A stretch of 64,000 nucleotides of DNA from Kiritimatiellia bacterium (lineage in GTDB: Bacteria > Verrucomicrobiota > Kiritimatiellia > CAIVKH01). The translations under genes and the position numbers were made by a program. Below are positions 1 through 64,000 of this stretch, piece after piece (positions within the stretch are counted from its first letter, which is position 1; every line of letters begins with the position of its first letter). The notes under the pieces are model-generated. The model worked only from the letters and a program-made list of their open reading frames with translations. It made no database searches and was not told where the DNA came from. The stretch is taken from positions 10,882-74,881 of the forward strand of contig DAOLDD010000012.1 in the NCBI GenBank assembly GCA_035327585.1. The letters run 5' to 3'.

Positions 1-434
1 AGGCGTTCCGTCCGCCCGGGATGCGCTGGGAGGACCGCGAGGTGCGCGGCGTGCGAATCATCAACGACGCCTACAACGCCAACCCGATGAGCATGCGCGC
101 GGCGCTCGATGCGTTCGCGGAAATTGACGTGGCGGGAAATCGATGGCTCGTGCTCGGCGCGATGCGGGAACTCGGCACGCACGCGGAGGAGGAACACCTG
201 GCGCTGGGCCGTTTGCTGGCGCGCGGTCCCTGGGCGGGCCTCGTCGCCGTCGGCCCGGAAGGGGCGTGGTTGCGCGAGGGCGCCCGCTCCGTGGGCTTCC
301 AGAAGATCCGGCTGGCGGCGGACGCGATGGAGGCGGCGCGGATATTGAAAGACTTGATTCAGCCCGGCGATGCCGTATTGCTCAAGGCCTCGCGCGGGGT
401 CGCGTTGGAGGATGTTCTGGATGAACTGGGGTGA
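1..434 (+). CDS. murF: UDP-N-acetylmuramoyl-tripeptide--D-alanyl-D-alanine ligase MurF, C-terminal fragment (5' end lies outside the window)
   Basis: Frame is open from position 3. The translation (RGVRIINDAYNANPMSMRAALDAFAEI...GAMRELG...LLKASRGVALE) matches the MurF C-terminal domain, and mraY follows immediately. Confidence 0.8.
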   Translation, partial: AFRPPGMRWEDREVRGVRIINDAYNANPMSMRAALDAFAEIDVAGNRWLVLGAMRELGTHAEEEHLALGRLLARGPWAGLVAVGPEGAWLREGARSVGFQKIRLAADAMEAARILKDLIQPGDAVLLKASRGVALEDVLDELG

Positions 435-552
435 GCAGGTATCGGGTGTCGGGTTTCAGGTGTCGGGGAGGACGCTCCTCGTTTACAACGTCTGTAAATC
501 CGGTCTTCGCGCTGTTCCAACCTCTGTAATTTACAGCCCCTGCAATTCCTCC

Positions 553-580
553 CTGACACCTGACACCTGACACCTGACAC
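553..580. repeat. Perfect 4x tandem heptamer CTGACAC, directly upstream of the mraY start
   Basis: Read in sequence: ctgacac x4 at 553-580. The inverse motif gtgtc occurs twice at 441-468, giving an imperfect long inverted repeat around a core with two TGTAAA/TTTACA palindromes. Confidence 0.8.
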
Positions 581-593
581 CCGAAACCCTCAT

Positions 594-1724
594 ATGCTCT
601 ACTTCCTTCACGAACAAACGGAACTCTGGGCGCCGCTGCGCATCTTCCGCTACATCACGTTTCGCGCGCTGATGGGCGCGGGGACGGCGTTTGTCCTCAC
701 GCTGCTGCTGGGCCCGGTGATCATCCGCTGGCTGCGCTGGCTGAAGTTCGGCCAGTACGTGCGCGACGACGCGGTGCTGGCGCACCAGCATCGCAAGAAA
801 TCGGGCACACCGACGATGGGCGGCGTGCTGATCATCGCGTCCGTGGTGGTGGCGACGGTGCTGTGGGCCGACCCGCGCAATGTGTACGTGTGGCTGGCGC
901 TGGGCACGATGCTCGCGATGGGGGCGATCGGCTTTTGGGACGACTACTTGAAGGTTTCGAAACGAAACGCCAAAGGCGCACCGGGTCGGATCAAACTGCT
1001 GCTGGAAATCGGCTGGGCGCTGCTGGTCGTTGCGGCGCTGTATGCGTGGGAGCCTTCGCGTGCACACGTGGCGAAGCTCATGCTGCCGTTCCTGAAGGAC
1101 CCGTTCATCGCGAACCTGGGCGTGCTGGGCGTGGTCATCTTCATCACGCTCGTGCTGGTGGGTTCGGCGAACGCGGTGAACCTGACGGACGGGCTGGATG
1201 GCCTGGCGATCGGGTGCACGAATTCGGCGGCGGCGGCCTATCTCGCGTTGGCGTACGTGGCGGGCAACAGCCTGGCGGCGAATTACCTGTTGGTGCCGTT
1301 CGTGCCGGGCAGCGGCGAGCTCGCGGTATTTTGCGGGTGCCTGCTCGGCGCGGGCCTCGGGTTCCTCTGGTACAATTGCCACCCGGCGCGTGTGTTTATG
1401 GGCGACACGGGCAGCCTCGCGCTGGGCGGCGCAATCGCGATGGTGGCGGTGGCGATCAAGCAGGAACTGCTGCTGGTGATCGTCGGCGGCGTCTTCGTGA
1501 TGGAGGCGCTGAGCGTGATGATCCAGATCGCTTCCTTCAAGCTGACGGGCAAACGCGTGTTCCGGTGCGCGCCGATCCACCACCACTTCGAACACCTCGA
1601 GAAAGAGCGGGCCGCGATTGAGGGCCGCGACGTGGAGGTGGTGGAGACGATGGTGACGATCCGTTTCTGGATCCTGGGCATCATCTTCGCGCTGATCGGC
1701 GTGGCGACGCTGAAGATCCGGTGA
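594..1724 (+). CDS. mraY: Phospho-N-acetylmuramoyl-pentapeptide transferase MraY
   Basis: 376-aa polytopic membrane protein with MraY hallmarks (NAVNLTDGLDGLA, HHHFE) and a dcw-cluster context. Confidence 0.9.
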   Translation: MLYFLHEQTELWAPLRIFRYITFRALMGAGTAFVLTLLLGPVIIRWLRWLKFGQYVRDDAVLAHQHRKKSGTPTMGGVLIIASVVVATVLWADPRNVYVWLALGTMLAMGAIGFWDDYLKVSKRNAKGAPGRIKLLLEIGWALLVVAALYAWEPSRAHVAKLMLPFLKDPFIANLGVLGVVIFITLVLVGSANAVNLTDGLDGLAIGCTNSAAAAYLALAYVAGNSLAANYLLVPFVPGSGELAVFCGCLLGAGLGFLWYNCHPARVFMGDTGSLALGGAIAMVAVAIKQELLLVIVGGVFVMEALSVMIQIASFKLTGKRVFRCAPIHHHFEHLEKERAAIEGRDVEVVETMVTIRFWILGIIFALIGVATLKIR

Positions 1725-3058
1725 TGCACACGGGCACCCATGCGTTGGTGTTGGGCCTTGGCGAGAGCGGCGCCCATGCGGCGAAGCTGCTGCTGCGCGA
1801 GGGGCTGCGCGTGACGATCTTTGAACAGCAGGTGCATCCCATGACCGCGGAGGCGTGGGTCGGGCTGGGCGGGCAGACGGTGGCTGCCGCTCCGGATGCG
1901 GCGATTCCCGCGGACGTGGATTTGTGCGTGGTGAGTCCCGGCATTCCGGTGGAACATCCCTGGCTGGCGTCCGCCCGCGCGCGGGGGTTGCACCCCGTGC
2001 CGGAGTTCGAGCTGGGCTGGAGCCGGTTCCGGGGCCGCGTGGCCGCGATCACGGGCACGAACGGCAAGAGCACGATGGTGAAGTGGATGGCGGAAAGCCT
2101 GCTCGCGTCCGGATTTCGCGCCGCGCCGGCGGGCAACTATGGGCCCAGTGTGAGCCGCGTGGTGTGCGAGCAGCCGGACCTGGACTGGCTGGTGATTGAG
2201 GCGAGTTCGTTCCAGTTGGAGACCGCGCGGCATTTTCGCGCCGACCTGTCCGTGCTGCTTAACATCGCGCCGAATCACCTGGACCGGCATCCGTCGATGG
2301 AAGCCTATGTGGACGCCAAGGCGCGCCTGTTCGCGCAGGTGCGGGGCCGGGATGTTTGCATGGCGCCGGCGGCGTGGCGGACGCGCATGCAGGCGGCGTC
2401 GGGCGGGCGTGGCGCCTGGTATAGCTTTGGTTGCGCGGCGACGGATGATTATCGCTGGGGAAACAGCTGTGTCCTGCATCGCGCGGATACCGTGCTGGAT
2501 GCGCGCGGAACCTTTCTCGACAACGCGATCCTGGGCCCGCATGCGGCGGCCGTGGCGGGCGCGCTGCACGCGGCGGGACTGCCGTTGGACGGAGCCGGGG
2601 CCGCGGCGCGCGCGTTCAAGTCGCTGCCTCATCGTATGGAGCCGGTCGCGGAGGCGGGCGGCATACGCTTCGTAAATGACTCGAAGGCGACCACGCTGAC
2701 GGCGATGCGCGCGGCACTCGAAATGGCCGGGGGACCGGTGCGGCTGATCGCGGGCGGATTGCTGAAAGAAACCGATTTGAATTGCGTCAAAGAAATGCTG
2801 GCCCTGCACGCCCGCGGGGTTTACCTTGTGGGGAAAGCTGCGGAAAAAATGGCTTCGCAGTGGGCGGATACCGTTCCTTGCGAGGTGTGCGGCGAGTTGG
2901 AGAAGGCGGTTGGTGCGGCGTGGCGGGCGGCGCGTCCGGGCGAGGTGATCCTGCTCTCGCCGGGTTGCGCGAGTTTCGACCAGTTTGCGAATTTTGAACG
3001 ACGTGGAGATGAATTTCGGCGCATCGCGAAAGCGCTGGCCGGGGAGCGAAAATCATGA
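1721..3058 (+). CDS. murD: UDP-N-acetylmuramoylalanine--D-glutamate ligase MurD
   Basis: GTG/ATG start overlaps the mraY stop. The N-terminal Rossmann domain (LVLGLGESG), the Mur ligase ATP motif GTNGKST and a C-terminal Mur ligase domain are present. Confidence 0.85.
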   Translation: MMHTGTHALVLGLGESGAHAAKLLLREGLRVTIFEQQVHPMTAEAWVGLGGQTVAAAPDAAIPADVDLCVVSPGIPVEHPWLASARARGLHPVPEFELGWSRFRGRVAAITGTNGKSTMVKWMAESLLASGFRAAPAGNYGPSVSRVVCEQPDLDWLVIEASSFQLETARHFRADLSVLLNIAPNHLDRHPSMEAYVDAKARLFAQVRGRDVCMAPAAWRTRMQAASGGRGAWYSFGCAATDDYRWGNSCVLHRADTVLDARGTFLDNAILGPHAAAVAGALHAAGLPLDGAGAAARAFKSLPHRMEPVAEAGGIRFVNDSKATTLTAMRAALEMAGGPVRLIAGGLLKETDLNCVKEMLALHARGVYLVGKAAEKMASQWADTVPCEVCGELEKAVGAAWRAARPGEVILLSPGCASFDQFANFERRGDEFRRIAKALAGERKS

Positions 3059-4068
3059 ACAACAAGCAACAGTGGAGTACGATCATGCAAGCGTCGGACG
3101 AACGTCGGAGCAACGTGCGGGGGCCCCTGCTGGCGGGCATCATTGCCGGGCTTCACGTGGTGGCAATTTCCGGTTTTCTGGTGATTCAGGGGTGCGGCAC
3201 GAAGCAGCCGATGGTTGAGCCGCCGCCGTCCCCGGTAATGCCGCCGCGCGGCGACGCAGGCGCGCCGCCCGCGGTGATGCCGCGTCCAAGTTTCCAGCCG
3301 CCGGTCGGTGTGGAACAGGCGCCGATGACAATCGAGGAAGCGTCCGTGCGCGTGCACACCGTTGCTGGCGGCGAATCGCTGGCCCGGATCGCAAACCGCT
3401 ACGGCGTGTCGGTGAGTGAGCTGGTGCAGCTCAATGGCATCAAGGACCCGAACAAGATTCGCGTTGGCCAGTCGCTGAAGCTGCCGAGCTATGCGTCGGA
3501 GTCCGCCGCCCCGGCCGCCGCCCCGAAACCGGTGAAGCCGAAGGTCGAGAAGGCATCCGCCCCGGCGGTCGCGGGTGACGGGACGTATGTGGTTCAGTCC
3601 GGCGACAGTTTGTCCAAGATCGCGTCGCGCCAGGGCACGACGGTGAAGGCGCTCAAGGAAGTGAACAACCTGCAGAGCGATGTGATTCGCATCGGACAGA
3701 AATTGAAACTGCCCGCGGGCGCAAAACCCGCCGCCGCCAAGCCCGCCGCCGCGAAACCCGCGCCCGCGCCTGAACCCGCTCCTGCCCCCGCGCCGGTCCC
3801 GGCGCCTTCCGTGCCCGACGCGACGATTCCGCCGCCGGTGACCGCGCCTGCGCCCACACCGGTTGCCGCGGCCGTCTCCGCGCCGGCGCCGTCGTTTGAT
3901 GCCGCCTCGATTCCGTTCGAATACACGGTGCGTCCCGGCGAGACGATTGATGACATCGCCCGGAACTTCGCCGTGCTCCGCCAGGACATCCTCTCGATGA
4001 ACGGCTTGTCCGAGGGTGCGACGGTGTCGGCCGGGCAGAAACTAAAGATCCCGATGTCCGCGCCCTGA
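3055..4068 (+). CDS. Secreted/lipoprotein-like protein with three LysM domains and a Pro/Ala-rich linker, with no peptidase domain
   Basis: Start overlaps the murD stop. Hydrophobic N-terminal segment followed by three LysM repeats (YVVQSGDSLSKIASRQGTTVKALKEVN..., etc.) and an (AAKPA)n / PAPAP linker. Confidence 0.7.
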   Translation: MNNKQQWSTIMQASDERRSNVRGPLLAGIIAGLHVVAISGFLVIQGCGTKQPMVEPPPSPVMPPRGDAGAPPAVMPRPSFQPPVGVEQAPMTIEEASVRVHTVAGGESLARIANRYGVSVSELVQLNGIKDPNKIRVGQSLKLPSYASESAAPAAAPKPVKPKVEKASAPAVAGDGTYVVQSGDSLSKIASRQGTTVKALKEVNNLQSDVIRIGQKLKLPAGAKPAAAKPAAAKPAPAPEPAPAPAPVPAPSVPDATIPPPVTAPAPTPVAAAVSAPAPSFDAASIPFEYTVRPGETIDDIARNFAVLRQDILSMNGLSEGATVSAGQKLKIPMSAP

Positions 4069-4086
4069 GCGGCGTTCGGACTTCCG

Positions 4087-4131
4087 TGAGGGGTCTTGTG
4101 CACGCAGGTGCAGGAGGCCCCTCATTTGTTT
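4087..4131 (+). terminator. Rho-independent-type terminator hairpin after the LysM gene
   Basis: Perfect 7-bp stem tgagggg/cccctca with an internal tgcac/gtgca sub-stem, followed by tttgttt. Direct repeats GTTAACGAG(T/C)GGCGG follow at 4128-4164 before the ftsW start. Confidence 0.45.
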
Positions 4132-4173
4132 AACGAGTGGCGGGAAATGGTTAACGAGCGGCGGAGTTGAGCG

Positions 4174-5307
4174 ATGTGGCGGACGACAACCATTTTGGTG
4201 ACGGCGGTATTGCTGCTGGTCGCGCTGGGCATCGTGATGCTGGCGAGCACGAGCGGCGTGCACGGCAACGCGCTATTCGGCGATCCCAACTATTTTGTGA
4301 AGCGTCAGGCCGCGGCGTTGGTCCTCGGGTTGCTGGCGGCCATCCTGGGCGCGCGCATTGATTATCAGGTCTGGAAAAAATTCGCCGTGCCCTTGGCGGG
4401 GATTACGTTTCTCCTGCTGGCCGCCGTGCTCGTCCCCGGCATCGGCATTGAGGTCAAGGGCAGCCGTCGCTGGATTTCACTTGGCGTGACGACGATGCAG
4501 CCATCGGAAATCGGAAAGGTGGCGCTGATTTTTCTGCTCGCATGGTGGATGAGCCGGGTGAAGCGCAAGGCGGGCGAGTTGGTGCCCGGACTGATCATTC
4601 CGGGCGCGTTGATGGGCGCGCTGATTTTGCCGGTGCTCGTGGGCCCGGACTTTGGCACCAGTATGCTCATGGGCGCGGTTGGATTCGCGATGCTTTGGGC
4701 GGGCGGCTCGCGGTTCAGCCATTTGGCGATCGCGGGCACGGGCGCGGCGAGTTTCATGACGGTCCTGATCATGCAAAACGAGGTGCGCATGCGGCGCATC
4801 ATCGCGTTCCTCGACCCCGAACGGTACGCGGACCGGGAAGCGTTCCAGTTGCTGAACGCCATTTACGCCTTCGTCATGGGCGGCAGCGGCGGGGTGGGGC
4901 TGGGCGCGAGTTTGCAGAAGCGGTACTACCTGCCGGAATCGCACACTGATTTTATTTTCGCGATCATCGGCGAGGAACTGGGTTTGGCGGCGTCGATGGG
5001 CGTGCTGCTCCTGTTTGCGGTTATCTTCGTGTGCGGGCTGCGCATCTCCGCGCGGGCGCCGGATTCCTTCGGACGTCTCGCCGCGCTCGGGCTCACCTGC
5101 ATGATTACGATCCAGGCGGCGATCAACCTCGGCGTGGTGACGGGTTGCCTGCCCACCAAGGGGCTGCCGCTTCCGTTCATCAGCTACGGCGGCACCAGCC
5201 TCGCCATCACGCTCGGCATGGTCGGCGTGCTGGTGGGCATCGCGCGGCAGGCGGGTGAGGACGGCGCTTCGCTCTCCGTCGTCCGCGACCGCGCACGGCG
5301 AGTTTAG
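4174..5307 (+). CDS. ftsW: SEDS-family peptidoglycan glycosyltransferase, FtsW-like (assigned from its position after murD)
   Basis: 377-aa multi-TM FtsW/RodA/SpoVE-family protein (GLPLPFISYGGTSL). The dcw context argues FtsW rather than RodA. Confidence 0.75.
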   Translation: MWRTTTILVTAVLLLVALGIVMLASTSGVHGNALFGDPNYFVKRQAAALVLGLLAAILGARIDYQVWKKFAVPLAGITFLLLAAVLVPGIGIEVKGSRRWISLGVTTMQPSEIGKVALIFLLAWWMSRVKRKAGELVPGLIIPGALMGALILPVLVGPDFGTSMLMGAVGFAMLWAGGSRFSHLAIAGTGAASFMTVLIMQNEVRMRRIIAFLDPERYADREAFQLLNAIYAFVMGGSGGVGLGASLQKRYYLPESHTDFIFAIIGEELGLAASMGVLLLFAVIFVCGLRISARAPDSFGRLAALGLTCMITIQAAINLGVVTGCLPTKGLPLPFISYGGTSLAITLGMVGVLVGIARQAGEDGASLSVVRDRARRV

Positions 5308-5546
5308 CGCGAGCGCCGCGCGCGTTCGATCAGTTTTCCAATGATCGGATCATCGGCGACGCCGCCCAGCATGCCGGGTTGGCGTTCGGCCGGCGAAATT
5401 CAGAACGGATTGCTATCTCCAATTTGTAATTGGAAATCGGCAATGGGCCATTCATGCGAATCCGGGGATTGGGAGCGGATTGGGCCTGTGCGGTGGATTC
5501 AGTCTTGACGGGTGGAAGCGGGGTAAAGCACTATCCATGAAATTAA

Positions 5547-6602
<1,056 letters not shown>

Positions 6603-6695
6603 CGCTTCGCGCGCCGGCCGCCGCCTTTTTCCATTTCATCGCCCAGGAGTCCGAAAGGTTCCGGTCATGCACCCGACCTTTTCAGAGACGGGCCC

Positions 6696-7562
6696 GTGGG
6701 GGATGCCGTGAGAGAGCGCCGCTTCACCATCTGGGTGTTGCTGGTGGTGCTGCTGCTCGCCCTCGTCAACCTGCCCGCCGCCCAGAGCCTGGGCGTCAGG
6801 AACGCCGTGCGTTCCGCGCTGGCCCCGCTCCAGGAGTCCGTCACAGGCGGCCTGCGTCGCCTGCGCGAAGGCTGGGCGACCGTGCGGGGACTTGGCGGCA
6901 TGGCGCTTGAAAACCAGCGCATGGCGACCGAGGTCGCACGTCTGCTGGGCGAAGTGCGGGATCTCAAATCGCTCGAACGCGAAAATGAACAATTGCGCGG
7001 CGTGCTCGGATTCGCCAGTCGCGCCCAGCGCGACCTGATCCCCGCGGAGGTCATCGCGCGCAGTCGCGACGGGTGGTGGCAGACGCTGCGATTAAACAAG
7101 GGATCGGACGACGGCGTGGCGCCGGACCAGGCGGTGATTTCAGTGGACGGCCTTGTCGGGCGCGTCGCCTCCGTTTCCGCGCGCACGGCGGATGTCCTGC
7201 TGATTTCCGATCCGACCTGCCGCATCGCCTCGCAAATCCTGCGCACCGGTTCCTTTGGCCTCGTCGCGGGACGCGGCCCGCAGTGGGACGGCTCGGTCGT
7301 GTGCCGGATGGAATTCATCAACAAGAACATCCCGATCCAGCCCGGCGACGAGGTGATCACCTCGGGACTCGGCGGCATTTTCCCGCGCGGCCTGCTGATC
7401 GGCTACGTGGATCGCGTGGTAACGGATCGCTCCGGGTTGTACCAGTACGCGGATGTCATCTCGAAGGCGGATGTCGGCACGCTGCAATACGTTTTCGCCG
7501 TGCGCGACGTTTCGCGCGGCGCGCCGTATGTACGCTCCGCCGGGGAGGCGCCGCGCCCGTGA
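6696..7562 (+). CDS. mreC: Rod shape-determining protein MreC
   Basis: N-terminal TM segment, coiled-coil region and MreC beta-domain motifs (GLVGRV, ITSGLGGIFPRGLLIG), immediately after mreB. Confidence 0.85.
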   Translation: MGDAVRERRFTIWVLLVVLLLALVNLPAAQSLGVRNAVRSALAPLQESVTGGLRRLREGWATVRGLGGMALENQRMATEVARLLGEVRDLKSLERENEQLRGVLGFASRAQRDLIPAEVIARSRDGWWQTLRLNKGSDDGVAPDQAVISVDGLVGRVASVSARTADVLLISDPTCRIASQILRTGSFGLVAGRGPQWDGSVVCRMEFINKNIPIQPGDEVITSGLGGIFPRGLLIGYVDRVVTDRSGLYQYADVISKADVGTLQYVFAVRDVSRGAPYVRSAGEAPRP

Positions 7563-8062
7563 ACCAGATCGCCCTCATTTTTTCGCTCCTGATGGCTGCG
7601 CTGCTGCAGGCGGCCGTGCCGACGACCGCGTGGACGGGCTGGGCTCCGGCGCCGGTGATGGCCGGGCTGGTCGTGTATTACGCGCTCGTGCATCCGCGCG
7701 GCCTCGTGCTGGAGGTCGCCCTGCTCGCCGGCCTCGTGGAGGACAGCCTGAGCCAGATGCCGCTGGGCACCACGAGCTTCGCTTACGCCGTGGCCGGCCT
7801 CGTCATGGAGCGTTATCGCGAAGATGTCGTGGTGCGCCAGTGGACGACGCACGTCGTGTTCGGGGCGCTGGTGAACGCGTCGGCGACGGTGTTCGCGATG
7901 TTCATGTTGCTGAAGGACGGCCTGATCCAGCCGCCGGGCCTGCATGTCCTGTTGCGCCTAGCCGGCGCGTTTGTGCTCGGCGGACTCATCGCGCCGTTTG
8001 TGTTCAAGGCGATGGAAAATCTTGATGCCACGCTCGGGCATGTCGACGTGGAGGCCGGCTGA
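7559..8062 (+). CDS. mreD: Rod shape-determining protein MreD
   Basis: GTG at 7559 overlaps the mreC stop (7560-7562). Small multi-TM protein embedded in the longer 7073..8062 ORF, in the typical mreBCD position. Confidence 0.7.
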   Translation: MNQIALIFSLLMAALLQAAVPTTAWTGWAPAPVMAGLVVYYALVHPRGLVLEVALLAGLVEDSLSQMPLGTTSFAYAVAGLVMERYREDVVVRQWTTHVVFGALVNASATVFAMFMLLKDGLIQPPGLHVLLRLAGAFVLGGLIAPFVFKAMENLDATLGHVDVEAG

Positions 8063-9882
8063 TGGCGCGCGGCAGTCCATGGGATGACGAGTTCCTGCGC
8101 CTCCGCGTGGTGCTTGTGGGCATGCTGGCGCTGTTCGTATTTCTCGGCGGCTGGCTCTGGCACATCCAGGTCCACCGCGGCCCGAGTTTTGAGCAGGATC
8201 AGATGAAGCAGAGCATGCGGCGCGTGCGTCTTCCCGGCGTGCGGGGCCGCCTGCTGGATCGCGAGGGCCGTATCGTTGCGGACAACCGGCCCAGCTACAC
8301 CATTTCCATTTACATGGAGGAACTGCGGCAGCCTGGACCCTGGGATCGCACCATTGAGCGCGTCGAAACACTCCTGCGCGAGCTCGAGGTGATCCTGGGC
8401 GAGCCTTCCATCCTGACCCGCCAGGACATCCGCAACCACATCCGCAGGCGCCTGCCGCTGCCGCTCGTCGCGTGGCGCGACATCAGCGAGCCCGTGATGG
8501 CGCGATTCGCGGAGCAGGGCGGTCGCATCCCGGGCGTGGACATCCAGGCGGAAAGCACGCGGGTGTATCCCTTCCATGAAATGGCGGGCCATGCCATCGG
8601 TTACGTCGGTCGCGCGGAAATCGCGCAGGACGAGGAGGAGCCGTTTCATTTTTACCTGCCGGAGGTGGCCGGTCGCAGCGGGCTCGAGAAGAGCCTCGAT
8701 GCCTACCTGCGCGGCGAAGCGGGCGGGCGCCTCCTGCGCGTCGACGTGACCGGATACCGCCGTTACGATTTTAAACAGCGCGAACCGCGGCCCGGCCAGG
8801 ACGTCATGCTGACGCTGGATATGCATGCGCAGGCGCTCGCGGAAAAGGCGCTCGGCGCCGACCCCGGCTCCGTCGTCGTCCTCGATCCGCGCAACGGCGA
8901 CGTGCTCGCGCTGGTGAGCCGACCCGGTTTCGATCCCAACGATTTCGTGCCGGCCATTTCCTCCGCGCGCTGGTCCGCGTTGAACGAAAACCCGCTGACC
9001 CCGATGCTGAATCGATCCATTTCCGGCGGGTATGCCCCGGGAAGCACGTTCAAAGTCATCACAATGCTCGCCGGCCTCGAAAGCGGGAAAGCGTCGCCCG
9101 CCGACACGCATCATTGTCCGGGCTATTTCCAGCTCGGCCGCGCGACCTTCCGCTGCTGGTTCCATCCGGGCCACGGCAGCCTGGCGATGCGGCGCGCGAT
9201 CGAGCAGTCGTGCAACGTCTATTGCTTCCACCTCGGTCTCGCGATGGGCATGCCACGCCTGCATGAAATGTCGGTGCGGATGGGGCTCGGCGCGCGCACG
9301 GGCATCGAACTGGAAAATGAACTCGCCGGCCTCGTGCCGGACGATGCGTGGAAACGCCGGACCCAGAACGACGTCTGGCGCGACGGCGACACCTGCAATG
9401 TATCCATCGGCCAGGGCGCGCTCGTCGTGACGCCGCTCCAGATGGCCCAGGTGACCGCGCTGATCGCGAATGGCGGACGCTTCTACCGGCCGCGGCTCGT
9501 GCGCGGGGTGCGGGAATTCGGCGATGGCGCGTTCGCCATGCAGCCGCCCGAACTGATCCGCGAAATGCAGTGGCCGGCCGCGAATCTGGACGTCGTCCGA
9601 CAGGGCATGCGCGATGTGGTGCACGGCGAACGCGGCACCGCGCGCCGCGTGGCCATCCCCGGCATCACCATCGCGGGCAAGACCGGCACCGCGGAGTTCG
9701 GCCGCAAGGACGAGCGCAAGCGGCACGCCTGGATGATTGCGTTCGCGCCCTTTGAGGCGCCCCGCTATGCGGTTGCGCTGCTGGTGGACGAGGGCATCTC
9801 CGGCGGCGAGACCGCGGCGCCGCGTATGCGTGAACTGTTGCTTGGCCTGCTCAAGCCGGAATCGGCGGGAGGGCGCGGCTGA
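8062..9882 (+). CDS. mrdA: Penicillin-binding protein 2 (elongasome transpeptidase)
   Basis: ATG overlaps the mreD stop. N-terminal TM segment, PBP dimerisation domain, transpeptidase motifs STFK (SxxK), SCN (SxN) and KTGTA (KTG). Confidence 0.88.
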   Translation: MARGSPWDDEFLRLRVVLVGMLALFVFLGGWLWHIQVHRGPSFEQDQMKQSMRRVRLPGVRGRLLDREGRIVADNRPSYTISIYMEELRQPGPWDRTIERVETLLRELEVILGEPSILTRQDIRNHIRRRLPLPLVAWRDISEPVMARFAEQGGRIPGVDIQAESTRVYPFHEMAGHAIGYVGRAEIAQDEEEPFHFYLPEVAGRSGLEKSLDAYLRGEAGGRLLRVDVTGYRRYDFKQREPRPGQDVMLTLDMHAQALAEKALGADPGSVVVLDPRNGDVLALVSRPGFDPNDFVPAISSARWSALNENPLTPMLNRSISGGYAPGSTFKVITMLAGLESGKASPADTHHCPGYFQLGRATFRCWFHPGHGSLAMRRAIEQSCNVYCFHLGLAMGMPRLHEMSVRMGLGARTGIELENELAGLVPDDAWKRRTQNDVWRDGDTCNVSIGQGALVVTPLQMAQVTALIANGGRFYRPRLVRGVREFGDGAFAMQPPELIREMQWPAANLDVVRQGMRDVVHGERGTARRVAIPGITIAGKTGTAEFGRKDERKRHAWMIAFAPFEAPRYAVALLVDEGISGGETAAPRMRELLLGLLKPESAGGRG

Positions 9883-10997
9883 TGCAACCGACGCAACGCA
9901 TGCTCTATTTTTGGAAGCGCATGGATTGGCTGGCGCTGCTCTCCGTTTTTGCGCTCATCGTGGTGGGCATTGTTTTCATCTACAGCGCCTCCTTCCGGCA
10001 GGAGGACATACAGATGACGGCGCTCACCCAGCGCCAGATCCTCTGGGCGCTGGTGGGCTTGTGCGTGCTTTTCGGGGCGGTTGCGGTCGACTACCGGCGG
10101 GTCGGCCGTGTCGCCCCCATCGTCTATATCGCCTGCCTTGTCCTGCTGGTGCTCGTCCTCCTGATGGGCCGGAAAATTTATGGCGCGACGCGGTGGCTCA
10201 GTCTGTTTGGCGTGCTGGTCCAGCCGTCCGAATTCGCGAAACTGGGTACGATACTGCTCATGGCGCGTTTCCTGAGTGAGCCGGCGCGGGATTTGGCGCA
10301 TCCGCGCACGCTGTTGGTTGTGCTGGCGCTAGCCGCGCTCCCGTTCGTCCTCATCCTCCAGCAGCCGGACCTCGGAACGGCCTCCACGCTGATCCCGGTG
10401 GCGCTGGTGATGCTGTTCGTCGCTGGCGTGCCGATGCGCTATTTGTTCGTTCTGGCCGGGCTCGGCATCCTTGCGCTGGCGCCCGGCTGGTTCATTCTCG
10501 ATGGTTATCAACGGGAGCGTTTGCTCGTCTTTTTCGATCCGGGGCGTGATCCGCTGGGCGCGGGCTGGAACAGCATCCAGTCCGGCATCGCGGTCGGCTC
10601 CGGCGGGTTGACGGGCAAGGGCTACATGATGGGGACCCAGAATGTGCTGGGTTTTCTGCCGCGTACGGTGGCGCCCACGGATTTCATTTTTTCCGTGATC
10701 GCCGAGGAGAGCGGCTTCATCGGCAGCGTCGTGCTGCTGGTGTTGTTCGCGTTCCTGATGATCGGCGGCTTTCGCGCCGGTCTCGCCTCCCGCGATAAAT
10801 TCGGCCGGCTGCTCGCGACCGGCGTGACGACCCTGCTGTTCTGCCATGTGTTCGTGAACATGGCGATGACGGTGGGGCTCATGCCGATCACCGGGCTGCC
10901 GCTGCCGCTGGTGAGTTATGGCGGTTCGTTTATGTTGTGCACCATGGCGGCTCTGGGCCTGGTGCAAAGCGTGTATGCGCGCCGGTTCCGGCGCTGA
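9882..10997 (+). CDS. rodA: SEDS-family peptidoglycan glycosyltransferase RodA
   Basis: Start overlaps the mrdA stop. Multi-TM FtsW/RodA family with LPLPLVSYGGS near the C-terminus, in the classic mrdA-rodA pairing. Confidence 0.85.
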   Translation: MQPTQRMLYFWKRMDWLALLSVFALIVVGIVFIYSASFRQEDIQMTALTQRQILWALVGLCVLFGAVAVDYRRVGRVAPIVYIACLVLLVLVLLMGRKIYGATRWLSLFGVLVQPSEFAKLGTILLMARFLSEPARDLAHPRTLLVVLALAALPFVLILQQPDLGTASTLIPVALVMLFVAGVPMRYLFVLAGLGILALAPGWFILDGYQRERLLVFFDPGRDPLGAGWNSIQSGIAVGSGGLTGKGYMMGTQNVLGFLPRTVAPTDFIFSVIAEESGFIGSVVLLVLFAFLMIGGFRAGLASRDKFGRLLATGVTTLLFCHVFVNMAMTVGLMPITGLPLPLVSYGGSFMLCTMAALGLVQSVYARRFRR

Positions 10998-11011
10998 AAG
11001 GAGAGCGGGTT

Positions 11012-12616
11012 ATGTTGTGGGGATTCTTAAAGCTGTTCGCGCGGCGCAAGATTAAGCGCGAGATCGTGATCAACGCGGAAAGTTTGGAAACGCGTGTCGC
11101 GACGCTGCAGGAGGGCAAGCTCGAGGACTTTTTCATCGAGCGCACCAGCGACGACCGGATCGTCGGCAGCATCTTCAAGGGGCGCATCCAGAATCTGGAG
11201 GACGGCCTGCAGGCCGCCTTCATCGATATCGGGATGAAGAAAAACGCCTTCATCCACTACTGGGACATGATCCCGGAGGACGCGGCGCGCCTCGAGGCGG
11301 AAGAGGGGCTCGAAAGTCGCCGGCCGACGCGGCGCAAGAAATTCGCGCCGGGCGAGATGACGAAGCAGTTCCCTGTCGGCTCGGAAATTGTCGTGCAGGT
11401 CACCAAGGGCGCCATCGGCACCAAGGGACCGCGTGTGACCGCGAACCTGAGCATTCCCGGCCGCTACCTCGTGATGATGCCCGGCACCACGCTCAAGGGC
11501 GTTTCGCGCAAGATCGAGGACGTGAAGGAGCGCGAGCGGCTGAAGAAGGTGCTTGCGCGCCTGCCCGCGCCCGGCGGAAACGGTCTCATCGTCCGCACCG
11601 CGGGCGAGGGCGCCCGTGCCGTTTCGTTCGCCCGCGACGTGCGTGCGCTGGCGGAGATCTGGAAGGACATTGAGGACGGCATCAAAAACACGCCGGCCCC
11701 GTGCCGCTTGTACCAGGAACCGGATCTCGTCGAGCGCACCGTGCGCGACTCGCTGACGGAGGATGTCGACCGCATCGTCGTTGACTCCCGCGCGGAATAC
11801 GACCGCATTCGCAGCATCGTCGCGAAGTACGCGCGGCGCACGCGCACGCGGATCCAGTTCTACGAGGGCGACGCGCCGATTTTCGAGCATTTCGACGTGG
11901 AACGCCAATTGGAGAACGCGTTCAGCCGCAAGGTCTGGCTCAAGAGCGGCGGCTACCTCATCGTCGACGAAACCGAGGCGCTCGTCGCGATCGACGTCAA
12001 CACGGGCCGCCACAAAGGCTCGCAGAACCAGGAAGATTCGATTTTCGAGGTCAACCAGGAGGCCGCCGAGGAGGTGGGCCGCCAGTTGCGCCTCCGCAAT
12101 GTCGGTGGCTTGGTCGTCATCGACTTCATCGACATGAAGTCGCGCAAGCACCAGAACCAGGTGTACCGCACGCTCAAGGACGCGCTGAAAAACGACAAGG
12201 CCCGCACGAACGTGCTTCCGCTGTCGCAACTCGGGCTCATGGAAATGACCCGGCAGCGGCAGGAGGAAAGTGTGCGCGCGGCCACCTACATGAACTGCCC
12301 GTATTGTGAGGGCAAGGGCAAGGTGAAATCCGCCCTGTCGATGAGCGTTGAAATCCAGCGCCGCATCGCCGAGGTCATGCGCCGCAAGAAAGCGAGCGCG
12401 TCCAATCCACTCAACATCAAGATCACGATCAACCCGAGCATCCTGGAGCGGCTGCGCACCGAGGATGAGGAAATCCTGGTGCAGATGGAGGAGCGGTACC
12501 ACGGGCACATGACCTTCGTCGGAAACCCGAACATGCACGTCGAGGAATTCTCGATCGTGCATGCCCAGACCAATGAGGAGCTCTTCAGCAGCGTGCAAAC
12601 CCCGCGCGCGGGCTGA
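11012..12616 (+). CDS. rng: RNase E/G family ribonuclease (RNase G-like, no long C-terminal scaffold)
   Basis: An RBS-like aaaggagag precedes the ATG at 11012. S1 domain and RNase E/G catalytic core (DIGMKKNAFIHYWD, VIDFIDM) plus a zinc-link CPYCEGKG. The upstream 10937 start would overlap rodA. Confidence 0.85.
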   Translation: MLWGFLKLFARRKIKREIVINAESLETRVATLQEGKLEDFFIERTSDDRIVGSIFKGRIQNLEDGLQAAFIDIGMKKNAFIHYWDMIPEDAARLEAEEGLESRRPTRRKKFAPGEMTKQFPVGSEIVVQVTKGAIGTKGPRVTANLSIPGRYLVMMPGTTLKGVSRKIEDVKERERLKKVLARLPAPGGNGLIVRTAGEGARAVSFARDVRALAEIWKDIEDGIKNTPAPCRLYQEPDLVERTVRDSLTEDVDRIVVDSRAEYDRIRSIVAKYARRTRTRIQFYEGDAPIFEHFDVERQLENAFSRKVWLKSGGYLIVDETEALVAIDVNTGRHKGSQNQEDSIFEVNQEAAEEVGRQLRLRNVGGLVVIDFIDMKSRKHQNQVYRTLKDALKNDKARTNVLPLSQLGLMEMTRQRQEESVRAATYMNCPYCEGKGKVKSALSMSVEIQRRIAEVMRRKKASASNPLNIKITINPSILERLRTEDEEILVQMEERYHGHMTFVGNPNMHVEEFSIVHAQTNEELFSSVQTPRAG

Positions 12617-12682
12617 ACAGCAGCCGCGAAAAAAGCGCCCTCTCCCCTTGGGGGAGGGGCGGGGCGAGGGTATGCTTGGCGT

Positions 12683-13312
12683 ATGAGCGAGCGAATCGGC
12701 ATTTTTGGCGGGTCGTTCAACCCGGTGCACCTGGGCCACCTGATCGTGGCGCAGGACGCGCTGGAGCATATGGGACTCACCCGGCTGGTGTTCCTGCCGG
12801 CCGCGCAGCCCCCGCATAAACCGGCCGCCCCGCTGGCCGCGGCGTCGCATCGCCTGGAGATGTTGCGGCTCGCGACGGCGGACGATCCCCGCTTTGAGGT
12901 GTCGGACGACGAGGTGACCCGGGGTGGCGTGTCCTACACGGTGGATACGTTGCGTCGTTTCCGGGAACGATATCCGGCTGCGACGCTGTATTTCCTGATC
13001 GGCGGCGACAGTTTGCTGGAACTGCATACCTGGCGTGAGGTCGGGACGGTGCTCCAACTGGCGGAAATCGTCACGGTGGTCCGGCCCGGCGCGTCGATGG
13101 ACCGTCTGGACGCGACGGTCCTGCGCCTGCCGGACCCCTGGCCCGCGCGACTCACCGCGAATCTTGTGGCCGGTCACCGCATCGATATTTCATCCACCGA
13201 CATCCGCAACCGGGTGAACCGCAAACGCCCCATACGCTACCTTGTGCCGGACGCGGTGGCGCGTTATATTGCCGCGCACCAACTGTATTCGTCCCAGGAG
13301 ATCCCGCGATAG
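12683..13312 (+). CDS. nadD: Nicotinate-nucleotide adenylyltransferase NadD
   Basis: GIFGGSFNPVHLGHL (the H/TxGH nucleotidyltransferase motif). About 210 aa, typical of NadD. Confidence 0.85.
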   Translation: MSERIGIFGGSFNPVHLGHLIVAQDALEHMGLTRLVFLPAAQPPHKPAAPLAAASHRLEMLRLATADDPRFEVSDDEVTRGGVSYTVDTLRRFRERYPAATLYFLIGGDSLLELHTWREVGTVLQLAEIVTVVRPGASMDRLDATVLRLPDPWPARLTANLVAGHRIDISSTDIRNRVNRKRPIRYLVPDAVARYIAAHQLYSSQEIPR

Positions 13313-13320
13313 AAACCATC

Positions 13321-13644
13321 ATGCAAGCACGCCAGGCGCGCGAAGCGCTGCTGGCCAAAAAAGGCGAGCAGGTCACCCTGCTTGATGTTACGGGCCTCTC
13401 CCCGGTCACGGACTTCTACCTCATCGCAACCGGCAACAGCACGCCCCACCTCAAGGCGCTTGCCACCGAGGTGGAGAAGTCGCTCGCCGCGCATGGCGTG
13501 AAATGTTTCCGCCGCGCCGGCACGCCCGACAGCGGCTGGATCGTCGCCGACTACCTGGACTTTGTCGTCCACCTGTTCACCCAGGAACTGCGCGACCACT
13601 ACCAGTTGGAGCGCCTCTGGAGCGACGCAAAAGTCCTCGAGTAG
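13321..13644 (+). CDS. rsfS: Ribosomal silencing factor RsfS (Iojap family)
   Basis: 107-aa protein carrying the Iojap motif DFYLIATGNSTPHLKA...DYLDFVVHLF. nadD-rsfS is a conserved gene pair. Confidence 0.8.
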   Translation: MQARQAREALLAKKGEQVTLLDVTGLSPVTDFYLIATGNSTPHLKALATEVEKSLAAHGVKCFRRAGTPDSGWIVADYLDFVVHLFTQELRDHYQLERLWSDAKVLE

Positions 13645-13984
13645 CGAGGAGACCGGTTGTAGACGGGATGAACAGGATTTACGGGATGGGGGGGGAATTC
13701 TATCCCGTACCCGTAAACGTGCACGTACGCGTTCACGATCCGGAATACACAAACGTGAACGGGAACGTGAACGTGAACGGGACCGACGGGGAATGTTACC
13801 GATCCAGTCCATCCTGTAATCCCGTCCTTCTTCTTTCCGTGAACTCCGCGAATTCCGCGGTTTCATCAGCTCCGGAAGCGCCCGCACCACCATTTTCCGT
13901 AAGCGGGCTGGATTGTGTCGCGTTCTCCGGCTTCCCATCATCGCGATTCTGGTGCATAGTTCCGGCTCCACAGGAGGAGTGTCC

Positions 13985-15973
<1,989 letters not shown>

Positions 15974-15990
15974 GAGAAAGGCTGACGACG

Positions 15991-16374
15991 ATGGCAAAGC
16001 AACCGTTGGGCATACGACTCGCGGACCACGCGAAGCAATTCATGCCGGTGCCCGCCGGCGGCAAGGTCTTCCAGGCCGGCCAGCCGGGCAACTGCATGTA
16101 CGCGGTGCGGACCGGCACCCTGCAGGTGCGCATCGGCAAGGCAGTCGTGGAGACGCTGGGCCCCGGCGATGTGTTCGGGGAGATGGCGCTGCTGAATGAA
16201 AATGAAGTCCGCTCGGCCACGGTCGTCGCCGTCACGGACAGCGAACTCGCGGTGATTGACGCGAAGCGTTTCGAATTCATGGTCAAGCATGTGCCGTCAT
16301 TCGCCATTGAATTGATGCGTATCCTCGCGGCGCGCCTGCTGGAGATGAACAAGCGCGTGCGCTCGCCGGCCTGA
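15991..16374 (+). CDS. Standalone cyclic nucleotide-binding (cNMP/Crp-like effector) domain protein, with no HTH
   Basis: 127 aa with a cNMP-binding fold signature (GDVFGEMALL, RSATVVA). Ends 3 nt before lplA. Confidence 0.6.
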   Translation: MAKQPLGIRLADHAKQFMPVPAGGKVFQAGQPGNCMYAVRTGTLQVRIGKAVVETLGPGDVFGEMALLNENEVRSATVVAVTDSELAVIDAKRFEFMVKHVPSFAIELMRILAARLLEMNKRVRSPA

Positions 16375-16376
16375 CC

Positions 16377-17291
16377 GTGCAGGTGCGCTGGTCAACCGCT
16401 CGCGACATCCACCACAATCTCGCGCTGGAAGAGTGGTGGGTGGACCACTTCGACGCGCGGGGTCCGGTCCTGTTGTTCCATGTCTCCGACCCGGCGCTGG
16501 TTGTCGGCAAAAACCAGAATCCCTGGCGCGAGGCCGCCACGGGCTGGGCGCGGCGTGAGGGGGTTCCGGTGGGGCGCCGGATTTCCGGCGGCGGGACGGT
16601 CTTTCACGACGCTGGCAACCTGAACTTCACGCTGATCCAGTCGCGCAATGACTACGAACAGGGCGCGGTGTTCGCGCGCTGCCTCGCGGCGCTCCGTGCG
16701 CTGGGGCTCGAAGCGGGGCTGCTCGGCGGAAATAGTCTCGCCGTGCATGGGAAAAAGATTTCAGGCACGGCATTCTGTTTCCGCGGATCGGCGGCGCTGC
16801 ACCACGGTACGATGCTGGTTAACGCCGACCTCGATCGGTTGCGTCGTGCGATGATTCCGGCCCTGCCGGATATCCAGACCCGGGCGATTCCCTCCAAGCC
16901 GGCCTCGGTTGCGAATGCCGCGCTCCTCGCGGATGGGATCGATATGGAGCGTGTGGCACGCTCGCTGGCCGGGTATCTGGCGGGCCGTCATGATTGGGAT
17001 GCGCTGGAGACCCCGTCGGACGATGACTTCGCGGAATTGCTGGCCCGGCATCAGAGTTGGGCGTGGACCTTCGGCCACACGCCGGTATTCGAATGGGCGC
17101 TCGAATCCGCGAGCGCGACCCTGCGGTTGCATGTGGAAAAGGGAATGGTTGCGGGCGCGGTTTGCGCCTGGTGCAGGGATCGTGAGGAATCAATCGACGC
17201 CCTGATCGGATGCCCTTTCGAGGCTGACGCCCTGTCGCGGCGGCTCGCGGGCACGGAATGGCCGGCACTGCTCGCCGCCCGTGATTTTTGA
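16377..17291 (+). CDS. lplA: Lipoate-protein ligase A family protein
   Basis: BPL/LplA/LipB catalytic domain motifs (RRISGGGTVFHDAGNLNFTLI, KISGTAF). Confidence 0.7.
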   Translation: MQVRWSTARDIHHNLALEEWWVDHFDARGPVLLFHVSDPALVVGKNQNPWREAATGWARREGVPVGRRISGGGTVFHDAGNLNFTLIQSRNDYEQGAVFARCLAALRALGLEAGLLGGNSLAVHGKKISGTAFCFRGSAALHHGTMLVNADLDRLRRAMIPALPDIQTRAIPSKPASVANAALLADGIDMERVARSLAGYLAGRHDWDALETPSDDDFAELLARHQSWAWTFGHTPVFEWALESASATLRLHVEKGMVAGAVCAWCRDREESIDALIGCPFEADALSRRLAGTEWPALLAARDF

Positions 17292-17338
17292 TTTCCAGAA
17301 CCTTCGCCACGCCCTCGGGACGATGCTGCTCGGACACG

Positions 17339-18076
17339 CTAACGCGCGCCGGGCAGGATGGCGTATTCCAGCGTGACGACGACCTTGGCGGTCTTCTCGA
17401 TGGTGCTGGTGTCGTACATGCCCCAGCTTGAGGTCTCGGTGGAGAGCGGGGTGGTGATCTGGAAGACGCCCTGCTGGGCGGAGACGAGTTCGCCGACACG
17501 GCCGCCGCTATTCTGCGCCATCACCATGGCGCGCTGGAAGCCGTCCTCCGTCGCCCTGGCGAGCAACTCGCGCTTGAGGGTTTCCATCTGCGAGATGAGG
17601 AACTCCGGCGCGGAAACGGTGAGGTCGATGTCCTCGCTCATCAGGTTCGGCAAATCGAGCGCGGCCTCGTAGATGCGTTCAACCGATGACGATTCGACGG
17701 TGATCGTTTGGTAGAGATCGAAGTACTCAATTTCGTTCGAGTCTCTTCCCTGCGCGTCCTTGCGCGGTACTTTGCGTTGCGACGGCGTCAGCACGCGGAT
17801 TTCGGCTTCGGCGAAGCCCCGTGCGCGCAGGGTTTCCCGCACGCGATCGCGCCGCTGCTTGAGCACCTCCAGGGCCTCGCTCGCCGTGGCGCCCCGCGCG
17901 CCGACCGTGACGCTGAACGTACCCGCGTCCGCGCGCACACCCTGCTCCGCGTAGCCTTTGACGGAGATGGCGCGCTCCTGCTTGATGCGCACGAAGAGTT
18001 TTGAAATCTGCGTTGCCGAAACGACCAGGGCGGCGGACGCGATGAGGGTGAGCAGGATCAGCCGGAAGTGATTCAT
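17339..18076 (-). CDS. SIMPL-domain (DUF541) periplasmic protein
   Basis: A start at the internal Met (MNHFRLILLTLIASAALV) gives a signal peptide. SIMPL-family features (VKGYAEQGVRADAGTFSVTV, YAILPG). Confidence 0.6.
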   Translation of the reverse strand: MNHFRLILLTLIASAALVVSATQISKLFVRIKQERAISVKGYAEQGVRADAGTFSVTVGARGATASEALEVLKQRRDRVRETLRARGFAEAEIRVLTPSQRKVPRKDAQGRDSNEIEYFDLYQTITVESSSVERIYEAALDLPNLMSEDIDLTVSAPEFLISQMETLKRELLARATEDGFQRAMVMAQNSGGRVGELVSAQQGVFQITTPLSTETSSWGMYDTSTIEKTAKVVVTLEYAILPGAR

Positions 18077-18295
18077 GAGTGCGCTCGTGCGTGTGGGGTG
18101 AGAACCAACGCCTGCGTATGTAGCGTAAAGGGGAAGCGCTGGCAAGAAGGGGGCTGCGATCGCCAATTCGCTCGATCCTGTTGCATCGCCAGGCCTTCAG
18201 ACTCGTGCTCGCCATGCGCGAAAGAGCCGGTGTATACCTGCGACCGGTTTCGCCTTTTCCGTGTCTCTATGAAAACATCGGGGAATGACCAGCAC

Positions 18296-19285
18296 ATGAA
18301 GACCGCCCTTTTCGCCGTGCCGCCGGGTACCTATGACATCGTATATGCGGGCGAGCCGCGCCAGCTCATCGACGAGCGCGTGGAGGTGATCGGGGGGCCG
18401 ATGGAGCCCGCCGACCTGCCGGCGTTTTCCCGGCTGTCGGAAGCGGAGATTCTATTCCTGGGCTGGGGCTCTCCGCGTCTGGAAGGGGCGCTGCTCGATC
18501 GCCTGACGTCCCTGCGCGCGGTTTTTTATAGCGCGGGTTCCATCAAGCCCGTGGTTTCCGAGGCGTTCTGGGACCGTGACATTCCCATCTGCAGCGCGGT
18601 CGCGGCCAATGCGATTCCCGTGGCGGAGTTTGCGCACGCCGCCATCATGTTGTCGCTCAAGCGGGTCTGGCGCTATGAACGACTCGCGATGCGCAATCGA
18701 CGCTGGCCCGCCTACCTGGACGCGCCCGGGGCGTATCGCTCCACGGTGGGGCTGGTCGGACTGGGTTCGATCGGCCGGTTGGTGGTGGAAAAACTGCGCG
18801 CATCCGAATTGAGCGTGCTGGCCTACGATCCCTTCGTCGCCCCGCAGCAGGCCGAGGCGATGGGGGTGCGCCTGTCCGGGCTGGAGGATCTGTTTGACAC
18901 GGCCGACGTGGTCTCGCTGCATGCGCCTTTGTTGCCGGCCACGCATGGCATGATTACCGGCGCGCTTATCCAACGCATGAAACCCAACGCGACGTTGCTG
19001 AACACATCGCGCGGCAAGCTCATCCGGGAGATGGAGATGATTGAGGTGCTGCGCCGTCGGGATGATCTCACGGCCGTGCTGGATGTCGTCTCTCCTGAAC
19101 CGCCGTCGCCGGATTCCCCGTTGTTCGACCTGCCCAATGTCGTGATGACGCCGCATATCGCGGGCTCGATGGGCGCCGAGTGCAAGCGTATGGGCGCCTA
19201 TATGGCTGAGGAACTCGCGCGATTCCTGGATGGGCTTCCCCTGAAGTACCGGATCACGCGCGAGCAGAACCAGCGCATGGCGTAA
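18296..19285 (+). CDS. D-isomer-specific 2-hydroxyacid dehydrogenase family protein, NAD-binding
   Basis: GLVGLGSIGR Rossmann motif, a catalytic His region (MTPHIAGS). The alternative ATG at 18269 gives MKTSGNDQH as N-terminus. Confidence 0.7.
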   Translation: MKTALFAVPPGTYDIVYAGEPRQLIDERVEVIGGPMEPADLPAFSRLSEAEILFLGWGSPRLEGALLDRLTSLRAVFYSAGSIKPVVSEAFWDRDIPICSAVAANAIPVAEFAHAAIMLSLKRVWRYERLAMRNRRWPAYLDAPGAYRSTVGLVGLGSIGRLVVEKLRASELSVLAYDPFVAPQQAEAMGVRLSGLEDLFDTADVVSLHAPLLPATHGMITGALIQRMKPNATLLNTSRGKLIREMEMIEVLRRRDDLTAVLDVVSPEPPSPDSPLFDLPNVVMTPHIAGSMGAECKRMGAYMAEELARFLDGLPLKYRITREQNQRMA

Positions 19286-19306
19286 ACCGTACCCGCCGCG
19301 ACCGGT

Positions 19307-20095
19307 TCAGGCGTCGGTTCGCACCATGTGGCGCAACCGGTACGCGCCGGGCGTGGACCCCACATGGCGCCGGAATGCCCGGCAGAAGGTTTCGATCCGT
19401 GCGAATCCGCAGGCATTGCTTACGCGTTTGATCGGTTGCCGTGTGCCCGCGAGCAGGAGTCGCGCGCGACCCAGGCGACGGGCCAGCAAATACTGGTGCG
19501 GCGTCGTGTCGAGGTGGCGCCGGAACAGCAGGTGCAGGTGAGGTTCGCTGATGCCGGCCCGCGCGGCGAGGTCGGCGACGGAGCAATTCAACGGCGCGCC
19601 CGCATCAAGTTGCGCGAGAAGTTCGTCCAACGCGGCAGGGCGCCGGGGCGACGTGGCCCGTGCGGCACGCGTAGCCTCCCACAGGAGCCGCGTGTAGGCA
19701 TAGGCGCCCAGCAGGTCGCGATCGGTGGACGGATCGTGGAAGGCGTCAAAGAGTTCCCGGTCCAGTTCAAGCGCGGTTTCCCTGTTCGCCAGCACCGTCA
19801 GCAACGGCGCCGGTCTTCGTCTTCGTCGGGCAACCTTGAAGCGCAGGGTGAGACAGGCGTACGGCGAGGAGGCCCGCGTGCGCGAGATGGTGCGGTCGCC
19901 CGTCACCTCCCAAAACAGTGCGCCGCAGCCCAACTCGCGAACGCCGTCCGCCCCTTCGTGCAGGACCGTCCCGGCCGTGACCAGTTCGAGGTATTCCTCG
20001 CCGGGCGGAATCCGCATTGGCGTCACCGCGGCAACGGCAGGCGCCTGATAACGACCAATCGCCGTGAGGCGCGGAGGCTTGAAGGGGTGGGGCAC
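19307..20095 (-). CDS. AraC-family transcriptional regulator
   Basis: GTG start. N-terminal cupin-like sensor and a C-terminal AraC HTH (FCRAFRRHVGSTPGAYR). Divergent from the downstream catabolic operon. Confidence 0.75.
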   Translation of the reverse strand: MPHPFKPPRLTAIGRYQAPAVAAVTPMRIPPGEEYLELVTAGTVLHEGADGVRELGCGALFWEVTGDRTISRTRASSPYACLTLRFKVARRRRRPAPLLTVLANRETALELDRELFDAFHDPSTDRDLLGAYAYTRLLWEATRAARATSPRRPAALDELLAQLDAGAPLNCSVADLAARAGISEPHLHLLFRRHLDTTPHQYLLARRLGRARLLLAGTRQPIKRVSNACGFARIETFCRAFRRHVGSTPGAYRLRHMVRTDA

Positions 20096-20203
20096 GGACG
20101 CAATCTTTTGTCAGTAGATAATAGATTATGTCAATTGATTCAACAAATAGCAGCTCTATGCTGGCCTATCAAAGAGTATTTATCAATCGAACGGAGCCTG
20201 TTC

Positions 20204-20974
20204 ATGTCCACCAAGCCGATTTCCATTCAACTCTACAGTCTGCGCGAAGAGGCGAAGACCGATTTCCCGGGTGTCCTTCGCCGCGTCGCGGAAATCGGAT
20301 TTCGCGGCGTGGAGCCCGCCGGATTCCACGGCCTGACGCCGGCGGCGTTCCGCCGCATGGTGGAGGACCTGGGCATGGTCATCTCGTCCACGCATTCCCC
20401 GTGGGCGACGCCGGACAACCTGCAGGAGACGATCGACACGCTGGGCGTGCTCGGCGTCGACCTCGTGGCCGCTGGCGTCGGACAGGACGATTTTCGCACG
20501 GTGGACACGATCCGCGCGACTGCGGAGCGCTTTGCCGCCATGGACGAGCAGTTGTCGCACGCGGGCATCACGATGACCGTGCACAACCACTGGTGGGAAT
20601 TCGAGCGGATTGACGGACGCCTCAAGATGGACATCCTGCTGGAGCATGCGCCGCGCCTGCGGTTGGAACTCGACACCTACTGGGCCTGCAATTTCGGCGC
20701 AAACGATGCGGCCGAAATGGTGCGCCGCCATGGCGCGCGGTCGCCGCTCCTGCACATCAAGGACGGCACGTTACGGAAGGACGAACCGCTGGTCGCGGTG
20801 GGCGCGGGGCGGAACGACATCCGCGGCATCGTGGCCGCGCTCGATCCCGCCGTCACCCGCTGGCTCGTGGTGGAGCAGGACAACAGCGCGACGGACATGT
20901 TCGAGTGCATGCGGGCGAGCTACAATTTTATGGTTGGCAACGGATTGGCGTCCGGCCGCATTAACGTCGGCTGA
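20204..20974 (+). CDS. Sugar phosphate isomerase/epimerase (xylose-isomerase-like TIM barrel)
   Basis: Start placed by exact length arithmetic (256 aa to the stop at 20974). The upstream part of the 548-aa ORF is non-coding, AT-rich promoter DNA. AP-endonuclease-2 / TIM-barrel family features. Confidence 0.7.
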   Translation: MSTKPISIQLYSLREEAKTDFPGVLRRVAEIGFRGVEPAGFHGLTPAAFRRMVEDLGMVISSTHSPWATPDNLQETIDTLGVLGVDLVAAGVGQDDFRTVDTIRATAERFAAMDEQLSHAGITMTVHNHWWEFERIDGRLKMDILLEHAPRLRLELDTYWACNFGANDAAEMVRRHGARSPLLHIKDGTLRKDEPLVAVGAGRNDIRGIVAALDPAVTRWLVVEQDNSATDMFECMRASYNFMVGNGLASGRINVG

Positions 20975-20987
20975 GCAGGAGGAATTC

Positions 20988-22091
20988 ATGAGCGAGCGCA
21001 TCAAGGTGGGTATTGTCGGGTGCGGGAACATCAGCCAGGCGTATTTCAACGGCTGTCGCCTGTTTCCCATCCTCGAAGTGACGGCCTGCGCGGACCTCAA
21101 CGAGGCGGCGGCGCGCAAGAAGGCGGAGGAAAACCAGGTTCGTGCGCTCACGGTCGCGGAACTGATGCAGGACCCCGACATCCAAATCGTGATCAACCTC
21201 ACCGTGCCGCGCGTACACGCGGAGATCAGCCTGCAGGCGTTGCGCGCGGGCAAGCATGTACACAGCGAGAAACCGCTGGGGGTGTCGCTGGCCGAGGGGC
21301 GCGCGGTGGTGGAGGAGGCCGCGGCGCGGAAACTGCGCGCCGGCTGTGCGCCGGACACGTTCCTGGGCGCGGGATTCCAGACGTGCCGCAAGTTGGTGGA
21401 GGACGGCTGGATCGGTCGTCCGCTGGCGGGCACGGCGTTCATGATGGGACGCGGGCCCGAGGGCTGGCATCCGAACCCGGCGTTCTTCTACGAGGCCGGC
21501 GGCGGGCCGATGTTCGACATGGGGCCGTACTATCTCACCGCGCTGGTCCACCTGCTCGGCCCGGTGAAATCCGTTTCCGCCGTTACGACGCGCGGGTTCG
21601 AGGAGCGCATCGCGACGTGCAAGGAGCAGATGGGCCGACGTCTGCCGGTGCAGGTGCCGACGCACTACAGCGGCACGCTGGTATTCCGCGACGGTGCGGT
21701 GGTCACCGTGGTGGTGAGTTTTGACGTGCATCGTTCCGCGCACCGGAACATCGAGGTGTACGGCAGCGACGGCAGCCTGCAGGCGCCGGACCCCAACACG
21801 TTTGGCGGGCCGGTGAGCCTCTTCCGCCCGGGGTCCGACGATTGGATGACATCCACCCTCACGCACGGGTATCGCGAAAATTCGCGCGGCATCGGCGTGG
21901 CGGACATGGCGCACGCGGTGCGCTCCGGCCGCCCGCACCGGTGCGACGCGCGACTCGCGCTGCACGTGGTGGAAATCATGCACGCCTTCGAGGCGTCATC
22001 CCGCACAGGCCAGGTCCGCGTGCTGGAAACGACCTGCGAACGTCCCGCGCCGCTGCCCCTCGGCCTGCTGCCCGGCGTGCTGGACGACTGA
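20988..22091 (+). CDS. Gfo/Idh/MocA-family NAD(P)-dependent oxidoreductase
   Basis: KVGIVGCGNISQAYF N-terminal Rossmann motif. 367 aa. Start fixed by length arithmetic, 14 nt after the isomerase stop. Confidence 0.8.
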   Translation: MSERIKVGIVGCGNISQAYFNGCRLFPILEVTACADLNEAAARKKAEENQVRALTVAELMQDPDIQIVINLTVPRVHAEISLQALRAGKHVHSEKPLGVSLAEGRAVVEEAAARKLRAGCAPDTFLGAGFQTCRKLVEDGWIGRPLAGTAFMMGRGPEGWHPNPAFFYEAGGGPMFDMGPYYLTALVHLLGPVKSVSAVTTRGFEERIATCKEQMGRRLPVQVPTHYSGTLVFRDGAVVTVVVSFDVHRSAHRNIEVYGSDGSLQAPDPNTFGGPVSLFRPGSDDWMTSTLTHGYRENSRGIGVADMAHAVRSGRPHRCDARLALHVVEIMHAFEASSRTGQVRVLETTCERPAPLPLGLLPGVLDD

Positions 22092-22144
22092 CGGGATCCT
22101 GCTGTCGGCCCAAATCTGACGGCATGAAATGCCGTCGCTACAGC

Positions 22145-22185
22145 GGTTCATGGAAAACATTATGAACCACTCTATTTCTTTTCTT
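22145..22185 (+). terminator. Hairpin plus T-rich tract in the convergent gap (candidate bidirectional terminator)
   Basis: ggttcat/atgaacc 7-bp stem followed by ctctatttcttttctt. A second perfect hairpin gacggcat-gaa-atgccgtc lies at 22118-22136. Confidence 0.4.
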
Positions 22186-24472
22186 CCACCGCTTTGACCC
22201 TCTCCTGATCTGCGGCGGATACGTTGCCCTCGACCCAACCGTCGTCGAGGGGGTCGTCCTTGCGCGCGTTTAAATCGCGAAAGAGACGGCGCATGTCGAC
22301 AACGGCCCCGGTCATCAGCCAGACGGTTGAAATGACGCCGACGACGGAAGCGACGACCAGGTTGACGTAAAGGAAATAGCCGCTCCACCACGAAAGGGGG
22401 AGCGGGCGTATGGCATTCCAGATGAGCACGCCGACGAAGCAGATCAGAAACTGGTAGACGAAGGAATAGATGAAGACGGACCAGGAGATGATTTTGTCGC
22501 CCCGCGTGTGTTCGGGGCCGATGCCGATCAAGACGTTGTATAAATGACGCAGATTTGAGACGGCGACCGGACGGTGTTCCCCATCAATCGCGTAGAGGCC
22601 GCGGTGCAGCATCCGGTCCAAATTGTAGGGGGCCTTTCGCGTGAGCCAGGAAAAGAAGACATAGCCGGCGAATGCGGCCAGGATGGAGAGGAAATATATT
22701 TCACGCGAGTTGATGGGAAATTTTACGGGATCCATCGCCCAGACAATGTATGGGGCCAGCGGAGCGGATATGGATTTCAGGAAGGTGTCCAGCGGAAGGG
22801 TCCAGCCGCAGCGGTCGATCCAGGGGTAGACGAGGTCCGCCCATCGGCGCTGCAGGAAGATGCCGCCGACGGACAATCCGGAACCGAAGAGCAGCGCCGC
22901 CCAGGCGCCGGCGGTCGTTCCGAAACGGCTGTAGAGGCCGAACAGCATGATTGGACCCGCGCCGCCCAGCCAGATGGAGGTCGTGATGGTCAGGAACATG
23001 CTGATGTAGTCCATGTGCGCGAGGTAGAAGGAAACGAAAAAGAAAAAGAGCGCGACGCCCACGGAGGCGAAGCGTAGCCAGCGCAAGTGGGTCTTCCTGT
23101 CGAAGGGCGTGCGGCGCAACGGCATGATCACGTCCTGCACGAGGGTTGCCGAGGCATTGAAGATTCGCGAGTCGTCGGTGGACAGCATCAGCATGATGAT
23201 CAGCAGGGCGAACAGGCCCATCAGCACCGGCGGGAAGAGGTGCCCCATGGAGGCCGGCATCATCATTTGATAATAGAGCGTGCGGAATTTCTGGAAGACG
23301 GCGTTGCCTTCGCCCTCCGCGGGGATTTCCCGGTTCAGGGTATCCAGCGCGGTCGTCAGATAGATGGTGTCGGGGTTCTGCTCCCGCGAGAGTGGTTGAT
23401 CAATGCCTATCCGGTGGGGCTGTTCGGGAATGGCCCGCAGATTTTCGATGAGGTGCTCGCGAACAGAGGGATCGCTGACCACTTCACCTGCAACGCGTTC
23501 TGTGAGGGCCAGACGAACCTCCCGGGCCTTCGTGGCGAAGCGCGGGTGCGCCATCAGCGTGATGACGGAGATCGCAATGAGCAGGCACATGACGGAACTG
23601 AACCCGTTCCGCCATGCGCCGAGGATGCCGGCCATTTTCTGCTCGTGTGGGGTACGGGCGGAGCCGCTGGTATCGTTGCCGATCCAGCTCGCGCGATTGA
23701 TGATGCCGGAGAGGATGGCCACGAATAGCGCGAAGAGGTTGAAATCGCGCAGGTGGCTGATGTCCATCGGATTCAGGAAACTCTCGCCAGGCGCGCGATC
23801 CTGCATGATCGGGGCAATCTCGCCTCCCCAGGAGAACTGGGTCAGCACATACACGGTGAAGATCACGAAGATGGGATAGCTCATCAGGCCTTGAAAACAG
23901 TCGGTGATGATGAGCGAGATGCGACCCGCGGGCCAGATGACGGTCAACGACAGGACGAGGATACCCCCGATGAGCAGCCCGAAGGTCGAGAGCGGGATTC
24001 CGAGCACGGTGTATACGGGCGGCAGGCCGAGGAAGTAGATGAAGAAGCGCGCCGCCACGGCGGGACCGATGGCATTGGCGAGCATTTCGGAGATGGTGCG
24101 CAGCAGGGCGGCGAAGATGCGGAAGGAGCGGCTGTAGCGCAGTTCAAGAAATTGTCCGATGGAGAGACATCGGGTTTCCCGGAAGCGATAGATGCAGAAG
24201 CCGCTGAGGGAGAGCAGCAGGGAGATGGGGATCATGAGGCCACCCCAGAACCCGAGGGCAAATCCCGTCTGATAGCGCTCCTCCACCAACGCAACGAGCG
24301 TGATGACGCCGAGCGCGGACTCGAGGTCCCCCACCGAGATTACATAGCGGCCGGCCACGCGGCCGGCGGCCAGAAAATCGGCCACACCGCGGACATAGCG
24401 TCCGGCGTAGAGGCCCAGCGCAATGATGATGAGGATCGGAACGATGGCGATGCACCACGACAACCATGTCAT
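22172..24472 (-). CDS. Sodium:solute symporter family (SSS) transporter with a ~130-aa internal soluble insertion and extra C-terminal TM helices
   Basis: 766 aa with many TM segments and the SSS core. An atypical long hydrophilic insert (REVRLALTERVAGEVVSDPSVREHL...) sits mid-protein. Confidence 0.65.
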   Translation of the reverse strand: MTWLSWCIAIVPILIIIALGLYAGRYVRGVADFLAAGRVAGRYVISVGDLESALGVITLVALVEERYQTGFALGFWGGLMIPISLLLSLSGFCIYRFRETRCLSIGQFLELRYSRSFRIFAALLRTISEMLANAIGPAVAARFFIYFLGLPPVYTVLGIPLSTFGLLIGGILVLSLTVIWPAGRISLIITDCFQGLMSYPIFVIFTVYVLTQFSWGGEIAPIMQDRAPGESFLNPMDISHLRDFNLFALFVAILSGIINRASWIGNDTSGSARTPHEQKMAGILGAWRNGFSSVMCLLIAISVITLMAHPRFATKAREVRLALTERVAGEVVSDPSVREHLIENLRAIPEQPHRIGIDQPLSREQNPDTIYLTTALDTLNREIPAEGEGNAVFQKFRTLYYQMMMPASMGHLFPPVLMGLFALLIIMLMLSTDDSRIFNASATLVQDVIMPLRRTPFDRKTHLRWLRFASVGVALFFFFVSFYLAHMDYISMFLTITTSIWLGGAGPIMLFGLYSRFGTTAGAWAALLFGSGLSVGGIFLQRRWADLVYPWIDRCGWTLPLDTFLKSISAPLAPYIVWAMDPVKFPINSREIYFLSILAAFAGYVFFSWLTRKAPYNLDRMLHRGLYAIDGEHRPVAVSNLRHLYNVLIGIGPEHTRGDKIISWSVFIYSFVYQFLICFVGVLIWNAIRPLPLSWWSGYFLYVNLVVASVVGVISTVWLMTGAVVDMRRLFRDLNARKDDPLDDGWVEGNVSAADQERVKAVEEKK

Positions 24473-24555
24473 ACCGCGTCTCCCAACCGGGCTCTATGTC
24501 GCCCCCGGATTGATCTCCTGTTGTTGCTGCGGAACGCCGGGATCGCGGTCCACGG

Positions 24556-25521
24556 TTATGTGGCTTTGACGAAATCCAGCACTTCGCCGAGGTGTCCGTA
24601 GGCCAGTCCGACCACGGTATCCGCCGCGCCGTAGTAGATGGCGAGTCGTCCGGTTTCACGGTCCACCAAGGCCGCGCAGGGGAAGACCACGTTGGGCACG
24701 TCGCCGCAGCGTTCGTAATTCTCCTTGGGCGACATCAAATAGGGTCGGGCGCGGGCGCGCACCTTCCATGGTTCATCCAGGTCCAGCAGGGCCGCGCCAA
24801 AGGCGTAGACGAAGCCACTGCAGGAAGTCAGGACGCCATGATAGATCAGCAACCAGCCGTCCTCGGTTTCAATCGGCACGGGGCCCGCGCCAATCTTCGT
24901 GGCGTCCCATTGGCCGCCGATGGGGGACATCACATGACGATGCCGTCCCCAGAAACACAGGTCCGGACTTTCGCTGTAGAAGATGTCGCCGAACGGTGTG
25001 TGACTCGTGTCGCTGGGTCGGCTCAACATGGCGTAGCGGCCATTGATTTTGCGCGGAAAGAGAACGCCATTCCGGTTGTAGGGGAGGAAGGCGTTTTCGA
25101 GTTGATGAAATTCCTCGAAATCGTCGGTCCAACCCACGCCAATCGTGGGGCCGTGGTAGCCGTTGCACCAGGTGACATAATGCCGGCCTTCGATGGTGCA
25201 GACGCGGGGGTCGTAACCGTACTGGAAGGGGGCCGCGTCCGGATCGCTGTTCTTGAAGGTCAGCGGCTCTTTTTCAATGTTCCACTTCACGCCATCTTTG
25301 CTGAAGCCCCGGTGCAGGCGCATGTTGCGGACGCGATCATCGACGCGGAAAACGCCCGCATATCCGTCGCGAAATGGCACGAGGGCGGAATTGAAGATGC
25401 TATTTGCGCAAGGGACCTGCCGGGGTTGAATGATGGGATTGTGACGGCTGCGCCATAGAACATCATGCTCGCCGGCGGGGCGTTCCTCCCAAGGGAAAGT
25501 TCGGTGCTGTGTCGCGGTCAT
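24556..25521 (-). CDS. Glycoside hydrolase family 130 protein (beta-mannoside phosphorylase/hydrolase type)
   Basis: 321-aa 5-bladed beta-propeller GH130 signature regions ([39 protein letters not shown]). Confidence 0.75.
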
Positions 25522-25559
25522 GCGTGGGTCTCCTTGTGCATGGACCTTTTACGAATAAC

Positions 25560-25590
25560 GTATTAATACAGTCAACACTCTATTTGATAT
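25560..25590 (+). promoter_or_regulatory. Conserved operator/promoter motif, copy 1: perfect palindrome GTATTAATAC then 11 nt then TATTTGATAT
   Basis: Read in sequence. The same ~30-nt motif recurs upstream of the paralogs at 26597 and 35866. It lies in the divergent region between GH130 (-) and lectin-like gene A (+). A TATAAT box at 25618-25623. Confidence 0.55.
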
Positions 25591-25663
25591 AAATTCTTGC
25601 GTCTGCTTCATTGTGCGTATAATCTGCATCGTTGAGTGGAAGAAAAGGGAAAGGAAAGGCGTC

Positions 25664-26488
25664 ATGAATGCTCGTTTAGGCTGGGTGGTGTCGCTTGGAT
25701 TTTGCCTCAATTTGGGATTTCTGACAGGGGCGTCCGCGACGCTGATACAGGATGACTTCAGCGGGGCTTCACTCAATACGAACGTGTGGGGATCCGCGTT
25801 TACCGGTGGTGCGGCCGCTCCGTCACAGGCGGGTGGTGAATTGACCACCAGCGTGACGACCGGAGGTCAAAACCAGCGCTCACTGATCTACTCGCAGGAA
25901 ACAGATTTCAATTTTTCTCTGCAACCCATCACCATGAGCGCGGATATCGTCGCGCTGGGTGGGGAGGGGTCGGCCACGCAACCCGTGAATAACTATCTCC
26001 TGATCGGTTCGTTCGGCACGAACACGGAGGTTTTGAGCCGATACTACCCGGGTTCGGAACTTCGGCTGGGCGTTTGGCTCTCCGCGGGAGAAACCAATGG
26101 GGTTAACTATCTGGAGGTCGGCACGGTGCGCATCGGCAGCATTACGACCGCCCGCTATGAGTATTCGGGTGAACTGACGTCCATGTCCATGACGCTTTAT
26201 GGAACTTCCTATTCCGTCACGGCCGAAGGCATCAATGGGTTCAGCGTGGGGTCGGGGAATGGGTTCACGGGTACACTGGCGAATGTGAATTCCGCGGAAT
26301 ACAACGATCAATATCGTTTCGCGATGGGATCGGCCAATTCGTACCAAGGCGGGGTCACGACGGGCGCATCGGCTATTTGGGATAGCGTGAGCGTGGTGCC
26401 GGAACCCGGCACGCTGGCGTTGCTGTTGATCGGCGTGGGCGGATTGGCGGTCTCGCGAAAAATATCGCGTCGGGCGCGGCGCGAGTAA
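25664..26488 (+). CDS. PEP-CTERM-anchored secreted protein carrying a novel ~221-aa lectin-like domain (paralog A)
   Basis: Signal peptide, then the domain (LIQDDFSG...GSFGT...YYPGSEL...GVNYLEVGTVRIG...RFAMGSANSYQG), ending in a PEP-CTERM sorting signal VPEPGTLALLLIGVGGLAVSRKISRRARRE. Confidence 0.75.
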   Translation: MNARLGWVVSLGFCLNLGFLTGASATLIQDDFSGASLNTNVWGSAFTGGAAAPSQAGGELTTSVTTGGQNQRSLIYSQETDFNFSLQPITMSADIVALGGEGSATQPVNNYLLIGSFGTNTEVLSRYYPGSELRLGVWLSAGETNGVNYLEVGTVRIGSITTARYEYSGELTSMSMTLYGTSYSVTAEGINGFSVGSGNGFTGTLANVNSAEYNDQYRFAMGSANSYQGGVTTGASAIWDSVSVVPEPGTLALLLIGVGGLAVSRKISRRARRE

Positions 26489-26596
26489 TCTCAGGCAAAA
26501 GTTCCGGCGACTTTGCGTGGGTCGCTTTGTCAGTAAACACGCCTGGGGTGGAGCAGGGGTTTGGTTTCATGCTGATAGGATGGCATTGGTTTGTAC

Positions 26597-26626
26597 GTAT
26601 TAATACAGTCACTATATATTTGATAT
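26597..26626 (+). promoter_or_regulatory. Conserved operator/promoter motif, copy 2 (GTATTAATAC then 10 nt then TATTTGATAT), preceded by TTTGTAC
   Basis: Near-identical to copy 1. Upstream of gene B. A sigma54-like -24/-12 element TGGCGT-N5-ATGCA sits at 26674-26689. Confidence 0.55.
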
Positions 26627-26710
26627 TTACCTCTATCCGATTTGTGATTGTTAATGTAGTATTAGCCGGAGTGTGGCGTTTGGCATGCAAATCCCGAGGG
26701 TAATGGGGGC

Positions 26711-29341
26711 TTGAGAGACATGATTTGCAGACAAGTTGGGTGGGCGGGCTGCCTGGTATTTATTCTGGCGATCCATGCCTTTCCCTGCCCCACGGTGGAC
26801 GAATTTGGCGGGGCATCGATTGATACCGCCATCTGGGGATCGGCCAATACCGGCGCGGCGAGCGCCCCGTCGCAGACGGGCGGCAAACTGATCACCACGG
26901 TTACGGGAACCGGCCAGAATCAGCGATCCCTGATCTACTCGCTGCGCACGAATCTGAACTTCTTTGCGAGATCCCTCACCCTGAGCGCGGATATCGCCGC
27001 CTTGGGCGGAACGGGATCGGACATACGCCCGGTGAACCGCTACCTGTTGATCGGATCGTTTGGCACCGGAGCGGAAACCTTCAGCCGGTACTATCCGGGC
27101 ACCGAGTTGACGTACGGTGTGTGGCTGTCCGCGGGGCAAACCAACGGCGTAAACTATCTCGAGGTAGGAACCGTGCGGATCGGCAACGTGACCGCCATAC
27201 GGCAGGTCTATTCCGGTGTGTTGACCAACATGTCCCTGCTGCTGGATAAAACCTCATTTTCAGTAACCGCCAGCGGTACGGGTGGATTCAGCGTGGGATC
27301 GGGAAACAGCTTCACCGGCACGCTGGCAAATGTGGTCGAAGCCGACTATGCCGGCCGATTCCGTTTCGCGATGGGCGCGGCGAACTCGTATCAAGGCGCG
27401 GTCACGGCGGGCGCCTCTGCGGAATGGAACAACGTATCGATAGTGCCGACGCCCGCGCCGGTCTTGTCCGGGGACGAATTTAATGGGGTGTCGCTTAACG
27501 CGGCCCTCTGGGGGGCAACGCAAACGGGCGTCGCGGCCCCGTCAGTGGCGAACGGTAAACTGACTACACCGGTTACGACAAACAGCCAGAATCAGCGCGC
27601 GTTGATCTATTCATTGCGAACGAATCTCAATTTCTTTGCCCAATCCATCAACTTGAGTGCGGACATCGCCGCCTTGGGCGGGACGGGGTCGCAGCAATTT
27701 CCGGTGAACCGGTATTTCCTGATTGGTTCCTTTGGCACGAATACGGAAGTCCTGAGTCAGTACTATCCGGGCTCCGAGCTTCGGTTCGGCGTCTGGTTGA
27801 CGGCCGGGCAAACCAACGGCGTGAACTATCTCGAGCTCGGAACCGTGCGGATCGGCACCGTGACCGCCATCCGACAGGTCTATACCGGCGTATTGACCAA
27901 CATGTCCCTGGTCCTGAACAAAACCGCGTTTTCCGTAACCGCCAGCGGCACGGGAGGATTCAGCGTGGGATCGGGCAACAGCTTCACCGGCACGCTGGCG
28001 AACGTTTTGGAGGTCGATTACGCCGGCCGATTCCGTTTCGCATTGGGAGCGGCGAATTCGTATCAGGGCGCGGTCACCGCGGGCGCCTCGGCGGAATGGC
28101 ACAACGTATCGTTGATCTATGCGGATGATTCCAATGTGCAGGTCACGATGGACGCCGTGAGCAGCCGGTCCGTCACCAATGGTCAACCCGTCGTCTTCTC
28201 CGTCAACAGCACGAGCGCCGACTGCACCATCCCGTTGCTGAGGATGGGCGGGTTGCCATCGGGGGCCACCTTTACGGTCGTCACAAATGTTGCCGAACGG
28301 AGGGTCACGGGCACGTTCAGTTGGACGCCATCCGTGTCGCCGGGCACCCACAGCATGCGCATCTATTCATGGAATGCCAGCGGCTCAACGAGCTCCTACG
28401 CGCTGAATCTGTATGTGGACAATGTGGGCCAACCCCAAAGCGGCGGTGTGTGGAACTCGCAAACCAACTGGCGGATATCGGTCAGTGCGTTGCGCGCGCC
28501 GAGCAGCGGCAATGCGACGCTCGTGTGGCATTCCGTGACGGGCGTGACGTATGATGTGTATGCATCCTCGCTGCCGTTGGGCGGCGGCGCTTTTTGGGGA
28601 ACCCCGATAACCTCCGGCGTTGAGGCCGCGGGAGTCCTGGCCACCGCCGTGGTGGCGTCGGGCGGTTCCATGCGATTCTATCAAGTGGTGCCGCAGGGGA
28701 TGACCCGCACCGATCGGGGCGTGTGGGGCGTCGTGCGGCCATCCGTGCCAAGCACATTCCACCTGATGTCACCGCCGCTGGTGAGCACCCTCAGTTTCGC
28801 CGACGGCGGAAGTTTCGGCCAGGCCCTCTCGCTCGCGGTTCCTGTCGGCGCGAAGGTCCATATCGCGACGGATGCCACCCCAAGCTGGCTCACCCTGGTG
28901 AAGCAGTCCGGGGGAACATGGCGAACCGTCCCGGCCAATACCGAGTACACCACGCCACTGAATGCCGGCCAGGCCTTTTATCTTGAGGGTGCGTCCGGGT
29001 CCTCCCCGGCGTTCACCGGCGCGGTTCGCAGTGATGGCACGCAATCATATTCATTGGGTACCGGCATAAACCCGGTGGGCATTGCCGAAGGGCGGCCCAT
29101 TTCGCTGGCAGCGACCTTCAGCACCAGCACCATGAGCTCTCCGCCGGTGGGCAATGACAACGAGGACCTGGCCGACATTCTGGTGGTCCAGCACGCCGAC
29201 GGGACGTGGCGTCGCATTGTCCGGCTCGAGAACGGAACCTGGTGGGACATGCGATCGCGCGGAGCAACCACGGTGAATCTCCAGCCGGGCGAAGCCCTGT
29301 TCTACGTGCGCCGGGGAGGCAGCTCCAGCGTGAGCTTCTGA
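26711..29341 (+). CDS. Large secreted protein: two tandem copies of the novel lectin-like domain, then an Ig/PKD-like region and a C-terminal beta-rich domain (paralog B, no PEP-CTERM)
   Basis: TTG start at 26711 (ATG at 26720). N-terminal hydrophobic signal. Domain copies at aa 26-246 and 251-470. A putative-Ig-like segment (GQPVVFSVNSTSAD...TFSWTP...PGTHS). Confidence 0.7.
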   Translation: MRDMICRQVGWAGCLVFILAIHAFPCPTVDEFGGASIDTAIWGSANTGAASAPSQTGGKLITTVTGTGQNQRSLIYSLRTNLNFFARSLTLSADIAALGGTGSDIRPVNRYLLIGSFGTGAETFSRYYPGTELTYGVWLSAGQTNGVNYLEVGTVRIGNVTAIRQVYSGVLTNMSLLLDKTSFSVTASGTGGFSVGSGNSFTGTLANVVEADYAGRFRFAMGAANSYQGAVTAGASAEWNNVSIVPTPAPVLSGDEFNGVSLNAALWGATQTGVAAPSVANGKLTTPVTTNSQNQRALIYSLRTNLNFFAQSINLSADIAALGGTGSQQFPVNRYFLIGSFGTNTEVLSQYYPGSELRFGVWLTAGQTNGVNYLELGTVRIGTVTAIRQVYTGVLTNMSLVLNKTAFSVTASGTGGFSVGSGNSFTGTLANVLEVDYAGRFRFALGAANSYQGAVTAGASAEWHNVSLIYADDSNVQVTMDAVSSRSVTNGQPVVFSVNSTSADCTIPLLRMGGLPSGATFTVVTNVAERRVTGTFSWTPSVSPGTHSMRIYSWNASGSTSSYALNLYVDNVGQPQSGGVWNSQTNWRISVSALRAPSSGNATLVWHSVTGVTYDVYASSLPLGGGAFWGTPITSGVEAAGVLATAVVASGGSMRFYQVVPQGMTRTDRGVWGVVRPSVPSTFHLMSPPLVSTLSFADGGSFGQALSLAVPVGAKVHIATDATPSWLTLVKQSGGTWRTVPANTEYTTPLNAGQAFYLEGASGSSPAFTGAVRSDGTQSYSLGTGINPVGIAEGRPISLAATFSTSTMSSPPVGNDNEDLADILVVQHADGTWRRIVRLENGTWWDMRSRGATTVNLQPGEALFYVRRGGSSSVSF
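26786..28120 (+). repeat. Intragenic tandem duplication: two ~660-bp direct repeats (26786-27448 and 27461-28120) encoding the lectin-like domain
   Basis: Protein copies are about 70-75% identical and the DNA is visibly similar over long stretches (e.g. ggcgtaaactatctcgaggtaggaaccgtgcggatcggcaacgtgaccgcc vs ggcgtgaactatctcgagctcggaaccgtgcggatcggcaccgtgaccgcc). Confidence 0.8.
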
Positions 29342-29343
29342 TC

Positions 29344-30033
29344 GTGAGATTGCATGCTTCCATAATCCGCATGGCCGGAACGCTGGTGGTGTGGGCGCTG
29401 ACCGCCGCCGGGGCTTCCGCCGCCGTGCTGGCGATTCACGAGTTCAATACGAACGATCAAAACTGGGAGGCCGCCGGCGACATGGCCGCCGTTGCGCACT
29501 CCGCATTCAGTGGCGGCTCGTTGCGTGGCGACTTCAATTCACAGGGCATGATTTTCACTCCGGAGACCGGCTCGTTTCACCAGGATACGGACCCCAATTT
29601 CCTGGGTGTCTATCCGGGGCCATTCCTGATCACCGGATTTTCGTTTGATTTATACGCGGACAGCGTGATTCCTCTAGATGTGAACCTCCGGTTGCTGTCC
29701 GGTGTGAACGCTTATTTCATCACCCTCAATATCTCCGGGCGCAACTGGACCGGATGGGAAAACTTCACCGTGGCCCTGGACGATCCTCTGTGGCAGGGCA
29801 ATCCCGCCATTCTGAACACGGTGACCGCCGTGGAGGTTCAGGTTGCGCGTGGTTCCGCGGCTGCGCAATCCTTCTATCTCGATAACTTTCAGACGCTGAG
29901 TGACGAATTTATCCCGGGCGCACTCGTGCCCGAACCGAACACTCTGATGATGTTCTTGAACGCTGGACTTCTATTGGCTGTTCTGCGGCGCCGCGCCATG
30001 CGCAAACGTCCCGCGTCCGAGGAGGCGGTATGA
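29344..30033 (+). CDS. PEP-CTERM-anchored secreted protein (second paralog family, member 1)
   Basis: GTG at 29344 gives a positively charged N-region plus hydrophobic core (ATG at 29371 is the alternative). C-terminal PEP-CTERM VPEPNTLMMFLNAGLLLAVLRRRAMRKRP. Confidence 0.65.
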   Translation: MRLHASIIRMAGTLVVWALTAAGASAAVLAIHEFNTNDQNWEAAGDMAAVAHSAFSGGSLRGDFNSQGMIFTPETGSFHQDTDPNFLGVYPGPFLITGFSFDLYADSVIPLDVNLRLLSGVNAYFITLNISGRNWTGWENFTVALDDPLWQGNPAILNTVTAVEVQVARGSAAAQSFYLDNFQTLSDEFIPGALVPEPNTLMMFLNAGLLLAVLRRRAMRKRPASEEAV

Positions 30034-30812
30034 GATTCCTGTTTTGCATTATTCTGGCGATGGTCCTCGTCCTGACGGTACGGAGAGCGGATTGCGGTGA
30101 GGCGCATGTGGAGGATTTTAGTGACGGCGCCAACACCAGCGATGCCAGTCTCGCATACGGCATCGGTTCGTGGACGTTCACCGGCGGGACCGCGCGGGTC
30201 AGGATGACCAAAACGGCCCCGTATGCCTATCCGGATGTGGCGTCACTGAGTCCGAAGGCCTCCGCTTTCGCAGGTGACTGGATGGAGTCGGGTCACGAGT
30301 TGGTCGGCTTCAAATTTATGGCCGGTTCGCCCGCGCCCTCCCATCTCTATCTCGAACTGCTCGCGTCCGCAGGACGGCTTTACCGGAAAATATTCCCGGT
30401 GCCCGAGCCGGGGGAGTGGACCACCTTCATGGCCTCGATCACGGATGGTGACGGAGGGGGCTGGATTGCGGTGGAGGGAACCATCGGCGAGTTCCAGGAC
30501 GCGTTGCGCAACGTGGAGCGCGTTTCGGTCAATATCCAACGCGCCGGTGCGCTGGCGGTCGAGCACGCCGTTGACGATTTCTTCCTCGACCGGCTTCCCC
30601 GCCAGGTGGATGCCCGCATTACGAGCGCCGGCGCGCAATTCTCGCTGGATGCCCTGCAGTCGGGAGCTCTTTACACCTTGCAAGCCAGCGCATCGCTGAC
30701 CGGTCCATGGCAGGATGTGCAGACGATGGCCGCGACAAACCGGCTCCAGCATCTGGAGCTTCCGCTTTTGCCGGATGCCTCCGTAAAGTATTATCGCCTG
30801 TTGTCTCCGTGA
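30030..30812 (+). CDS. Secreted protein paralogous to the preceding gene (EDFSDG... / ...VERVSVNIQRAGALAVEHAVDDFFLD) but without PEP-CTERM
   Basis: Start overlaps the upstream stop. Signal peptide MRFLFCIILAMVLVL. Shares the N-terminal (H/E)(E/D)F..(N/D) motif and the C-terminal V.V.(V/I).R...A......D.F motif with 29344..30033. Confidence 0.55.
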   Translation: MRFLFCIILAMVLVLTVRRADCGEAHVEDFSDGANTSDASLAYGIGSWTFTGGTARVRMTKTAPYAYPDVASLSPKASAFAGDWMESGHELVGFKFMAGSPAPSHLYLELLASAGRLYRKIFPVPEPGEWTTFMASITDGDGGGWIAVEGTIGEFQDALRNVERVSVNIQRAGALAVEHAVDDFFLDRLPRQVDARITSAGAQFSLDALQSGALYTLQASASLTGPWQDVQTMAATNRLQHLELPLLPDASVKYYRLLSP

Positions 30813-30895
30813 ATGTTTCACCGGTCACCATCGACGGAAATCCGTCGGCCCACGTATTACCCATCGCCTTGGCGCCGCGACGGGTCCTGTGTCGC

Positions 30896-31582
30896 GTGCG
30901 CTGCAAGTCGCGTGGCGGGTTGTCGCATAACGGATTCACATTGATTGAGTTGCTGGTCGTCATTGCGATCATCGCGGTGTTGATGGCCATTATCGTGCCG
31001 TCCGTCCAAAGTGCGCTGGAGCGCGCGCGCGCCATTGCGTGCACCAGTCAATTGCGGCAAATCGGCCAGGCGTTCTTTAGCTATGCCGGCACGTACGACG
31101 CCCTGCCCGCGCCCGCGGGGCACGTTGCAGGCGGAGGCATGCCCGATCCTTCGTTCTGGTATTCATCGCTCGGTCCTTTTTTGGGGCTCGGATGGAGCCG
31201 GGGGAGTGGACCGCGACCCGGGGACCTGGCCTTTCAGAATACCAAACTGGCTTGCCCAACTTATGGCGGGAATCGCCTGGGCTATGCCTACAATGAGTTC
31301 CTGCCCCCCTCGCACCGGTCTGAATGGATACCGAAAGTCACACCCGCCAAGTGGTTCCTGGATTCTTCCTCCCGATCAACCGAACGTCTCCTGGTCGCGG
31401 ATGCGACAAGCTGGTACACGGGAGGCCCGGACATGATCACGTATGGCGACTCCTCCCTCCTCGACTGGAACCGCCACAACCGGTCGGCCAACCTGCTTTT
31501 TCTTGATGGCCATGTGCAAAAGCATGACAAGGCCTTCATCGCGACGAACCGGCTGACGCTCTTCTTTTTCGATGTATTGTGA
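30896..31582 (+). CDS. DUF1559-type protein with a prepilin-type N-terminal cleavage/methylation domain
   Basis: GTG start. GFTLIELLVVIAIIAVLMAIIVPS pilin-like N-terminus, LRQIGQAFFSYA motif and a C-terminal LLFLDGHV motif, characteristic of DUF1559 proteins. Confidence 0.7.
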   Translation: MRCKSRGGLSHNGFTLIELLVVIAIIAVLMAIIVPSVQSALERARAIACTSQLRQIGQAFFSYAGTYDALPAPAGHVAGGGMPDPSFWYSSLGPFLGLGWSRGSGPRPGDLAFQNTKLACPTYGGNRLGYAYNEFLPPSHRSEWIPKVTPAKWFLDSSSRSTERLLVADATSWYTGGPDMITYGDSSLLDWNRHNRSANLLFLDGHVQKHDKAFIATNRLTLFFFDVL

Positions 31583-33407
31583 CGGTCCGCGTCATGCCCC
31601 GGTCATGAACTGCCAATCCCACCATCTCGCCATCGGCTTGTCCCCTTGCACGCCCGCCTTCACGCGATTTGCCGTTGATTCGCTTGGGACGGGCCGGCTC
31701 GATTGCAATCCGGTTCTGGTGCGGTCTTCAGTCGCGAGCGTTCCCGGCTTGGAACTCGGGTCGGACCTCACCTACACAATCCATGGCCATCCGGTATGGA
31801 GCGTCCAGTGCAATGACCGCACAATCGTGCTTCGTTCCATGCACGTGCCTGGAAGGGAAATTCCCGCCTTCCGTCTTGTGATCAATCAGAAAGCCAATCA
31901 TGCCACGCTGCTCGGACTCATGGAGCCGGGAGATCGACGGATGTCTTTCCCTTGTGTGCTTCATATGCCGGGTATGGGCTCGCTGCGCATCACCTGCAAC
32001 CAGTCGGAGGTGAAGCTTGGCTACGACGCCCGGCGCTGGGTCGTGACCACGCCTTATGTCGAGCTCGCCTTTCCGCCCGCCAGCGCAGCCTGCCCGCGAA
32101 TGGAATACCGGATGGAGGTCGTGGCTCTTCATCCTCCGTTGCCCCGCCATGCGGATAAGCCGCTTTACGACGGTTTCCGGCGCGATTGGCTCAGCATGTT
32201 TCAGATCAATCCACGCATGCAGATTCTGGCGAACAACGCCTCCAGCGATCCGTGCGCATTCACCCTTTTCGAGTATTCCGAAGTCGCCCTGCACACGCCA
32301 CCGCTGGCTGACCGGCTTGGCTGCCTCGATCTGATCCGCATGTCGCTGGACCGTTACATCGCCGGCCAGTTGGGCTATGGCCAGGTCGGATATGCCGAAA
32401 ACGGGGAATCCGGTCACCCCTGCGAGCCCTATGGCGCGGATCTGAATCCATGGGGTACTGCCTGGGCTTCACTCGATACGCTGCCCTCGTTGCTCATCGC
32501 CGCCTGCAACTATGTCAAGGGAAGCGGGGATGCAGGCTGGGCGCGTGCGAATTTCGAGGCCCTGGCCGCATGGGGCCACGAAATGTGGGCGGCCGACCGG
32601 AACGGCAACGGCCTGGTCGAATATCCCGGCTCCGGCAATTACGGCGACCGTCCCAATCGCGAACGCCGTCCCTCAAACTGGTGGGACACCATTAACTTCG
32701 GCCACGAAGACGCCTTCTCGAATGCGCTGGTCTATCGCGCCACGGTCCTGTTTGCCGGACTTGCGCGGCAGCTCGGCCAGGGACGGGATGCCGACCTGTT
32801 TTCCGGGAAAGCCGCCAACCTCCGCGCCGCTTATGTTCCGACTTTTCTTAACCCCGAGACTGGCGTGCTCGCCGGTTGGAAAAGCGCGGATGGGCAACTG
32901 CATGATTATTGGTTCGTCTTCATACAAGGACTGGCGATCGCCAGCGGGCTTGTTGATGACGCCCTCGCCAACGACATCATGGACCGCATCCTCGCGAAGA
33001 TGCGTGAGGTCGGATTCGATCGATTCGATATTGGACTGCCTGGCAATCTGATCCCGGTGAAAAAGGGGGACTACATCGATCACGAGGGTCCCCCTGAAGA
33101 ATTTGGCATCCCGCAACGCGACGACGGCAGCGACGGCTTCCAATTTTATGAAAACGGCGGGGCCAGCGGTTGCTGGGTTTACTACACCCTCAAGGCGCTA
33201 TTCGACCTCGGACGCGTGGACGATGCGCGTCGTATTCTATACCCGATGTTGGAAGGCTACGCCGCTGGAGGGTTTCAGGGTTTTGGTGAAAACGGAAGGT
33301 CCCGTGACTGGCGCGACTGGAGCGGCGGCTGCCACGGCTACGAAGGCCTGCTGGTGGACAACTACCTCGCCCTGCTCGCGGTGCTCGACGACGTGCGGGC
33401 TCCGTGA
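31572..33407 (+). CDS. Putative (alpha/alpha)6-barrel glycoside hydrolase (GDE_C/GH63-like), family uncertain
   Basis: 611 aa with no signal peptide. Toroid-type GH-like segments (WDTINFGHEDAFSNALVYRA, DYWFVFIQGLA). Assignment rests on weak similarity only. Confidence 0.4.
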   Translation: MYCDGPRHAPVMNCQSHHLAIGLSPCTPAFTRFAVDSLGTGRLDCNPVLVRSSVASVPGLELGSDLTYTIHGHPVWSVQCNDRTIVLRSMHVPGREIPAFRLVINQKANHATLLGLMEPGDRRMSFPCVLHMPGMGSLRITCNQSEVKLGYDARRWVVTTPYVELAFPPASAACPRMEYRMEVVALHPPLPRHADKPLYDGFRRDWLSMFQINPRMQILANNASSDPCAFTLFEYSEVALHTPPLADRLGCLDLIRMSLDRYIAGQLGYGQVGYAENGESGHPCEPYGADLNPWGTAWASLDTLPSLLIAACNYVKGSGDAGWARANFEALAAWGHEMWAADRNGNGLVEYPGSGNYGDRPNRERRPSNWWDTINFGHEDAFSNALVYRATVLFAGLARQLGQGRDADLFSGKAANLRAAYVPTFLNPETGVLAGWKSADGQLHDYWFVFIQGLAIASGLVDDALANDIMDRILAKMREVGFDRFDIGLPGNLIPVKKGDYIDHEGPPEEFGIPQRDDGSDGFQFYENGGASGCWVYYTLKALFDLGRVDDARRILYPMLEGYAAGGFQGFGENGRSRDWRDWSGGCHGYEGLLVDNYLALLAVLDDVRAP

Positions 33408-33454
33408 TCACAGGCTGAGTGGTGGGTTCGGGTGGCGTTTGGCGAAGAGCTTGC

Positions 33455-34762
33455 TTACCTGTGCATGCCGTCGGGCGGTACGATCGCCTGATGCCGGGTC
33501 AGGAGCTGTCGAAGGTCCTTCAGTGGAACGTCTCCGATCGGGATGTGCCGCTGTGCGGCAATCGCGGTCACCGCGCCGACCGCCTGACCCATGGCCATGC
33601 AGGATGCTTGCACACGGTAGGCTGAATTCGCCAGCGGGTCACCGCAGGCCGTGCGTCCCGCGACGATGAGATTTTTGGCGCCCTTGGGAATCATCGCGCG
33701 CAGGGGAATGGTGGGGAAGGTGCCGTGCGCCAATGGACGAATGTCCACCCCGTCGCCGTCCGCGCGGTGCAGGTCAATCGGATAGAAGCTGTAGCAGACG
33801 GCATCCTCCCAAAGGCGTCCGCTGGTGTAATCGCCCACGGTGATTTCCACCTCGCCCTCAATCACGCCGGTATCGCGCACCCCGCATTCCGGCGCGCACC
33901 GGTCGATCTCGGTGTGTTCGAGTCCCGGTTGTTGCCGGAGAAAACGAAGCAGGCGCAGTAAGGCCGCCCGTGCGCGCTGTTCCAGTGCCGTGCGCCCGGC
34001 GCTGGTGTGGCCTTCAGCGTCCGGCACATGCATCTTGTTCTCGCCGCGCGAACGCAGAAACCATTCCAGCGCGCGTGGATCGTGTGCGCCCGCGTCGGAC
34101 GCGTGAACCCGTCCGGTGGCGAGGGCTTCCGCCCATGCGCGATTGAGTGCATCATAATCCAAGCCTTCAGGATCATAACCATTCAGGCGGAACATCAGGG
34201 TGGCGGGTTGCGGCGAAGCGGTCGGACGCCTCACCGGATGGCCGGCCAGCGCGATGCCGTTCGCGTCGCCGGTGGCGTCAATAACCATCCGGGCCGTCGC
34301 GGTTCGGAGTCCCTCCTTGACGGCCAGTTGAACGCGCCAATCCCCGTTCGCTTCCTGGTCGAGCGCAACGGGCATCGCGTGATAGAGAACTTCGACTCCG
34401 GCCTGCACCAAAGCTTCGTCGATCAGAGCGGCATAAACCGCCGTATTCACCTTCACCTGCAGGAGCCAGTGCGGCTGGTCCCACTTCTGGAAGTCCGGCA
34501 GTTTGCCGCCAACTTCGCGGACCGCGCGTTCGACCAATTCCCATCCGATGCCCGCGATGATCTGGCGGCCCCAGGCATGGAACAGGCCGGGCAGGTTCAC
34601 GCCCGCGCTGGTGGTGGTGCCGCCGGGCTGTGCGGTCTTTTCCACCAGCAGGGTTTTCGCGCCCGCCCGGGCGGCTTGCAGGGCGGCGGTGGCGCCGGCT
34701 GGTCCGGCCCCCAGGACAAGCACATCGACGCGCTCGCTGGTGAGGCGTTCCGCCGGATTCAT
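33455..34762 (-). CDS. FAD-dependent oxidoreductase (PF12831-like)
   Basis: VDVLVLGAGPAGATAALQAARAGAKTLLVEK dinucleotide-binding motif. The family is commonly found next to GH genes. Confidence 0.7.
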   Translation of the reverse strand: MNPAERLTSERVDVLVLGAGPAGATAALQAARAGAKTLLVEKTAQPGGTTTSAGVNLPGLFHAWGRQIIAGIGWELVERAVREVGGKLPDFQKWDQPHWLLQVKVNTAVYAALIDEALVQAGVEVLYHAMPVALDQEANGDWRVQLAVKEGLRTATARMVIDATGDANGIALAGHPVRRPTASPQPATLMFRLNGYDPEGLDYDALNRAWAEALATGRVHASDAGAHDPRALEWFLRSRGENKMHVPDAEGHTSAGRTALEQRARAALLRLLRFLRQQPGLEHTEIDRCAPECGVRDTGVIEGEVEITVGDYTSGRLWEDAVCYSFYPIDLHRADGDGVDIRPLAHGTFPTIPLRAMIPKGAKNLIVAGRTACGDPLANSAYRVQASCMAMGQAVGAVTAIAAQRHIPIGDVPLKDLRQLLTRHQAIVPPDGMHR

Positions 34763-35850
34763 GCAAGATTTCCGTTCTGTATGACGGCCTCCAGGCGTTG
34801 GCGTGAGCCGTCCGGTTCAAACGTTGCCGGAATATAGTGCACCACCGGCGGCGTTTCATTTCTTCTCATCGCGCGCAGGGTCGCGGAAGCCTGGGTGAGG
34901 AAGTCGCGCACGTCATAGCCCAGCCGGTCGACGGGTACGGCGCAGGGCAGCACCTGTGGCCAGTTGCAATGAGCCACGACCTGGACATCGACGGGGATAT
35001 TGACGCCCGCGCTCAACACGCCGGAGAGCACGTATTCCATCAAGTTGTCGTCAGCAATGATCAATCCGTCGGGCCGGGTCTCCGGCGCGGCGGAGAAAAG
35101 CAGCTGCATGATGCGCGTGGCAATTTCGGGATGCTCGAGCGCCACCATCTGCAACCAGCGATCATGGGTCTCCATTCCGCTGCGCAGAATCTCCTCCTTG
35201 AATCGCTCCATCGGTTCAACCAGCGGTTGATGAGCCACCGCGATTCGACGGCAGCCGCGCGTTCGCAGCCGTTCAATCGAGAGGGAGATGAATGAATCGG
35301 TGTCCGTATCGATCAGGGGCAGGTCCGGAGTCGTGGCGTGCAGCAGGCGGACTTTCGGGATGTCAAATTCGCCGAAATCGGGCGTCTCAGCGCTGAGATA
35401 CGGGTCGGCGACCAATACCAACCCCGCGATTTTCATGCTGGTGATGTCGCGGGTTAGCTGCTGATAAGCCGGATTGTCGACGTGCCGGTCGACGTCGAAA
35501 TAGAAATCCCATTGTACGTCGGTGGCATTGCTGGCCGCCGCCGCCACTTCCTTGAGCGCCGTCCAGAAGCGATTGGTCCGGCCGGTCGTTACGGGGAAAA
35601 CCAGGGCAAATTTATGCAGATGAGGCGGGTGTGACGTAACCCGTGTGCCGCGTCGTCCATCCGTCACGACGAAACCGTCCTGGCTCAGTTTGCGCAATAC
35701 TTGTTGCACCGTGGAACGCGAGACGGAGAACTCCCGCATCAGTTCGTCGCAGGTCGGGAAGCGCTCCCCGGGTGGATAGGTGCCGTTGGTCAGCCGGTCC
35801 AGCACCTCCTTGGCCAGCATCGCCCTTCTCGTTGGTTTCTTGGGTTTCAT
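34759..35850 (-). CDS. AraR-type transcriptional regulator (GntR-family wHTH fused to a LacI/PBP1-type sugar-binding domain)
   Basis: N-terminal GntR HTH (FPTCDELMREFSVSRSTVQQVLRKL), a C-terminal periplasmic-binding-protein-like effector domain. Divergent from lectin-like paralog C. Confidence 0.7.
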   Translation of the reverse strand: MKPKKPTRRAMLAKEVLDRLTNGTYPPGERFPTCDELMREFSVSRSTVQQVLRKLSQDGFVVTDGRRGTRVTSHPPHLHKFALVFPVTTGRTNRFWTALKEVAAAASNATDVQWDFYFDVDRHVDNPAYQQLTRDITSMKIAGLVLVADPYLSAETPDFGEFDIPKVRLLHATTPDLPLIDTDTDSFISLSIERLRTRGCRRIAVAHQPLVEPMERFKEEILRSGMETHDRWLQMVALEHPEIATRIMQLLFSAAPETRPDGLIIADDNLMEYVLSGVLSAGVNIPVDVQVVAHCNWPQVLPCAVPVDRLGYDVRDFLTQASATLRAMRRNETPPVVHYIPATFEPDGSRQRLEAVIQNGNLA

Positions 35851-35865
35851 AGGGTCTGATATATT

Positions 35866-35897
35866 GTACTAATACAATGAGATCGAATTTTGATACA
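35866..35897 (+). promoter_or_regulatory. Conserved operator/promoter motif, copy 3 (ATTGTACTAATACAAT near-palindrome then TTTTGATACA)
   Basis: 16-bp near-perfect palindrome (2 mismatches) resembling copies 1 and 2 and GntR/AraR-type operators (GT-N6-AC). In the divergent region between the AraR-type regulator and paralog C. Confidence 0.5.
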
Positions 35898-35982
35898 TAA
35901 TGCTTGTCTGTTGATTTTATTCCGCATACGATGCGTCCAAGTGAGTGGAACCTGTTCAGGTAGTTGGGAAAGGGTTGGCTTT

Positions 35983-36735
35983 ATGAATGCGTTTTTCCTC
36001 AGGGATCTCCTGCGTGGAGGTTGTCTTAACCTTGTATTCCTGACCCTGACCTCTGCAAGCCTTATTCAGGATGACTTTAATGGGAGTATGCTTGATACGA
36101 ATCAGTGGGGAACCGCATATACGGGGGGCGCGGCCGCTCCAGTACAGACCGGGGGCGGGTTGATGGTGCATGTGGAGACCAATTCGCAGAATCAACGGGC
36201 CCTGGTCTTCTCGACGCGAACGGACCTCGATTTTACCGCCAGGCCGATCACCATGGCGGCGACGATTTCCGCACTGGGCGGTGCGGGTGCGGTGCAGTGG
36301 CCCGTGAATCGCTATCTCTTAATAGGTTCCTTTGGAACCCAACCAGAAATTCAGAGTCGCTACTATCCCGGCTCGGAACTTCCCATGGGCGTATGGCTGG
36401 CTGCCGGGCAAACCAACGGCATGAATTATCTGGAAGTGGGTACGGTGCGTCTTGGGCGGGTGGAAACCACCCGGGAAATTTATCAAGGCGTATTGACCGC
36501 CATGTCGCTGACGTTGCATGGGAACACGTATTCCGTATCCGCCAGCGGCATCGATGGGTTCAGCGTGGGGGCCGACAACCGCATCGTGGGTGTCCTGGCG
36601 AATATTCACACCGAGGAATACAACGGCCATTTTCGTTTCGCGATGGGAGCCGCGAACTCTTTCCAGGGCGCGGTCTCCGAAGGCGCGTCGGTGGTTTGGG
36701 ACAGCGTGACGGTGAACTCGGCGCTTGCACCGTAG
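35983..36735 (+). CDS. Secreted protein with the novel lectin-like domain (paralog C), no PEP-CTERM anchor
   Basis: ATG at 35983 (Met 32 of the track ORF). Signal-like N-terminus. The domain ends in ...DSVTVNSALAP with no sorting signal. Confidence 0.7.
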   Translation: MNAFFLRDLLRGGCLNLVFLTLTSASLIQDDFNGSMLDTNQWGTAYTGGAAAPVQTGGGLMVHVETNSQNQRALVFSTRTDLDFTARPITMAATISALGGAGAVQWPVNRYLLIGSFGTQPEIQSRYYPGSELPMGVWLAAGQTNGMNYLEVGTVRLGRVETTREIYQGVLTAMSLTLHGNTYSVSASGIDGFSVGADNRIVGVLANIHTEEYNGHFRFAMGAANSFQGAVSEGASVVWDSVTVNSALAP

Positions 36736-36790
36736 CGGCTCCTGCCCGCCATGCTTGCGCAAATTAATGCCACGAAGGGACGCGTGCACA

Positions 36791-39700
36791 ATGAGACAGA
36801 TCGGTATCGCGGGAAAGAATGGATGGCGGCTTGCCGCACTGGGCTTGCTGTGTGTGATGGCCATGACGCCCGATAATTCGTCGATCGCCGCCGCGCAAGT
36901 GGCCGTCCGCAACCCAGGATGGATGACCTCTCCCCGGGGCGAGGTCGAGGGGTGGATGCTTCACTGGTGCCGCCGCACCATCGATGACGAGGGCCGCACT
37001 GTAATCCATCTGCCGGATCCGTCTGGCGTGCCATTCGCCAAACTCTCCCAGCGTATCCCGATTGATGATCCGGCGATTCTCGCCCTGACCGTAACCGCCA
37101 CCGTGCGGGCCCGGCCACCCGATGCCGCGCAAGAGAGCCCCTTGGAATCCGCGCCCAGCCTGTGCATCTACTATCATGGCGCGAATACGGGATGGTCCTA
37201 CAAGGAGGTCCTCTGGCCGGCGGGACGTGCCGGCGCGAAGAAGGTGATTCCGCGCGATGTGAACTGGCAAACGGTTTCGTTCGATCTGCCGCGCCCACCC
37301 GGGGCCGTTCAGGTGGAGATTGCGCTTGAGGCCAAGACGGGGTCCTTCGGATTGGACGTAGCGGAAATGACGATCACGGCCCTGCGGTCTTCTGATGCCA
37401 GCAACCAGCCGGTGGCTGCGGAACCCCAAGGTCCGGTCGACCGCAGCAACTTGCTCGCCGGGTCCATCACCCGATTCGAGGGCGGCTCCGCCGGTTGGCA
37501 GGTATTCGTGCTGCCTCATTATCCGGCCGTTCAGCTCGAGCCTGAATATGATCGCGCGCAGCCGGGGGAGGGTCAGGCCAGCATCCGTATCCCTCCAGGT
37601 GCGGGCCTCAATTCCATGCCCGTGCTGTTGGCCAAAGGAAAGGGAATCCGGACGTTATCCTTCCTCGCCCGTGCGGAACAGGCTGCGGAGCTGGTGGTCC
37701 GACAGGGCTATAACCATGGCAGCCTTCAGGATGTCCGGGTGCCGGTCACACGTGAGTGGACGCGTGTCCATGCCACGTATCCTGCTTCGAACAATCAGGA
37801 CGCACCCTTTTACTTCATCGAAAACCGCATGGTCGAAGGCCGCGGCACCGATGTTTATATTGATGCCATCAGTTTGAGCGAAGGCGGAACCACGGAATAC
37901 ATTGAGCCGCCGGCCGAGTTGATGCTGGTCCGGCAACCCAATGGTGTGGTGCGGGCGGATCTTTTGCTGGCCGGGGGAGTTGAGAATCCTGGTGCCTGGA
38001 CCTGGACGTTGGAGGAAGTCGACATCGAGTCCCGGCTATTGGCCCATGGGCTCGTCGCCTGGAAAGCGGAAGGGCCGCAACGCTACTCGGCCACGATTGA
38101 TCATCCCACGGATCACGGCATGTACCGGATCGTGCTGTTGCGGGATGAAGACCGGTCCATCGAGCCCATGCAGGAGTTGCTTATCGCGCAAGCTTCGTTC
38201 GCAACGTTGCCGGAATTCCGGGATGGAGGAGCGCCGGTCACGCTGGGCGTTCACGCGCACCACAACTGGGCGCGACAGGGCTCCCCGCCGCGTACGGTGT
38301 ATCATCATCCGGATTGGGAAACCTTTCTGCGCAGCCTGCGCACGATGGGCATTGAGTGGATGCGCTTTCATGGCGGTCGCGATAATCCGACCATCCTGTC
38401 CTTTGCCGCGCCCGATGGGCCCCGGAAGGACTATCTGCTCGCGCATGATCTCTTGAAGCCCTACCAGGACACCGGATTTCGTCTGATGGCCGTTCTCGAT
38501 GTGGGTTTCGGCAAATTGTTCCGTCGCGAGCCCTGGTTTGCTGCACGGGAAACCCACGGGGAATGGGGCCGCCACGCCCTGCCGGAAGACATGAGCGTGT
38601 GGACGGATTTTGTGAGGGCCATGGCCACGGCGTACGCCGACGTGTTTGATGCCTGGGAAGTAGTGAACGAACCCAACGGAACCATGCAGGCGAGCGACTA
38701 TATGCCCTTGCTGAAGGAGGCGTATGCGGTGCTGAAAGAGGTCGTGCCCGACAAACCCGTGTTGGGCGTTTGCGCCACGGCGGATTATGAATCCAGTCTC
38801 GACGGATTCGTCGAACAGTGTTTTGCGCTCGGCGCGGCGGACGCCATGGATATCTTGTCCTTCCATCCCTATGTCGGCAACGACACCCCGGAAGCGTCCT
38901 TGGTCCTCATGCAAAACACGGCCCGGCTGCTGGAGCGAAGCGGCGCCCAAAAGGGATTGTGGAACACCGAGAAGGGCTGGTCCACCATGCCCACCTATAT
39001 CTCCCACCAGGCACGCGGTACGTCCAAGCGCGCCGACTCCGCCATGGGTTCGGTCGGCGTTTCCGCGGTCCTCGGGGCGGCCTACAATGTGCGCAATATT
39101 CTCCACAGCAGCCGCGTTGGCGTGAATCATTATTTCATCTACAGCGGGATGAACCCCCAATTCGGTTGGCAGGCGAAGGGCCACTTCGGACCCGCCTTCG
39201 AATACGACGGAACCATGGGCCCCCTTTATTTCATGGTGGGCACGATCCAGCGCGTGCTGCAGGAGGCCACCTTCCGGGAAGCCATTACCTTGCGCGACGG
39301 CGGCCTCTGGGCCTATCTGTATGACTTTCCCGACAAGCGCGTCCTCGCCGCGCTCTGGACCAACGAGCGGAAGGAACCGACGGATCTTCGGTCCGAATCC
39401 GTATCCCGCGTGCCCGCGCGGGGCTGGGATGGCATGGGGCGCCCGCTGGACCTCTCGGCGCAAGGCGTCGCGGCCGGGCCGATGCCGACGTACTTCGTAT
39501 GGGACGACGCAGAGACTGGTGACATCGCGAACATGATCACCAACATGACCTGGGAGGCGGTGCCCCGTTTTCAAGTGCGGGTCGGACCCGCTCGGGATGG
39601 CTCACCCTGCTTTGAAGTTCGCGCAGCGAATCCGCTTGAAACCTCGATTCCCGCCCTTTGGGTTCCGGACGTCGGGCCGCCGCTTTCTCAGGACGTTCCG

Positions 39701-40474
39701 CCCGGCAGCGACCTAAGCATCGTTTCCGGTCTTCAGGGTGGCGACAAACACGCCACGCTGGACGGCATGCTCAAGATCGGCGCGACCGGGTTGACCCGCA
39801 TCCAGCAACGCAACCGGTTTCACGCGCTGATGATCGCGCCGTCGATGGATGCGGAAGAAGCCCCCCTCGTTATATCCAGCGCGGAGAGCGTCACCTTCGG
39901 CATGTTGCCGGACGGTTTCCTGGCCACCCATCCGATCAAACTCTGGCTCCGCGCGACGACCAACGGCCTGCGCATCGCATTCGATGTGCCCAAGCCGGAT
40001 CAGACGTACATGCAGATGCAGGTCGGCGCATCGCAGATCAACATGGATAGCGTTGAATTGTTTATGCGCACCCGGCCCGATGACGTGCAATGGGCCGGAG
40101 GTGGCTACCAGCGCGGCGATATTAAAATCAGTCTGGCCCAGGATCATCGGGACCCCGCGAAAAAATCCGTTCAAGTTGATCAAGGCGCGGACGCGATCCG
40201 CACGGAACAGATCGAGTTCCGTTTCGCCGCGCGCACCGTGTCGCCGGGCTATACCGGCACCGTCTTTATTCCCTGGACCGCCCTGCCGCTGCTGGAGAGT
40301 ACGCCGCCTGCAACCTTGGGGTTTGATCTGAGTTTCAATATGGCCGATGTCGCCGGCGTCCGCCGTGCGCAGGTCACCTGGTCCGGTCCGGGCTTCAACT
40401 GGCTCGATCCCAGCGGCCTCGGCGTCCTGCGCTTGACGCCCGCGCCGCGCACCAACGGGATCAGCGGACCGTGA
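36791..40474 (+). CDS. Large secreted multidomain glycoside hydrolase: N-terminal CBM-like beta-sandwich modules, a clan GH-A (beta/alpha)8 catalytic domain and a C-terminal CBM9-like module
   Basis: Signal peptide after the ATG at 36791. The NEP motif (EVVNEPN), typical of GH-A acid/base catalysts, a second conserved Glu region (WNTEKGW). The C-terminal segment resembles family-9 carbohydrate-binding modules. Confidence 0.6.
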   Translation: MRQIGIAGKNGWRLAALGLLCVMAMTPDNSSIAAAQVAVRNPGWMTSPRGEVEGWMLHWCRRTIDDEGRTVIHLPDPSGVPFAKLSQRIPIDDPAILALTVTATVRARPPDAAQESPLESAPSLCIYYHGANTGWSYKEVLWPAGRAGAKKVIPRDVNWQTVSFDLPRPPGAVQVEIALEAKTGSFGLDVAEMTITALRSSDASNQPVAAEPQGPVDRSNLLAGSITRFEGGSAGWQVFVLPHYPAVQLEPEYDRAQPGEGQASIRIPPGAGLNSMPVLLAKGKGIRTLSFLARAEQAAELVVRQGYNHGSLQDVRVPVTREWTRVHATYPASNNQDAPFYFIENRMVEGRGTDVYIDAISLSEGGTTEYIEPPAELMLVRQPNGVVRADLLLAGGVENPGAWTWTLEEVDIESRLLAHGLVAWKAEGPQRYSATIDHPTDHGMYRIVLLRDEDRSIEPMQELLIAQASFATLPEFRDGGAPVTLGVHAHHNWARQGSPPRTVYHHPDWETFLRSLRTMGIEWMRFHGGRDNPTILSFAAPDGPRKDYLLAHDLLKPYQDTGFRLMAVLDVGFGKLFRREPWFAARETHGEWGRHALPEDMSVWTDFVRAMATAYADVFDAWEVVNEPNGTMQASDYMPLLKEAYAVLKEVVPDKPVLGVCATADYESSLDGFVEQCFALGAADAMDILSFHPYVGNDTPEASLVLMQNTARLLERSGAQKGLWNTEKGWSTMPTYISHQARGTSKRADSAMGSVGVSAVLGAAYNVRNILHSSRVGVNHYFIYSGMNPQFGWQAKGHFGPAFEYDGTMGPLYFMVGTIQRVLQEATFREAITLRDGGLWAYLYDFPDKRVLAALWTNERKEPTDLRSESVSRVPARGWDGMGRPLDLSAQGVAAGPMPTYFVWDDAETGDIANMITNMTWEAVPRFQVRVGPARDGSPCFEVRAANPLETSIPALWVPDVGPPLSQDVPPGSDLSIVSGLQGGDKHATLDGMLKIGATGLTRIQQRNRFHALMIAPSMDAEEAPLVISSAESVTFGMLPDGFLATHPIKLWLRATTNGLRIAFDVPKPDQTYMQMQVGASQINMDSVELFMRTRPDDVQWAGGGYQRGDIKISLAQDHRDPAKKSVQVDQGADAIRTEQIEFRFAARTVSPGYTGTVFIPWTALPLLESTPPATLGFDLSFNMADVAGVRRAQVTWSGPGFNWLDPSGLGVLRLTPAPRTNGISGP

Positions 40475-40524
40475 TGGCGGTCAGCCGCGCCCGATTGTCG
40501 CGACGTTCCGTCGATGACGACGTT

Positions 40525-41874
40525 CTACGCTTCTGAATGGTTGCGCCATTCTTCGGCGATCAGGGTCACCGGGTGTGCGACGCGGATTGGGAGATTCCGT
40601 TCCTTCAGCATGGCGCGAATTTGTCCCATGCAGCCTGGATTGGCCACGGCGAGCACGGCGGCCCCGGTATCGCTGATGTGTCCCGCTTTGCGCACGCCGA
40701 GTTTGCGAGCCTGTTCGGGCTGGGTGATATTGTAAACACCCGCGCTGCCGCAGCACCACGTGCTTTCGGGCAGGTCGACCCACTCATACGTCGCGAGGGA
40801 TTTCAACAGGCGACGTGGCGCGGCGGCGATGCGCTGGCCATGCACAAGGTGACACGCATCCTGGTAGGCCAGTTTTTGACGCGATTCCGGCGTCGGGCGA
40901 AGTTTCGGCCAGCGCTCCTGTTGTTCGACCAAGTACTCGTTGATATCCCTTATGCGGTGGTCCCAGGCCGCGGCACGATAGCGGTATACGGGATCGTCCG
41001 ACAGGAGCTGGCGGTAGTGGCGGATATGTGAACCGCATCCCGCGGCGTTGGTGATGATCGCATCAAACGCGCAGGGGTCCATCGCATCGAGATTGACCCG
41101 GGCCAGCGCGCGGGCGCCTTCGATGTCTCCATTGTGGGCGTGCAACGATCCGCAGCATTGTTGCTTGGGGGGAATGACCACCCGGCAGCCGATGCGTTCG
41201 AGCACTTCGACCGTCGCCCGATTAACATCGGCGAAGGCAATGTCCTGCACGCACCCGGCCAACAGGGCGACGCGTGGGCCGCCACCGTGGCTTTTCGTGA
41301 TGTAGCCCATCTGCGTGAAGGGCAGGGAAATGGCCGGGGACAACGGTTCCAGATCGGCGAGTTGTGTGGACATGAGCCGGATCAGGCCCAACCGTTTGGC
41401 CGCCGCTTGCAAGCCGGAGCGCTGCGCGATCCACAGCAGGCGGGCCACCGCGCGCAAACGGCGTCGCGAGGCGAACAGGTATGTCATCAAAAAACGACGG
41501 GCGAAGGATCGCCGGGGTGTTGCGAGCAGGCCGGATGCTTCGACGTCGGCGCGCGCGGCCTCGAGCATCGGCGCGTACCGGACATCCGCCGGACACGCCG
41601 TCTGGCAGGCAAGACATCCGAGGCAGTAGTACATTTCCTTCGCGAAGTGGGGCCCGATGCGACTTTCGCCGGCGGCCACCGCTTTCATCATGGCGATGCG
41701 TCCGCGCGGGCTCGAGTTCTCGTTTTTTGTTTCGTCATAGGTGGGGCAGGTCGGCAGGCACATGCCGCAATGGATGCACGTTTGGAGGATCGAGAAATCG
41801 AGCGCGGCAAGGCGGGAAACCTTGCCGGGAATATCGGGCGATGGCGGAGAGGATGCCGGAAGGGCGCCGCTCAT
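40525..41874 (-). CDS. glcF: Glycolate oxidase-type iron-sulfur subunit (GlcF-like: 2x[4Fe-4S] ferredoxin plus CCG domains)
   Basis: CIHCGMCLPTCPTYD and CLGCLACQTACPADV cluster motifs. Cysteine-rich CCG repeats. Confidence 0.75.
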   Translation of the reverse strand: MSGALPASSPPSPDIPGKVSRLAALDFSILQTCIHCGMCLPTCPTYDETKNENSSPRGRIAMMKAVAAGESRIGPHFAKEMYYCLGCLACQTACPADVRYAPMLEAARADVEASGLLATPRRSFARRFLMTYLFASRRRLRAVARLLWIAQRSGLQAAAKRLGLIRLMSTQLADLEPLSPAISLPFTQMGYITKSHGGGPRVALLAGCVQDIAFADVNRATVEVLERIGCRVVIPPKQQCCGSLHAHNGDIEGARALARVNLDAMDPCAFDAIITNAAGCGSHIRHYRQLLSDDPVYRYRAAAWDHRIRDINEYLVEQQERWPKLRPTPESRQKLAYQDACHLVHGQRIAAAPRRLLKSLATYEWVDLPESTWCCGSAGVYNITQPEQARKLGVRKAGHISDTGAAVLAVANPGCMGQIRAMLKERNLPIRVAHPVTLIAEEWRNHSEA

Positions 41875-43247
41875 CAGAAAATCTTCCCGGGATTCAGAAT
41901 GCCGTTGGGATCGAGGGCGGATTTGATCGCCTGGTGCAGACGAAGTCCGGTGGCATCGACCACCAGGGGTAGAAATTCCTTTTTCGCGAGTCCGATGCCA
42001 TGCTCGCCAGTGATGGTGCCGCCAAGCGCGACGGCTTTTTCGAAAATCTCCGTGAACGCGGCATGCACCCGTTTCATTTCCCCGGCATCGCGCTCGTCGG
42101 TCAGGAAGGTCGGGTGCAGGTTGCCGTCGCCCATATGCCCGAACGTGCCCACGCGCAGATGATGACGTTCCGCTGTTTCCTGGATGAACACGACCATCTC
42201 GGCCAGCCGGCTGCGCGGAACGGTGGCGTCCTCGAGGATTACGGTGGGCGAACGTCGGGCCAGTGCGCTGAAGGCACTGCGTCGGGCCGTGCGCAGTTGC
42301 TCGGCGTCGGCGTTGGTTTCGGCGGTGCGAACAAACAAGGCGCCGTGATCCCTGGCAATCCGCGTCATGACCTCGGCTTCCTCCGCGACAACGGCGGGGT
42401 GTCCGTCCGTCTCCATCAGCAGCAGCGCCCCGGCATCAAGGGGCAGGCCGATGTTGGCATATTCCTCGACGCACTGAATGGTCACACGGTCGAGGAACTC
42501 CAGGGTGCAGGGAATGACGGGGTGGGCAATGATAGCCGATACCGTGTCGGCCGCTTCGCGTATGGAAGCAAAGGAGGCGAGCAGGGTTTTGACCGCCGCG
42601 GGCTTCGGAAGGAGTTTCACCAGGATTTCCGTGATGATGCCGAGCGTTCCCTCCGAACCGATAAACAGATCCTTGAGCCGGTAACCGGCGGAGTCTTTCA
42701 CGCAGGCCGAACCCGTTCGCAGGACATCGCCATTGGCCAGCACCACTTCCAATCCGAGAATGTAGTCGCGTGTGACTCCGTATTTCAGGCCGCGCAATCC
42801 GCCTGAGTTGTGGTTGACGTTGCCGCCGAGGGTCGAGATCGCCATGGAACCCGGATCAGGCGGGTAAAACAATCCATGGGCGAGAGCGGCACTGTTGAGC
42901 ATCGCGGTGCGCACGCCCGGCTGAACGCGGGCCTGGAGATTGGCCGGGTCGACCTCGAGGATGCGGTCCATCTTCGCCAGGCAGAGAACCAGTCCATCCG
43001 GCACCGGCAGGGCGCTTCCACTCAGGCTGGTGCCGGAACCACGCGGCACCACCGGTATGCGTTGCTGATTGGCCAGCCGCAGAACGCCGGCCACCTGGTC
43101 GCGGTTCCGGGGAAACACCACCGCCGCCGGACGCTGGGTCATGGCCGCCGTCCCGTCGAAACCGTATGCGATCAACTGGTCCGGTTCGGCCAGCACGTGC
43201 TCCGCGCCGACGATTCCCGCGAGGGCTTCGATGGTCGATCTATTCAC
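41874..43247 (-). CDS. glcD: FAD-linked oxidase (GlcD / D-lactate dehydrogenase family)
   Basis: FAD-binding PCMH domain (VVPRGSGTSLSG) and a C-terminal FAD-oxidase domain. Start overlaps the glcF stop. Confidence 0.75.
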   Translation of the reverse strand: MNRSTIEALAGIVGAEHVLAEPDQLIAYGFDGTAAMTQRPAAVVFPRNRDQVAGVLRLANQQRIPVVPRGSGTSLSGSALPVPDGLVLCLAKMDRILEVDPANLQARVQPGVRTAMLNSAALAHGLFYPPDPGSMAISTLGGNVNHNSGGLRGLKYGVTRDYILGLEVVLANGDVLRTGSACVKDSAGYRLKDLFIGSEGTLGIITEILVKLLPKPAAVKTLLASFASIREAADTVSAIIAHPVIPCTLEFLDRVTIQCVEEYANIGLPLDAGALLLMETDGHPAVVAEEAEVMTRIARDHGALFVRTAETNADAEQLRTARRSAFSALARRSPTVILEDATVPRSRLAEMVVFIQETAERHHLRVGTFGHMGDGNLHPTFLTDERDAGEMKRVHAAFTEIFEKAVALGGTITGEHGIGLAKKEFLPLVVDATGLRLHQAIKSALDPNGILNPGKIF

Positions 43248-43283
43248 GATGAGGTTGCCCGGAATAAAGAATGGCGGCCCGGT

Positions 43284-44747
43284 TCAGGTGTGTGTTTCCG
43301 GCGTGGTCAATTCGCATTCGATGCCGAGGCATTCGGCGACGCGCATGACCGCGCGGGCATGATGGCCGATGCCGAGGGCGAAGTGGTGGGTTGGTCCGGC
43401 TTTCACCCAGCGCTTCAGGAAGGTCCGCACGTCCGGAAGAAACCGGCCGTGTGTGTTGGTGTTGCCGGTGGCGGGAATCGGACGGTCCAACGACTCGCCC
43501 TCGGCCACGATGAATTTGAATTTCCCGGCGGCGTTCACCCCGATGCTCAGCATGGTGATCGGCCCGGGCTTGATCCGGAATTCCACGCTCGCGCCCGATC
43601 CGGGCTTGCCGTGGTATTTTTTCAAACTGCGCAAGACCGGTCGCTCGGAGGCGATATTGATGTGGTGCGGTCCGTCATGCCCGACCAGCACGGTGTCCTG
43701 CGCGAAATCGATCGGATGGAATTCCGCGAAACTGCCGCCGATGTCGAGCCGGTCCAGTATCATCATGGCCACGCAGGTCTTGATGTCGAATTCGCCGCAC
43801 ATCGGGAAGCCCGCCCCGGTCAGCAGCGAATTGCCGACAATCAGGTTGGTCATTAGTTCGCGGACCGGCGCGCCGGGTTCGCCTTCGTAATAGTAGGCGA
43901 GGCCGTCGAGTTGTTTCTCCTCGATCATCGTGTCCAGCGCGATGGCGGCCCGCGCCGCGACATCGAGATCCTTGTCCGTAAGCTTGCCGGTGATGGGGTC
44001 CACCTCCGGGTCCGGGGTGTCGAAGAAATTCAGGATCTCCTCTTTTTTGCGGGCGACGCGCGCCGGGTCCGGTTCCCGGTAGTGACGCATCAGGTCGTCG
44101 GGTTCGACGAGCGCGATGTGCGCGCCGAATGCGGCGGTGACCGCCGTCGGGTCGGCGTGCATGTCGAGCATGGATTCCAGCACGTGGCCCATCAGACCGA
44201 GCCGGGCCTTGCGAAGATCGTGCAGCACGCAGGCGATGTGGCACCACTCCACGAGATCCTCCTCAGCCTCGGCGTCGCCCTCCTCGTGGCCGAGAATCAG
44301 GTGCGGCGGACGCCGTCCCATTCGGACGGCCACGCCGGTGAATTCGGGAACGGAGCAGAGGTCGTCGTTGACCAGTTGTTTGTAGGTCGTGCAGGTGGCG
44401 TAATCCAACGCCTTCAGCGGTTGCAGCGCCACGAGGACAATTGGGCAGCGAATGTCCCGCGCAAGAATCCCGAAGGTGGCGGACGTGGCGTAGGTCACCA
44501 TATCCACGAACAGCAGGTCCAGATCGTCGGCCTGCATCCGCGGCAGGACGGCGTAGGTCGACGCGGCATTGTCCACCAGGCCGTAGTTGAAGACCTGTAC
44601 CCCGGTGGCTTGCACGCGGGCGGTCAGAAGATTCATCTTCCGATGCATCTCGTCCAGCAGCCCTTCGAATTGCGGCCAGTAGACATGATGTCCGACGCCC
44701 ACGATGCCGATTCGGGCGGTCAGCGGTTTTCTTCGTTGCACATGCAT
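43284..44747 (-). CDS. L-arabinose isomerase family (AraA-like) sugar isomerase
   Basis: 487 aa. N-terminal region RIGIVGVGHHVYWPQFEGL resembles the AraA N-terminus. Typical size. An L-fucose-isomerase-type function cannot be excluded. Confidence 0.5.
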   Translation of the reverse strand: MHVQRRKPLTARIGIVGVGHHVYWPQFEGLLDEMHRKMNLLTARVQATGVQVFNYGLVDNAASTYAVLPRMQADDLDLLFVDMVTYATSATFGILARDIRCPIVLVALQPLKALDYATCTTYKQLVNDDLCSVPEFTGVAVRMGRRPPHLILGHEEGDAEAEEDLVEWCHIACVLHDLRKARLGLMGHVLESMLDMHADPTAVTAAFGAHIALVEPDDLMRHYREPDPARVARKKEEILNFFDTPDPEVDPITGKLTDKDLDVAARAAIALDTMIEEKQLDGLAYYYEGEPGAPVRELMTNLIVGNSLLTGAGFPMCGEFDIKTCVAMMILDRLDIGGSFAEFHPIDFAQDTVLVGHDGPHHINIASERPVLRSLKKYHGKPGSGASVEFRIKPGPITMLSIGVNAAGKFKFIVAEGESLDRPIPATGNTNTHGRFLPDVRTFLKRWVKAGPTHHFALGIGHHARAVMRVAECLGIECELTTPETHT

Positions 44748-44758
44748 GGTGATTTTCC

Positions 44759-47341
44759 TTACCAGGTGATTAATACGGTTCCGGTGACATGGTGGACTTC
44801 AAGCCGATCTCCCAGCGCGTCGCGCTTGTGCTCGGGTTTCAGAAAGTTGCCGACCATGTAAGGCGCGGACGGATGCAGGAGAATGCGCACGCGGTCGGCT
44901 GATCCCGTTTCCGGGTAGAAGCGCAACGTGGCGTTGCGGAGTCCGAGCACCCGCAGGCGGCGGGACACGCCGATTTCACCGGAATGGTTGGCGATGCACG
45001 AGAGCTCGCCCGTCTCCTGTCCGTCCACGAACAGCCGGCATTCCCGATGCCAGGCGCGCGGCATTGTGTAGGTTGCCCGTCCGTTTTCCAGCCGGGTTTC
45101 GCATCCGACCAGCAGCGGCGCGCCCTGCGGCAGGCGCAGATGCAGCGTCGCCGTGGTTTCGGGAACATAGCCGGAGAAAAAGAATCCGTTGGCGTGGCGG
45201 GCGATGACCGAGAGCGGCTCGCGGGTGATGCGATCGCGCACCTCGATCGGCGTGCGTCCGGAATTTCCTGCGACGCCCGGCTCGAAGAGCATCGGATTCT
45301 CCTGATCCGGCCCGCGCATGGCGAAGCGAATATCGAAACCGAACCGTGACAGCAGAAAGCGGGGCAGTACGTCAGAGGGAAAATACGTCGCGGGGTCCAA
45401 GGGCCGCGGATGGCGTCCATGCGTATGGCAATCGAAGGTGTTGCTCCCGCGCACCCAGACCATATGTCCGGAACCAATGCGGCGTTCCGTTGCGAGGGCC
45501 TTTTCTTCTCCAGAAGTCGGAATGGCCCGGGCTAGAAGGCGGACGGAGGGGTCGTCGGATCGCGCGACTTCACACAATGGCCCGGCCGAGGTCAGCGCGT
45601 CATGGCGCAGCAGGGACGGATATTCCGCATGGGTGAGGCGGTCGGATTCGAGATCGCTCGCGAAGCGGAAGTCGCCTTCCAACGGTTCTCCCGGTTGGAC
45701 CCCAATCCAATCGCGCGTTGCCTTGTCCAGATGTTCGGTCGGCCCGTAAAGCAGCAGGCGACCGCCCTTCCGCACGGCGTCTTCCAACGCCGTCCGGGCG
45801 GGGCCGAGCAGCGCTGCCGTTGGGGCAACCAGAATGGATTCTTGAAACGCATGGGCGTTTGTTGGCCAAGCTTGGGCGAATGCGGTGGTGCTGATGACGG
45901 TGTGGAGGGGCAAGCCCCGGTTCACCGCGCCACGCATGAACCAGTCGCCGAAGAAGACCTCGGCCAGTCGGGGCGCGGGACCGAAGGTCATGTCGTGATA
46001 CTCGTCGAAAGGATAAACCCAGACGAGCGGGCCGGGCTGATCGGGGGCGTCCCGGCGACCGGCCAGCAGGTGGGGAATCGCTTCGAGGGGCACCTGGTCC
46101 GGAAGGCAACCGTATGAATCGTCCGCGGTCAGGAATTCGAAGGAGGAGGGCGTTTGCGTGCGGCCGGTGCGATCGAGTCGGGCTACCGCGAGGGGAAGAT
46201 AAATGTCGTGCGGCTCGCGTCCGTAGCGGTCGAGCCACGGACTGTTGAGCCACCAGGGATCGTGTATGTAGAGGCGGAACGGGAATTTCTCCTCGGGCGG
46301 CAACTCGGCGATGTGCGACATCCAGCCGACCAGTTCGAGGCCGAAGTCGCCGTCAATCGCGGCCCAGGGGGAATTGGGCGGCGGGGTCAGGTTATACGAT
46401 CCGCGATAAATATCGCGCAGGGGAACCGCGTCGCTCGACAGATCCATGCCGGTCGACAGATTGGTGCCGCGGGTCTCGATCACAAAATCGGGGCACTCGC
46501 GGCGGAAATCTTTCCAGAACGCCAGGCTCTTCGCGCGGATTTCCGGGATGCGGTCGGCCTTGAATTCCCTGCCGTCGAACAGTGGTCCCAGGTAGCCCCA
46601 GGTTTCGATGCCGAACCCGAAGCCGTTCGAAAACCAGATGTAGTCGAAACCGAGGTCGGTCAGGAAGTGGTGCGACTGGCGGCCGAGAAAGGCGCCAAAC
46701 GATAGGCCTTCCGGAATGCCGGTTGGAAATCCCGCATACCGTCGGTTATCGGCACGCAACGTAGCGTAGCATCCGACAAAGGAGGCTCTGCCCATCGTTC
46801 CGCCCAAACAAATCTCCGGGTGTCGCTGATATTTGAATGGTGATTTGGCGAACTCGGGTCCGGGATCGAACGTGGCGCCAACCCGCACCGGCTTGCCGGT
46901 CACTTCGCCGCCGACCTCTTTCAAAATGCCCAACAACTGTTTGAGCCAGCCGTAGGTGAAGGTCGGCGGATGCGCCGTGTAGAGCACGTTGCGGCTGTGC
47001 AGATTTAGGCCTTCAGGATCGTTGGGGCTGGAGAGCACCGTTGGCTGGGTGTTCGAGGGCGTCGGGCCGGGGTCTTCGGTATCTTTTCCCCAATGCGCGA
47101 CGCCCGACGGATTGGCGTGGCCGATGTAGCGAGCCCATTCGAAGGGCGCCTCCAGGTCGCCGGCATAGTCCAGAATCTCGGAACCGTCCGCCGACCACAA
47201 CATCACCGAAATGCCGTCCGCTTCGCGGAGCAGGGGTTTCCACTGATCGAAAAGATGGCGGCAGACCGCCCGGACAGCCGGTTCCGATGCATCCTTGAAC
47301 GGCTTCAAGCTCATTTCGAGCGTTACATTGTTCAGGCGCAT
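44759..47341 (-). CDS. Large (860 aa) cytoplasmic protein of unknown function in a sugar-catabolic operon, possibly a novel glycoside hydrolase
   Basis: ATG at 47341 (Met 73 of the track ORF). No signal peptide or TM segment. No family recognised. 12 nt downstream of the AraA-like gene. Confidence 0.5.
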   Translation of the reverse strand: MRLNNVTLEMSLKPFKDASEPAVRAVCRHLFDQWKPLLREADGISVMLWSADGSEILDYAGDLEAPFEWARYIGHANPSGVAHWGKDTEDPGPTPSNTQPTVLSSPNDPEGLNLHSRNVLYTAHPPTFTYGWLKQLLGILKEVGGEVTGKPVRVGATFDPGPEFAKSPFKYQRHPEICLGGTMGRASFVGCYATLRADNRRYAGFPTGIPEGLSFGAFLGRQSHHFLTDLGFDYIWFSNGFGFGIETWGYLGPLFDGREFKADRIPEIRAKSLAFWKDFRRECPDFVIETRGTNLSTGMDLSSDAVPLRDIYRGSYNLTPPPNSPWAAIDGDFGLELVGWMSHIAELPPEEKFPFRLYIHDPWWLNSPWLDRYGREPHDIYLPLAVARLDRTGRTQTPSSFEFLTADDSYGCLPDQVPLEAIPHLLAGRRDAPDQPGPLVWVYPFDEYHDMTFGPAPRLAEVFFGDWFMRGAVNRGLPLHTVISTTAFAQAWPTNAHAFQESILVAPTAALLGPARTALEDAVRKGGRLLLYGPTEHLDKATRDWIGVQPGEPLEGDFRFASDLESDRLTHAEYPSLLRHDALTSAGPLCEVARSDDPSVRLLARAIPTSGEEKALATERRIGSGHMVWVRGSNTFDCHTHGRHPRPLDPATYFPSDVLPRFLLSRFGFDIRFAMRGPDQENPMLFEPGVAGNSGRTPIEVRDRITREPLSVIARHANGFFFSGYVPETTATLHLRLPQGAPLLVGCETRLENGRATYTMPRAWHRECRLFVDGQETGELSCIANHSGEIGVSRRLRVLGLRNATLRFYPETGSADRVRILLHPSAPYMVGNFLKPEHKRDALGDRLEVHHVTGTVLITW

Positions 47342-47378
47342 GGAATCGTTTCTTTGGGCGGGAGGCTCGGCGCCGCCA

Positions 47379-48137
47379 TCATCCCGACAGTTGTTTCCCG
47401 AATTCCGCCGCCGCCGCCAGCAACGCCCTGCGCGCCGCCATGCGTGCGGGGGCTCGAAAACGCGACAGCGGTGCGCTGCAACCGATGCCGAACAGGAAGT
47501 GTCCCGCGGTATCGAACACCGGGACCGCGACCGCGCCGATTCCACTTTGGCGCACATTGACGGCTTCCGCCCAACCGCGTTTGCGAACGAGCGCCAGCAG
47601 CGCGAGCAGTTCGTTTGGGGTTCGGGGCAACTCCGGTCCCAGGTCGTCCCGTTTCAGCGATCCGACATAGTGGCGGTGGACCGCTTCGTCCTGATGGGCG
47701 AGGGTCACCAGACCGGTCGCCATCCGGTGCGGAGCCTTTGCCGGGCCGATTTCCGGCACCACGGCCAGCGCCTGATCGGCCTGGATGCCGTCCAGAACCA
47801 CGACGTTCGTTCCGTCGTGCGCCATGACGGTCACGGTTTCGCCCAGTCGCGCATGCAGCCGCGCCAATCCCGGACGAATCGCTTCAACCAGCGCGCGCAG
47901 GGGATCCGACCCGCGGCCCAGCTCCATCGCCGTCCGGCCCAGGCGATAACCTCGGGACTCCTCGTCGAACGCAAGAAATCCCCTGGCCACCAGGGTGCGC
48001 AACAAGTCGTGCGCCGTCGGCGCTTTCAGGCCCGTCCTCCGGGCCAGTTCCCGCACGCCCACCGGTTTGCCGCCCGCCTTCCCTGCCTCCAGCAGCAGTC
48101 GAAGCGCCCGATCGACGGATTGAATCATGTTCGGCAT
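47379..48137 (-). CDS. IclR-family transcriptional regulator
   Basis: N-terminal IclR HTH (SVDRALRLLLEAGKAGGKPVGVRELARRTGLKAPTAHDLLRTL) and a C-terminal GAF-like effector domain. Confidence 0.8.
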   Translation of the reverse strand: MPNMIQSVDRALRLLLEAGKAGGKPVGVRELARRTGLKAPTAHDLLRTLVARGFLAFDEESRGYRLGRTAMELGRGSDPLRALVEAIRPGLARLHARLGETVTVMAHDGTNVVVLDGIQADQALAVVPEIGPAKAPHRMATGLVTLAHQDEAVHRHYVGSLKRDDLGPELPRTPNELLALLALVRKRGWAEAVNVRQSGIGAVAVPVFDTAGHFLFGIGCSAPLSRFRAPARMAARRALLAAAAEFGKQLSG

Positions 48138-48299
48138 TGTCGTACACTATTCGCTAATGCCGTACATACTCGGATGGGGAGGCGTCGGGGTCAAGGGGGA
48201 AAGTTATCGACGGGCACCGACTTCGGGCGGTGATGTCACGATGAGCATGCCCCGGTTTACCGTGAACGAGCTTGGCTTCACGGCGCAGTCCGCGGCATA

Positions 48300-50537
48300 G
48301 TGCGTGACCTTCGCGCTATGATGAGATCAACGTTGACGCATCAATGGATTGCTCACCCCGACCAGTGTCTGAGCGACTGGCGCCAACCCGTCCGGCCTGC
48401 GCCGCTCTTCAGGCGCGAAATTTTCCTCGCCGCTCCGCCTCGTCTCGCCCGCTTGCGCATATGCGGACTCGGGTTCCATGAACTCCGCATCAACGGGGAA
48501 AAGGTCGGAGACCATGTGCTTGATCCGATCGTCACCCAGTATGACCGGCGCGTACGTTATGTTGTTCACGATGTGACGGCACATTTGCGGGAAGGCATCA
48601 ACGCCCTGGGCGTCATGCTGGGCAACGGCTGGTACAATTGCTTCACGCCCGATGTCTGGCACTTCGATAAAGCGGCGTGGCGCGACTATCCCAAACTCTG
48701 GCTGGAGTTGCAGGTTGAGGATATTCACGGCGAATGCACCACGCTCTGTACCGACAAACACTGGCGGGTGGGGGATGGCCCCGTACGCGTTGACGGCTTG
48801 CGCAGCGGGGAAACCTACGACGCTCGCGAGGAGCGTCCCGGTTGGGATGCGCCGGGCTTTGACGATTCACGCTGGCTTGTCGCCCGCGTCGTTCCTGCGC
48901 CAGGCGGTGTCCTCGAGGAGCAGACATCGCCTCCGTGCAAGATCGTGGATACCCTTGTGCCGATTTCCGTCCGCGAAATCCGGCCCGGTGTCGCCGTGTA
49001 CGACATGGGCGTCAATATCGCGGGGTGGGCCCGGTTGCACGTGGCGGGCGAGCCGGGCCAGGAAATCGTGCTGCGGTATGGGGAGCGTCTGAAAGACACC
49101 GGCGAGCTGGATCAAGGCCACATCGCCAGCTTCATCCTCGGCGGGGAATGTCAGACCGACCGCTATATTTGCAGGGGCGGCGAATCTGAAACCTGGGAGC
49201 CACGCTTTACGTATCATGGATTCCAATACGTTCAGGTGGAAGGTCTGAAGGGCGCGCCTTCGCTCGAAACGATCCGCGCCCGGGTCGTCCACACGGCTTT
49301 TGAATCCGCCGGTTCATTTGCGTGTTCCGATGAAACCGTAAATCGCTTGCAGATCTGCACCCGCCGCGCCTATCTCGGCAACTTCGTTGGCATCCCCACC
49401 GATTGTCCCCACCGCGAGAAAAACGGGTGGACGGGTGACGCCCATCTGGCGGCGGAAACGGGTTTGCTCAATTTCACCGCAGCCTCATCCTATCGGCAGT
49501 GGCTGCAGACCCTGGCCGATACCCAGCGGCCCAGCGGCCAGTTGCCGGGCATCGCGCCGTCCGCCGGATGGGGCTACAATTGGGGCTCCGGGCCGGCTTG
49601 GGATGCCGCCCTCGTGCTGATTCCCGGTTACATCCATCTCTATACCGGAGACGACAGCGTCATTCGCGAGCAGTACGACAACATCCGGCGCTATCTCGAT
49701 TTCTGCGCGAGCATGGCCGATGGCCATATCCTCGAATTCGGGCTCGGCGACTGGTGCTGCGCCCGTCCCGACCACATGCCGACCAACGCCCTCACGTCGA
49801 CGGCCTACTACCATGTTTTCGCCCGTGAAACCGCCCGCTATGCCCGGCTTCTCGGACACACCGCGGATGCGGTGGCCTGCGATGAACTGGCCGGCCAAAT
49901 TCGTCTCGCGTTTCACAACCGGTTTCACCGGGGCGATGGTCGTTACGACAACGGCAGCGTGACCGCGCAAAGTTGCGCCCTCTATCAAGGACTGGTCGAA
50001 GAGGGGCTGCGGGCGTCCGCGGCGCGGCGTCTGGCAGAGGCGGTTGAGGCATCCGGCGTCACCGCCGACTTTGGCATTCTTGGCGCGAAGTACACGCTCC
50101 GTGCGCTTGCCGAAAACGGGTTCGAGGAACTGGCCTTTCGCTTGATCACGCAGCCTGCTTATCCCGGTTGGGCCTGTTGGCTCGCACAGGGCGCCACCAC
50201 CCTTTGGGAAAACTGGAATGGCGCGGACAGCCGCAACCACATCATGTTTGGGGATATCAGCGCCTGGTTCATTCACTATCTCGGGGGCATCCGTCCCGAT
50301 CCAGAACAGCCTGGCTTCAAGCGCGTGATCTTCCGCCCCTGTTTTGTCGGGGGACTGTCCAGCGTGGAGGCTACCCATCGTTCGCCGCATGGGCTGATCC
50401 GCAGCGGGTGGAAACGTGAGGGCAAAACGATTCGACTGGATCTGGAGCTGCCCGTCGGCGTGGAGGCGGAGTGGAACGATCCGCCGTCCGGCGTCGCGTC
50501 CGGAATGCCCTCCGGCCAACACGTGTTCACATTTTGA
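48300..50537 (+). CDS. Alpha-L-rhamnosidase (GH78)
   Basis: Bacterial rhamnosidase N-terminal beta-sandwich domains plus an (alpha/alpha)6 catalytic domain with the GH78 signature GIPTDCPHREKNGWTGDAHL. 745 aa. Confidence 0.8.
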   Translation: MRDLRAMMRSTLTHQWIAHPDQCLSDWRQPVRPAPLFRREIFLAAPPRLARLRICGLGFHELRINGEKVGDHVLDPIVTQYDRRVRYVVHDVTAHLREGINALGVMLGNGWYNCFTPDVWHFDKAAWRDYPKLWLELQVEDIHGECTTLCTDKHWRVGDGPVRVDGLRSGETYDAREERPGWDAPGFDDSRWLVARVVPAPGGVLEEQTSPPCKIVDTLVPISVREIRPGVAVYDMGVNIAGWARLHVAGEPGQEIVLRYGERLKDTGELDQGHIASFILGGECQTDRYICRGGESETWEPRFTYHGFQYVQVEGLKGAPSLETIRARVVHTAFESAGSFACSDETVNRLQICTRRAYLGNFVGIPTDCPHREKNGWTGDAHLAAETGLLNFTAASSYRQWLQTLADTQRPSGQLPGIAPSAGWGYNWGSGPAWDAALVLIPGYIHLYTGDDSVIREQYDNIRRYLDFCASMADGHILEFGLGDWCCARPDHMPTNALTSTAYYHVFARETARYARLLGHTADAVACDELAGQIRLAFHNRFHRGDGRYDNGSVTAQSCALYQGLVEEGLRASAARRLAEAVEASGVTADFGILGAKYTLRALAENGFEELAFRLITQPAYPGWACWLAQGATTLWENWNGADSRNHIMFGDISAWFIHYLGGIRPDPEQPGFKRVIFRPCFVGGLSSVEATHRSPHGLIRSGWKREGKTIRLDLELPVGVEAEWNDPPSGVASGMPSGQHVFTF

Positions 50538-50581
50538 CAAACGCGAATTGGAAACGTCGACGCTGTCCGTCGCCGGGCCGA

Positions 50582-51760
50582 CTACAGTTTCCGGTTCGCG
50601 CGGATCAGGGCAATGCGCTGGCGGACGCTTTTCGCGGAACGTAATCCGTCGGGCGGCGTGTTCTTCACGTAATCGAGCAGGCGTTCAATTGAACTCGTGG
50701 CGACGTGCAGCCGCGTGTCGGACGACGCGTAGTAGATCAACACGCGGCCATCCGGTTGCGCCACCCAGCCGTTGCTGAACACGACGTTCGAGACGTCGCC
50801 GATGCGTTCCGCGCCGTCCGGCGCGATGAAGTAGCCGGCGGGTTTTGCGATGACGCGGGTGGGGTCCGCCAGGTCCGTGAGGAACAGGTAGAGCACATAG
50901 CGCAGGCCCGCCGCCGTGTTGCGTACCCCGTGGGCGAGGTGCAGCCAGCCTTCCGCCGTTTTGATCGGCGCGGGGCCCTGGCCGTTTTTCAGCTCGCTGA
51001 TCGTGTGGTAGACGCGCCGGTCGATGATGGTTTCCGCGCCGGTGACGGCCTTTTCCATCGAGTCGCAGAGCGCCCAACCGATGCCGCCGCCGCTGCCGGT
51101 GTCGATGAAGCCGTCCTGCGGCCGGGTGTAGAGCGCGTATTTGCCGCCGACGAATTCCGGGTGCAGCACGACGTTGCGCTGTTGGGCCGACGGCGTCTTG
51201 ACATCGGCCAGTCGCTCCCATGTTTTCAGGTCGCGCGTACGCACCACACCGCACTGCGCGACGGCGCTCGACTGGTCCGACGGCGGCGCGGCGGGATCGC
51301 GGCGCTCGGTGCAGAACAGGCCGTAAATCCAGCCGTCCTCGTGGCGCACAAGGCGCATGTCGTAGACGTTGGTGTCCGGGTCGTTGGTCTCGGGGATGAC
51401 GCAGGGTTCGTCGAAGAAGCGGAAGTTGTCGATGCCGTTCGGCGACCAGGCCATCGCGAAGAAACTCTTGCGGTCCCAGCCCTCGACGCGGACGCAGATC
51501 GCCACGCCGCCGTTCCATTCGATCGCCCCCGCGTTGAACGCCGCGTTGACGCCGAGGCGCTCGAGCAGGAATGGATTGGAGGCCGGATTGAGGTCGTAAC
51601 GCCACTCGAGCGGGATGTGGGCCGCGGTGACCACCGGGTGGGCGTAGCGTTCATAGACGCCGTTGTCCCAGGCGGGATCCACCGCATTTGTTTTGGCGAG
51701 CAGGGTTTCGTGCGTGGCGCGCAGGCGCGCGAGTCGTTCGGCGAAGGGTGGTGTATTCAT
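50582..51760 (-). CDS. Glycoside hydrolase family 130 protein (second copy)
   Basis: Start at the internal ATG 51760 (cat at 51758-51760), since the 668-aa track ORF's N-terminus overlaps the divergent GH27 gene. 392 aa. GH130 regions (YERYAHPVV, GWIYGLFCTERRD, LIYYASSDTR). Confidence 0.75.
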   Translation of the reverse strand: MNTPPFAERLARLRATHETLLAKTNAVDPAWDNGVYERYAHPVVTAAHIPLEWRYDLNPASNPFLLERLGVNAAFNAGAIEWNGGVAICVRVEGWDRKSFFAMAWSPNGIDNFRFFDEPCVIPETNDPDTNVYDMRLVRHEDGWIYGLFCTERRDPAAPPSDQSSAVAQCGVVRTRDLKTWERLADVKTPSAQQRNVVLHPEFVGGKYALYTRPQDGFIDTGSGGGIGWALCDSMEKAVTGAETIIDRRVYHTISELKNGQGPAPIKTAEGWLHLAHGVRNTAAGLRYVLYLFLTDLADPTRVIAKPAGYFIAPDGAERIGDVSNVVFSNGWVAQPDGRVLIYYASSDTRLHVATSSIERLLDYVKNTPPDGLRSAKSVRQRIALIRANRKL

Positions 51761-51913
51761 GGCGTTTGTTGGAGGGGAGAATAATTGGGAATGGCGCGGA
51801 ATCAATTCAAACAACATCGTACATTGCGCTGCGTTGCTGGAGAAGAATGACCCGCACATGCGAGCTGCTTGTATCCCCGGGACGCGCGTGCTATTCATGA
51901 CGGCACATACGCC

Positions 51914-53401
51914 ATGAAGAAAAAAACAGCACCCGTCGCTCATCCGCCGCGTTTGAATGGCGCGCGCGTATTCGGTTGCCGCCCCGGCGCACCGATTCAA
52001 TTCCGCCTCGCCGCTTCCGGCACGGGGCCCCTCTACTTCGACGTGGAACGCCTGCCGCGGGGACTGCGGCTCGACGCGCGGACGGGGCAGCTCAGCGGCA
52101 GCCTGCGCGAACCCGGTCGCCACACGCTGGCGATTCGGATTTCCGGGCCCGGCGGCCATTGCGATTCCGCCGTCGTGGTTCACTGCGGAGCGCGCATCGC
52201 GCTGACGCCACCGATGGGGTGGAACTCGTGGAACTGCTGGGCCGCGTCGGTCTCGCAAGAGAAGGTGCTGACCTCCGCGACGGCGATGGCGAATTTGCTC
52301 CTGCCGCACGGGTGGAACAGCGTCAACATCGACGACGCCTGGCAGGGCGAGCGCAGCCGTCGCGCCCCTTATGCGCTGCAGCCGAATGAAAAATTTCCCG
52401 ACATGGCCGGCCTTGCCGACGCGATCCACGGCATGGGGCTGCGGATGGGCATCTATTCGACGCCCTGGGCCACGAGTTATGCCGGCTTCCGCGGTGGCTC
52501 GGATGATCACCCGCGCGGCCAAAGCCGCCTCCCGGCCTGTCCCGATTGCTGGTGGGAGCGCCGCGCCGCGTTTTATCACGGATTGCATTCGTTCGCCGCC
52601 GCCGATGCCCGCCAGTGGGCCGCGTGGGGCGTCGACTATCTTAAATACGATTGGTATCCGAACGATGTCGCCTCGACACGCGCGATGGACGAGGCGCTCC
52701 GCGCGTCCGGCCGTGACATCGTGCTCTCCCTATCGAATACGCTGTCTTTTGAGGGCGTGTTTCACACCCTGCCGCACGCGCAGGTCTGGCGCACCACCGG
52801 CGACATCGTGGACGAATGGTCGCGCGGATCGGCGTCGCACCAGGGCTTCCAGGGCATCGCCGACATCATCCGTCACCATGCGCCGTATCACGTGTATCAG
52901 AAACCGGGGCACTGGAATGACCCGGACATGCTGGTGCTGGGCCAGGTGGGCTGGGGGCCCAACCTGCACCCCACGCGCCTGACGCAGGTCGAACAACTCA
53001 CGCACTTCGCCACGTGGTGTCTTTGGTCGGCCCCGCTGCTCATTGGCTGCCCGCTCGACCGGCTGGATCCGTTTACGCTGGCGCTGCTGACCAATGATGA
53101 GTTAATCGACCTGAATCAGGACGCGTGCGGCGTGCAGGCGTATCCCATTCAGCAATCCAAGGACACCCTGATCCTGCGCAAGCCGCTGGCCGGTGGTTCG
53201 GTGGCCTTCGGACTGCTGAACTTCGGCGAGAGCCCGCGCGAGATGACGTTGGACCGGAAGCTCGCGGAACTCCTCACTGGCGACTACCAGTTGCGCGACC
53301 TCGTCGCGCGCCAGGACCTCGGCGCCCTCGGCCCGCGCATCGGCGTCGACGTCGAACCCCACGGCATTCGCGTCGTGCGTTGCACGCCCACTGCCGCATA
53401 G
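51914..53401 (+). CDS. Alpha-galactosidase (GH27) with an N-terminal extension
   Basis: GH27 signatures PMGWNSWN, IDDAWQ, DYLKYD. C-terminal beta-sandwich. Confidence 0.8.
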   Translation: MKKKTAPVAHPPRLNGARVFGCRPGAPIQFRLAASGTGPLYFDVERLPRGLRLDARTGQLSGSLREPGRHTLAIRISGPGGHCDSAVVVHCGARIALTPPMGWNSWNCWAASVSQEKVLTSATAMANLLLPHGWNSVNIDDAWQGERSRRAPYALQPNEKFPDMAGLADAIHGMGLRMGIYSTPWATSYAGFRGGSDDHPRGQSRLPACPDCWWERRAAFYHGLHSFAAADARQWAAWGVDYLKYDWYPNDVASTRAMDEALRASGRDIVLSLSNTLSFEGVFHTLPHAQVWRTTGDIVDEWSRGSASHQGFQGIADIIRHHAPYHVYQKPGHWNDPDMLVLGQVGWGPNLHPTRLTQVEQLTHFATWCLWSAPLLIGCPLDRLDPFTLALLTNDELIDLNQDACGVQAYPIQQSKDTLILRKPLAGGSVAFGLLNFGESPREMTLDRKLAELLTGDYQLRDLVARQDLGALGPRIGVDVEPHGIRVVRCTPTAA

Positions 53402-53413
53402 CGGTTCGGCGTG

Positions 53414-54247
53414 TCAGCGGCTCTTCACACGGTGGAGCGTACGGTAGGCGGAGGCGGGGAGGCCGTTTTCACGGCGGAAGCGGCGGGAGAAGTAGAGCGG
53501 ATCGGGAAAGCCCAGCTGCGGTGCGATGGCTTTGATGGGGATGGCGGTTTCCGCGAGCAGGCGGCATGCTTCGCGCATGCGGTTTTGCATGATGTAGCGG
53601 TGCGGCGGCAGGCCGTAACGTCGCGCCCAGCGCCGGCGAAACGTCATGGGCGAGAGGTGGTGATCGCGCGCCAGTTGGTCGATGTCGTGGTCGCGGTCCA
53701 ACTGGCGGACGAGCAGGTCGTGAATGCGCGAGACGGCGTCCTCCGGCGCGCCGCCCGGGAGTTCCGGTCCACCGAGCAGCGCCTCGAGGATCAGACGCTC
53801 GCAAACCGCATCGAAACGATCCGCCATGCCTGGCGCATCCGCCTCGCGCAGGTGCGCGAGCAGCCACGCCGTCTGCTCGCCAATCATCCGGCTGGAGCGG
53901 ATCGGCCAGACGGGGCGATCAGCGGGCCTGAATCCCCAGCGCGCCGCCGCGTCGGCCGCCGTGATTTCGTAGATCAGGAACAGCTCCTCCCAGGCGCCGC
54001 CGCGCGCGGGTCCATAGTCCATCGTTGCCCCCGGCCATTGCAGAATCAGCGCGGGCGCCTCCACCGCGAATTCACGGCCGCCGTACCGATAGGCGCCGCG
54101 GCCCGATAGGATGAACGAGAAGTTCACGGTGCTGAACGCGCGCCGCACGTGGCTTCGCTTGCGCGCGATGTAGCCCACGCTGCTGACCCGGTTCCCGCCG
54201 GGAAACCGGCGCGGCAGGGGCCGCAGGTGAATGAAAATTTCGTCCAT
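53414..54247 (-). CDS. AraC-family transcriptional regulator
   Basis: Start at the internal Met (MDEIF). Cupin-like N-domain and AraC HTH (YFSRRFRRENGLPASAYR). Divergent from the ThuA / SASA / GH1 genes. Confidence 0.75.
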   Translation of the reverse strand: MDEIFIHLRPLPRRFPGGNRVSSVGYIARKRSHVRRAFSTVNFSFILSGRGAYRYGGREFAVEAPALILQWPGATMDYGPARGGAWEELFLIYEITAADAAARWGFRPADRPVWPIRSSRMIGEQTAWLLAHLREADAPGMADRFDAVCERLILEALLGGPELPGGAPEDAVSRIHDLLVRQLDRDHDIDQLARDHHLSPMTFRRRWARRYGLPPHRYIMQNRMREACRLLAETAIPIKAIAPQLGFPDPLYFSRRFRRENGLPASAYRTLHRVKSR

Positions 54248-54290
54248 ATGGTTGAAATAAACGGCTATTTCGTTTGAAAAGCAAACCGTT

Positions 54291-55016
54291 ATGGTGATGG
54301 AAATGTCTAACAATCAGGAAAACACGATGAGCGCATCCGACAAACCGATCCGCAATGCCCTGGTCGTCTGGGGCGGCTGGGATGGCCACACGCCCGAACA
54401 GTCCGCCAACGTTTTCGTCCCGTTCCTGCGCGAGCAGGGGTTCGAGGTGCAGGTGGAGCAGGGGATCGCCGCCTACGCCGACGCGGAGCGCATGCAGCGC
54501 ATGGACCTCGTGGTGCAGTGCGTGACGATGAGCACGATCAAGCCGGAAGAGCGCAAGGGGCTGTGCGAGGCGGTGGCCGCAGGCACGGGCTTCGCGGGCT
54601 GGCACGGCGGCATCATCGATTCCTTCCGCCAGGAAACCGAGTACCAATTCATGACCGGCGCGCAGTGGGTCGCGCATCCCGGCAACTGCATCCCGTCCTA
54701 CTCCGTGCAGGTCGTCGACCCGGGGCACGAAATCACGCGCGGGATCAACGCCTTCGAACTGCGCGACACGGAGCAATATTACATCCACGCCGACCCGGGC
54801 CTGCACGTGCTCTGCACGACGCGGTTCAGCGGGGAGCACGGCGACGCGACGCGCTATCCGGCGGGCGTGATCATGCCTTACGCCTACACCCGGCGCTGGG
54901 GTGCGGGCCGCGTGTTCGTGGCCTGTTGGGGCCACACGTTCAAGGATTTCGACGTGCCGGAGGCGCGGACGATCGTGCAGCGCGGCCTGCTGTGGTCCGC
55001 GCGCGAAAATGCCTGA
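54291..55016 (+). CDS. ThuA-like (trehalose-utilisation; class-I glutamine amidotransferase-like fold) protein
   Basis: ThuA-family features (ALVVWGGWDGH, GWHGGIID, RVFVACWGHT). The alternative start is ATG 54327. Confidence 0.65.
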   Translation: MVMEMSNNQENTMSASDKPIRNALVVWGGWDGHTPEQSANVFVPFLREQGFEVQVEQGIAAYADAERMQRMDLVVQCVTMSTIKPEERKGLCEAVAAGTGFAGWHGGIIDSFRQETEYQFMTGAQWVAHPGNCIPSYSVQVVDPGHEITRGINAFELRDTEQYYIHADPGLHVLCTTRFSGEHGDATRYPAGVIMPYAYTRRWGAGRVFVACWGHTFKDFDVPEARTIVQRGLLWSARENA

Positions 55017-55284
55017 GTTCGTTTCCCGCGCACAATATTTGATCGCACATGAAACGTATCGGAATCGCGGTCTGAGGCACCTATCTCAGGCTTCTTTCCA
55101 AAGAATCGTGCCGGCGCCTTCGCGCAGACCGAGACGCTGGACTCGGTGTATTTCCTTCGCCTATTCTATATCCATGCGTGTGATAAATCGCATATCGTGC
55201 TTTTGAATACGTATGCGGACACAGTTCATGCGTGGTTGCGCCGTGTGCGCACGGATCATCTGAAAACCCGGAAGGAATGAACCC

Positions 55285-56655
55285 ATGGATGCGAAACAGG
55301 GCATTGTGATTGAGAGCGGGCTCTGGCCTGGAATCGTGTTGCAGCGCAGCGCGAAGGGCGTTTCCGATGCGCGGATCACCGGTGCGTGTCGCGGACGCGG
55401 CCCGTGGCGCGTGCGCATAACAAGGAAGGGGCGCGCCCTTCCGGGCATTACCGTCTCCGTTTCGCGCGTCGGTGGAAACCGCTTCCAACTTCGACTCAAG
55501 GGCGTGCCCTGCGGCGGGCCGTACCGGGTTGAACTCGCTGCGGGCGCGTCGGTGCTCGCCGTGGACGAGGTCTATGTGGGCGATGTCTGGCTGTTGGGTG
55601 GCCAGTCGAATATGGAGGGGCTTGGCTTTTTACGTGACGCGGGACGTCCGCACCCGATGGTGCGCGCGTTCACGATGGATGACCGGTGGGGCGTCGCGCG
55701 CGATCCGCTGCACATGTTGAGCATTGCGGTTGATCCGGTTCACGGCGGCAATCCCGGCGGTAAACCTCCGGCAAAACTGGTCAAGGGCGTCGGTCCCGGT
55801 CTCTACTTCGGCATCGACATGTGGAAGCGGACGGGCGTTCCGCAGGGGCTGATTGCGTGCGCTCATGGCGGTACGTCGATGGCGCAGTGGGATCCGGCCC
55901 GGCGCGACGAAGGTGGACGGAGTCTTTACGGCGCGATGGTGCGTCGCCTGCGCAAGAACGGCGGGCGCGTCGCCGGGCTGCTCTGGTACCAAGGCGAGTC
56001 GGATGCGAATGCCGAAACGGGACCGCTTTACCATGATCGCATGGTGAATCTGATCCGTGCGATTCGCCGCGACACGGGCGATGCGCGGCTGCCGGTCGCC
56101 ATGGTTCAGATATCCCGCGTGGCGGGCTGGCTGCCGGATACCGAGGTCGCCTGGAATGCGCTCCAGGAGGCGCAGCGTTTGCTGCCGCTTTCCGTCAAGC
56201 GCCTGCACGTGGTGCCCGCGATCGACCTGACGCTGGACGACGGTATTCACATCAGCGGGCGCTGCCAGAAACGCCTGGGACGGCGGCTCGCGGAAGCGAT
56301 GGATGTGCTCCGGCGCGGAGCGAAGGCCGGATTGCCGCCGATCACACTGCGGCGGGTGTCGGCGCGCGTCCATCCCGAGACGGGGCAGAATGTGTTGTCG
56401 TTCGAGTTTGACCATGTGCGCGGAAGTCTGCGGGCGGGTGGCCGCCCACTCGGGTTCGCCGCGCTGATGCCGGACGGTCGCGACATGGTATATGACGTGC
56501 AATTGCACCGGAACCGTGTGGATGTGGTGATTGATGTCGCGTCCAGCGAGAATACATCGCTCGCGATCCATTACGGGTTGGGTCACAACCCGGCGTGCAC
56601 CATTACGGATGCCGGCGATCGATCGCTGCCGGCGTTCGGACCCTTGCGCGTATAA
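55285..56655 (+). CDS. Sialate-O-acetylesterase-like (SASA/DUF303) SGNH-type carbohydrate esterase
   Basis: GDVWLLGGQSNMEG and LLWYQGESD motifs, characteristic of SASA-domain acetylesterases. Confidence 0.7.
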   Translation: MDAKQGIVIESGLWPGIVLQRSAKGVSDARITGACRGRGPWRVRITRKGRALPGITVSVSRVGGNRFQLRLKGVPCGGPYRVELAAGASVLAVDEVYVGDVWLLGGQSNMEGLGFLRDAGRPHPMVRAFTMDDRWGVARDPLHMLSIAVDPVHGGNPGGKPPAKLVKGVGPGLYFGIDMWKRTGVPQGLIACAHGGTSMAQWDPARRDEGGRSLYGAMVRRLRKNGGRVAGLLWYQGESDANAETGPLYHDRMVNLIRAIRRDTGDARLPVAMVQISRVAGWLPDTEVAWNALQEAQRLLPLSVKRLHVVPAIDLTLDDGIHISGRCQKRLGRRLAEAMDVLRRGAKAGLPPITLRRVSARVHPETGQNVLSFEFDHVRGSLRAGGRPLGFAALMPDGRDMVYDVQLHRNRVDVVIDVASSENTSLAIHYGLGHNPACTITDAGDRSLPAFGPLRV

Positions 56656-56807
56656 GCCCCGCGGGGTCGAGCCCGTGGCGCGGTGGAAACACTGCCTTCG
56701 AATTTTTGAGTGACGTAACTGCACTCGGATATCGTATACTATTTCGCCAAACGGGCGGGCTCCCGCGCAGTCCCTCCGCACGTCAACACCGACAGGAGAT
56801 TGAACAA

Positions 56808-58169
56808 GTGAAAACCGGATTCCCGAAGAACTTTGCCTGGGGCGCCGCGACGGCGGCCTATCAGATCGAGGGCGCGGCCCGCGAGGATGGCCGCGGACCA
56901 TCCGTGTGGGACATGTTCTGCCGCAAGCCGGGCGCGACCTGGTACGGCCATTCCGGCGATGTCGCGTGCGATCACTATCACCGCTGGAAGGAGGACATCG
57001 GTTTGATGAAGGCGATCGGCCTCAAGGCGTACCGGATGTCGGTCTCGTGGCCGCGCGTGCTCCCGCAGGGTGTGGGGCGGGTGAATGCGAAGGGCCTCGG
57101 ATTCTACGACAAACTGGTGGACGGGCTGCTCGCGGCGGGCATCACGCCGTACATCACCCTGTTCCACTGGGATTTTCCGTATGAACTCTACTGCCGCGGC
57201 GGCTGGCTGAACCGGGACAGCGCCGATTGGTTCGCCGACTACACGCAGGTTGTCGTGGACAAGCTCGGCGACCGGGTGAAGCACTGGATCACGCTCAACG
57301 AGCCGCAATGCTTCATCGGTATTGGTCATTATTCCGGCATCCACGCACCCGGCGACAAACTGTCGTGGGGCGAGGTGCTGCGTGCGGGGCACCATGCGAT
57401 GCTCGCGCATGGACGTTCGGTGCAGGTGCTGCGCGCGAAGGGCGGGAAGGCGTTCACCATCGGCTACGCGCCGGTGGGCTGGTCGAAATATCCGGCGAGC
57501 GAGCGGGCCGCGGATCAACGGGCCGCCCGCAAGGCGATGTTTTCCGTGAAGGCGGATGATTACTGGAACAACACCTGGTGGATGGATCCGATCCTGAAGG
57601 GCGCCTATCCCGAAGACGGGATGAAGGTTTATGAAAAGCATCTCAACTTCATCCAGCCGGGCGACCTGAAGATCATGCGTACGCCGATCGATTTTCTGGG
57701 CCTGAATATTTATGCCGGCGAGAAAATCCGCGCGAACCGCGAGGGCCTGCCGGAGGTGGTCCAGCAGCCGGTGGGTCAGGGATTGACGGCCTTTTACTGG
57801 TTCGTCACGCCCGATGCGCTGGGGTGGACCGTGAAGGAATTCCACGCGCGGTACGGCAAGCCGATCATCATCACGGAAAACGGCATGGCGAATTGCGACT
57901 GGGTGGCGCTCGACGGGCGCGTGCACGACCCGCAGCGCATCGACTTCACGATGCGCTACCTGCGCGCGTTGCGTGGGGCGATCGCCGCGGGTGCGGATGT
58001 GCGCGGCTACTTCCACTGGTCGCTGATGGACAACTTCGAGTGGGGCGAGGGCTACAAGCAGCGATTCGGTTTGATCCATGTGGATTATCCGACCGGCAAG
58101 CGTACGCCCAAGGATTCCGCCGCGTGGTACGGCGACGTGATCCGCAGCAACGGCGCGACGCTCGGTTGA
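56808..58169 (+). CDS. GH1 beta-glucosidase/beta-galactosidase family enzyme
   Basis: GTG at 56808 preceded by caggagat. FAWGAATAAYQIEG N-terminal signature, the acid/base TLNEP and the nucleophile ITENG. Confidence 0.85.
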   Translation: MKTGFPKNFAWGAATAAYQIEGAAREDGRGPSVWDMFCRKPGATWYGHSGDVACDHYHRWKEDIGLMKAIGLKAYRMSVSWPRVLPQGVGRVNAKGLGFYDKLVDGLLAAGITPYITLFHWDFPYELYCRGGWLNRDSADWFADYTQVVVDKLGDRVKHWITLNEPQCFIGIGHYSGIHAPGDKLSWGEVLRAGHHAMLAHGRSVQVLRAKGGKAFTIGYAPVGWSKYPASERAADQRAARKAMFSVKADDYWNNTWWMDPILKGAYPEDGMKVYEKHLNFIQPGDLKIMRTPIDFLGLNIYAGEKIRANREGLPEVVQQPVGQGLTAFYWFVTPDALGWTVKEFHARYGKPIIITENGMANCDWVALDGRVHDPQRIDFTMRYLRALRGAIAAGADVRGYFHWSLMDNFEWGEGYKQRFGLIHVDYPTGKRTPKDSAAWYGDVIRSNGATLG

Positions 58170-58176
58170 CCCGCGG

Positions 58177-58464
58177 ATGAACGACCCTTCAGTGACAACG
58201 GCGCCGTGCGCAGGCGCGGAGACGGTCCGGCTCCATATGTGTGGCGAGGTGGCGTCCATCGTGCGCCGCGCCCGCGAGTTGAAGGCCTTCGCGAAGGCCC
58301 GGCCGGCGCCGGGCGCGGCGCAGCGCGTTGCATTCGAGCTGGGTCGCCGCGAACTGGGCGTCTGGAATCCCGGGATGCGTTTCGGCGCCGAGCCGGGCCG
58401 CGCGCGGATCGAGGTCGCCGTGGGCGACGGGACCCTTGTGCAGGCCGCGTTGGTCATTGTGTGA
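58177..58464 (+). CDS. Small hypothetical protein (95 aa)
   Basis: ORF only. No recognisable domain. Could be non-coding. Confidence 0.25.
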   Translation: MNDPSVTTAPCAGAETVRLHMCGEVASIVRRARELKAFAKARPAPGAAQRVAFELGRRELGVWNPGMRFGAEPGRARIEVAVGDGTLVQAALVIV

Positions 58465-58694
58465 CTGCCGAAAACGGCACAAATATAGCCAGCGTGGGTA
58501 TATTTGAACCCCCGGTCGCGAGGCCGGCCGGAGCGGCCGGCAAGCTCGCGGATTTCTCACCTGAAAATCACTGGATACATTACCATAAACTAGGTAAGGT
58601 AAGCATGGATTGAGCACCAGATTCGGGCGGGGTTCGGAATGGGTTTGGGGCGTTTAAAGGTTGTTTCGTCCGTCAGGGTGGGAGGGTTTTGCGC

Positions 58695-61600
58695 ATGAAG
58701 TTTCGAATTGGGGTCGCGCTTCTCGCGTGGGGGCTGGCCGCGGCTTCGGCGCGGGCGATCACGAATGACTGGGTCAATACCGCGGGTGGGGACTTTTCCA
58801 CCGCCGGCAATTGGTCTCCGGCCTCCGTGCCGGGCGTGGGGGATCACGTTCGGTTCACCAACGCGGGGACCTACACCATCACGTTTGGTCAGTCGGTGAC
58901 GAACGACCGGGCGTGGTTTAATGCCACGGGCGGCGTGATCACGCTCAGCCTGGGGTCCCGCTATTGGAGCCTGACGAATTCCTTCAACGTCAGTTACGGG
59001 CAGACGAACCGGCCCGAGGTGGTGCTGGACGGCGGCGCGCTGACCACGCGGTCGTTCGCGGTGAGTATTTCGAACGGGTCCTGGGGTGCGGTCACGTTGC
59101 AGGGGGTGACGGGCGAGGTGTCGGACGCGAGCGGGTTTAACGTCGGCTGGCGCGGCGGCACGGGTTCGGTGGTCCTGGCCGACAGTCGGACATCGCTGCG
59201 GACGTTTGGTGGCGGCACGCACACGATTGGCGAAGGCGCCGGTTCCGAGGGATCGGTCTCGTTGATCGGTGGATTTCTCGGCATGACGGGCACGGTTCAG
59301 TTCGGCAAGAGCGGCGGCTTCGGACTGTTGAACATTGCGGGCGGCACGAACCTGTACAGTGGCGCCTTGTATCTCGGCCGCGATGCCGGCAGCCGCGGCA
59401 TCCTGACAATGACCGGGCCGGGCGCCTATTTGTCCGCCGGGTTGAACATGGGTGATACCGCTGGCGCCCTCAGCGAAGCCTACATCAGCAATGGTATGGT
59501 TTTCGCGCGCGGCGAGACCAAACTGGCGGTGTACGGTGAATCACTGCTCATGCTGGCTGGCGGTTCATACACCAACGACTCGGGCAATACCTATTTGCCT
59601 CACTACACCGGCACGGGCATCGTGGTGCTCGCCTCGCCCCAGTCGACGTTCTACCTCGGCGGCAGCATGACGATCGGCCATCTGGACACCGGCCGCGGCG
59701 ACATCCACGTGAGCAACGGCACATTCACCGTCGTCAGTTTGACGCTCGGTCGCACTGGCGCTTCGGTTGGGTCCATGTATCTCTACAACGGCACCGCGGT
59801 GGTGCGAAACACGAGCGCCAATCCGTTTGTGCTGGCGGACTCGGCGTCGACCACCGGCCTGGTGGTGCTGGCGGACGAGCGCGCGCTGCTGTCGACGCCC
59901 GCGAATAACATGGTGGTGGGCTGGTCGGGCGACGCGCAACTGATCGTGTCCAACGGCACGGTGGATGTGAAGGGCATGACCATCGCATCGCAGCCCGGCT
60001 CTCGCGGGCGTGTGGTCGTGGAGGACGGCACGCTGTTGGTGCCCACGAACACGTTGGTGGTCGGCGGCTCCAGCACGGGCATTTTGATCATGGCGGGGGC
60101 AAACACCTACCTGGAATGCGCCGACACGGGCGCGAACTCGGCGCGGCTGCTGGTGGGGTCGGCCACGAACGGACAGGGATTCGTCTATTTCAGCAACGGC
60201 ACGGCGCGGCTGCGGCAATTACTCGTGGCCGAGGCGGGTTACGGCTATGCGGAAGTCGGCGCGGCTTCGATCACGGTCTACAACAACATGTACATCCCGA
60301 ATGCACTCGCGGCCGGCAAGGGCACTGGCGTGCTGGTGATGGCGCACGCGGATTCATTCCTGTCGGTGACGCAGGCCACGACGATTGTCGGTTCCGGGCA
60401 GGCGGGCAACTTCGGCGCGTCAGGCACGCTGACCGTGTCGAACGGGACGTTGTGGCTGGCGAACACGGAAATTGGCTCCGTCAGCGACGGGTCGATGTAT
60501 ATCGGTGCGGCCACGGTAACGGTGTTCGGTGCGGGCGGCAACGCGTTGAAAATCGGCCAGAATTCCGGTACAGGCCGGGTGACGTTGTCGCACAGCGGTT
60601 CGTTGTTGGAGATGCCCGCAGGCGAATTGTGGGCGGGCGGCCAGAATTCCTTTGGGGAGGGCAGCTTGATTGTCTCCAACGGCCAGGTGCTCGCCGCTTC
60701 ACTGCATGTAGGCCGGGGTTCGGGCAAACGGGGCCTCGTCGAAATTCACAATGGCAGCATGGTATTGCTCACCAACGCATTCATCGGCAACAATGCGAAT
60801 ACGACCTCGCTCGTTGTGCTGGCGCACGCGAACAGCCTGCTTTCCGTCTCCAACGGGGGCGTGAATGTCGGCGTATACACCAATTCGCTGGCGCAGCTGA
60901 TGCTCTCCAATGGGACCGTCGTGGCAAGGTCGCTGGACGTGGCGTCCAGTTCCCTGGGTGGAACGCAAATGGTCGCGGAGCTCCTGATCTTCAACGCCAC
61001 CAATCGCCTGCTCGAGACTGGCTCGAGCGCGAACGCGATGAACATCGGCGGGCGGCTCGGCGCCACGGGGACCGTTGTGCTGGCGCATTCGGGCGCACGG
61101 ATCGAGGCGACTTCGGGTGGACGCCTGTACATTGGCAACAGCGGCGACGGCCGTCTCATTATTTCCAATGGCGTGGTGGAGGTGGCCGGGCAGCTGACCG
61201 CTGGTGACTCGCAGCCAGGCCAGGCCGAGATCACGGTTCGATCCGGTCGTTTGAGCGTTGGCGACCGACTCACGCTGGGGCGCTTCTCCACCGGTACGCT
61301 TGTGCTCGCGCATGCCGATGCCTTGGTCGAGGTGGGCTCCGGTGGATTGTGGATGGGCGATGCCAACGGGTCGGCTCCTGGCGGGCGCTCCATCGTATAC
61401 CTTTCGAATGGCACGATGCGTTCAACCGCATCCGCCGTTGATCACCTGATCGGCGGCGCGGCGTCCGGGACTGGTGTCGCCACCCGCGCCACCATCGCGG
61501 TGAGCGGCGGCTTGTTGGATTTTGCCAACGGCAGTCTATTCATCGGGAACCGCACGCGAATGGAGGGGGAATTGTTGATCAGCGGCGGCACGGTGGTGGT

Positions 61601-64000
61601 CAGTCGAATTCGCGTACCCGCGGGCGACGCCAACCAGGCGGCGACGGGAACGGTGCAGCTGTCGGGCGGCGTGCTGCGGCTCGGCGCCCTGGAGAGCGCG
61701 GGAAAAAACGCCGGCGTGGGAGCGCGCTCCAATCTTTGGTTCTCGGGCGGCACGCTGTCCAGCACCCAGGACTTCGTCACGACGCTGAATATTGAACTCA
61801 CCGACAGTCCCGGGCCTGGCCGCGTGACGTTCGAACTCGATCATGTGGTGCACTTCAACGGCGTGCTGGGCGGCCCCGGCGCGTTCGACAAGACCGGCAG
61901 CGGCATGATGGTCCTCAGCAACGCGAACAACTTTGCCGGCGGCGCGCGCGTGATGGGGGGGATACTCTCCGTGCTGCACTCCACCGCATCAGGTTCCGGC
62001 GCGGGATCGGTGGCCGTACTTTCCGGCGGAACGCTGGCGGGAACGGGTTCCGTGGCCCGTTATTCGCTCGGCGGCGGCACGGCGTCACCCGGGTTTACCA
62101 CGAATCACGTCGGCCGAATGACCGTGGGCGATGTGTTCTGGACCAACGGCGTCTATCAATGGGACGTCCAGAACTTCGCCTCAACCAATTGGGATACCCA
62201 GATCGGCACGGGCGTGCTCACGATCGCCACCGGGATCGTGACGGTGCAGGTCGTTTCGTTGTCGGCGAATGGTGTCCCGGGGCCGGCCGCGTTGTACGAT
62301 TCCAGCCAGACGTATACCGCGCTCATCGCGACGGCTGCCTCGATCTCCGGTTTCGACCCGGCCAAGTTCTCCATCGATATCAGCCGGTTTGTGAACGACG
62401 AAGGCGCGACGTGGGCCATCACCAATGTGTCCACGAACATCTTCCTCGTGGTCACACCGTCCCCCGGCGGATCGCGAACCATGTATTGGGACAACAACAC
62501 GGCGAGCGCCAATGCGCAGGGTGGGCACGGCGTCTGGGGTGAAACTTCGAACACGTGGATGGCGGGCGGCGTCGGCACGCTCAATGAGGTCTGGGACAAT
62601 ACCCGTCGCGACCGCATGTTCTTCCCCAGCGCGGGCGCCGGTCCGTGGACCGTGCGGGTGGATATCGCCGTGGCCACCAACGGCGGCATGATCCTTAACA
62701 ATGCGACCACGCACCACTATGTCCTGGACGGCACCGGCGTGCTGAGCATGGCGGGAATCAGCCAATACGTGGGTGTTGAACCCAGCGGCGGCAGCCTGCA
62801 AATTCGAACCCCGTGGCGCGTCAACGATGCACCGCTGACGAAGGTGGGCTCCGGCTGGTTGCGTCTTGCCGGTCCATCGTTGGAGAACACGAATGGCATT
62901 CTGGTCACGCAGGGCCGGCTGGAGGTGGGAAATGCCGACACCAGCGGCGAACTGGGCGGTGGCGTAATCACGCTCGGCGAAGGAGGGCCCGAGTTGTACT
63001 TCAACCGCTCCAGCTACACGATCACCAACCCGATTGTGGGCGGCCGCACATACATCACAAATAGCGGCGGGTATGCGTGGGCGGCCTCCGCGACGCAGGA
63101 TTTCGTGGTGATACGGCGCAGCACCGTGGTGACCCAGGAGGTGGGCTCGCTGATGTTCACCAATTACGTTCGCGTCGAAGCTGGAAGCTCGGCTGATGCG
63201 CCGACGCTTGAGTTGCGCGGCGGGCTGCTCACGACACGCCAGATCGATATCGGTTGGTCCGGCAACGCGACGGCCCGGCTGATTGTCGCACATGCCGGCG
63301 AGTTGTCTGCGCAGTCGCTGTTCGTGGGGGCCAATTCGGACAACGACAAGGGCGCCGAGATGTTCCTCTCCAACGGCACCGTGTATGTCTCGTCCCAGTT
63401 CACCATCGGCAAGACTTCCGCCACCCGTACCAACAGTTTCACGATGGACGGCGGCACGTTTACCATCACGGCTGGCTCGTACCTGCTGATCTCCAACGGG
63501 GTCTGGCGGCAGACGGGCGGGTTGATGGACATCCTTTCCGTGCCCGGTGCATCCGCCGCGAATACGCTTGGCGGACCCATCTCATTCGAAGGCGGTGTCT
63601 ACAACCAGCGAGGTGCGGCGTTGTATGTCGGCGCGAGCCGGGCCACGCGGTGGGGTGACACGATTCGCATGCTGATCACCAACGACGCACGCGTGATCAT
63701 CGCGGAGTCCTACACCAATGCGCCGCGAACGACGTTTCTTGCGGTGGGTTTCAACGCGAACAATACGGGCGAACTGGTGGTGGCGGGCGGCGAGCTCTTG
63801 ATGACGAATAATCTCGGGATCTATGCCGGCAACGGCGGGGTGAACGCAAGTAACCACGGCGACATCGTCATCGCCCATGGCGCCAGCTCCCGCGGCACGA
63901 TGATTGTGCAGGGCGGCACGGTGCGGACCTACCAGGTTTGGTTTGGCGGCAATAATTTCCAGGCGGTCAGCGGCGGAAACTTCGGCAGCACGGCGCCGAC
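58695..64000 (+). CDS. Giant secreted surface protein made of autotransporter-associated beta-strand (PATR-type) repeats, N-terminal >1768 aa (3' end lies outside the window)
   Basis: RBS ggaggg and ATG at 58695. Signal peptide MKFRIGVALLAWGLAAASARA. Frame 0 was read through to position 64000 without a stop. Dozens of ~40-aa repeats each centred on (V/L/I)SNGT(V/L) (e.g. VSNGTFTV, LSNGTVVA, ISNGVVEV). Confidence 0.75.
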   Translation, partial: MKFRIGVALLAWGLAAASARAITNDWVNTAGGDFSTAGNWSPASVPGVGDHVRFTNAGTYTITFGQSVTNDRAWFNATGGVITLSLGSRYWSLTNSFNVSYGQTNRPEVVLDGGALTTRSFAVSISNGSWGAVTLQGVTGEVSDASGFNVGWRGGTGSVVLADSRTSLRTFGGGTHTIGEGAGSEGSVSLIGGFLGMTGTVQFGKSGGFGLLNIAGGTNLYSGALYLGRDAGSRGILTMTGPGAYLSAGLNMGDTAGALSEAYISNGMVFARGETKLAVYGESLLMLAGGSYTNDSGNTYLPHYTGTGIVVLASPQSTFYLGGSMTIGHLDTGRGDIHVSNGTFTVVSLTLGRTGASVGSMYLYNGTAVVRNTSANPFVLADSASTTGLVVLADERALLSTPANNMVVGWSGDAQLIVSNGTVDVKGMTIASQPGSRGRVVVEDGTLLVPTNTLVVGGSSTGILIMAGANTYLECADTGANSARLLVGSATNGQGFVYFSNGTARLRQLLVAEAGYGYAEVGAASITVYNNMYIPNALAAGKGTGVLVMAHADSFLSVTQATTIVGSGQAGNFGASGTLTVSNGTLWLANTEIGSVSDGSMYIGAATVTVFGAGGNALKIGQNSGTGRVTLSHSGSLLEMPAGELWAGGQNSFGEGSLIVSNGQVLAASLHVGRGSGKRGLVEIHNGSMVLLTNAFIGNNANTTSLVVLAHANSLLSVSNGGVNVGVYTNSLAQLMLSNGTVVARSLDVASSSLGGTQMVAELLIFNATNRLLETGSSANAMNIGGRLGATGTVVLAHSGARIEATSGGRLYIGNSGDGRLIISNGVVEVAGQLTAGDSQPGQAEITVRSGRLSVGDRLTLGRFSTGTLVLAHADALVEVGSGGLWMGDANGSAPGGRSIVYLSNGTMRSTASAVDHLIGGAASGTGVATRATIAVSGGLLDFANGSLFIGNRTRMEGELLISGGTVVVSRIRVPAGDANQAATGTVQLSGGVLRLGALESAGKNAGVGARSNLWFSGGTLSSTQDFVTTLNIELTDSPGPGRVTFELDHVVHFNGVLGGPGAFDKTGSGMMVLSNANNFAGGARVMGGILSVLHSTASGSGAGSVAVLSGGTLAGTGSVARYSLGGGTASPGFTTNHVGRMTVGDVFWTNGVYQWDVQNFASTNWDTQIGTGVLTIATGIVTVQVVSLSANGVPGPAALYDSSQTYTALIATAASISGFDPAKFSIDISRFVNDEGATWAITNVSTNIFLVVTPSPGGSRTMYWDNNTASANAQGGHGVWGETSNTWMAGGVGTLNEVWDNTRRDRMFFPSAGAGPWTVRVDIAVATNGGMILNNATTHHYVLDGTGVLSMAGISQYVGVEPSGGSLQIRTPWRVNDAPLTKVGSGWLRLAGPSLENTNGILVTQGRLEVGNADTSGELGGGVITLGEGGPELYFNRSSYTITNPIVGGRTYITNSGGYAWAASATQDFVVIRRSTVVTQEVGSLMFTNYVRVEAGSSADAPTLELRGGLLTTRQIDIGWSGNATARLIVAHAGELSAQSLFVGANSDNDKGAEMFLSNGTVYVSSQFTIGKTSATRTNSFTMDGGTFTITAGSYLLISNGVWRQTGGLMDILSVPGASAANTLGGPISFEGGVYNQRGAALYVGASRATRWGDTIRMLITNDARVIIAESYTNAPRTTFLAVGFNANNTGELVVAGGELLMTNNLGIYAGNGGVNASNHGDIVIAHGASSRGTMIVQGGTVRTYQVWFGGNNFQAVSGGNFGSTAP

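What the first reader, a model, noticed from the sequence alone, without database searches (positions are those of the whole stretch)
1..10997. Division (dcw) genes fused directly to the complete elongasome operon, with a LysM protein between murD and ftsW
Order: murF-mraY-murD-[3xLysM protein]-ftsW, then mreB-mreC-mreD-mrdA(PBP2)-rodA. The murG-murC-ddl-ftsQAZ genes that normally follow ftsW are not here. The elongasome operon begins 260 bp downstream. Two SEDS glycosyltransferases (FtsW-like and RodA) and PBP2 are thus co-located. A LysM-only, Pro/Ala-linker lipoprotein sits where murG is expected, a position that suggests a septal peptidoglycan-binding factor. This arrangement is atypical and may be informative about division in a lineage with a reduced or divergent divisome.
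Basis: partly seen in the sequence, partly recalled or inferred. Interest (0 to 1): 0.5.

Follow-up and report, generated by a model that had tools for sequence, protein, structure and literature searches.

The report
Conserved LysM gene in split dcw cluster
In this Kiritimatiellia genome the cell-division cluster stops after ftsW and happens to sit next to the rod-shape operon, a neighbourhood no relative shares; the part that is conserved across two phyla is a membrane-anchored, cell-wall-binding LysM gene wedged between murD and ftsW.

Summary
The gene order reported is real: murF'-mraY-murD-[3xLysM]-ftsW, a 260-bp spacer, then mreB-mreC-mreD-mrdA-rodA. The window comes from a Kiritimatiellia metagenome contig. 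Upstream of it lies the ordinary start of the cluster (mraZ-orf-rsmH-ftsL-ftsI-murE-murF), not murG/murC/ftsQAZ.

The "fusion" with the elongasome operon is specific to this genome.
- In six Kiritimatiellia relatives ftsW is also the last dcw gene. Five have unrelated genes downstream; the sixth contig ends 223 bp after ftsW, in DNA unlike the window's spacer.
- In two close relatives the mre block has other upstream neighbours.
- The ~75 nt before mreB travel with the mre block.

The LysM gene and the break after ftsW are lineage-wide. They occur in all seven Kiritimatiellia loci and five Verrucomicrobiota loci examined. The gene overlaps the murD stop and is followed by a conserved terminator-like hairpin. 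Its product is one N-terminal helix or lipobox plus three LysM modules on disordered Pro/Ala linkers.

The closest characterised analogue is chlamydial "NlpD": a TM segment plus two LysM domains, no LytM, encoded among division genes, and septal. Published work reports FtsZ and a full dcw gene set in Kiritimatiellota, so a reduced divisome is not indicated. I could not locate those genes in this genome. Moderate interest.

The parts
3..434 (+). murF, 3' end (gene starts upstream of the window)
   Evidence: PF02875 E 7e-19; TIGR01143 positions 282-418. Full gene seen in L001 8486-9841.
594..1724 (+). mraY
   Evidence: TIGR00445 354 bits, above the cut-off of 192.
1721..3058 (+). murD; its stop overlaps the LysM start (ATGA at 3055-3058)
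   Evidence: TIGR01087 335 bits, above the cut-off of 212; sequence read.
3055..4068 (+). dcw-embedded LysM protein, 337 aa: short N-terminal tail, helix 23-44 ending in the lipobox-like V-I-Q-G-C47, a conserved VEPPPxPVMPP motif, and three LysM modules (99-143, 177-218, 288-332) joined by disordered Pro/Ala linkers
   Evidence: PF01476 x3, E 3e-47. AlphaFold model. Ortholog alignments A1/A2. 120 full-length homologs listed.
4088..4131 (+). GC-rich hairpin GAGGGGUCUU...GAGGCCCCUC followed by AUUUGUUU; terminator- or attenuator-like element between the LysM gene and ftsW
   Evidence: Fold z = -4.2, 0 of 200 shuffles as stable. The same stem sequence plus a U-tract occurs in L164, L165 and L168; other GC hairpins occur in L003 and L169.
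4174..5307 (+). ftsW (divisome SEDS protein); last gene of the proximal dcw cluster
   Evidence: TIGR02614 359.9 bits, above the cut-off of 337.5; RodA model below its cut-off. It is the last dcw gene in every relative examined.
5308..5567 (.). 260-bp spacer. It contains the rearrangement junction (about 5308-5490) and the conserved mreB 5' region (about 5493-5567, including TCTTGACGGGTGGAAGCGGGGT)
   Evidence: Alignment with the mreB upstream regions of L172 and L173. No similarity to the DNA after ftsW in L168. Weak terminator-like site at 5310-5328.
5568..6602 (+). mreB
   Evidence: PF06723 E 1e-153; NF010539 543 bits. Start as called in L001.
6696..7562 (+). mreC
   Evidence: PF04085 E 3e-43; TIGR00219 133 bits, above the cut-off of 92.75.
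7559..8062 (+). divergent mreD (167 aa, hydrophobic)
   Evidence: PF04093 E 2e-4, 21.9 bits, below the gathering score of 24. Position between mreC and mrdA. A 167-aa gene sits at the same place in L172 and L173.
8062..9882 (+). mrdA (PBP2)
   Evidence: TIGR03423 583 bits, above the cut-off of 455.
9882..10997 (+). rodA (elongasome SEDS protein)
   Evidence: TIGR02210 389.9 bits, above the cut-off of 336.7.
11012..13312 (+). rng (RNase E/G) and a nadD-like gene; they continue the conserved mre block
   Evidence: PF10150 E 6e-105; PF01467 E 1e-28. Same order mreB...rodA-rng-nadD-rsfS in L172 and L173.

Best explanation
The first 11 kb of the window hold two separate units that a rearrangement in this one Kiritimatiellia genome placed side by side.

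Unit 1 is the end of the proximal dcw cluster: mraZ-orf-rsmH-ftsL-ftsI-murE-murF-mraY-murD-lysM, a hairpin, then ftsW. In Kiritimatiellota and in the Verrucomicrobiota loci examined, this cluster always ends at ftsW and always carries a LysM gene between murD and ftsW. The distal genes (murG, murC, murB, ddl, ftsQAZ) are encoded elsewhere.

Unit 2 is the self-contained block mreB-mreC-mreD-mrdA-rodA-rng-nadD, which carries its own conserved 5' region.

The LysM protein is made from the same transcript as murD; this is inferred from the overlapping stop and start codons. It is anchored to the membrane by its N-terminal helix or by a lipidated Cys. Its three LysM modules sit on flexible Pro/Ala tethers in the periplasm.

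Its most likely job, which is inferred and not shown, is to bind peptidoglycan at the site where FtsW-FtsI build the septum. It would act as a scaffold or regulator, not as an enzyme, in the way reported for the LysM-only 'NlpD' of Chlamydiae.
For: Shown:
- Gene identities.
- The upstream half of the cluster.
- The source is labelled a Kiritimatiellia MAG.
- murD-LysM-ftsW followed by a break occurs in L003, L162, L164, L165-167, L168 and L169 (Kiritimatiellia), and in L005, L036, L170, L171 and L174 (Verrucomicrobiota).
- The neighbours after ftsW differ every time: an epimerase on the minus strand, an ArsR-methyltransferase with AdoHcyase, a malQ-like gene, and others.
- The mre-rng-nadD-rsfS block is conserved in L172 and L173, with other upstream genes.
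- About 75 nt before mreB are conserved with L172 and L173.
- The two LysM families are homologous and colinear from the helix to the C-terminus: hhalign probability 99.4 %, E 1.5e-21.
- The model has only one helix and three LysM folds.
- Pfam, NCBIfam and PDB searches match nothing but LysM.
- The ATGA overlap with murD recurs in L162, L164, L168 and L169.
- The hairpin after the LysM gene is conserved.

From the literature:
- Chlamydial NlpD has a TM segment plus two LysM domains and no LytM. It lies within a cluster of cell-wall and division genes, is septal in a manner that depends on peptidoglycan synthesis, and binds sacculi (PMC4083446, PMC4083426, PMC13104611).
- The dcw cluster is split in V. 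spinosum (PMC12283558, Fig. S5).
- FtsZ and the dcw genes are present in Kiritimatiellota (PMC5148204, PMC12283558).
Against:
- Orthology with chlamydial NlpD could not be tested by sequence.
- LysM domains are promiscuous, so function cannot be read from the domain alone.
- No localisation or genetic data exist for this family.
- The hairpin between the LysM gene and ftsW means the two genes may not be strictly co-expressed.
- The window sequence comes from a metagenome assembly. However, three records carry the same neighbourhood.
Confidence: 0.72

Rival explanations
1. Functional super-operon: the divisome genes and the elongasome operon are fused so that both SEDS-bPBP pairs are co-expressed, reflecting a merged or reduced division and elongation machinery in this lineage.
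For: All genes are on the same strand and only 260 bp separate ftsW from mreB. No strong terminator was found after ftsW; there is only a weak consensus site at 5310-5328, and the scan as a whole is not above its shuffled controls.
Against: The adjacency is absent from all six Kiritimatiellia relatives. The mre block has other upstream neighbours in the two closest relatives. The mreB 5' region is conserved with those relatives, so the operon keeps its own control region. FtsI and an FtsL-like gene lie upstream, and published work reports FtsZ in the phylum (PMC5148204).
Confidence: 0.06
2. The LysM protein is an FtsN-like trigger of septal synthesis. It would be a membrane-anchored factor whose juxtamembrane motif (VEPPPxPVMPP) or, in Verrucomicrobiae, its invariant basic cytoplasmic tail talks to FtsA/FtsQLB/FtsWI, while its LysM modules read out septal peptidoglycan in place of a SPOR domain.
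For: The layout matches FtsN: tail, helix, Pro-rich linker, then a peptidoglycan-binding module. The most conserved non-LysM parts are the helix, with an invariant His, and the juxtamembrane motif. The Akkermansiaceae-type tail is nearly invariant over about 55 residues. The gene sits immediately 5' of ftsW. In V. spinosum a gene whose locus tag falls between murD and ftsW (VSP_RS19445) is scored essential, but its product is unknown.
Against: There is no sequence similarity to FtsN and no SPOR domain. The cytoplasmic tails of the two families do not align; hhalign starts at the helix. In Kiritimatiellia the helix may be a cleaved lipoprotein signal peptide: 109 of 120 orthologs have a lipobox. 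The identity of VSP_RS19445 is inferred only from tag numbering.
Confidence: 0.15
3. [quoted passage not shown]
For: PMC4083426 reports release of the terminal D-Ala from lipid II by purified Cpn0902. PMC4083446 reports activity in an E. coli nlpI reporter strain.
Against: Outside the three LysM folds the model is disordered. No catalytic domain or family match was found. No conserved His, Asp or Ser cluster is seen in the periplasmic part.
Confidence: 0.05
4. Assembly chimera: the ftsW/mreB junction is a mis-join in the metagenome assembly.
For: The source is a metagenome contig, ERZ794930 NODE_3.
Against: Three records of 0.2-1 Mb carry MraY with mostly the same neighbours across a stretch that spans the junction. 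GC content runs at 0.62-0.67 over the first 12 kb, with no break at the junction. The spacer's 3' part matches the authentic mreB upstream sequence, as expected for a real rearrangement.
Confidence: 0.02

Closest known systems
Chlamydial 'NlpD' (Waddlia NlpD-Wch; C. pneumoniae Cpn0902)
   Same: It has an N-terminal signal or TM segment followed by LysM repeats and no LytM/M23 domain. It is encoded inside a cluster of cell-wall and division genes. It belongs to the same PVC superphylum (PMC4083446, PMC4083426, PMC13104611).
   Different: It has two LysM domains instead of three. Sequence orthology was not tested here. Its exact position in Chlamydia (murD-nlpD-ftsW) is recalled from memory and was not verified. 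Septal localisation, sacculus binding and DD-carboxypeptidase activity are shown only for the chlamydial proteins.
Split dcw cluster of Verrucomicrobium spinosum (mraW cluster plus ftsQAZ cluster)
   Same: The proximal cluster runs from mraW to ftsW. The ddl, murCB and ftsQAZ genes lie elsewhere. A gene tag (VSP_RS19445) falls between murD and ftsW and is scored essential (PMC12283558 and supplement).
   Different: In V. spinosum murG still follows ftsW. In Kiritimatiellia and the Akkermansiaceae, Opitutales and Verrucomicrobiales MAGs examined, the break comes directly after ftsW.
E. coli FtsN (and other SPOR-domain divisome proteins)
   Same: It is a membrane-anchored protein with a long flexible Pro-rich periplasmic linker that ends in a peptidoglycan-binding module. 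Verrucomicrobiae orthologs add a conserved basic cytoplasmic tail.
   Different: There is no SPOR domain and no sequence similarity. FtsN is not encoded in the dcw cluster. An activating role for the LysM protein is untested.
LytM-type division factors with LysM domains (E. coli NlpD, Caulobacter DipM)
   Same: They have LysM repeats and, in NlpD, lipoprotein anchoring. They have a role at the septum.
   Different: The LytM/M23 domain that defines them is absent. NCBIfam scores are far below the cut-offs: NlpD 25.7 against 311, DipM 87 against 740.
Canonical mreBCD-mrdA-rodA elongasome operon
   Same: All five genes are present in the usual order, with overlapping stop and start codons from mreC to rodA.
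   Different: MreD is divergent and scores below the Pfam threshold. The block continues with rng-nadD-rsfS in this lineage.

Membership tests
Canonical dcw cluster (mraZ ... ftsZ) | Proximal order mraZ-rsmH-ftsL-ftsI-murE-murF-mraY-murD | tested here: met
   L001 gene table plus the window. One extra 130-aa ORF lies between mraZ and rsmH.
Canonical dcw cluster (mraZ ... ftsZ) | murD directly followed by ftsW | tested here: not met
   A LysM gene at 3055-4068 is inserted there.
Canonical dcw cluster (mraZ ... ftsZ) | ftsW followed by murG-murC-(murB)-ddl-ftsQ-ftsA-ftsZ | tested here: not met
   mreB follows ftsW. None of these genes was found among the ORFs scanned in the 64-kb window or in the 10 kb upstream.
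mreBCD-mrdA-rodA elongasome operon | MreB, MreC, PBP2 and RodA above curated family cut-offs, in that order | tested here: met
   NF010539 543 bits; TIGR00219 133; TIGR03423 583; TIGR02210 390.
mreBCD-mrdA-rodA elongasome operon | MreD recognisable | tested here: inconclusive
   PF04093 E 2e-4, 21.9 bits, below the gathering score of 24. Position and hydrophobicity fit.
Chlamydial LysM-only 'NlpD' (Cpn0902 / NlpD-Wch) | N-terminal signal or TM segment plus C-terminal LysM repeats, no LytM domain | tested here: met
   Helix 23-44, three LysM folds, nothing else. The chlamydial architecture is taken from PMC4083426 and PMC4083446.
Chlamydial LysM-only 'NlpD' (Cpn0902 / NlpD-Wch) | Encoded within the cell-wall and division gene cluster | tested here: met
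   The gene lies between murD and ftsW here and in 12 related loci. [quoted passage not shown] The exact chlamydial neighbours were not verified.
Chlamydial LysM-only 'NlpD' (Cpn0902 / NlpD-Wch) | Sequence orthology beyond the generic LysM domain | not testable with these tools
   No chlamydial sequence could be retrieved. The top 120 or 150 hits carry no chlamydial names.
Chlamydial LysM-only 'NlpD' (Cpn0902 / NlpD-Wch) | Septal localisation dependent on peptidoglycan synthesis; binding to sacculi | not testable with these tools
   Experimental property.
LytM division factors (NlpD / EnvC / DipM) | LytM (Peptidase_M23) domain | tested here: not met
   No M23 hit in Pfam. NlpD model 25.7 bits against 311; DipM 87 against 740. 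No such fold in the model.
FtsN / SPOR proteins | C-terminal SPOR domain | tested here: not met
   No SPOR hit in Pfam or NCBIfam.
Bacterial lipoproteins (lipobox, PROSITE PS51257 pattern, recalled from memory) | Uncharged stretch followed by [LIVMFWSTAG]2-[LIVMFYSTAGCQ]-[AGS]-C near the N-terminus | tested here: inconclusive
   The pattern is present (V-I-Q-G-C47) and occurs in 109 of 120 Kiritimatiellia-type orthologs. However, the Cys lies beyond residue 35 with the annotated start. The preceding helix has an invariant His. The Verrucomicrobiae orthologs keep the helix and lack the Cys in 0 of 120 cases with a lipobox.

The most novel reading that the evidence does not exclude
The LysM gene between murD and ftsW is a so far overlooked core divisome component of PVC bacteria (Kiritimatiellota, Verrucomicrobiota and, as 'NlpD', Chlamydiota). 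It would take the place of FtsN: a membrane-anchored reader of septal peptidoglycan that licenses FtsW-FtsI. On this reading it is essential, as hinted by the essential V. spinosum gene VSP_RS19445, whose tag lies between murD and ftsW.
Probability: 0.18. Interest if true: 0.65.

Novelty: new member of a known kind. Interest (0 to 1): 0.33.

Why it matters
The adjacency of the two SEDS-bPBP systems says nothing general, because it is a one-genome rearrangement.

The conserved feature may be useful. It is a LysM-only, membrane-anchored protein fixed at the murD/ftsW junction in two PVC phyla, and it resembles the septal 'NlpD' of Chlamydiae. It is a candidate shared, lineage-specific division factor and a possible synteny marker for PVC evolution.

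I found no paper in the searchable library that mentions it for Kiritimatiellota or Verrucomicrobiota. Genetic tools now exist for V. spinosum, so its role could be tested directly.

Tried and rejected
- The scan of JGI metagenome contigs with FtsW gave only distant relatives, at most 46 % identity, because generic FtsW peptide patterns saturated the candidate list. It was of no use for synteny.
- The GTDB scan with FtsW gave few close relatives, but it revealed the LysM gene in Akkermansiaceae and Opitutales.
- The profile search of the LysM family against 1.84 billion representatives was dominated by long multi-LysM proteins. Only about a third of the top 150 were full-length family members. 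It did not show how far the family extends.
- A seven-sequence consensus fold of the LysM-ftsW spacers gave no structure because the spacers do not align. The single-sequence folds were informative.
- I tried to confirm the chlamydial gene order murD-nlpD-ftsW from papers (CT758-760, Cpn0900-0904). Nothing was held.
- Pilhofer et al. 2008 (PMC2347405) is not held.
- I could not locate ftsZ, ftsA, ftsQ, murG or murC of this genome, because there is no way to scan the rest of the 680-kb contig or the MAG.
- Rejected, a cluster rearranged so that murG/ftsQAZ lie upstream of murF: one search shows the ordinary mraZ-to-murF order there.
- Rejected, the LysM protein as an NlpD- or DipM-type LytM factor: there is no M23 domain.

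Full report

Yes.

| Gene | Coordinates | Support |
|---|---|---|
| murF (3' end) | 3-434 | Mur_ligase_C; TIGR01143 C-terminal part |
| mraY | 594-1724 | TIGR00445, above cut-off |
| murD | 1721-3058 | TIGR01087, above cut-off |
| LysM protein (337 aa) | 3055-4068 | three Pfam LysM stretches |
| ftsW | 4174-5307 | TIGR02614, 359.9 bits against 337.5 |
| mreB | 5568-6602 | PF06723 |
| mreC | 6696-7562 | PF04085 |
| mrdA | 8062-9882 | TIGR03423, 583 bits |
| rodA | 9882-10997 | TIGR02210, 390 bits |

The small hydrophobic gene between mreC and mrdA (7559-8062) matches Pfam MreD only below threshold: E 2e-4, 21.9 bits against 24. Its position makes it mreD.

The spacer from ftsW to mreB is 260 bp. 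None of the ORFs scanned in the rest of the window is murG, murC, murB, ddl, ftsQ, ftsA or ftsZ.

The LysM gene is inserted between murD and ftsW, a junction that is normally direct. It is not at the place of murG, which normally follows ftsW.

**2. Where the window comes from, and what lies upstream**

The exact MraY protein is found on a 680-kb metagenome contig, ENA ERZ794930 NODE_3. The window corresponds to about 467.9-531.9 kb of it. The identical LysM protein is labelled "MAG TPA: Kiritimatiellia bacterium".

The 10 kb upstream hold, in order:
- EF-G, yebC, ruvC, and an AbiEii gene on the other strand;
- then mraZ, a 130-aa ORF, rsmH, an ftsL-sized ORF, ftsI, murE and murF.

The cluster has an ordinary proximal half that simply stops after ftsW.

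**3. Is the junction with the elongasome operon meaningful?**

No. I examined six Kiritimatiellia relatives whose LysM proteins are 37-74 % identical to the window's. All have mraZ...murD-LysM-ftsW. What follows ftsW differs in each:

| Locus | What follows ftsW |
|---|---|
| L162 | epimerase on the minus strand, then glycosyltransferases |
| L164, L165-167 | ArsR-type methyltransferase and AdoHcyase |
| L169 | malQ-like gene |
| L003 | minus-strand genes |
| L168 | contig ends 223 bp after ftsW; that DNA is unlike the window's spacer |

The converse test gives the same answer. In two close relatives (MreC 88 % and 81 % identical), the block mreB-mreC-mreD-mrdA-rodA-rng-nadD-rsfS is intact. 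In L172 it is preceded by an ankyrin-repeat gene and his genes. In L173 it is preceded by a DHH phosphoesterase and the fab genes.

L162 (dcw) and L172 (mre) come from the same sample but lie on different contigs with different flanks.

The last ~75 nt before the mreB start codon (about 5493-5567, including TCTTGACGGGTGGAAGCGGGGT) are conserved with L172 and L173. The rest of the spacer is not. The mre operon therefore carries its own 5' region, and the rearrangement junction lies in about 5308-5490.

A mis-assembly is unlikely. Three records of 0.2-1 Mb carry mostly the same neighbours, and base composition is even across the junction.

**4. What is conserved: the LysM gene and the break after ftsW**

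The LysM protein has a well-populated family of full-length homologs: 120 are listed, 277-366 aa long. The named ones come from Kiritimatiellia or "Verrucomicrobia bacterium" MAGs.

A second, related family of 290-315 aa occurs in Akkermansiaceae and Verrucomicrobiae. Profile-profile comparison joins the two families over their whole length, colinearly from the membrane helix to the last LysM module: probability 99.4 %, E 1.5e-21.

In five Verrucomicrobiota loci the gene sits at the same place, murD-LysM-ftsW, and the cluster again ends after ftsW. These are L005 (Akkermansiaceae), L036 (Opitutales), L170, L171 and L174 (Verrucomicrobiales). Omnitrophota and other phyla in the same scan have murD directly followed by ftsW.

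A split dcw cluster is already described for V. spinosum, which has a mraW cluster and a separate ddl/murCB/ftsQAZ cluster (PMC12283558, Fig. S5). There, murG still follows ftsW.

**5. Anatomy of the LysM gene and protein**

Gene context:
- The gene's ATG overlaps the murD stop (ATGA, 3055-3058). The same 4-bp overlap is seen in L162, L164, L168 and L169. This suggests co-transcription and translational coupling with murD.
- Directly after its stop lies a strong hairpin (4088-4123) followed by AUUUGUUU. The fold z-score is -4.2.
- The same stem sequence (GAGGGGUCUU...CCCCUC) with better U-tracts is found in L164, L165 and L168. The upper stem of L165 differs on both sides but still pairs. Other GC hairpins occur in L003 and L169.
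- I read this as a conserved terminator or attenuator that sets ftsW expression apart from the mur genes. This is an inference.

Protein:
- The AlphaFold model built on 28 orthologs shows a helix at 23-44 and three high-confidence LysM folds at 99-143, 177-218 and 288-332. Everything else is disordered.
- Pfam, NCBIfam and the PDB match only through LysM. No M23/LytM, SPOR or other catalytic domain is present.
- Outside LysM the best-conserved parts are the helix, with an invariant His34; the sequence I-Q-G-C-G-T; and the juxtamembrane motif VEPPPxPVMPP.
- The I/V-Q-G-C sequence fits the lipobox pattern and occurs in 109 of 120 Kiritimatiellia-type orthologs.
- The Verrucomicrobiae orthologs keep the His-containing helix but have no Cys (0 of 120 with a lipobox). 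They add a nearly invariant basic cytoplasmic tail of about 55 residues.
- Whether the Kiritimatiellia protein is a cleaved lipoprotein or keeps its helix is therefore open.

**6. Likely function**

Shown: the architecture is a membrane anchor plus three peptidoglycan-binding modules on flexible tethers, and the genomic position inside the division cluster is fixed across two phyla.

Inferred: the protein binds peptidoglycan near the FtsW-FtsI synthase and acts as a scaffold or regulator.

The closest characterised case is the chlamydial protein annotated NlpD:
- It has a TM or signal segment and two LysM domains, but no LytM domain.
- It is encoded within a cluster of cell-wall and division genes.
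- It localises to the septum only when peptidoglycan synthesis proceeds.
- It binds sacculi through LysM (PMC4083446).
- Purified Cpn0902 removed the terminal D-Ala of lipid II (PMC4083426, PMC13104611).

I recall that in Chlamydia the gene lies between murD and ftsW, but I could not verify this. I also could not obtain a chlamydial sequence to test orthology.

An enzymatic role is hard to reconcile with the absence of any fold other than LysM.

A more speculative reading is an FtsN-like trigger, with a 15 % chance in my estimate. The layout resembles FtsN, and the Verrucomicrobiae tail is strikingly conserved.

One lead supports this. In the V. spinosum TraDIS data, locus tag VSP_RS19445 is scored essential. 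Numerically it falls between murD (VSP_RS36300, listed between tags 19435 and 19455) and ftsW. Its product is not given in the held files, so its identity as the LysM ortholog is inference only.

**7. Reduced divisome?**

Not indicated. ftsI and an ftsL-sized gene are present upstream. FtsW and RodA each score above the cut-off of their own family model, and each has its cognate class B PBP nearby.

Published work reports:
- a division complex including FtsZ in Kiritimatiella glycovorans (PMC5148204) and in Pontiella (bioRxiv 10.1101/2023.06.09.544357);
- a highly conserved dcw gene set in Kiritimatiellota reference proteomes (PMC12283558).

I could not locate these genes in this particular genome.

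**8. Novelty and verdict**

- The dcw/elongasome "fusion" is a genome-specific neighbourhood without demonstrable function. This part is ordinary.
- The dcw-embedded LysM gene is a real, conserved, lineage-wide feature.
- I found no paper in the searchable library that mentions it for Kiritimatiellota or Verrucomicrobiota.
- It is best filed as a new member of a known kind, the LysM-only division-cluster protein known from Chlamydiae. Sequence-level membership remains untested.
- Overall interest is moderate to low (0.33). It would rise to about 0.65 if the protein proves to be an essential, FtsN-like divisome component across PVC bacteria.

Noticed in passing
window 4088-4131 (also L164 about 11023-11068, L165 about 11032-11072, L168 about 9280-9322): A conserved GC-rich hairpin with a U-tract lies between the LysM gene and ftsW. 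The stem sequence GAGGGGUCUU/..CCCCUC is shared by relatives whose LysM proteins are only 50-74 % identical. The upper stem of L165 differs on both sides but still pairs. It looks like an intrinsic terminator or attenuator inside the dcw cluster.
   Followed up: partly
L001 3541-3933 (upstream of the window); L162 1020-1490, L164 1058-1486, L165 1037-1483, L169 918-1379: A conserved ORF of 130-156 aa with no Pfam match lies between mraZ and rsmH in all Kiritimatiellia loci examined. No gene is called at that place in the Akkermansiaceae and Verrucomicrobiae loci L170 and L171.
   Followed up: partly
window 7559-8062: A divergent MreD candidate (167 aa, sub-threshold Pfam match) is conserved in size and position in L172 and L173. 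[quoted passage not shown]
   Followed up: partly
window 11012-13650; L172 14301-16894; L173 14300-16906: The mre operon is followed by rng (RNase E/G), a nadD-like gene and, in the relatives, rsfS. Together they form a conserved block that moves as a unit. The window ORF 13321-13644 is probably rsfS; I did not check it.
   Followed up: no
PMC12283558, Data S5 (V. spinosum): Locus tag VSP_RS19445 falls numerically between murD and ftsW and is scored essential by TraDIS. It has no E. coli or P. limnophila ortholog in the paper's tables. It may be the V. spinosum LysM ortholog.
   Followed up: partly
Alignment A4 (P0121-P0240), residues 1-75: Akkermansiaceae and Verrucomicrobiae orthologs carry a nearly invariant basic cytoplasmic tail (MNKxIQxKRNKPSGSHYRVLYAKTGRKRRLHAAT...) before the His-containing helix. 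Such conservation suggests a cytoplasmic binding partner.
   Followed up: no
L173 13193-14287 (GCA_027493775.1): rodA is called as three fragments of 115, 111 and 136 aa in this relative. The cause is either frameshift errors in the assembly or a decaying gene.
   Followed up: no
L001 2153-2701 (minus strand, just upstream of mraZ): An AbiEii-type toxin gene (PF08843) sits between ruvC and mraZ.
   Followed up: no
window about 22000-58200: This is a long carbohydrate-utilisation region. It holds two GH130-like genes, two rhamnosidase-like genes, GH1, a SASA-type acetylesterase, ThuA, and a fucose/arabinose-isomerase-like gene. It also holds GntR, IclR and AraC regulators, a PEP-CTERM protein (25613-26488) and a prepilin-type N-methyl/DUF1559 protein (30707-31582). 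Several large ORFs have no Pfam match (26711-29341, 44759-47557). The region fits a polysaccharide-degrading PVC bacterium.
   Followed up: no
window 58614-63998: An ORF of at least 1795 aa runs off the end of the window. Its only match is a weak PATR (passenger-associated transport repeat) hit, below the gathering score.
   Followed up: no

Follow-up and report, generated by a model that had tools for sequence, protein, structure and literature searches.

The murF-mraY junction

The window, by which we mean the whole 64-kb stretch of DNA analysed, begins within murF, the gene for UDP-MurNAc-pentapeptide synthetase. The 3' part of this gene occupies positions 1-434 of the + strand, with an open reading frame at 21-434 and a TGA stop codon at 432-434; the murF of an identical contig (L001) encodes the domains Mur_ligase, Mur_ligase_M and Mur_ligase_C. 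The next gene on the + strand is mraY, for phospho-MurNAc-pentapeptide transferase (open reading frame 594-1724), with the Pfam domains Glycos_transf_4 and MraY_sig1. Its product is 100% identical to an NCBI MraY assigned to "Kiritimatiellia bacterium", and its N-terminus, MLYFL, is kept in relatives. When genome contigs were searched with an MraY peptide pattern, the best match among those listed was 66% identical, and there were no close relatives among them.

Few bacterial operons are as conserved as the dcw cluster, in which murF and mraY usually adjoin or overlap. In the window, 159 nt separate the murF stop codon (432-434) from the mraY ATG (594). A sequence-only reading of this DNA had described an insert between two normally adjacent genes, and the comparison bears this out: elsewhere in the phylum we found spacers of 1-4 nt (L178, L011, L012, L014 and L020) or 27 nt (L013), and more distantly related genomes have the two genes side by side. 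The spacer of the window is a composite repeat, in which a copy of a box repeat is enclosed by two inverted runs of heptamers. It ends in a 12-nt linker, CGAAACCCTCAT (582-593, + strand), which reaches the mraY ATG and has no Shine-Dalgarno motif; the sequence CYGAAAC adjoins the ATG also in three relatives (L002, L009 and L010). The spacer has no conserved open reading frame. Three small ones (359-580 and 382-573 on the - strand, 370-570 on the + strand) were rejected, as the nearest relative differs by a 7-nt indel and no start codon follows the Shine-Dalgarno-like GGAGGA.

The spacer is identical in L001, an ENA contig with the same MraY that may be the window's own source contig. The same reading had raised the possibilities that the repeats were assembly artefacts and that the element was absent from all relatives. 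Both can be set aside, since a diverged homologous spacer that includes the arms is present in two further, independent assemblies (L002 and L003).

Heptamer arms

The left, G-rich arm (438-472, + strand) starts 3 nt past the murF stop codon and consists of four imperfect heptamers (GGTATCG, GGTGTCG, GGTTTCA and GGTGTCG) followed by GGGAGGA. TRF reported it as an imperfect GGTGTCG array at 438-467, and GTGTC, already noticed to occur twice, lies at 446-450 and 460-464. The right, C-rich arm (547-581, + strand) consists of TCCTCCC followed by four perfect copies of TGACACC, and was reported by TRF as a CCTGACA array at 552-581 with a period of 7, 4.3 copies and 100% matches. Read in another register, it contains the four perfect CTGACAC units first pointed out, at 553-580, the last of which stops 13 nt short of the ATG. 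The array continues in a degenerate fifth unit, CCCGAAA (580-586), and an array scan accordingly counted five units (552-586). In the right arm, each of the three reading frames contains TGA.

When two mismatches are allowed, the 14-mer CTGACACCTGACAC occurs six times in the window, all within the spacer, versus 0.24 occurrences expected. Arm sequence is confined to 438-589 in the window, and no other copy of the heptamer arms was found in the 64 kb, nor among other bacterial loci totalling about 1.3 Mb. The expectation that such a tract would be prone to slippage is met by the 93%-identical relative (L002), which has exactly one unit (7 nt) fewer.

Tandem heptanucleotide repeats called STRR, with units such as TTGGTCA (equivalent to TGACCAA), were reportedly described from cyanobacteria by Mazel et al. 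in 1990. The right arm resembles them as an intergenic tandem array of a 7-nt unit with TGAC/GTCA, in at least three copies. It differs in its unit, which is CCTGACA rather than a member of the STRR family (CCCCAGT, TTGGTCA, CAACAGT), in belonging to another phylum, the Kiritimatiellia rather than heterocystous cyanobacteria, in occurring at a single locus of the window rather than at many loci, and in the arrangement of two inverted arrays as a junction hairpin.

Predicted RNA fold

The two arms (438-472 and 547-581), each 35 nt long and 74 nt apart, are 86% complementary, and no inverted repeat elsewhere in the 64-kb window is as long. The sequence-only reading had proposed that the mutually inverted arms would fold into a long stem-loop, and both this complementarity and the very stable fold predicted for the transcript agree with it. 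The predicted minimum free energy (MFE) of the RNA from 430-610 is -79.6 kcal/mol, compared with -47.6 +/- 4.1 kcal/mol for shuffled sequences (z = -7.9, with 0 of 200 shuffles as good); for the minus strand, z = -5.6. The left arm is paired in the MFE structure, with a probability of being unpaired of 0.06.

In the MFE structure, the Shine-Dalgarno-like GGAGGA of the left arm pairs with TCCTCC at 547-552. A small local hairpin, GAGGA-CGC-TCCTC (468-480, + strand), which was read from the sequence and is not formed in the MFE structure, would offer an alternative partner for it, and is kept in L002 as GAGGA-TGA-TCCTC. When a ribosome footprint was modelled at the murF stop codon, the mean unpaired probability of the mraY window from -15 to +15 rose from 0.36 to 0.62, a predicted change in accessibility that is modest.

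No terminator-like site was detected in 300-750, and the right arm is followed by CCCGAAACCCTCAT with no U-tract, so that we rejected an intrinsic terminator. A Rfam search with the spacer returned at best 17.5 bits (E > 1), to eukaryotic lncRNA and miRNA models. An RNase III site would call for about 20 bp or more of near-continuous double-stranded RNA on a transcript; the stem predicted here is of about 35 bp.

The central boxes and a dispersed repeat of the Kiritimatiellia

Between the arms lies a 65-nt core (482-546, + strand; direct-repeat family D1), a copy of a dispersed box repeat. It holds three boxes of 15 bp with the pattern TTMCA-N5-TGKAA, all on the + strand: box 1, TTACA-ACGTC-TGTAA (483-497); box 2, TTCCA-ACCTC-TGTAA (515-529), 32 nt after box 1; and box 3, TTACA-GCCCC-TGCAA (531-545), with one mismatch and 16 nt after box 2. 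Box 1 coincides with the palindrome TTTACA-ACGTC-TGTAAA, which lies at 482-498 just as first read. A second palindrome in that reading, CTGTAA-T-TTACAG, does exist, at 524-536 rather than 1 nt earlier at 523-535, and arises because box 3 adjoins box 2 in the inverted sense. The boxes are AT-rich; the GC content of the genome is 63%.

The phasing of 32 and 16 nt recurs in the cores of L173 and L180, and the window core is 76.6% identical over 64 nt (E = 3e-5) to the one in L173, which precedes a DUF3465 gene. In the Kiritimatiellia the family takes the form TTCCAA-N3-TTGGAA, in arrays of 2-4 boxes with a period of 31/32 nt. The box unit is 15-19 nt and the spacers between boxes are 12-17 nt; 26 of the 29 gaps between neighbours are 31/32 nt, and the spacers are not conserved in sequence. 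We counted 13 arrays in 206 kb of loci from the Kiritimatiellia clade, a biased sample, and found arrays in all seven stretches (six contigs) from a scan of IMG/VR for the box-pair pattern; control loci (892 kb and 524 kb, about 1.4 Mb) contained none. A scan of metagenomes with a two-box pattern returned 86 stretches, nearly all of them low-GC coding sequence unrelated to the element; none of the 86 carried mraY, and the informative ones were L166 and L173. The literature contained no description of the box motif, nor of repeats or promoters in Kiritimatiellia, and the family is apparently both clade-wide and undescribed.

The arrays are mostly intergenic and occupy many different gene junctions, with several per 12-21 kb in some genomes. 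They adjoin stop or start codons at 1-7 nt, and also occur at 3' ends; this placement fits elements that are carried on transcripts. The box centres of neighbouring pairs are reverse-complementary in 6 of 26 cases and identical in 7 of 26, and the central triplets have few variants, each in both orientations. All 11 asymmetric boxes (TTCCA..TGTAA), from three independent loci, are oriented toward the gene that follows. One array of four boxes (L179) lies in a divergent mraZ promoter region, where what we take to be MraZ-type TGGGN repeats stand separately, next to mraZ; in Rfam this array had chance matches to miRNA and sRNA models only.

Comparison by eye gave no match to MraZ boxes (TGGGN repeats), the LexA box (CTGT-N8-ACAG), sigma-54 -24/-12 elements, ECF promoters (GGAAC-N16), BirA, cre or LacI-type operators, the IHF consensus, or parS/matS. 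Individual boxes are disfavoured as RNA hairpins, the commonest variant, TTCCA..TGTAA, having a central C/U mismatch. CRISPR arrays, which have repeats of 23-47 nt and spacers of 21-72 nt, were rejected on the sizes given above and on the small number of units (2-4); no cas domains were found among the called neighbours.

The core is 91% identical in L002, the nearest relative, and the box half-sites are identical at 30 of 30 positions, compared with 77% identity at four-fold sites. On this comparison, the core is evidently under purifying selection. The region could act at the DNA level, with the boxes as operators for a multimeric DNA-binding protein, as an internal dcw promoter for mraY-murD-ftsW, or as both, and with the arms as insulation, either a terminator-like hairpin against read-through or a further protein-binding array. 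Besides the perfectly conserved half-sites, the strict 31/32-bp spacing despite unconserved spacers (26/29 gaps), the AT-richness of the boxes in a 63% GC genome, the position of arrays upstream of genes, including the divergent mraZ promoter region of L179, and the uniform orientation of TTCCA..TGTAA toward the downstream gene would all suit such a role, as would the C/U mismatch of this intermediate box form, which would weaken an RNA hairpin. However, neither a terminator match nor a sigma-70-like promoter (-35 and -10 elements spaced by 16-18 nt, a consensus that may not be that of this phylum) was found in 300-750, and extrusion of a cruciform with a 74-nt loop is unlikely on general grounds. 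The density of the arrays, the two orientations of the triplets and the gain and loss of arrays at differing junctions point to a copy-and-paste repeat rather than a regulon, and arrays also lie just past stop codons and at 3' ends. We consider a DNA-level function unlikely.

The box arrays invite comparison with the REPs of Proteobacteria, which are short palindromic extragenic units found in many copies, in small arrays and in both orientations, often past stop codons in operons; a REPIN consists of two inverted REPs forming a long hairpin (PMC3116915, PMC3337134). Like REPs, BIMEs and REPINs, the box arrays are palindromic, extragenic, dispersed over many loci and of mixed orientation. They differ from REPs, which are about 20-35 nt long and variably spaced, in their shorter unit (15-19 nt), in their rigid 31/32-nt period with unconserved spacers, and in belonging to a different phylum; the heptamer arms of the window differ from a REPIN in being single-copy. 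The pneumococcal BOX element (boxA-boxB(n)-boxC) is likewise intergenic and modular, and its internal units are repeated in tandem in varying number. It has distinct conserved terminal modules and a 45-nt boxB, unlike the arrays of the Kiritimatiellia, which have no conserved termini.

Age and evolution of the arms

Apart from the window's own lineage and its 93% relative, no lineage was found to have the arms. Neither the orthologous junctions of five relatives (L005, L007, L009, L010 and L177) nor other copies of the core, such as those in L173 and L180, have them. In L002 and L003, the spacer would form a 29-nt stem of 83% complementarity that starts 8 nt after the stop codon and ends 10 nt before the ATG. 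When the arm pairs were mapped onto L002 in the MAFFT register, with these two lineages alone to compare, 1 of 59 was compensatory, 2 were one-sided and 11 were broken. The inner 27 bp, re-registered by hand, contained one compensatory change (A-U to G-C), two wobble-compatible changes and two disruptive ones; within the inner 16 bp all changes are compatible with pairing. L002 does not preserve the outer helix.

The arms evolve at about the neutral rate, and their comparison between the two lineages gave no clear sign of selection: they are 0.83 identical to those of L002, close to the 0.77 at four-fold sites (pooled; range 0.64-0.83). The palindrome could have been caused by an inverted duplication or template switch around a resident core, followed by heptamer slippage, and would then be a decaying by-product with no function, tolerated if mraY initiation is independent of the spacer sequence. 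By our rough estimate, an inverted duplication that was once perfect and decayed neutrally over this divergence would still show about the complementarity seen, 83-86%. The perfect fourfold tract and the 7-nt indel are classic signatures of slippage, and all other core-bearing lineages are without arms. On the other hand, the arms have persisted in two lineages that are about 23% apart at four-fold sites, with the geometry of stem to stop codon and stem to start codon kept, and the changes in the inner 16 bp are all pairing-compatible. A neutral origin of the element is plausible; that the arms are a functionless by-product as a whole seems to us possible, if on the unlikely side.

The 152-bp unit could instead be a MITE- or REPIN-like mobile element that inserted between murF and mraY and whose terminal inverted repeats are the arms. 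As in a MITE, inverted repeats (35-nt arms) bound a short non-coding unit of less than 400 bp, here about 152 bp overall. Its length of about 150 bp, its inverted repeats, its intergenic site within an operon and its conserved core resemble REPINs (PMC3116915, PMC3337134) and Correia elements, or CREE (PMC2649163). Against this, the core has been at the junction for longer than the arms, the other core copies are armless, and no second copy of the arms exists in the 64 kb or in the other bacterial loci compared (about 1.3 Mb). No target-site duplication or other flanking direct repeat surrounds the arms (flanks GAGCA and CGAAA), also in alternative registers, and a BLAST search of the spacer against plasmids and phages matched nothing but the heptamer tract. 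Insertion of the whole unit as a mobile element is therefore very unlikely. The earlier suggestion of a small repetitive element thus applies to the central palindromes, which belong to a dispersed, clade-specific box repeat, and fails for the element as a whole, whose arms occur at a single locus.

Heptamer arrays in other genomes

The same design was found in unrelated phage-like contigs (for example L216, L192, L196, L228 and L213), where the order is a stop codon, a few nucleotides, a G-rich heptamer arm, a loop, a CCTGAnn arm, in some cases a Shine-Dalgarno motif, and a start codon. In contigs of this kind the G-rich arm came first in seven cases and the C-rich arm in none. Arrays of (GACACCT)n were found in 42 stretches, whereas a control heptamer of matched composition gave one; in most cases a start codon follows the array within 0-34 nt. 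A BLAST search also matched the spacer's heptamer tract to the cyanobacterium Kovacikia. Box arrays and heptamer arrays were not found together elsewhere: the 524 kb of loci from the heptamer searches (real and control) contained no box arrays, and the box-array loci contained no heptamer arrays.

These observations bear on the neutral explanation in both directions. Another heptamer of the TGAC type is common as well (19 stretches), and heptamer arrays containing TGA occur at gene ends in unrelated genomes such as Cupriavidus, a position in which a heptamer with the stop codon could be duplicated neutrally. The recurrence of the G-arm-first design in phage-like contigs (7 vs 0) would be hard to obtain by drift alone.

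A possible role at the RNA level

The explanation we favour, tentatively, is that the spacer folds in the mRNA into a hairpin between the two cistrons, with a REP-like insert looped out, and that this hairpin couples the expression of murF and mraY or serves in its processing. The spacer would be a composite, lineage-specific element of the dcw operon that acts mainly at the RNA level and has two layers. The first would be the 65-nt core (482-546), one copy of a REP/BOX-like dispersed repeat that may have been at the murF-mraY junction since before the divergence of genera with at least 83% MraY identity. The second would be the inverted arrays of GGTGTCN (left) and NGACACC (right), which probably arose nowhere but on the branch that leads to the window and its 93% relative. 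Heptamer units would be gained and lost by replication slippage, shifting the register of pairing.

On the polycistronic transcript, the paired arrays would form a stem of about 35 bp, from 3 nt past the murF stop codon to 12 nt before the mraY AUG, with the core looped out, so that the two genes, despite the 159-nt insertion, would effectively lie about 15 nt apart. The mraY leader, which lacks a Shine-Dalgarno motif, would be partly masked by the stem. We infer that a ribosome terminating on murF could melt the outer turns and free the C/A-rich leader, in which case mraY initiation would be coupled to murF translation. A duplex of this length is also a likely substrate for RNase III in the predicted fold, and the junction may therefore be processed.

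In phage T7 early mRNA and at coupling hairpins of the MS2 type, RNase III cleavage or termination of translation opens the downstream initiation region. The element of the window is like these in being a long imperfect intercistronic duplex with its base beside the upstream stop codon and the downstream start codon. It differs in being a predicted hairpin, in its 74-nt loop with a repeat element, and in its periodic heptamer arms. By analogy, the element most plausibly works like the CREE, or NEMIS, of Neisseria. These are units of about 100-150 bp with inverted repeats around a conserved core, which lie between co-transcribed genes, fold in the mRNA, and are bound or cleaved by RNase III, altering expression of the neighbouring gene (PMC2649163). 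CREE differ in that they number in the hundreds, nearly identical to one another and with TA duplicated at the target, whereas the combination of arms and core in the window is unique, its arms are heptamer arrays, and its core belongs to a separate repeat family.

It is also conceivable, though doubtful, that the two components belong to wider systems, the boxes serving as a lattice for a multimeric DNA- or RNA-binding protein or as a new REP/RAYT-like system, and the heptamers as an intercistronic module widespread in bacteria and phages. A lattice would have 15-bp boxes every 31/32 bp, or three helical turns, and the box sequence would have changed in concert, from TTGGAA to TGTAA, at every locus of a lineage. 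In the module, inverted NNTCRGG/CCYGANN arrays would place Shine-Dalgarno-like motifs in pairing with anti-Shine-Dalgarno-like ones and provide a stop codon in every frame. Terminating ribosomes might then be held or handed over, and the translation of neighbouring genes coupled across long spacers.

Significance

The locus illustrates how a conserved dcw junction takes up repeat DNA, and an RNA hairpin possibly restores the murF-mraY link across the insert. If the arms are neutral, the locus would be a clean case of the birth of a palindrome, with slippage, in an essential operon. The heptamer copy number varies, and could therefore serve as a marker for strain typing. The Kiritimatiellia are a PVC lineage that, as far as we are aware, is almost wholly uncultured, and we know of nothing established about their promoters, operators or repeat elements. 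This work reveals a repeat of palindromic boxes in rigid phase that is specific to the Kiritimatiellia, and a heptamer-array hairpin that recurs at gene junctions of phage-like contigs. Either element could be a handle on regulation or genome dynamics in these organisms.

The murF-mraY spacer

The source is an uncultured bacterium of the Kiritimatiellia. The window MraY is 100% identical to a protein recorded at NCBI under 'MAG TPA: Kiritimatiellia bacterium', and the same MraY occurs on a 680-kb ENA contig. The murF stop (TGA, 432-434) and the mraY ATG (594) are separated by 159 nt, and mraY is followed by murD, a LysM-domain gene and ftsW, in that order. The features that the sequence-only reading had listed for this spacer are all present when the sequence is read directly: GTGTC at 446-450 and 460-464, the palindrome TTTACA-acgtc-TGTAAA at 482-498, and four perfect CTGACAC units at 553-580, the last of them 13 nt 5' of the mraY ATG. 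The palindrome CTGTAA-t-TTACAG also exists, at 524-536, its first placement at 523-535 having been 1 nt off.

It had been proposed that murF and mraY normally lie close together, and in more distant members of the phylum (L178, L011, L012, L014 and L020) the spacer is indeed 1-4 nt. It is 27 nt in another compared locus, L013, and only loci whose MraY is 83% or more identical have spacers of 50-160 nt. By this comparison the 159-nt spacer is evidently an insertion into an otherwise tight junction. An assembly artefact, which had been raised as a possibility, is ruled out by the presence of the spacer in other assemblies. The spacer of the ENA contig (L001), which may be the contig that the window comes from, is identical; L002 and L003, from two additional independent assemblies (MraY 93% identical), have a diverged homologous spacer complete with arms. 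At a locus with 89% MraY identity (L004, 1951-2000) the spacer is 50 nt, and the box pair found in relatives is replaced by another palindrome with 8-bp arms, CAGTAACC-agtgacc-GGTTACTG.

Other features of the cluster were also noted. The LysM-domain protein gene (3055-4068) shares 4 nt with the end of murD, and its placement between murD and ftsW recurs in the relatives L001, L005, L007 and L179. Its spacer with ftsW contains a GC-rich hairpin, GAGGGG...CCCCTC (4088-4123), followed by ATTTGTTT, which looks terminator-like. The direct repeats GTTTAACGAGTGGCGG (4128-4143) and GGTTAACGAGCGGCGG (4149-4164), 21 nt apart, lie shortly 5' of the ftsW ATG at 4174.

A dispersed box repeat in the core

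The inner palindromes of the spacer are not idiosyncratic, as orthologous spacers carry boxes, that is, 15-bp palindromes of the form TTMCA-N5-TGKAA. The window and L002 have TTACA-N5-TGTAA, TTCCA-N5-TGTAA and TTACA-N5-TGCAA, spaced 32 + 16 nt; L005, L009 and L010 (MraY 87-88%) have two TTCCAT..CTGTAA boxes spaced 31 nt; and L007 and L177 (MraY 83%) have two TTCCAA-N3-TTGGAA boxes spaced 32 nt. The CTGTAA-t-TTACAG palindrome results from the abutting of two inverted boxes. The same boxes in the same phasing occur between murE and murF (L013), between an emrE-like gene and a phosphoribosyltransferase gene (L177), at the pyk 3' end (L178), between ftsW and asd (L179, with an intact pair after ftsW), upstream of rlmN (L166), directly upstream of a DUF3465 gene (L173 and its orthologue L180), and on seven stretches from six IMG/VR contigs (51-61% GC) found by a box-pair pattern search of IMG/VR, several of which carry further arrays. 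A four-box array of exact 31-nt period occupies the divergent DUF1015/mraZ region of L179 (2514-2621 and 2690-2737, coordinates that also cover the mraZ-side repeats). Window positions 483-545 match the L173 core with 76.6% identity over 64 nt (E = 3e-5), and both have the three-box 32 + 16 layout.

In 232 kb of box-containing loci there are 58 perfect boxes, and the gaps between neighbours are 31 nt (15 cases), 32 nt (11), 16 nt (2) and 41 nt (1), with no conservation of the inter-box spacers. Few central triplets are used (CGG, CGA, TCA, GGG, GCG and their complements). Of 26 neighbour pairs, 7 have identical triplets and 6 have reverse-complementary ones, against about 0.4 of each by chance. 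Asymmetric boxes have the same direction relative to the downstream gene in all 11 cases, at three independent loci. Arrays are intergenic, frequently starting or ending 1-7 nt from a stop or start codon. Loci from outside the Kiritimatiellia (892 kb) and other viral loci (524 kb) contained none. The repeat is rare in the window lineage, with a single locus in the 64 kb, and there it has the derived right half TGTAA. Between the window and L002, all 30 box half-site positions are identical, as against 83% of the non-box core and 77% of four-fold degenerate sites in the flanking genes (n = 513), so the boxes are under purifying selection.

The box repeat is clade-specific. It is palindromic and dispersed, occurs in mixed orientations and has been gained and lost at various junctions, all of which make it REP/BOX-like. 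Its short unit and rigid period of three helical turns are atypical of REPs, however, so a protein-binding lattice is a live alternative. Another explanation, in which the spacer is a DNA-level operator or internal-promoter module with the arms as an insulator, seems to us unlikely. We found no account of the box repeat in the literature on the motif or on Kiritimatiellia repeats.

Other repeats were also noted. The 248-nt ftsW-murG spacer of the window has a degenerate box-like TTCCAATGATCGGAT and a 7-3-7 palindrome, TCCAATT-TGT-AATTGGA (5336-5350 and 5418-5434), possibly relatives of the TTCCAA-N3-TTGGAA boxes that have decayed. Nearer mraZ, L179 has a distinct set of repeats of TGGKN type (TGGTGGG..TGGTGTA..TTGGGTC), which resemble canonical MraZ operator repeats. 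In L186 (7669-7715) a box pair lies apparently inside a very long (~2,500-codon), high-GC3 ORF on the opposite strand; this may be an unusual copy within a gene, or else the ORF was called in error. In L180 (1-200), the end of the contig that lies upstream of the DUF3465 core is dense in CGCAGAG-type short tandem units and CCCCTCC-N3/4-GGAGGGG palindromes. Genomes of this type seem rich in intergenic repeats, which may account for assembly breaks.

The heptamer arms

The core is flanked by inverted heptamer runs at 438-472 (G-rich) and 547-581 (C-rich), each of 35 nt and 86% complementary. The suggestion that they are mutually inverted and could form a long stem-loop holds. The pair is the longest inverted repeat of the 64 kb, and its periodicity also allows pairing in registers offset by 7 and 14 nt. 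The arms occur only in the window and in L002 and L003. All other core copies, at murF-mraY or elsewhere, lack them, and neither the 64-kb window nor other bacterial loci totalling about 1.3 Mb contain a second arm copy. The arms are a separate layer, younger than the core. With no further copy of the arms in the sequence searched and no direct repeat flanking them, the composite as a whole does not qualify as a MITE or REPIN, contrary to one early suggestion, and a mobile arm-core-arm MITE is very improbable.

The right arm of the window has exactly one heptamer more than that of L002 (a 7-nt indel) and has been homogenised to a perfect fourfold tract; both are signatures of the slippage that had been predicted for such tracts. 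The L002 stem is 29 nt long and 83% complementary, beginning 8 nt past the stop and ending 10 nt before the ATG. Relative to the window, its inner helix has one compensatory change (A458-U561 to G-C) and two wobble-compatible changes, and two changes that disrupt pairing lie further out; when the 59 MFE pairs are mapped onto L002 in the MAFFT register, 11 are broken, mainly in the outer helix. Arm identity between the lineages (0.83) is near the neutral benchmark (0.77), and by rough calculation an inverted duplication that was perfect at first would now keep the 83-86% complementarity seen, so that selection on the arms is not demonstrated. That the arms are a neutral by-product of inverted duplication and slippage is, in our judgment, plausible, if rather less likely than not.

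Predicted action on the dcw mRNA

We tentatively prefer a role in RNA, in which the arms would pair on the dcw mRNA and act in coupling, as an RNase III substrate, or both. What the analysis shows is the anatomy, the fold stability, the placement relative to the two codons, the conserved core and the change of length by whole units. Folding of 430-610, a check proposed at the outset, gave -79.6 kcal/mol, whereas shuffles averaged -47.6 +/- 4.1 (z = -7.9); for the complementary strand z is -5.6. On the polycistronic mRNA, pairing would loop out a 74-nt segment containing the core. With the murF stop 3 nt ahead of the stem and 12 nt between the stem and the mraY AUG, some 15 unpaired nt, not 159, would separate the two codons. 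The mraY gene has no Shine-Dalgarno (SD) sequence. In a partition-function model its initiation window (-15 to +15) is 36% unpaired in free RNA and 62% unpaired with a ribosome footprint imposed at the murF stop (417-449). A translational-coupling hairpin should behave in this way, but the effect is modest. Every reading frame of the C-arm array contains TGA. Its units resemble anti-SD sequences (ACCU, UCCUCC), and those of the G-arm resemble SD sequences (AGGU, GGAGGA). The predicted duplex, some 35 bp long, would also be of the type cleaved by RNase III, as is reported for Correia elements co-transcribed with neighbouring genes (PMC2649163).

Heptamer arrays in other contigs

The 20-mer GACACCTGACACCTGACACC occurs in 42 IMG/VR contig stretches (GC 0.37 to 0.70; 33 distinct contexts), on a Cupriavidus megaplasmid, where it begins at the TGA of a gene, and on a replicon from a cyanobacterium. 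The arrays lie at gene junctions, and for about 15 contexts the distance downstream to the start of the next long ORF is 0-34 nt, often with an SD motif in between. The C-rich array pairs with an upstream G-rich heptamer array in 7 of 33 contexts and never in the opposite order, pairing being scored when it covered 14 nt or more of the matched 20-nt C-rich tract. Two contigs (L216 and L192) have the window layout: stop, a few nt, (GGGTGYC)n or (CAGGRAN)n, loop, (CCTGAnn)n, (SD), start. Elsewhere, GGGACCGAA 9-mers adjoin a (GACACCT)n array on a viral contig (L212, 2780-2830), and GGTTTCA heptamers followed by a T-run lie beside another in L194 (545-570), which looks terminator-like. The hairpin design is kept in these contigs, and the arm unit varies.

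Composition-matched control heptamers were also searched in IMG/VR. The one without TGAC gave 1 stretch, and the TGAC-containing one, (CCAGTCA)n = (TGACTGG)n, gave 19 (L230-L248), with several arrays on some contigs. This difference suggests that TGAC-containing heptamer arrays may be a generally enriched class. Cyanobacterial STRR are heptamer repeats, and the present class is like them but not the same. It is independent of the box repeat.

Significance

The spacer finding is real and has more structure than the sequence-only reading could see. The element is best classed as a dispersed repeat of REP/BOX-like type combined with an intercistronic hairpin of STRR-like heptamers; these are known kinds, with no categorically new system. 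Both the phased box arrays and the heptamer-array junction hairpins appear undescribed in the literature searched. The wider interest lies in the rigidly phased box arrays of the Kiritimatiellia and in heptamer-array hairpins that recur at gene junctions of phage-like contigs.

Follow-up and report, generated by a model that had tools for sequence, protein, structure and literature searches.

Does the gap between rsfS and acs in this Kiritimatiellia genome, crowded as it is with short direct and inverted repeats, hold a control region for acs, or do the repeats belong to something else? The window analysed here, i.e. the whole stretch of 64,000 nt, is a piece of a 680-kb contig from a Kiritimatiellia MAG (ENA ERZ794930). 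Read directly, the rsfS stop codon ends at 13644 and the acs ATG begins at 13985, so that the gap covers 13645-13984 and is 340 bp long, as stated in an earlier, sequence-only reading of this DNA. That reading had taken the gap for an unusually long leader of acs, and its repeats for a transcription-factor binding array and/or a structured RNA. All of the repeats listed there are arms of one single-copy foldback of about 165 nt. We tentatively interpret this foldback as a lineage-specific, slippage-grown element that would serve as 3′-end terminator and insulator of the rodA-rng-nadD-rsfS operon (probability about 0.4), and an operon-end structure is more likely than a switch controlling acs. 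The two flanking genes are the following.

13321-13644, + strand: rsfS (NCBIfam TIGR00090, 96.6 bits), which closes the conserved rodA-rng-nadD-rsfS block.
13985-15973, + strand: acs, encoding an acetate-CoA ligase of 662 aa (NCBIfam NF001208, 992 bits; TIGR02188, 947 bits).

According to the NCBIfam assignments, the gene order is rodA, an RNase E/G-family gene, nadD, rsfS, acs, a gene for a 127-aa cNMP-binding protein, and lplA. The rodA-rng-nadD-rsfS block is constant among all relatives compared; the gene located 3′ of rsfS differs, being acs in some and metG, a HAD hydrolase, an SDR or an unknown ORF in others. Since the conserved block stops at rsfS and the next gene is variable, the rsfS-acs gap is both an operon end and a synteny breakpoint. 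The small ORFs found in the gap are just out-of-frame or antisense frames with low-complexity translations (RSRSRS, NVNGNVNVNG), and none makes a credible peptide.

The repeats themselves are present as had been described, apart from a shift of one base. The direct repeat ACGGGATG occurs twice (13663-70 and 13681-88), the G8 tract lies at 13688-13695, and the two inverted-repeat pairs are TACGGGAT/ATCCCGTA at 13680-87/13702-09 and TTTACGGG/CCCGTAAA at 13678-85/13710-17. The putative half-site CGTGAACG has three direct copies (13754, 13766 and 13772), in agreement with the positions of the longer motif AACGTGAACG (13752, 13764 and 13770), and one inverted copy, which is real but sits at 13730-37 and not at 13729-36. 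The overlapping palindromes GTGCAC (13719-24), CGTACG (13724-29) and ACGCGT (13727-32) were likewise found. These motifs fall into two tandem-repeat families, the 9-mer ACGGGATGA and the 6-mer AACGTG, both of which occur as forward and as reverse arrays, and about 60% of the region 13662-13866 is made up of short tandem arrays.

About 13663-13689, + strand: forward 9-mer array, ACGGGATGA three times (ACGGGATGA ACAGGATTT ACGGGATGG; TRF 13663-88, period 9, 2.9 copies).
13688-13695, + strand: G8 tract, forming the upper stem and loop of hairpin A.
13717-13737, + strand: reverse hexamer array, degenerate (ACGTGC ACGTAC GCGTTC ACG), 5′ arm of hairpin B.
13752-13779, + strand: forward hexamer array, AACGTG in 4.7 copies (TRF period 6, 90% matches), 3′ arm of hairpin B.
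13809-13826, + strand: two reverse 9-mers (CCATCCTGT AATCCCGTC), 3′ arms of stems P2 and P1 (inverted repeats I4, I6 and I11).

The hexamer array has a period of 6 nt with sub-repeats of 12 nt. All three direct copies of CGTGAACG lie inside the forward hexamer array, and the three palindromes together with the inverted copy of CGTGAACG are contained in the reverse one, the hexamer arrays being matched by an inverted repeat (I2) of 28 nt with 82% complementarity. In the predicted helices, P1, P2 and hairpin A all take their 5′ arms from the forward 9-mer array, and the 9-mer recurs as its reverse complement at 13701-09, 13809-17 and 13818-26. The resulting structure begins 18 nt past the rsfS stop codon and is composed as follows.

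13662-13826, + strand: Y-shaped foldback with stems P1 and P2, hairpins A and B and a weak hairpin C (from folding).
13662-69 / 13819-26, + strand: closing stem P1, 8 bp, pair probability 0.99.
13672-78 / 13811-17, + strand: stem P2, 7 bp, pair probability 0.96.
13680-91 / 13698-709, + strand: hairpin A, 12 bp including 3 G-U pairs, loop GGGGAA, mean pair probability 0.66.
13710-14 / 13777-81 and 13717-37 / 13754-74, + strand: hairpin B, 23 bp, built from the hexamer arrays (from folding).
13785-13809, + strand: hairpin C, weak (from folding).
13828-13836, + strand: T-rich tail TTCTTCTTT, beginning one base past P1 (direct reading).
13835-13866, + strand: third 9-mer array, TTCCGCGAA in 2.8 copies, giving a small hairpin (TRF, 13835-59; folding).

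P1 and P2 together provide 15 bp of closing stem. The G8 tract lies at the tip of hairpin A, whose 3′ arm is the reverse 9-mer at 13701-13709 (inverted repeats I12 and I13). The small hairpin that follows the tail pairs as GTGAA..CCGCG-AATTC-CGCGG..TTCAT.

The foldback RNA has a folding energy of -85.3 kcal/mol, corresponding to z -4.66 against dinucleotide shuffles, and the + strand fold contains 3-4 G-U pairs. The minus strand gives z -3.83, and folding with DNA parameters gives z -5.77. Furthermore, a GC-corrected sliding scan with 170-nt segments, in which the segment 13660-13829 was positioned by hand and the remainder on a 40-nt grid, identified 13660-13829 as the strongest folding outlier in the 64-kb window (z -4.85 on the + strand and -3.99 on the - strand). 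The sequence-only reading was right about a structured element, in the form of a very stable nested fold, and its functional interpretations were not supported. Because folding the minus strand, or using DNA parameters, gives almost the same stability, the stability of the fold is no specific pointer to a role at the RNA level.

Four of the eight CGTGAACG sites of the window lie inside the gap within a span of 50 nt. This is beyond what chance clustering would give, and could be taken to mean that a regulator of acs uses CGTGAACG and AACGTG as operator half-sites. In E. coli, the acs promoter has tandem CRP sites. It also contains three consecutive ArcA direct repeats spaced 11 bp centre-to-centre (PMC3798270), and thus offers a precedent in which the same gene has several repeated short motifs in its upstream region. 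The sites in E. coli, however, are helically spaced and close to the promoter, whereas those found here have a period of 6 or 12 nt instead of about 10.5, lie 150-220 nt upstream of the -35 element, are self-complementary and are not conserved. Judged as ArcA/PhoB-type operators, they have neither the 10-11 bp spacing nor conservation in orthologous promoters. Moreover, each direct array has a complementary inverted array, for which a stem is the simpler account, no other cluster of CGTGAACG exists in the 64-kb window, and the motif is kept in none of the five syntenic relatives. In three of these five the gap does contain a conserved pair of 15-bp palindromes, which would speak for protein binding at this position, but that palindrome motif is missing from the gap in the window. 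An operator array is therefore unlikely, and the locus provides a worked case in which what looked like a binding-site array proved to be a hairpin whose two arms are built of repeats. Direct reading also eliminated parS, Rex and alphaproteobacterial LexA (GAAC-N7-GAAC) as explanations of the GTGAAC/GTTCAC motifs, the orientation and spacing being wrong.

As for the G8 tract, which had been proposed as a slipped-strand phase-variation site and could in that capacity switch acs, it does stand out, in that runs of seven or more G are rarer than expected in the window (3 matches against 21 expected, two of the three being the G8 tract itself). It lies, however, about 240 nt upstream of the -35 element, outside both the promoter spacer and any ORF, and is merely the tip of hairpin A; furthermore, its length is eight G in each of the three assemblies that carry it, although these perhaps derive from related samples. 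A phase-variation switch thus has next to no probability.

The locus was compared with its relatives in two groups. Three assemblies (L081-L083, the window being L081), whose samples are possibly related, have an identical gap including the G8 tract. Five further loci, obtained by way of RsfS homologues and the contigs carrying them, share the rsfS-acs synteny, with RsfS identities of 96% (L084), 85% (L091), 83% (L088), 80% (L090) and 71% (L001). In searches for additional relatives, Acs detected a single close relative in genomes (L001), and RsfS detected in metagenomes almost only distant homologues among the matches listed, with a best identity of 64%. The rsfS-acs gaps of the five syntenic relatives measure about 153-221 bp as against 340 bp in the window, so that the gap is unusually long only in relation to these. 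When the foldback and its repeats were looked for in these five gaps (L084, L088, L090, L091 and L001), they were absent from all of them, including L084, the closest relative; absence of conservation in relatives was what the sequence-only reading had itself named as refuting its proposal. Similarity between the window and L084 ends upstream of about 13890-13918, where about 245 nt of repeat-rich sequence in the window stand opposite about 92 unrelated nt in L084. Across the syntenic relatives, conservation in the gap is confined to the ~55 nt immediately preceding the acs ATG.

The foldback is likewise single-copy in the sequence searched. BLAST-short searches for a second copy in the rest of the window and in 80 Acs loci returned chance 10-16-mers only, no second copy was found in 9.4 kb more of the window's contig, and a covariance model of the foldback (R1) run against about 180 kb of Kiritimatiellia sequence recovered only the foldback itself; collections of plasmids and phages gave no match. 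The foldback is therefore lineage-specific and present once in what was searched. These results bear directly on whether it might be a MITE-like non-autonomous insertion bounded by the imperfect terminal inverted repeats GACGGGATGAACAGGAT / ATCCTGTAATCCCGTC. Such an origin would account for the ~245 nt that stand for ~92 nt in L084, for ends that are inverted repeats and for a length of ~165 nt, typical of such elements. In addition to the lack of further copies in the window, the extra contig sequence and the ~180 kb of clade loci, and of matches in the plasmid and phage collections, there is no target-site duplication (the flanks read GGTTGTA ... CTTCTTC), and the supposed terminal repeats are the tandem 9-mers themselves. 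A MITE-like insertion is thus very unlikely.

Downstream of all repeats, the alignment of the six syntenic loci revealed a conserved block with the following two features.

13932-13960, + strand: candidate acs core promoter, with -35 TTCCCA (13932-37), a 17-nt spacer and -10 CATAGT (13955-60), from the six-locus alignment.
13972-13979, + strand: ribosome-binding site AGGAGGAG, kept in 6/6 loci.

CTTyyCA and GCAkAsT are invariant among the six loci, with zero indels between them, and are followed by AGGAGGAG and the ATG. Of the 12 consensus positions of sigma-70 the block matches 8, including A2 and T6 of the -10 hexamer; this score is under the threshold of the consensus scan, which for that reason missed the block. 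No sigma-70 promoter reached that threshold anywhere in the gap, including upstream of the foldback. On the basis of the alignment, the block at 13932-13960 is probably a sigma-70-like acs core promoter, and acs transcription probably starts ~17-20 nt before the ATG. A sigma-54 promoter could be discarded for this block, as the GC in TGCAT is not preceded by a GG at a distance of 10-11 nt. The conserved arrangement of -35, 17-nt spacer, -10 and ribosome-binding site downstream of the repeats suggests that acs has its own promoter, and because this block is the only conserved part of the gap, the repeats are probably located upstream of the acs start and outside its leader, contrary to the sequence-only reading. 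Regulation of acs would thus be little affected by the repeats: its likely promoter is short, conserved and downstream, and the repeats are not shared with the nearest relative.

The same block weighs on a further reading, in which transcription of acs would begin on the 5′ side of 13662 or run on from rsfS, with the fold acting as a cis-regulatory leader, i.e. an attenuator responding to a ligand or a protein. A strong fold followed by a U-rich tail does look attenuator-like, and the G-U pairs of the + strand fold would agree with a functional RNA. The promoter-like block lies downstream of the fold, however, the scan found no promoter-like site upstream of it, and the fold is conserved in none of the five relatives. 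Nor did Rfam, suggested earlier as a check on the region, provide a match: nothing reached the gathering score in the whole window, and at E<=10 nothing credible was obtained for 13400-14200, the best being a plant miRNA model with 21 bits, where the gathering score is 96. A cis-regulatory leader is consequently extremely unlikely.

The foldback occupies the fast-evolving distal spacer between the rsfS stop codon and the conserved, probable core promoter of acs. Beside what is observed, i.e. the anatomy and stability of the foldback, its single-copy and lineage-specific status and the promoter-like block downstream of it, we infer a course of events for its origin, its transcription and its effect on termination. 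Short units would have expanded through replication slippage, and hairpin-templated copying (template switching) probably kept the two arms complementary. Transcription of the rsfS operon would extend through the foldback, which would form its untranslated 3′ end; there the branched hairpin, the U-rich tail and the small hairpin behind it could stop or weaken transcription running on into acs, which would have a promoter of its own. In addition, the foldback might shield the 3′ end of the upstream mRNA from exonucleases in the manner of REP elements.

The terminator part of this interpretation is favoured by the operon-end position, by a tail with six T in eight bases (TTCTTCTT at 13828-35) and by the hairpins that some relatives have at the same position. 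The gap of L084 contains a hairpin followed by TTCCTTTTTC, which the scan recognized as terminator-like, in the gap of L001 an interrupted GC hairpin precedes ATTTTTTC in a distal position like that of the foldback, and the gap of L090 has a 20-bp perfect hairpin beginning near the rsfS stop codon; the hairpin-plus-T scan itself returned nothing in L001 and L091, and nothing at the right place in L090. Intrinsic terminators include non-canonical branched or tail-poor forms in high-GC bacteria. The foldback resembles an intrinsic terminator in that a GC-rich closing stem precedes a T-rich tract, past the stop codon of the last gene of the operon and before the next promoter, the stable stem immediately before the tail being formed by P1 and P2 and ending at 13826. 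It differs in that the stem encloses a 150-nt branched insert instead of a short loop, and in that the tail TTCTTCTTT, which sits behind this branched stem, is interrupted by C and offers no clean U-run. These two features would make it an atypical intrinsic terminator and count against the reading. A terminator scan of the gap listed two minus-strand sites only, inside or at the end of rsfS. P1 and its tail were not listed because the stem closes a branched structure and the scan expects a loop of 3-8 nt; the scan has low power here, given that it found 20 terminator-like sites in the first 20 kb against 17.5 expected from shuffles, i.e. no enrichment. The reading is also weakened by a sister foldback (see below) within the dcw cluster, a place at which complete termination would do harm.

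Alternatively, the foldback could be a neutral by-product, that is, a non-functional spacer generated by slippage and template switching at a synteny breakpoint and tolerated because it falls outside the acs promoter. This is possible, if on balance doubtful. Its absence from L084, in spite of 96% RsfS identity, and from the other relatives, its single copy, its high content of short tandem arrays, its equal stability on both strands and as DNA, and the finding of a second array-built foldback in the window's genome only would all fit such an origin. Conversely, a fold of -80 kcal/mol in a transcribed spacer almost certainly alters the formation or stability of RNA 3′ ends, whether or not it is selected, long palindromes in DNA tend not to be stable unless there is a reason to tolerate them, and the sequence is identical across the three assemblies.

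Read as an operon-end terminator and insulator, the foldback belongs with the intergenic operon-end hairpins, a class that is already known, and it indicates that inverted short tandem arrays can grow into very stable foldbacks at operon ends. REP/BIME and ERIC sequences are long imperfect palindromes of enterobacteria, dispersed in multiple copies, which can stabilise upstream mRNA or attenuate read-through, ERIC being about 127 bp long. The foldback is similarly an imperfect palindrome between co-directional genes, with a size comparable to ERIC, but it is made of tandem 6- and 9-mers and occurs in a single copy in the sequence searched. Eukaryotic FB transposons are foldback elements with long inverted arms of short tandem repeats. 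Inverted short-repeat arrays that can pair in several registers are a likeness to them; unlike FB transposons, the foldback is bacterial, single-copy and an order of magnitude smaller, and has no transposase or signs of mobility.

A second array-built foldback was observed elsewhere in the window, where it fills the murF-mraY gap (435-593). Its arms are inverted heptamer arrays (GGTGTCG x4.3 against CCTGACA x4.3; TRF) that pair in several registers, three of which were seen, and its folding energy is -75.3 kcal/mol (z -7.64). Two array-built hairpins are thus present in 73 kb of the window's genome, and none was found at the same gaps in relatives. Given that the murF-mraY gap of a relative is only 73 nt long and has no such arrays, the second foldback suggests that building foldbacks from arrays is a habit of this lineage. 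By sequence comparison, the heptamer arms of the murF-mraY foldback appear specific to the window lineage.

At the centre of the murF-mraY foldback lie TTACAACGTCTGTAA and TTCCAACCTCTGTAA, two palindromes of 15 bp with a spacing of 32 nt, where 0.06 matches would be expected by chance. They define a palindrome-pair module, TTMCA-N5-TGKAA occurring twice at a distance of 31-32 nt, of which this is the window's only example (483/515); none was found in the gap at 13645-13984, and a comparison for a degenerate copy inside the rsfS-acs foldback gave only a shared AACGT core, which supports no claim. In three of the five relatives (L084, L091 and L090) the pair, with its 31-32 nt spacing, sits in the rsfS-acs gap, i.e. 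in the very gap where the foldback takes its place here. L090 (GCA_027493775.1) also has a pair in its 73-nt murF-mraY gap, without heptamer arrays, and another in the gap that separates a small multidrug-resistance gene from a phosphoribosyltransferase gene; about 26 kb thus contain three pairs, where chance would give none.

These comparisons indicate that relatives carry a dispersed but position-stable palindrome-pair module in the rsfS-acs gap, and that the window lineage appears to have lost it there. One could imagine a lineage process that builds inverted-array hairpins in gaps and that here replaced a palindrome pair, a candidate protein site, so that foldbacks elaborate or substitute for the module, but we regard this broader scheme as improbable. 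The candidate binder of the pair is possibly an abundant DNA- or RNA-binding protein that would contact one face of the helix as a tetramer or as two dimers. With the pair occurring at the orthologous murF-mraY and rsfS-acs gaps across Kiritimatiellia genera, it could point the way to a nucleic-acid-binding protein specific to the clade, or else to a system resembling REP in this poorly studied phylum.

A second repeat-built foldback, stronger still than that of the rsfS-acs gap, was found in the murF-mraY gap of the window, which extends over 159 nt (435-593) from the murF stop codon (434) to the mraY ATG (594). Its arms are inverted heptamer arrays that can pair in three registers, and the RNA fold has an energy of -75.3 kcal/mol (z -7.64). 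The murF-mraY gap of a relative is 73 nt long and lacks arrays. As the foldback is situated within dcw, the cell-wall gene cluster, a structured gap of this length (159 nt) would not be expected.

Arms of the murF-mraY foldback
438-472: GGTGTCG, 4.3 copies
547-581: CCTGACA, 4.3 copies, inverted relative to the first arm

The murF-mraY gap of the window also carries a pair of 15-bp palindromes of the form TTMCA-N5-TGKAA (TTCCAA-N3-TTGGAA in one genome), which recurs as a dispersed element sited in gaps separating co-directional genes. The spacing is 31-32 nt from start to start in every case, and the chance expectation for such pairs is essentially zero. Pairs are retained at orthologous gaps (murF-mraY and rsfS-acs) among Kiritimatiellia relatives that share 80-96% RsfS identity with the window; the palindromes themselves have been kept there, and the spacer that separates them has diverged. 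The pair could be a REP-like element or, alternatively, the binding site of an abundant protein.

Palindrome pairs (start positions for the relatives' loci)
Window: 483-497 and 515-529
L084: 826/857
L091: 2849/2880
L090: 2958/2990
L179: 9947/9979 and 19313/19345

Comparison of the gap downstream of rsfS in five further relatives' loci (L087, L089, L172, L173 and L174) bears on the gene order at this site. Among close relatives the gene following rsfS may be acs, metG, a HAD hydrolase gene, an SDR gene or an unknown ORF, and yet the rodA-rng-nadD-rsfS block is invariant. Because the next gene varies while this block is constant, the 3′ end of rsfS is a recurrent breakpoint of rearrangement. In L090, positions 2932-5174, between rsfS and lplA, hold no recorded gene, and the Acs N-terminus is matched there by tblastn (3157-3453); acs may be frameshifted in this stretch or may not have been called, or the annotation may have a gap.

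Directly downstream of acs, in the window as in L084, is a gene for a cNMP-binding protein.

15991-16374: stand-alone cNMP-binding-domain protein, 127 aa

The protein weakly resembles Pat, a mycobacterial acetyltransferase that modifies Acs by acetylation; the similarity is to Pat's cyclic-nucleotide domain and falls far under the cut-off (NCBIfam NF058543, E 8.6e-09). Acs may here be under a post-translational control linked to cAMP.

The window's genome shows a strong depletion of long G/C homopolymers (3 G7 matches, where shuffles predict 21), and the only runs of G7 or longer in the window are at 13688-95 and 61955-61. The gap ahead of an FtsW/RodA-family gene (4174) is also structured (+ strand fold z -4.5). 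Upstream of mraZ, in a sequence from the window's own contig that precedes the window (L177), GTGGG repeats resemble a classic MraZ operator, and an AbiEii-family gene lies divergently upstream of this region.

4087-4166: GC-rich hairpin with TTTGTTT behind it (GTGAGGGGTCTTGTGCACGCAGGTGCAGGAGGCCCCTCATTTGTTT), then, close upstream of 4174, direct repeat TTAACGAGYGGCGG, two copies 21 nt apart
L177 2900-2960: GTGGGGCAAAGTGGGACAAAGTGGGGCAG, three GTGGG repeats 10 nt apart

Follow-up and report, generated by a model that had tools for sequence, protein, structure and literature searches.

Among the anaerobes that break down complex and often sulfated polysaccharides, the Kiritimatiellia and other PVC bacteria have an important place. 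To our knowledge they lack the SusC/D machinery of the Bacteroidota, and little is understood of how they keep substrates at the cell surface. Among proteins of the concanavalin-A-like (ConA-like) fold, the LamG, Laminin_G_3 and DUF1080 families are common in PVC bacteria. Catalytic beta-jelly-rolls are found in GH16, GH7, GH12 and PL7, the alginate lyases of PL7 being marked by the sequence blocks RxExR, QxH and YFKAGxYxQ and by a catalytic His/Tyr with Arg/Gln. Proteins with a PEP-CTERM sorting signal provide a further point of comparison, since floc formation needs them along with exopolysaccharide (PMC9850573, PMC9012009), and cultured Kiritimatiellae make abundant exopolymers (PMC7356697).

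Here, we analyze a 64-kb stretch of DNA from a Kiritimatiellia bacterium (hereafter the window), in which three genes, designated A, B and C, encode four copies of a ~220-aa domain. The domain is a previously unclassified family of known fold, a modest find, and we give an even chance to the reading that it serves as a non-catalytic glycan binder in a sugar-induced surface system.

Results

The three open reading frames reported by a first-pass annotation of the window are all present (Table 1), as are the four copies of the ~221-aa domain that it assigned to them. The copies align over 221 columns with one single-residue gap in all, and their computed consensus agrees with the string originally proposed. 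Identity to the copy in gene A ranges from 62 to 66% and mean column identity is 78%, while pairwise values span 58–77% for amino acids and 62–79% for nucleotides, the two copies within gene B (B1 and B2) forming the closest pair. The dN/dS ratios of all domain copies fall between 0.15 and 0.23, indicative of purifying selection throughout. Gene A (HMP76082.1 at NCBI, named 'PEP-CTERM sorting domain-containing protein') has an alternative GTG start at 25613 that would give a 291-aa product. Gene C (HMP76090.1) is named 'hypothetical protein'; its orthologous short forms elsewhere terminate in ...PEPGPAP, a vestigial PEP motif.

Table 1. Features of the window surrounding genes A, B and C.
Feature	Position	Strand	Remarks
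Sodium:solute symporter-family transporter	22172..24472	-	PF00474 E=5.6e-5, marginally below cutoff
GH130 (beta-mannoside phosphorylase/hydrolase family)	24556..25521	-	PF04041 E=2e-69
Palindrome GTATTAATAC	25560..25569		GH130/gene A divergent promoter region; putative GntR-type operator
Gene A	25664..26488	+	274 aa counted from ATG; signal peptide aa 1-25
Gene A domain copy	25739..26398		aa 26-245
Gene A PEP-CTERM sorting signal	26396..26485		aa 245-274
Palindrome GTATTAATAC, second copy	26597..26606		105 bp before gene B start
Gene B	26711..29341	+	876 aa; begins with signal peptide
Gene B domain copy 1 (B1)	26783..27445		
Gene B domain copy 2 (B2)	27455..28114		
Gene B C-terminal module	28121..29338		~405 aa, beta-rich
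Small secreted protein	29371..30033	+	PEP-CTERM-like tail (PF07589 E=0.0078, weak), unrelated domain
260-aa secreted protein	30030..30812	+	No known family; start overlaps preceding gene by 4 bp
Pseudopilin-like protein	30920..31582	+	N-terminal methylation motif (PF07963) and DUF1559 (PF07596)
Six-hairpin glycosidase-like protein	31572..33407	+	Weak GH78/MGH1-like; PF17389 E=4.6e-7
FAD-dependent oxidoreductase	33455..34762	-	PF12831 E=1.7e-87
GntR-HTH and periplasmic-binding-protein-like regulator	34759..35850	-	PF00392 E=9.5e-15; PF13377 E=3.5e-10; divergent from gene C
Palindrome GTACTAATAC, third copy	35866..35875		Between regulator gene and gene C
Gene C	35983..36735	+	250 aa; signal peptide and one domain copy, no anchor
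Gene C domain copy	36058..36717		
Putative glycosidase, C-terminal CBM9	36725..40474	+	1249 aa; PF06452 E=3.3e-6; directly downstream of gene C; true start probably near 36791
GH78	48300..50537		
Second GH130	50582..52588		

The predicted structure of the domain is a ConA-like jelly-roll, as had been anticipated, with the two antiparallel beta-sheets of a ~200–240-residue sandwich, superposable on ConA-like proteins, that define this lectin/glucanase fold superfamily. The accompanying claim that the domain belongs to no known sequence family also survives scrutiny, as profiles from Pfam, NCBIfam and the PDB are all negative. Neither of the two outcomes that the first-pass annotation had named as counting against it, a confident match to a well-described CBM or lectin family or a predicted fold without a beta-sandwich, was observed. 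In Pfam, the domain of genes A, B and C finds no match even at E<=10, whether to Lectin_legB (PF00139), Lectin_leg-like (PF03388) or any CBM family, and no PDB chain matches by sequence; phmmer and hmmsearch queries of the PDB, run with one sequence and with profiles of the close and the broadened family, return no lectin. The sole PDB match of the broadened profile, GAPDH at E=0.55, is attributable to chance. LamG, Laminin_G_3 and DUF1080 are absent both from A, B and C (Pfam, E<=10) and from 28 distant relatives (Pfam, E<=1e-3).

Comparisons with described jelly-roll proteins underscore this separation. The L-type (legume-like) lectins and the cargo-receptor lectin domains of ERGIC-53, Emp47p and VIP36 are 5–12% identical to the domain, to which neither sequence nor profile searches relate them (Pfam E<=10, PDB), and these proteins belong to the eukaryotic secretory pathway or to seeds, whereas the proteins described here are bacterial and exosortase-linked. 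The C-terminal modules of GH43, the CBM-like modules of phage Dit and receptor-binding proteins, and the lectin modules of sialidases are non-catalytic jelly-rolls attached to glycosidases, whereas the present domain is in this genome mostly a free-standing protein with no enzyme attached; no structurally solved module bears a sequence relationship to it.

The first-pass annotation further described one member as PEP-CTERM-tagged and another as extended by Ig-like domains. Recognition of a PEP-CTERM signal calls for a C-terminal PEP motif, a hydrophobic helix and a basic tail scoring above a curated cutoff; the tail of gene A reaches 28.1 bits against PF07589 (cutoff 20.7) and 24.1 bits against TIGR02595 (cutoff 16), and genes B and C return no PEP-CTERM match. 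The Ig-like assignment for gene B stays putative, as Pfam yields sub-threshold noise only. The last 405 aa, modelled with AF2 from four sequences, come out nearly all beta but in a model too poor (pLDDT 46) for use in a fold search. This C-terminal module matches P0018-P0020 at 44–57% identity and occurs elsewhere as a stand-alone protein, and the gene B ortholog in the related contig L001 is 81% identical. Co-occurrence with exosortase, also foreseen, holds in part: a PF09721 exosortase (EpsH) gene resides ~1 kb from a family ortholog in related contigs L001-L003, and tblastn detects no exosortase homolog in the window.

The family is exceedingly sparse. Clustered at 50% identity, it makes up 30 clusters in a set of 1.84 billion representatives, and 185,579 GTDB species representatives contain no member; it is thus much rarer and more lineage-restricted than the spread over other PVC genomes first envisaged. 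The only GTDB match, 26 residues in L005 (Limisphaerales), is spurious because it lies antisense within a larger, 826-aa ORF. That ORF, which is unannotated, is protease-like by eye. Family proteins of L001 match the copies in the window with tblastn E values of 1e-51 to 1e-104, far beyond chance. Distant relatives for the most part consist of a signal peptide, the domain and a PEP-CTERM tail; in one of them, P0035, the domain occurs in an N-terminal fusion with GH5. A Rosetta-stone link was considered through two large proteins of the distant group, P0032 and P0035, and discarded, as neither is homologous to the 1249-aa CBM9 protein. Family members are less conserved than the genes around them, at 45% identity vs 63–76% for neighbours in L010 and 74% vs 86–92% in L001, and therefore diverge faster. 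Literature searches on PEP-CTERM or exosortase in Kiritimatiellia, on PEP-CTERM with concanavalin, and on DUF1559 with polysaccharide turned up nothing relevant to the domain family.

Genes for carbohydrate catabolism surround the family, largely as first described: GH130, CBM9, GH78 and weak GH78-like genes were recovered, but GH27 (melibiase) has no Pfam match in the scanned predicted proteins, which included all large ones and part of the small ORFs. The GH130 gene at 24556 is divergent from gene A, a pairing kept in related contigs, and its orthologs (76–86% identical) adjoin family members in L001-L003 and L010; the symporter gene lies downstream of it on the same strand. In L004 and L010, homologs of the pseudopilin-like protein adjoin family members; orthologs of the FAD oxidoreductase (75% identical) lie near members in L001 and L010. 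In L008, a full-length homolog (33%) of the 1249-aa CBM9 protein is encoded close to the distant member P0024, and in L010 a 186-aa fragment homolog adjoins P0023. Synteny of the family with the GH130, DUF1559, FAD-oxidoreductase and CBM9-protein genes holds down to ~33–47% identity. The gene immediately after gene B, whose product ends in a visible VPEPNTL...RRR tail, probably shares an operon with it. Homologs of this gene and of the next are fused in one protein in L006, and the 260-aa product matches the C-terminal half of the 489-aa protein from L006 at 40% identity.

A 10-bp palindrome, GTAYTAATAC, occurs at only three sites in the 64 kb, one upstream of each family gene; the 6 strand-matches compare with 0.74 expected, and none of 100 shuffles reached 6. 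The first site lies 39 bp from the start codon (ATG) of GH130 and precedes that of gene A by 95 bp; it is kept upstream of the ortholog in L001-L003. In L001 and L002, the second is likewise kept ahead of the 876-aa ortholog. The palindrome is conserved upstream of family orthologs in another species, and it also precedes the DUF1559 pseudopilin-like homolog of L001. Operators of the GntR family are short palindromes of the GT-Nx-AC type. GTAYTAATAC has this form, has one site in the intergenic region that separates gene C from the regulator gene and is conserved across species; we regard it as the probable operator of this GntR/sugar-binding regulator. Around the palindromes, a simple scan for sigma-70 promoters gave nothing, and terminator-like matches fall inside coding sequence and were set aside.

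Discussion

The most likely role of genes A, B and C is non-catalytic, sugar-induced surface glycan binding. We infer carbohydrate binding by the domain from its fold, architecture and gene context; surface display, the ligand and the identity of the palindrome-binding protein are likewise inferred. The gene A product would be exported by Sec and then processed by exosortase at its PEP-CTERM tail, so as to be held on the cell surface. The gene C product, carrying the same module without an anchor, would presumably be released or periplasmic, and that of gene B would present two tandem modules on a beta-rich stalk. The GntR/sugar-binding regulator may act through the palindrome common to A, B and C; because this palindrome is shared and is a probable operator of the regulator, the binders would be induced together with neighbouring catabolic genes. 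With substrate present, the A, B and C binders would be switched on with the GH130, six-hairpin and CBM9 glycosidases, and the same switch would also turn on the DUF1559 pseudopilin-like protein and the FAD oxidoreductase. A polysaccharide containing mannose and/or rhamnose is the probable substrate.

A described parallel to gene A is PepA (NF033554), the PEP-CTERM flocculation protein of floc-forming bacteria, and it raises the unlikely alternative that the domain serves the exosortase system in a structural or adhesive role as a matrix protein, which would be exported and built into, or bind, the cell's own exopolysaccharide to form aggregates or biofilm and not capture food polysaccharide. 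Gene A and most of the distant relatives combine a signal peptide, one domain of ~220 aa and a PEP-CTERM tail, a layout that at a size of ~270 aa resembles PepA; PEP-CTERM architecture prevails throughout the superfamily, EpsH adjoins the ortholog in L001-L003, and both the floc role of PEP-CTERM proteins and the exopolymers of Kiritimatiellae cited above fit such a function. The resemblance does not extend to the globular domain, which is unrelated. Full-length gene A scores 25.8 bits against floc_PepA (cutoff 80) and 30.9 bits against EDSAP-1 (NF041538; cutoff 100), and the domain alone has no match to either NCBIfam model at E<=10; homology to both is rejected because the scores depend on the PEP-CTERM tail and disappear once it is removed. 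Genes B and C, moreover, have no tail. Furthermore, the loci are catabolic and not devoted to exopolysaccharide synthesis: neither in the window nor in related loci do glycosyltransferases, Wzx/Wzy or PrsK/PrsR sit beside the family genes, whose conserved partners are GH130, GH78, the CBM9 glycosidase, sulfatase and the FAD oxidoreductase. Finally, the apparent regulator is of the sugar-sensing GntR/PBP type.

Enzymes of the ConA-like fold, namely GH16 and PL7, score equally well against the domain model, and the domain might itself represent a new beta-jelly-roll GH or PL family that cleaves polysaccharide outside the cell. We regard this as distinctly unlikely. The domain has no Pfam match to any GH or PL family, GH16 and PL7 included, even at E<=10. 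Neither the four copies nor the consensus of the family contains the ExDxxE (or ExDxE) motif of GH16 glucanases and carrageenases, and PF00722 finds no match. In contrast to PL7 alginate lyases with their catalytic His, the family has no invariant or nearly invariant His and no Pfam alginate lyase match, and its penultimate strand, RFAMGAANSYQ, is in our estimation only loosely like the YFKAGxYxQ block. Candidate acidic residues are not kept in distant relatives, and invariance within the close family stems largely from its shallowness (at least 58% identity). Tandem duplication and the N-terminal GH5 fusion of P0035 are, moreover, typical of accessory modules.

That A, B and C form a sequence-variable, lineage-specific coat or receptor for cell-cell or phage contact, placed only incidentally in a carbohydrate locus, is improbable: family members do diverge faster than their neighbours, the predicted fold also matches phage receptor-binding modules and the family does not reach beyond a narrow clade, but the same catabolic genes stay syntenic with it across deep divergence, the common upstream palindrome ties expression to the locus, and dN/dS at the whole-gene level bears no sign of diversifying selection.

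The impact of glycan binding by the family is limited, since its members are extremely rare and restricted to one lineage, its fold is very common and its function is so far a proposal. The conserved palindrome nevertheless provides an easily testable marker of the regulon. If the glycan-binding reading is true, the A/B/C family would be a concrete candidate for the surface substrate-holding step of PVC bacteria and possibly a new CBM family, and PEP-CTERM sorting would gain a role beyond the cell's own exopolysaccharide matrix. We advance, tentatively and as something of a long shot, the broader view that the domain founds a new lectin/CBM family for exosortase-anchored glycan capture in Kiritimatiellia polysaccharide-utilisation loci, working with DUF1559 proteins under one GntR-type sugar switch; were this so, its anchored, free and tandem-on-stalk formats would afford both short-range and long-range capture.

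A rare domain family in a common fold

The three open reading frames reported by the first-pass annotation are all present in the window, and alignment, tblastn searches and dN/dS ratios bear out its proposal that genes A, B and C share one domain in four copies. The copies span 221 aligned columns with one gap of a single residue, and show 62-66% identity to copy A and a mean column identity of 78%. Pairwise identities among the four copies range from 58 to 77% for amino acids and from 62 to 79% for nucleotides, the closest pair being the two copies within gene B. Family proteins encoded by L001, a related contig, match the window copies by tblastn with E-values of 1e-51 to 1e-104, and whole-gene dN/dS values of 0.15-0.23 in ortholog and paralog comparisons indicate that the family genes are maintained.

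Positions of family genes, domain copies, palindromes and the recurrent pseudopilin-like gene (L001, L004 and L010 are contigs outside the window)
Feature	Location	Position	Strand	Length
Gene A	window	25664..26488	+	274 aa
Gene B	window	26711..29341	+	876 aa
Gene C	window	35983..36735	+	250 aa
Domain copy	A protein	aa 26-245		
Domain copies	B protein	aa 25-245; 249-468		
Domain copy	C protein	aa 26-245		
Palindrome	window	25560-25569; 26597-26606; 35866-35875		
Palindrome	L001	3721; 9892; 12898; 18104		
N_methyl + DUF1559 gene	window	30920-31582		
N_methyl + DUF1559 gene	L004	1061-1717		
N_methyl + DUF1559 gene	L010	2061-2738		
N_methyl + DUF1559 gene	L001	3904-4566		

The first-pass annotation could not place the domain in a known family, and Pfam, NCBIfam and PDB sequence searches all lack a match to it. 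Pfam-A searches of genes A, B and C at E<=10 returned only the PEP-CTERM tail of A and two noise matches, both in the C-terminal part of gene B. In NCBIfam, gene A drew matches far under cutoff, among them floc_PepA (25.8, cutoff 80) and EDSAP-1 (30.9, cutoff 100). These disappeared when 17 domain-only sequences were searched at E<=10, so the sorting tail was their source and both are ruled out as the family of the domain. PDB sequence searches with a single protein, a close-family profile or a broadened profile found nothing apart from a chance GAPDH match to the broadened profile (E=0.55). In this Kiritimatiellia MAG, NCBI names the gene A product 'PEP-CTERM sorting domain-containing protein' and those of genes B and C 'hypothetical protein'.

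Among 5.8 billion clustered proteins, a profile search recovered 17 clusters, 16 of them matching the first query copy at 62% identity or more, and HMMER, run exhaustively against 1.84 billion representatives clustered at 50% identity, yielded 30 proteins at E<=1e-3, nine at E<=1e-10. The one candidate among 185,579 GTDB species representatives is spurious because it lies antisense inside an 826-aa protease-like ORF. The family is thus real, but very rare and confined to its lineage. The finding is genuine, with most of the structural predictions made at first pass borne out: the domain makes up a sequence family that is both new and very rare, in one of the commonest carbohydrate-related folds, and the sorting signal is a known one.

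Secretion and anchoring

Sec-type leaders, read from the sequence, open all three proteins. One member was expected to be PEP-CTERM-anchored, and the signal of gene A is bona fide (Pfam-A, 28.1 bits, cutoff 20.7); signal peptide, domain and PEP-CTERM form the layout of most distant relatives. Co-occurrence with exosortase holds in three related metagenomic contigs, where an EpsH gene follows the gene A ortholog after ~1 kb and adjoins a second PEP-CTERM paralog. In the 64-kb window no exosortase homolog was found.

Unanchored gene C orthologs of 250-252 aa (P0006, P0011, P0012 and P0013) end in '...PEPGPAP', PDPGSAP or PGPGPAP in the family alignment A2, endings that represent a truncated PEP-CTERM from which the helix and the basic tail are missing; the last residues of gene C are 'NSALAP' (36718-36732). 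This vestige suggests that the free form descends from an anchored one through tail loss.

The C-terminal ~405 residues of gene B occur elsewhere as a stand-alone protein (P0018-P0020, 44-57% identity). An AF2 model of this part is poor (pLDDT 46) and nearly all beta, and its proposed 'Ig-like' nature is plausible. On contig L006 (2315-5027) the homolog is a stand-alone 413-aa protein, and the next gene, of 489 aa, fuses homologs of window genes 29371..30033 and 30030..30812; in the window, this conserved three-part unit (28121-30812) acquired two lectin-fold domains. Gene B (29290-29338) and its stand-alone relatives share the end ...PGEA.(F/Y)Y(V/I/L)RR......V.F, whose terminal Phe motif appears to resemble an outer-membrane-protein C-terminal signal.

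Gene neighbourhood and a shared palindrome

Gene A diverges from a GH130 gene and a solute-symporter gene. After gene B come, overlapping or closely spaced, genes for a second PEP-CTERM protein, for a secreted protein of 260 aa, for an N_methyl/DUF1559 protein and for a six-hairpin glycosidase, and gene C is followed by a 1249-aa protein with CBM9 at its C-terminus. At a greater distance are genes for GH78, another GH130-like protein and a SASA esterase, together with fucose/arabinose-isomerase-like and FAD-oxidase/CCG genes. The glycosidase surroundings first described stand for GH130, GH78 and CBM9; no GH27 match appeared among the predicted proteins scanned, which took in all the large ones. 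In its longest form, the ORF of the CBM9 protein shares 11 bp with the end of gene C (36725-36800); a start near 36791 (MRQIGIAGKNGWRLAALGLLCVMA...), with a signal-peptide-like leader, seems more plausible and would leave a ~55-bp gap, suggesting co-transcription with gene C. The left end of the window (1-11000) carries a LysM protein, two FtsW/RodA-family genes, MreB and MreC, cell-shape and cell-wall genes unrelated to the carbohydrate locus.

This gene partnership is kept well beyond the close family. P0023 (L010), 45% identical to A, has DUF1559 (63%) on one side and a fragment of the CBM9 protein on the other, with GH130 (76%) and an FAD oxidoreductase (75%) beside them; P0017 (~47% identical) has DUF1559 (50%) after it and a sulfatase and GH78 (67%) close by; and P0024 has both a sulfatase and a full-length CBM9-protein homolog (33%) in its vicinity. 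On L008 (~1880-2070), a sequence of ~95 bp (…GCGCGAAAATTGTGCTTGAATGGATGTGGCAGCATTTGTATAGTGATGTCTGTACAAATGAATACAATTAGGTTAATTCATACAGGAGGACGGTCA…) is directly duplicated a short way upstream of the two-gene unit to which P0024 belongs. The N_methyl + DUF1559 pseudopilin-like gene occurs beside family genes, or in the same apparent regulon, in all lineages examined. Family proteins diverge faster than their syntenic neighbours (45% vs 63-76% identity in L010; 74% vs 86-92% in L001), though whole-gene dN/dS is only 0.15-0.23; surface-exposed proteins often diverge fast, as family members do here.

Upstream of A, B and C lies a 10-bp palindrome, GTAYTAATAC (GTATTAATAC in A and B, GTACTAATAC in C), with a box resembling TTTGATAyA or GATACAAAAC 14-16 nt after it. 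With one mismatch allowed, the palindrome occurs across the 64 kb at those three places only (six strand-matches against 0.74 expected; 0 of 100 shuffles reach six). In L001-L003, from another species with proteins 64-92% identical, an exact copy precedes every family gene covered by the contig, and in L001 also the DUF1559 gene, within intergenic sequence that has diverged from the window's. The more distant L010 has degenerate palindromes before GH130 and before the family member. A regulator with a GntR-HTH and a periplasmic-binding-protein-type domain is divergent from gene C, one palindrome lying in the shared intergenic region. GntR operators are generally described as having the form GT-Nx-AC, which the palindrome fits, and it is probably an operator of this adjacent regulator. 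A simple scan around the palindromes found no sigma-70 promoter, so it is conceivable that the element belongs to an atypical promoter instead.

A probable binder rather than an enzyme

Cultured Kiritimatiellae ferment complex and sulfated polysaccharides (PMC7356697, PMC5148204). Deoxy-sugar catabolism-like genes at L001 4616-7578 and window 40525-44747 both include fucose/arabinose-isomerase-like, FAD-oxidase and CCG Fe-S genes, with a glycyl-radical enzyme and its activase in addition in L001, and hint at rhamnose or fucose in the target glycan. The best-supported reading, which we put at roughly even chances, is of sugar-induced, secreted lectin-fold binders in three formats, with the gene A protein anchored via exosortase, the gene C protein free and the gene B protein a tandem binder on a stalk, that would hold mannose- or rhamnose-containing polysaccharide for co-regulated enzymes. 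A role as PepA-like matrix or aggregation proteins would suit the PEP-CTERM/exosortase link (PMC9850573), but is unlikely, since the conserved neighbours are catabolic genes and EPS-synthesis genes are missing beside the family genes.

That the domain is a jelly-roll hydrolase or lyase of a new kind, as the GH16/PL7 fold matches might suggest, is somewhat less likely still. The many invariant polar residues of the close family are expected at identities of at least 58%. Among 25 distant relatives aligned to the family HMM, the superfamily-conserved positions are mostly structural (F7, W17, L35, G75, G144, G164, G197 and the [DN]F[ND][FP]F turn) and also include R47 and N200. The acids an enzyme might use are not conserved: E107 and E126 vary among these relatives, as do Y102/Y103, R131 and R139, and residues ~95-135 form the most variable stretch of the domain. 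Catalytic motifs are likewise missing, as the family has neither the GH16 ExDxxE motif nor an invariant His. The architectures, too, point to an accessory module, with the domain duplicated in tandem in gene B, present as a distant copy on the N-terminal side of the GH5 catalytic domain in P0035, whose gene lies in a GH5/GH3 cluster, and joined with PATR repeats and PEP-CTERM in P0027 and P0028. From conservation and architecture together, we favour a non-catalytic binder. A lineage-specific surface coat or receptor is very improbable.

What adds most to this picture is the shared palindrome together with the deep synteny, because they make the regulon and the binding hypothesis directly testable.
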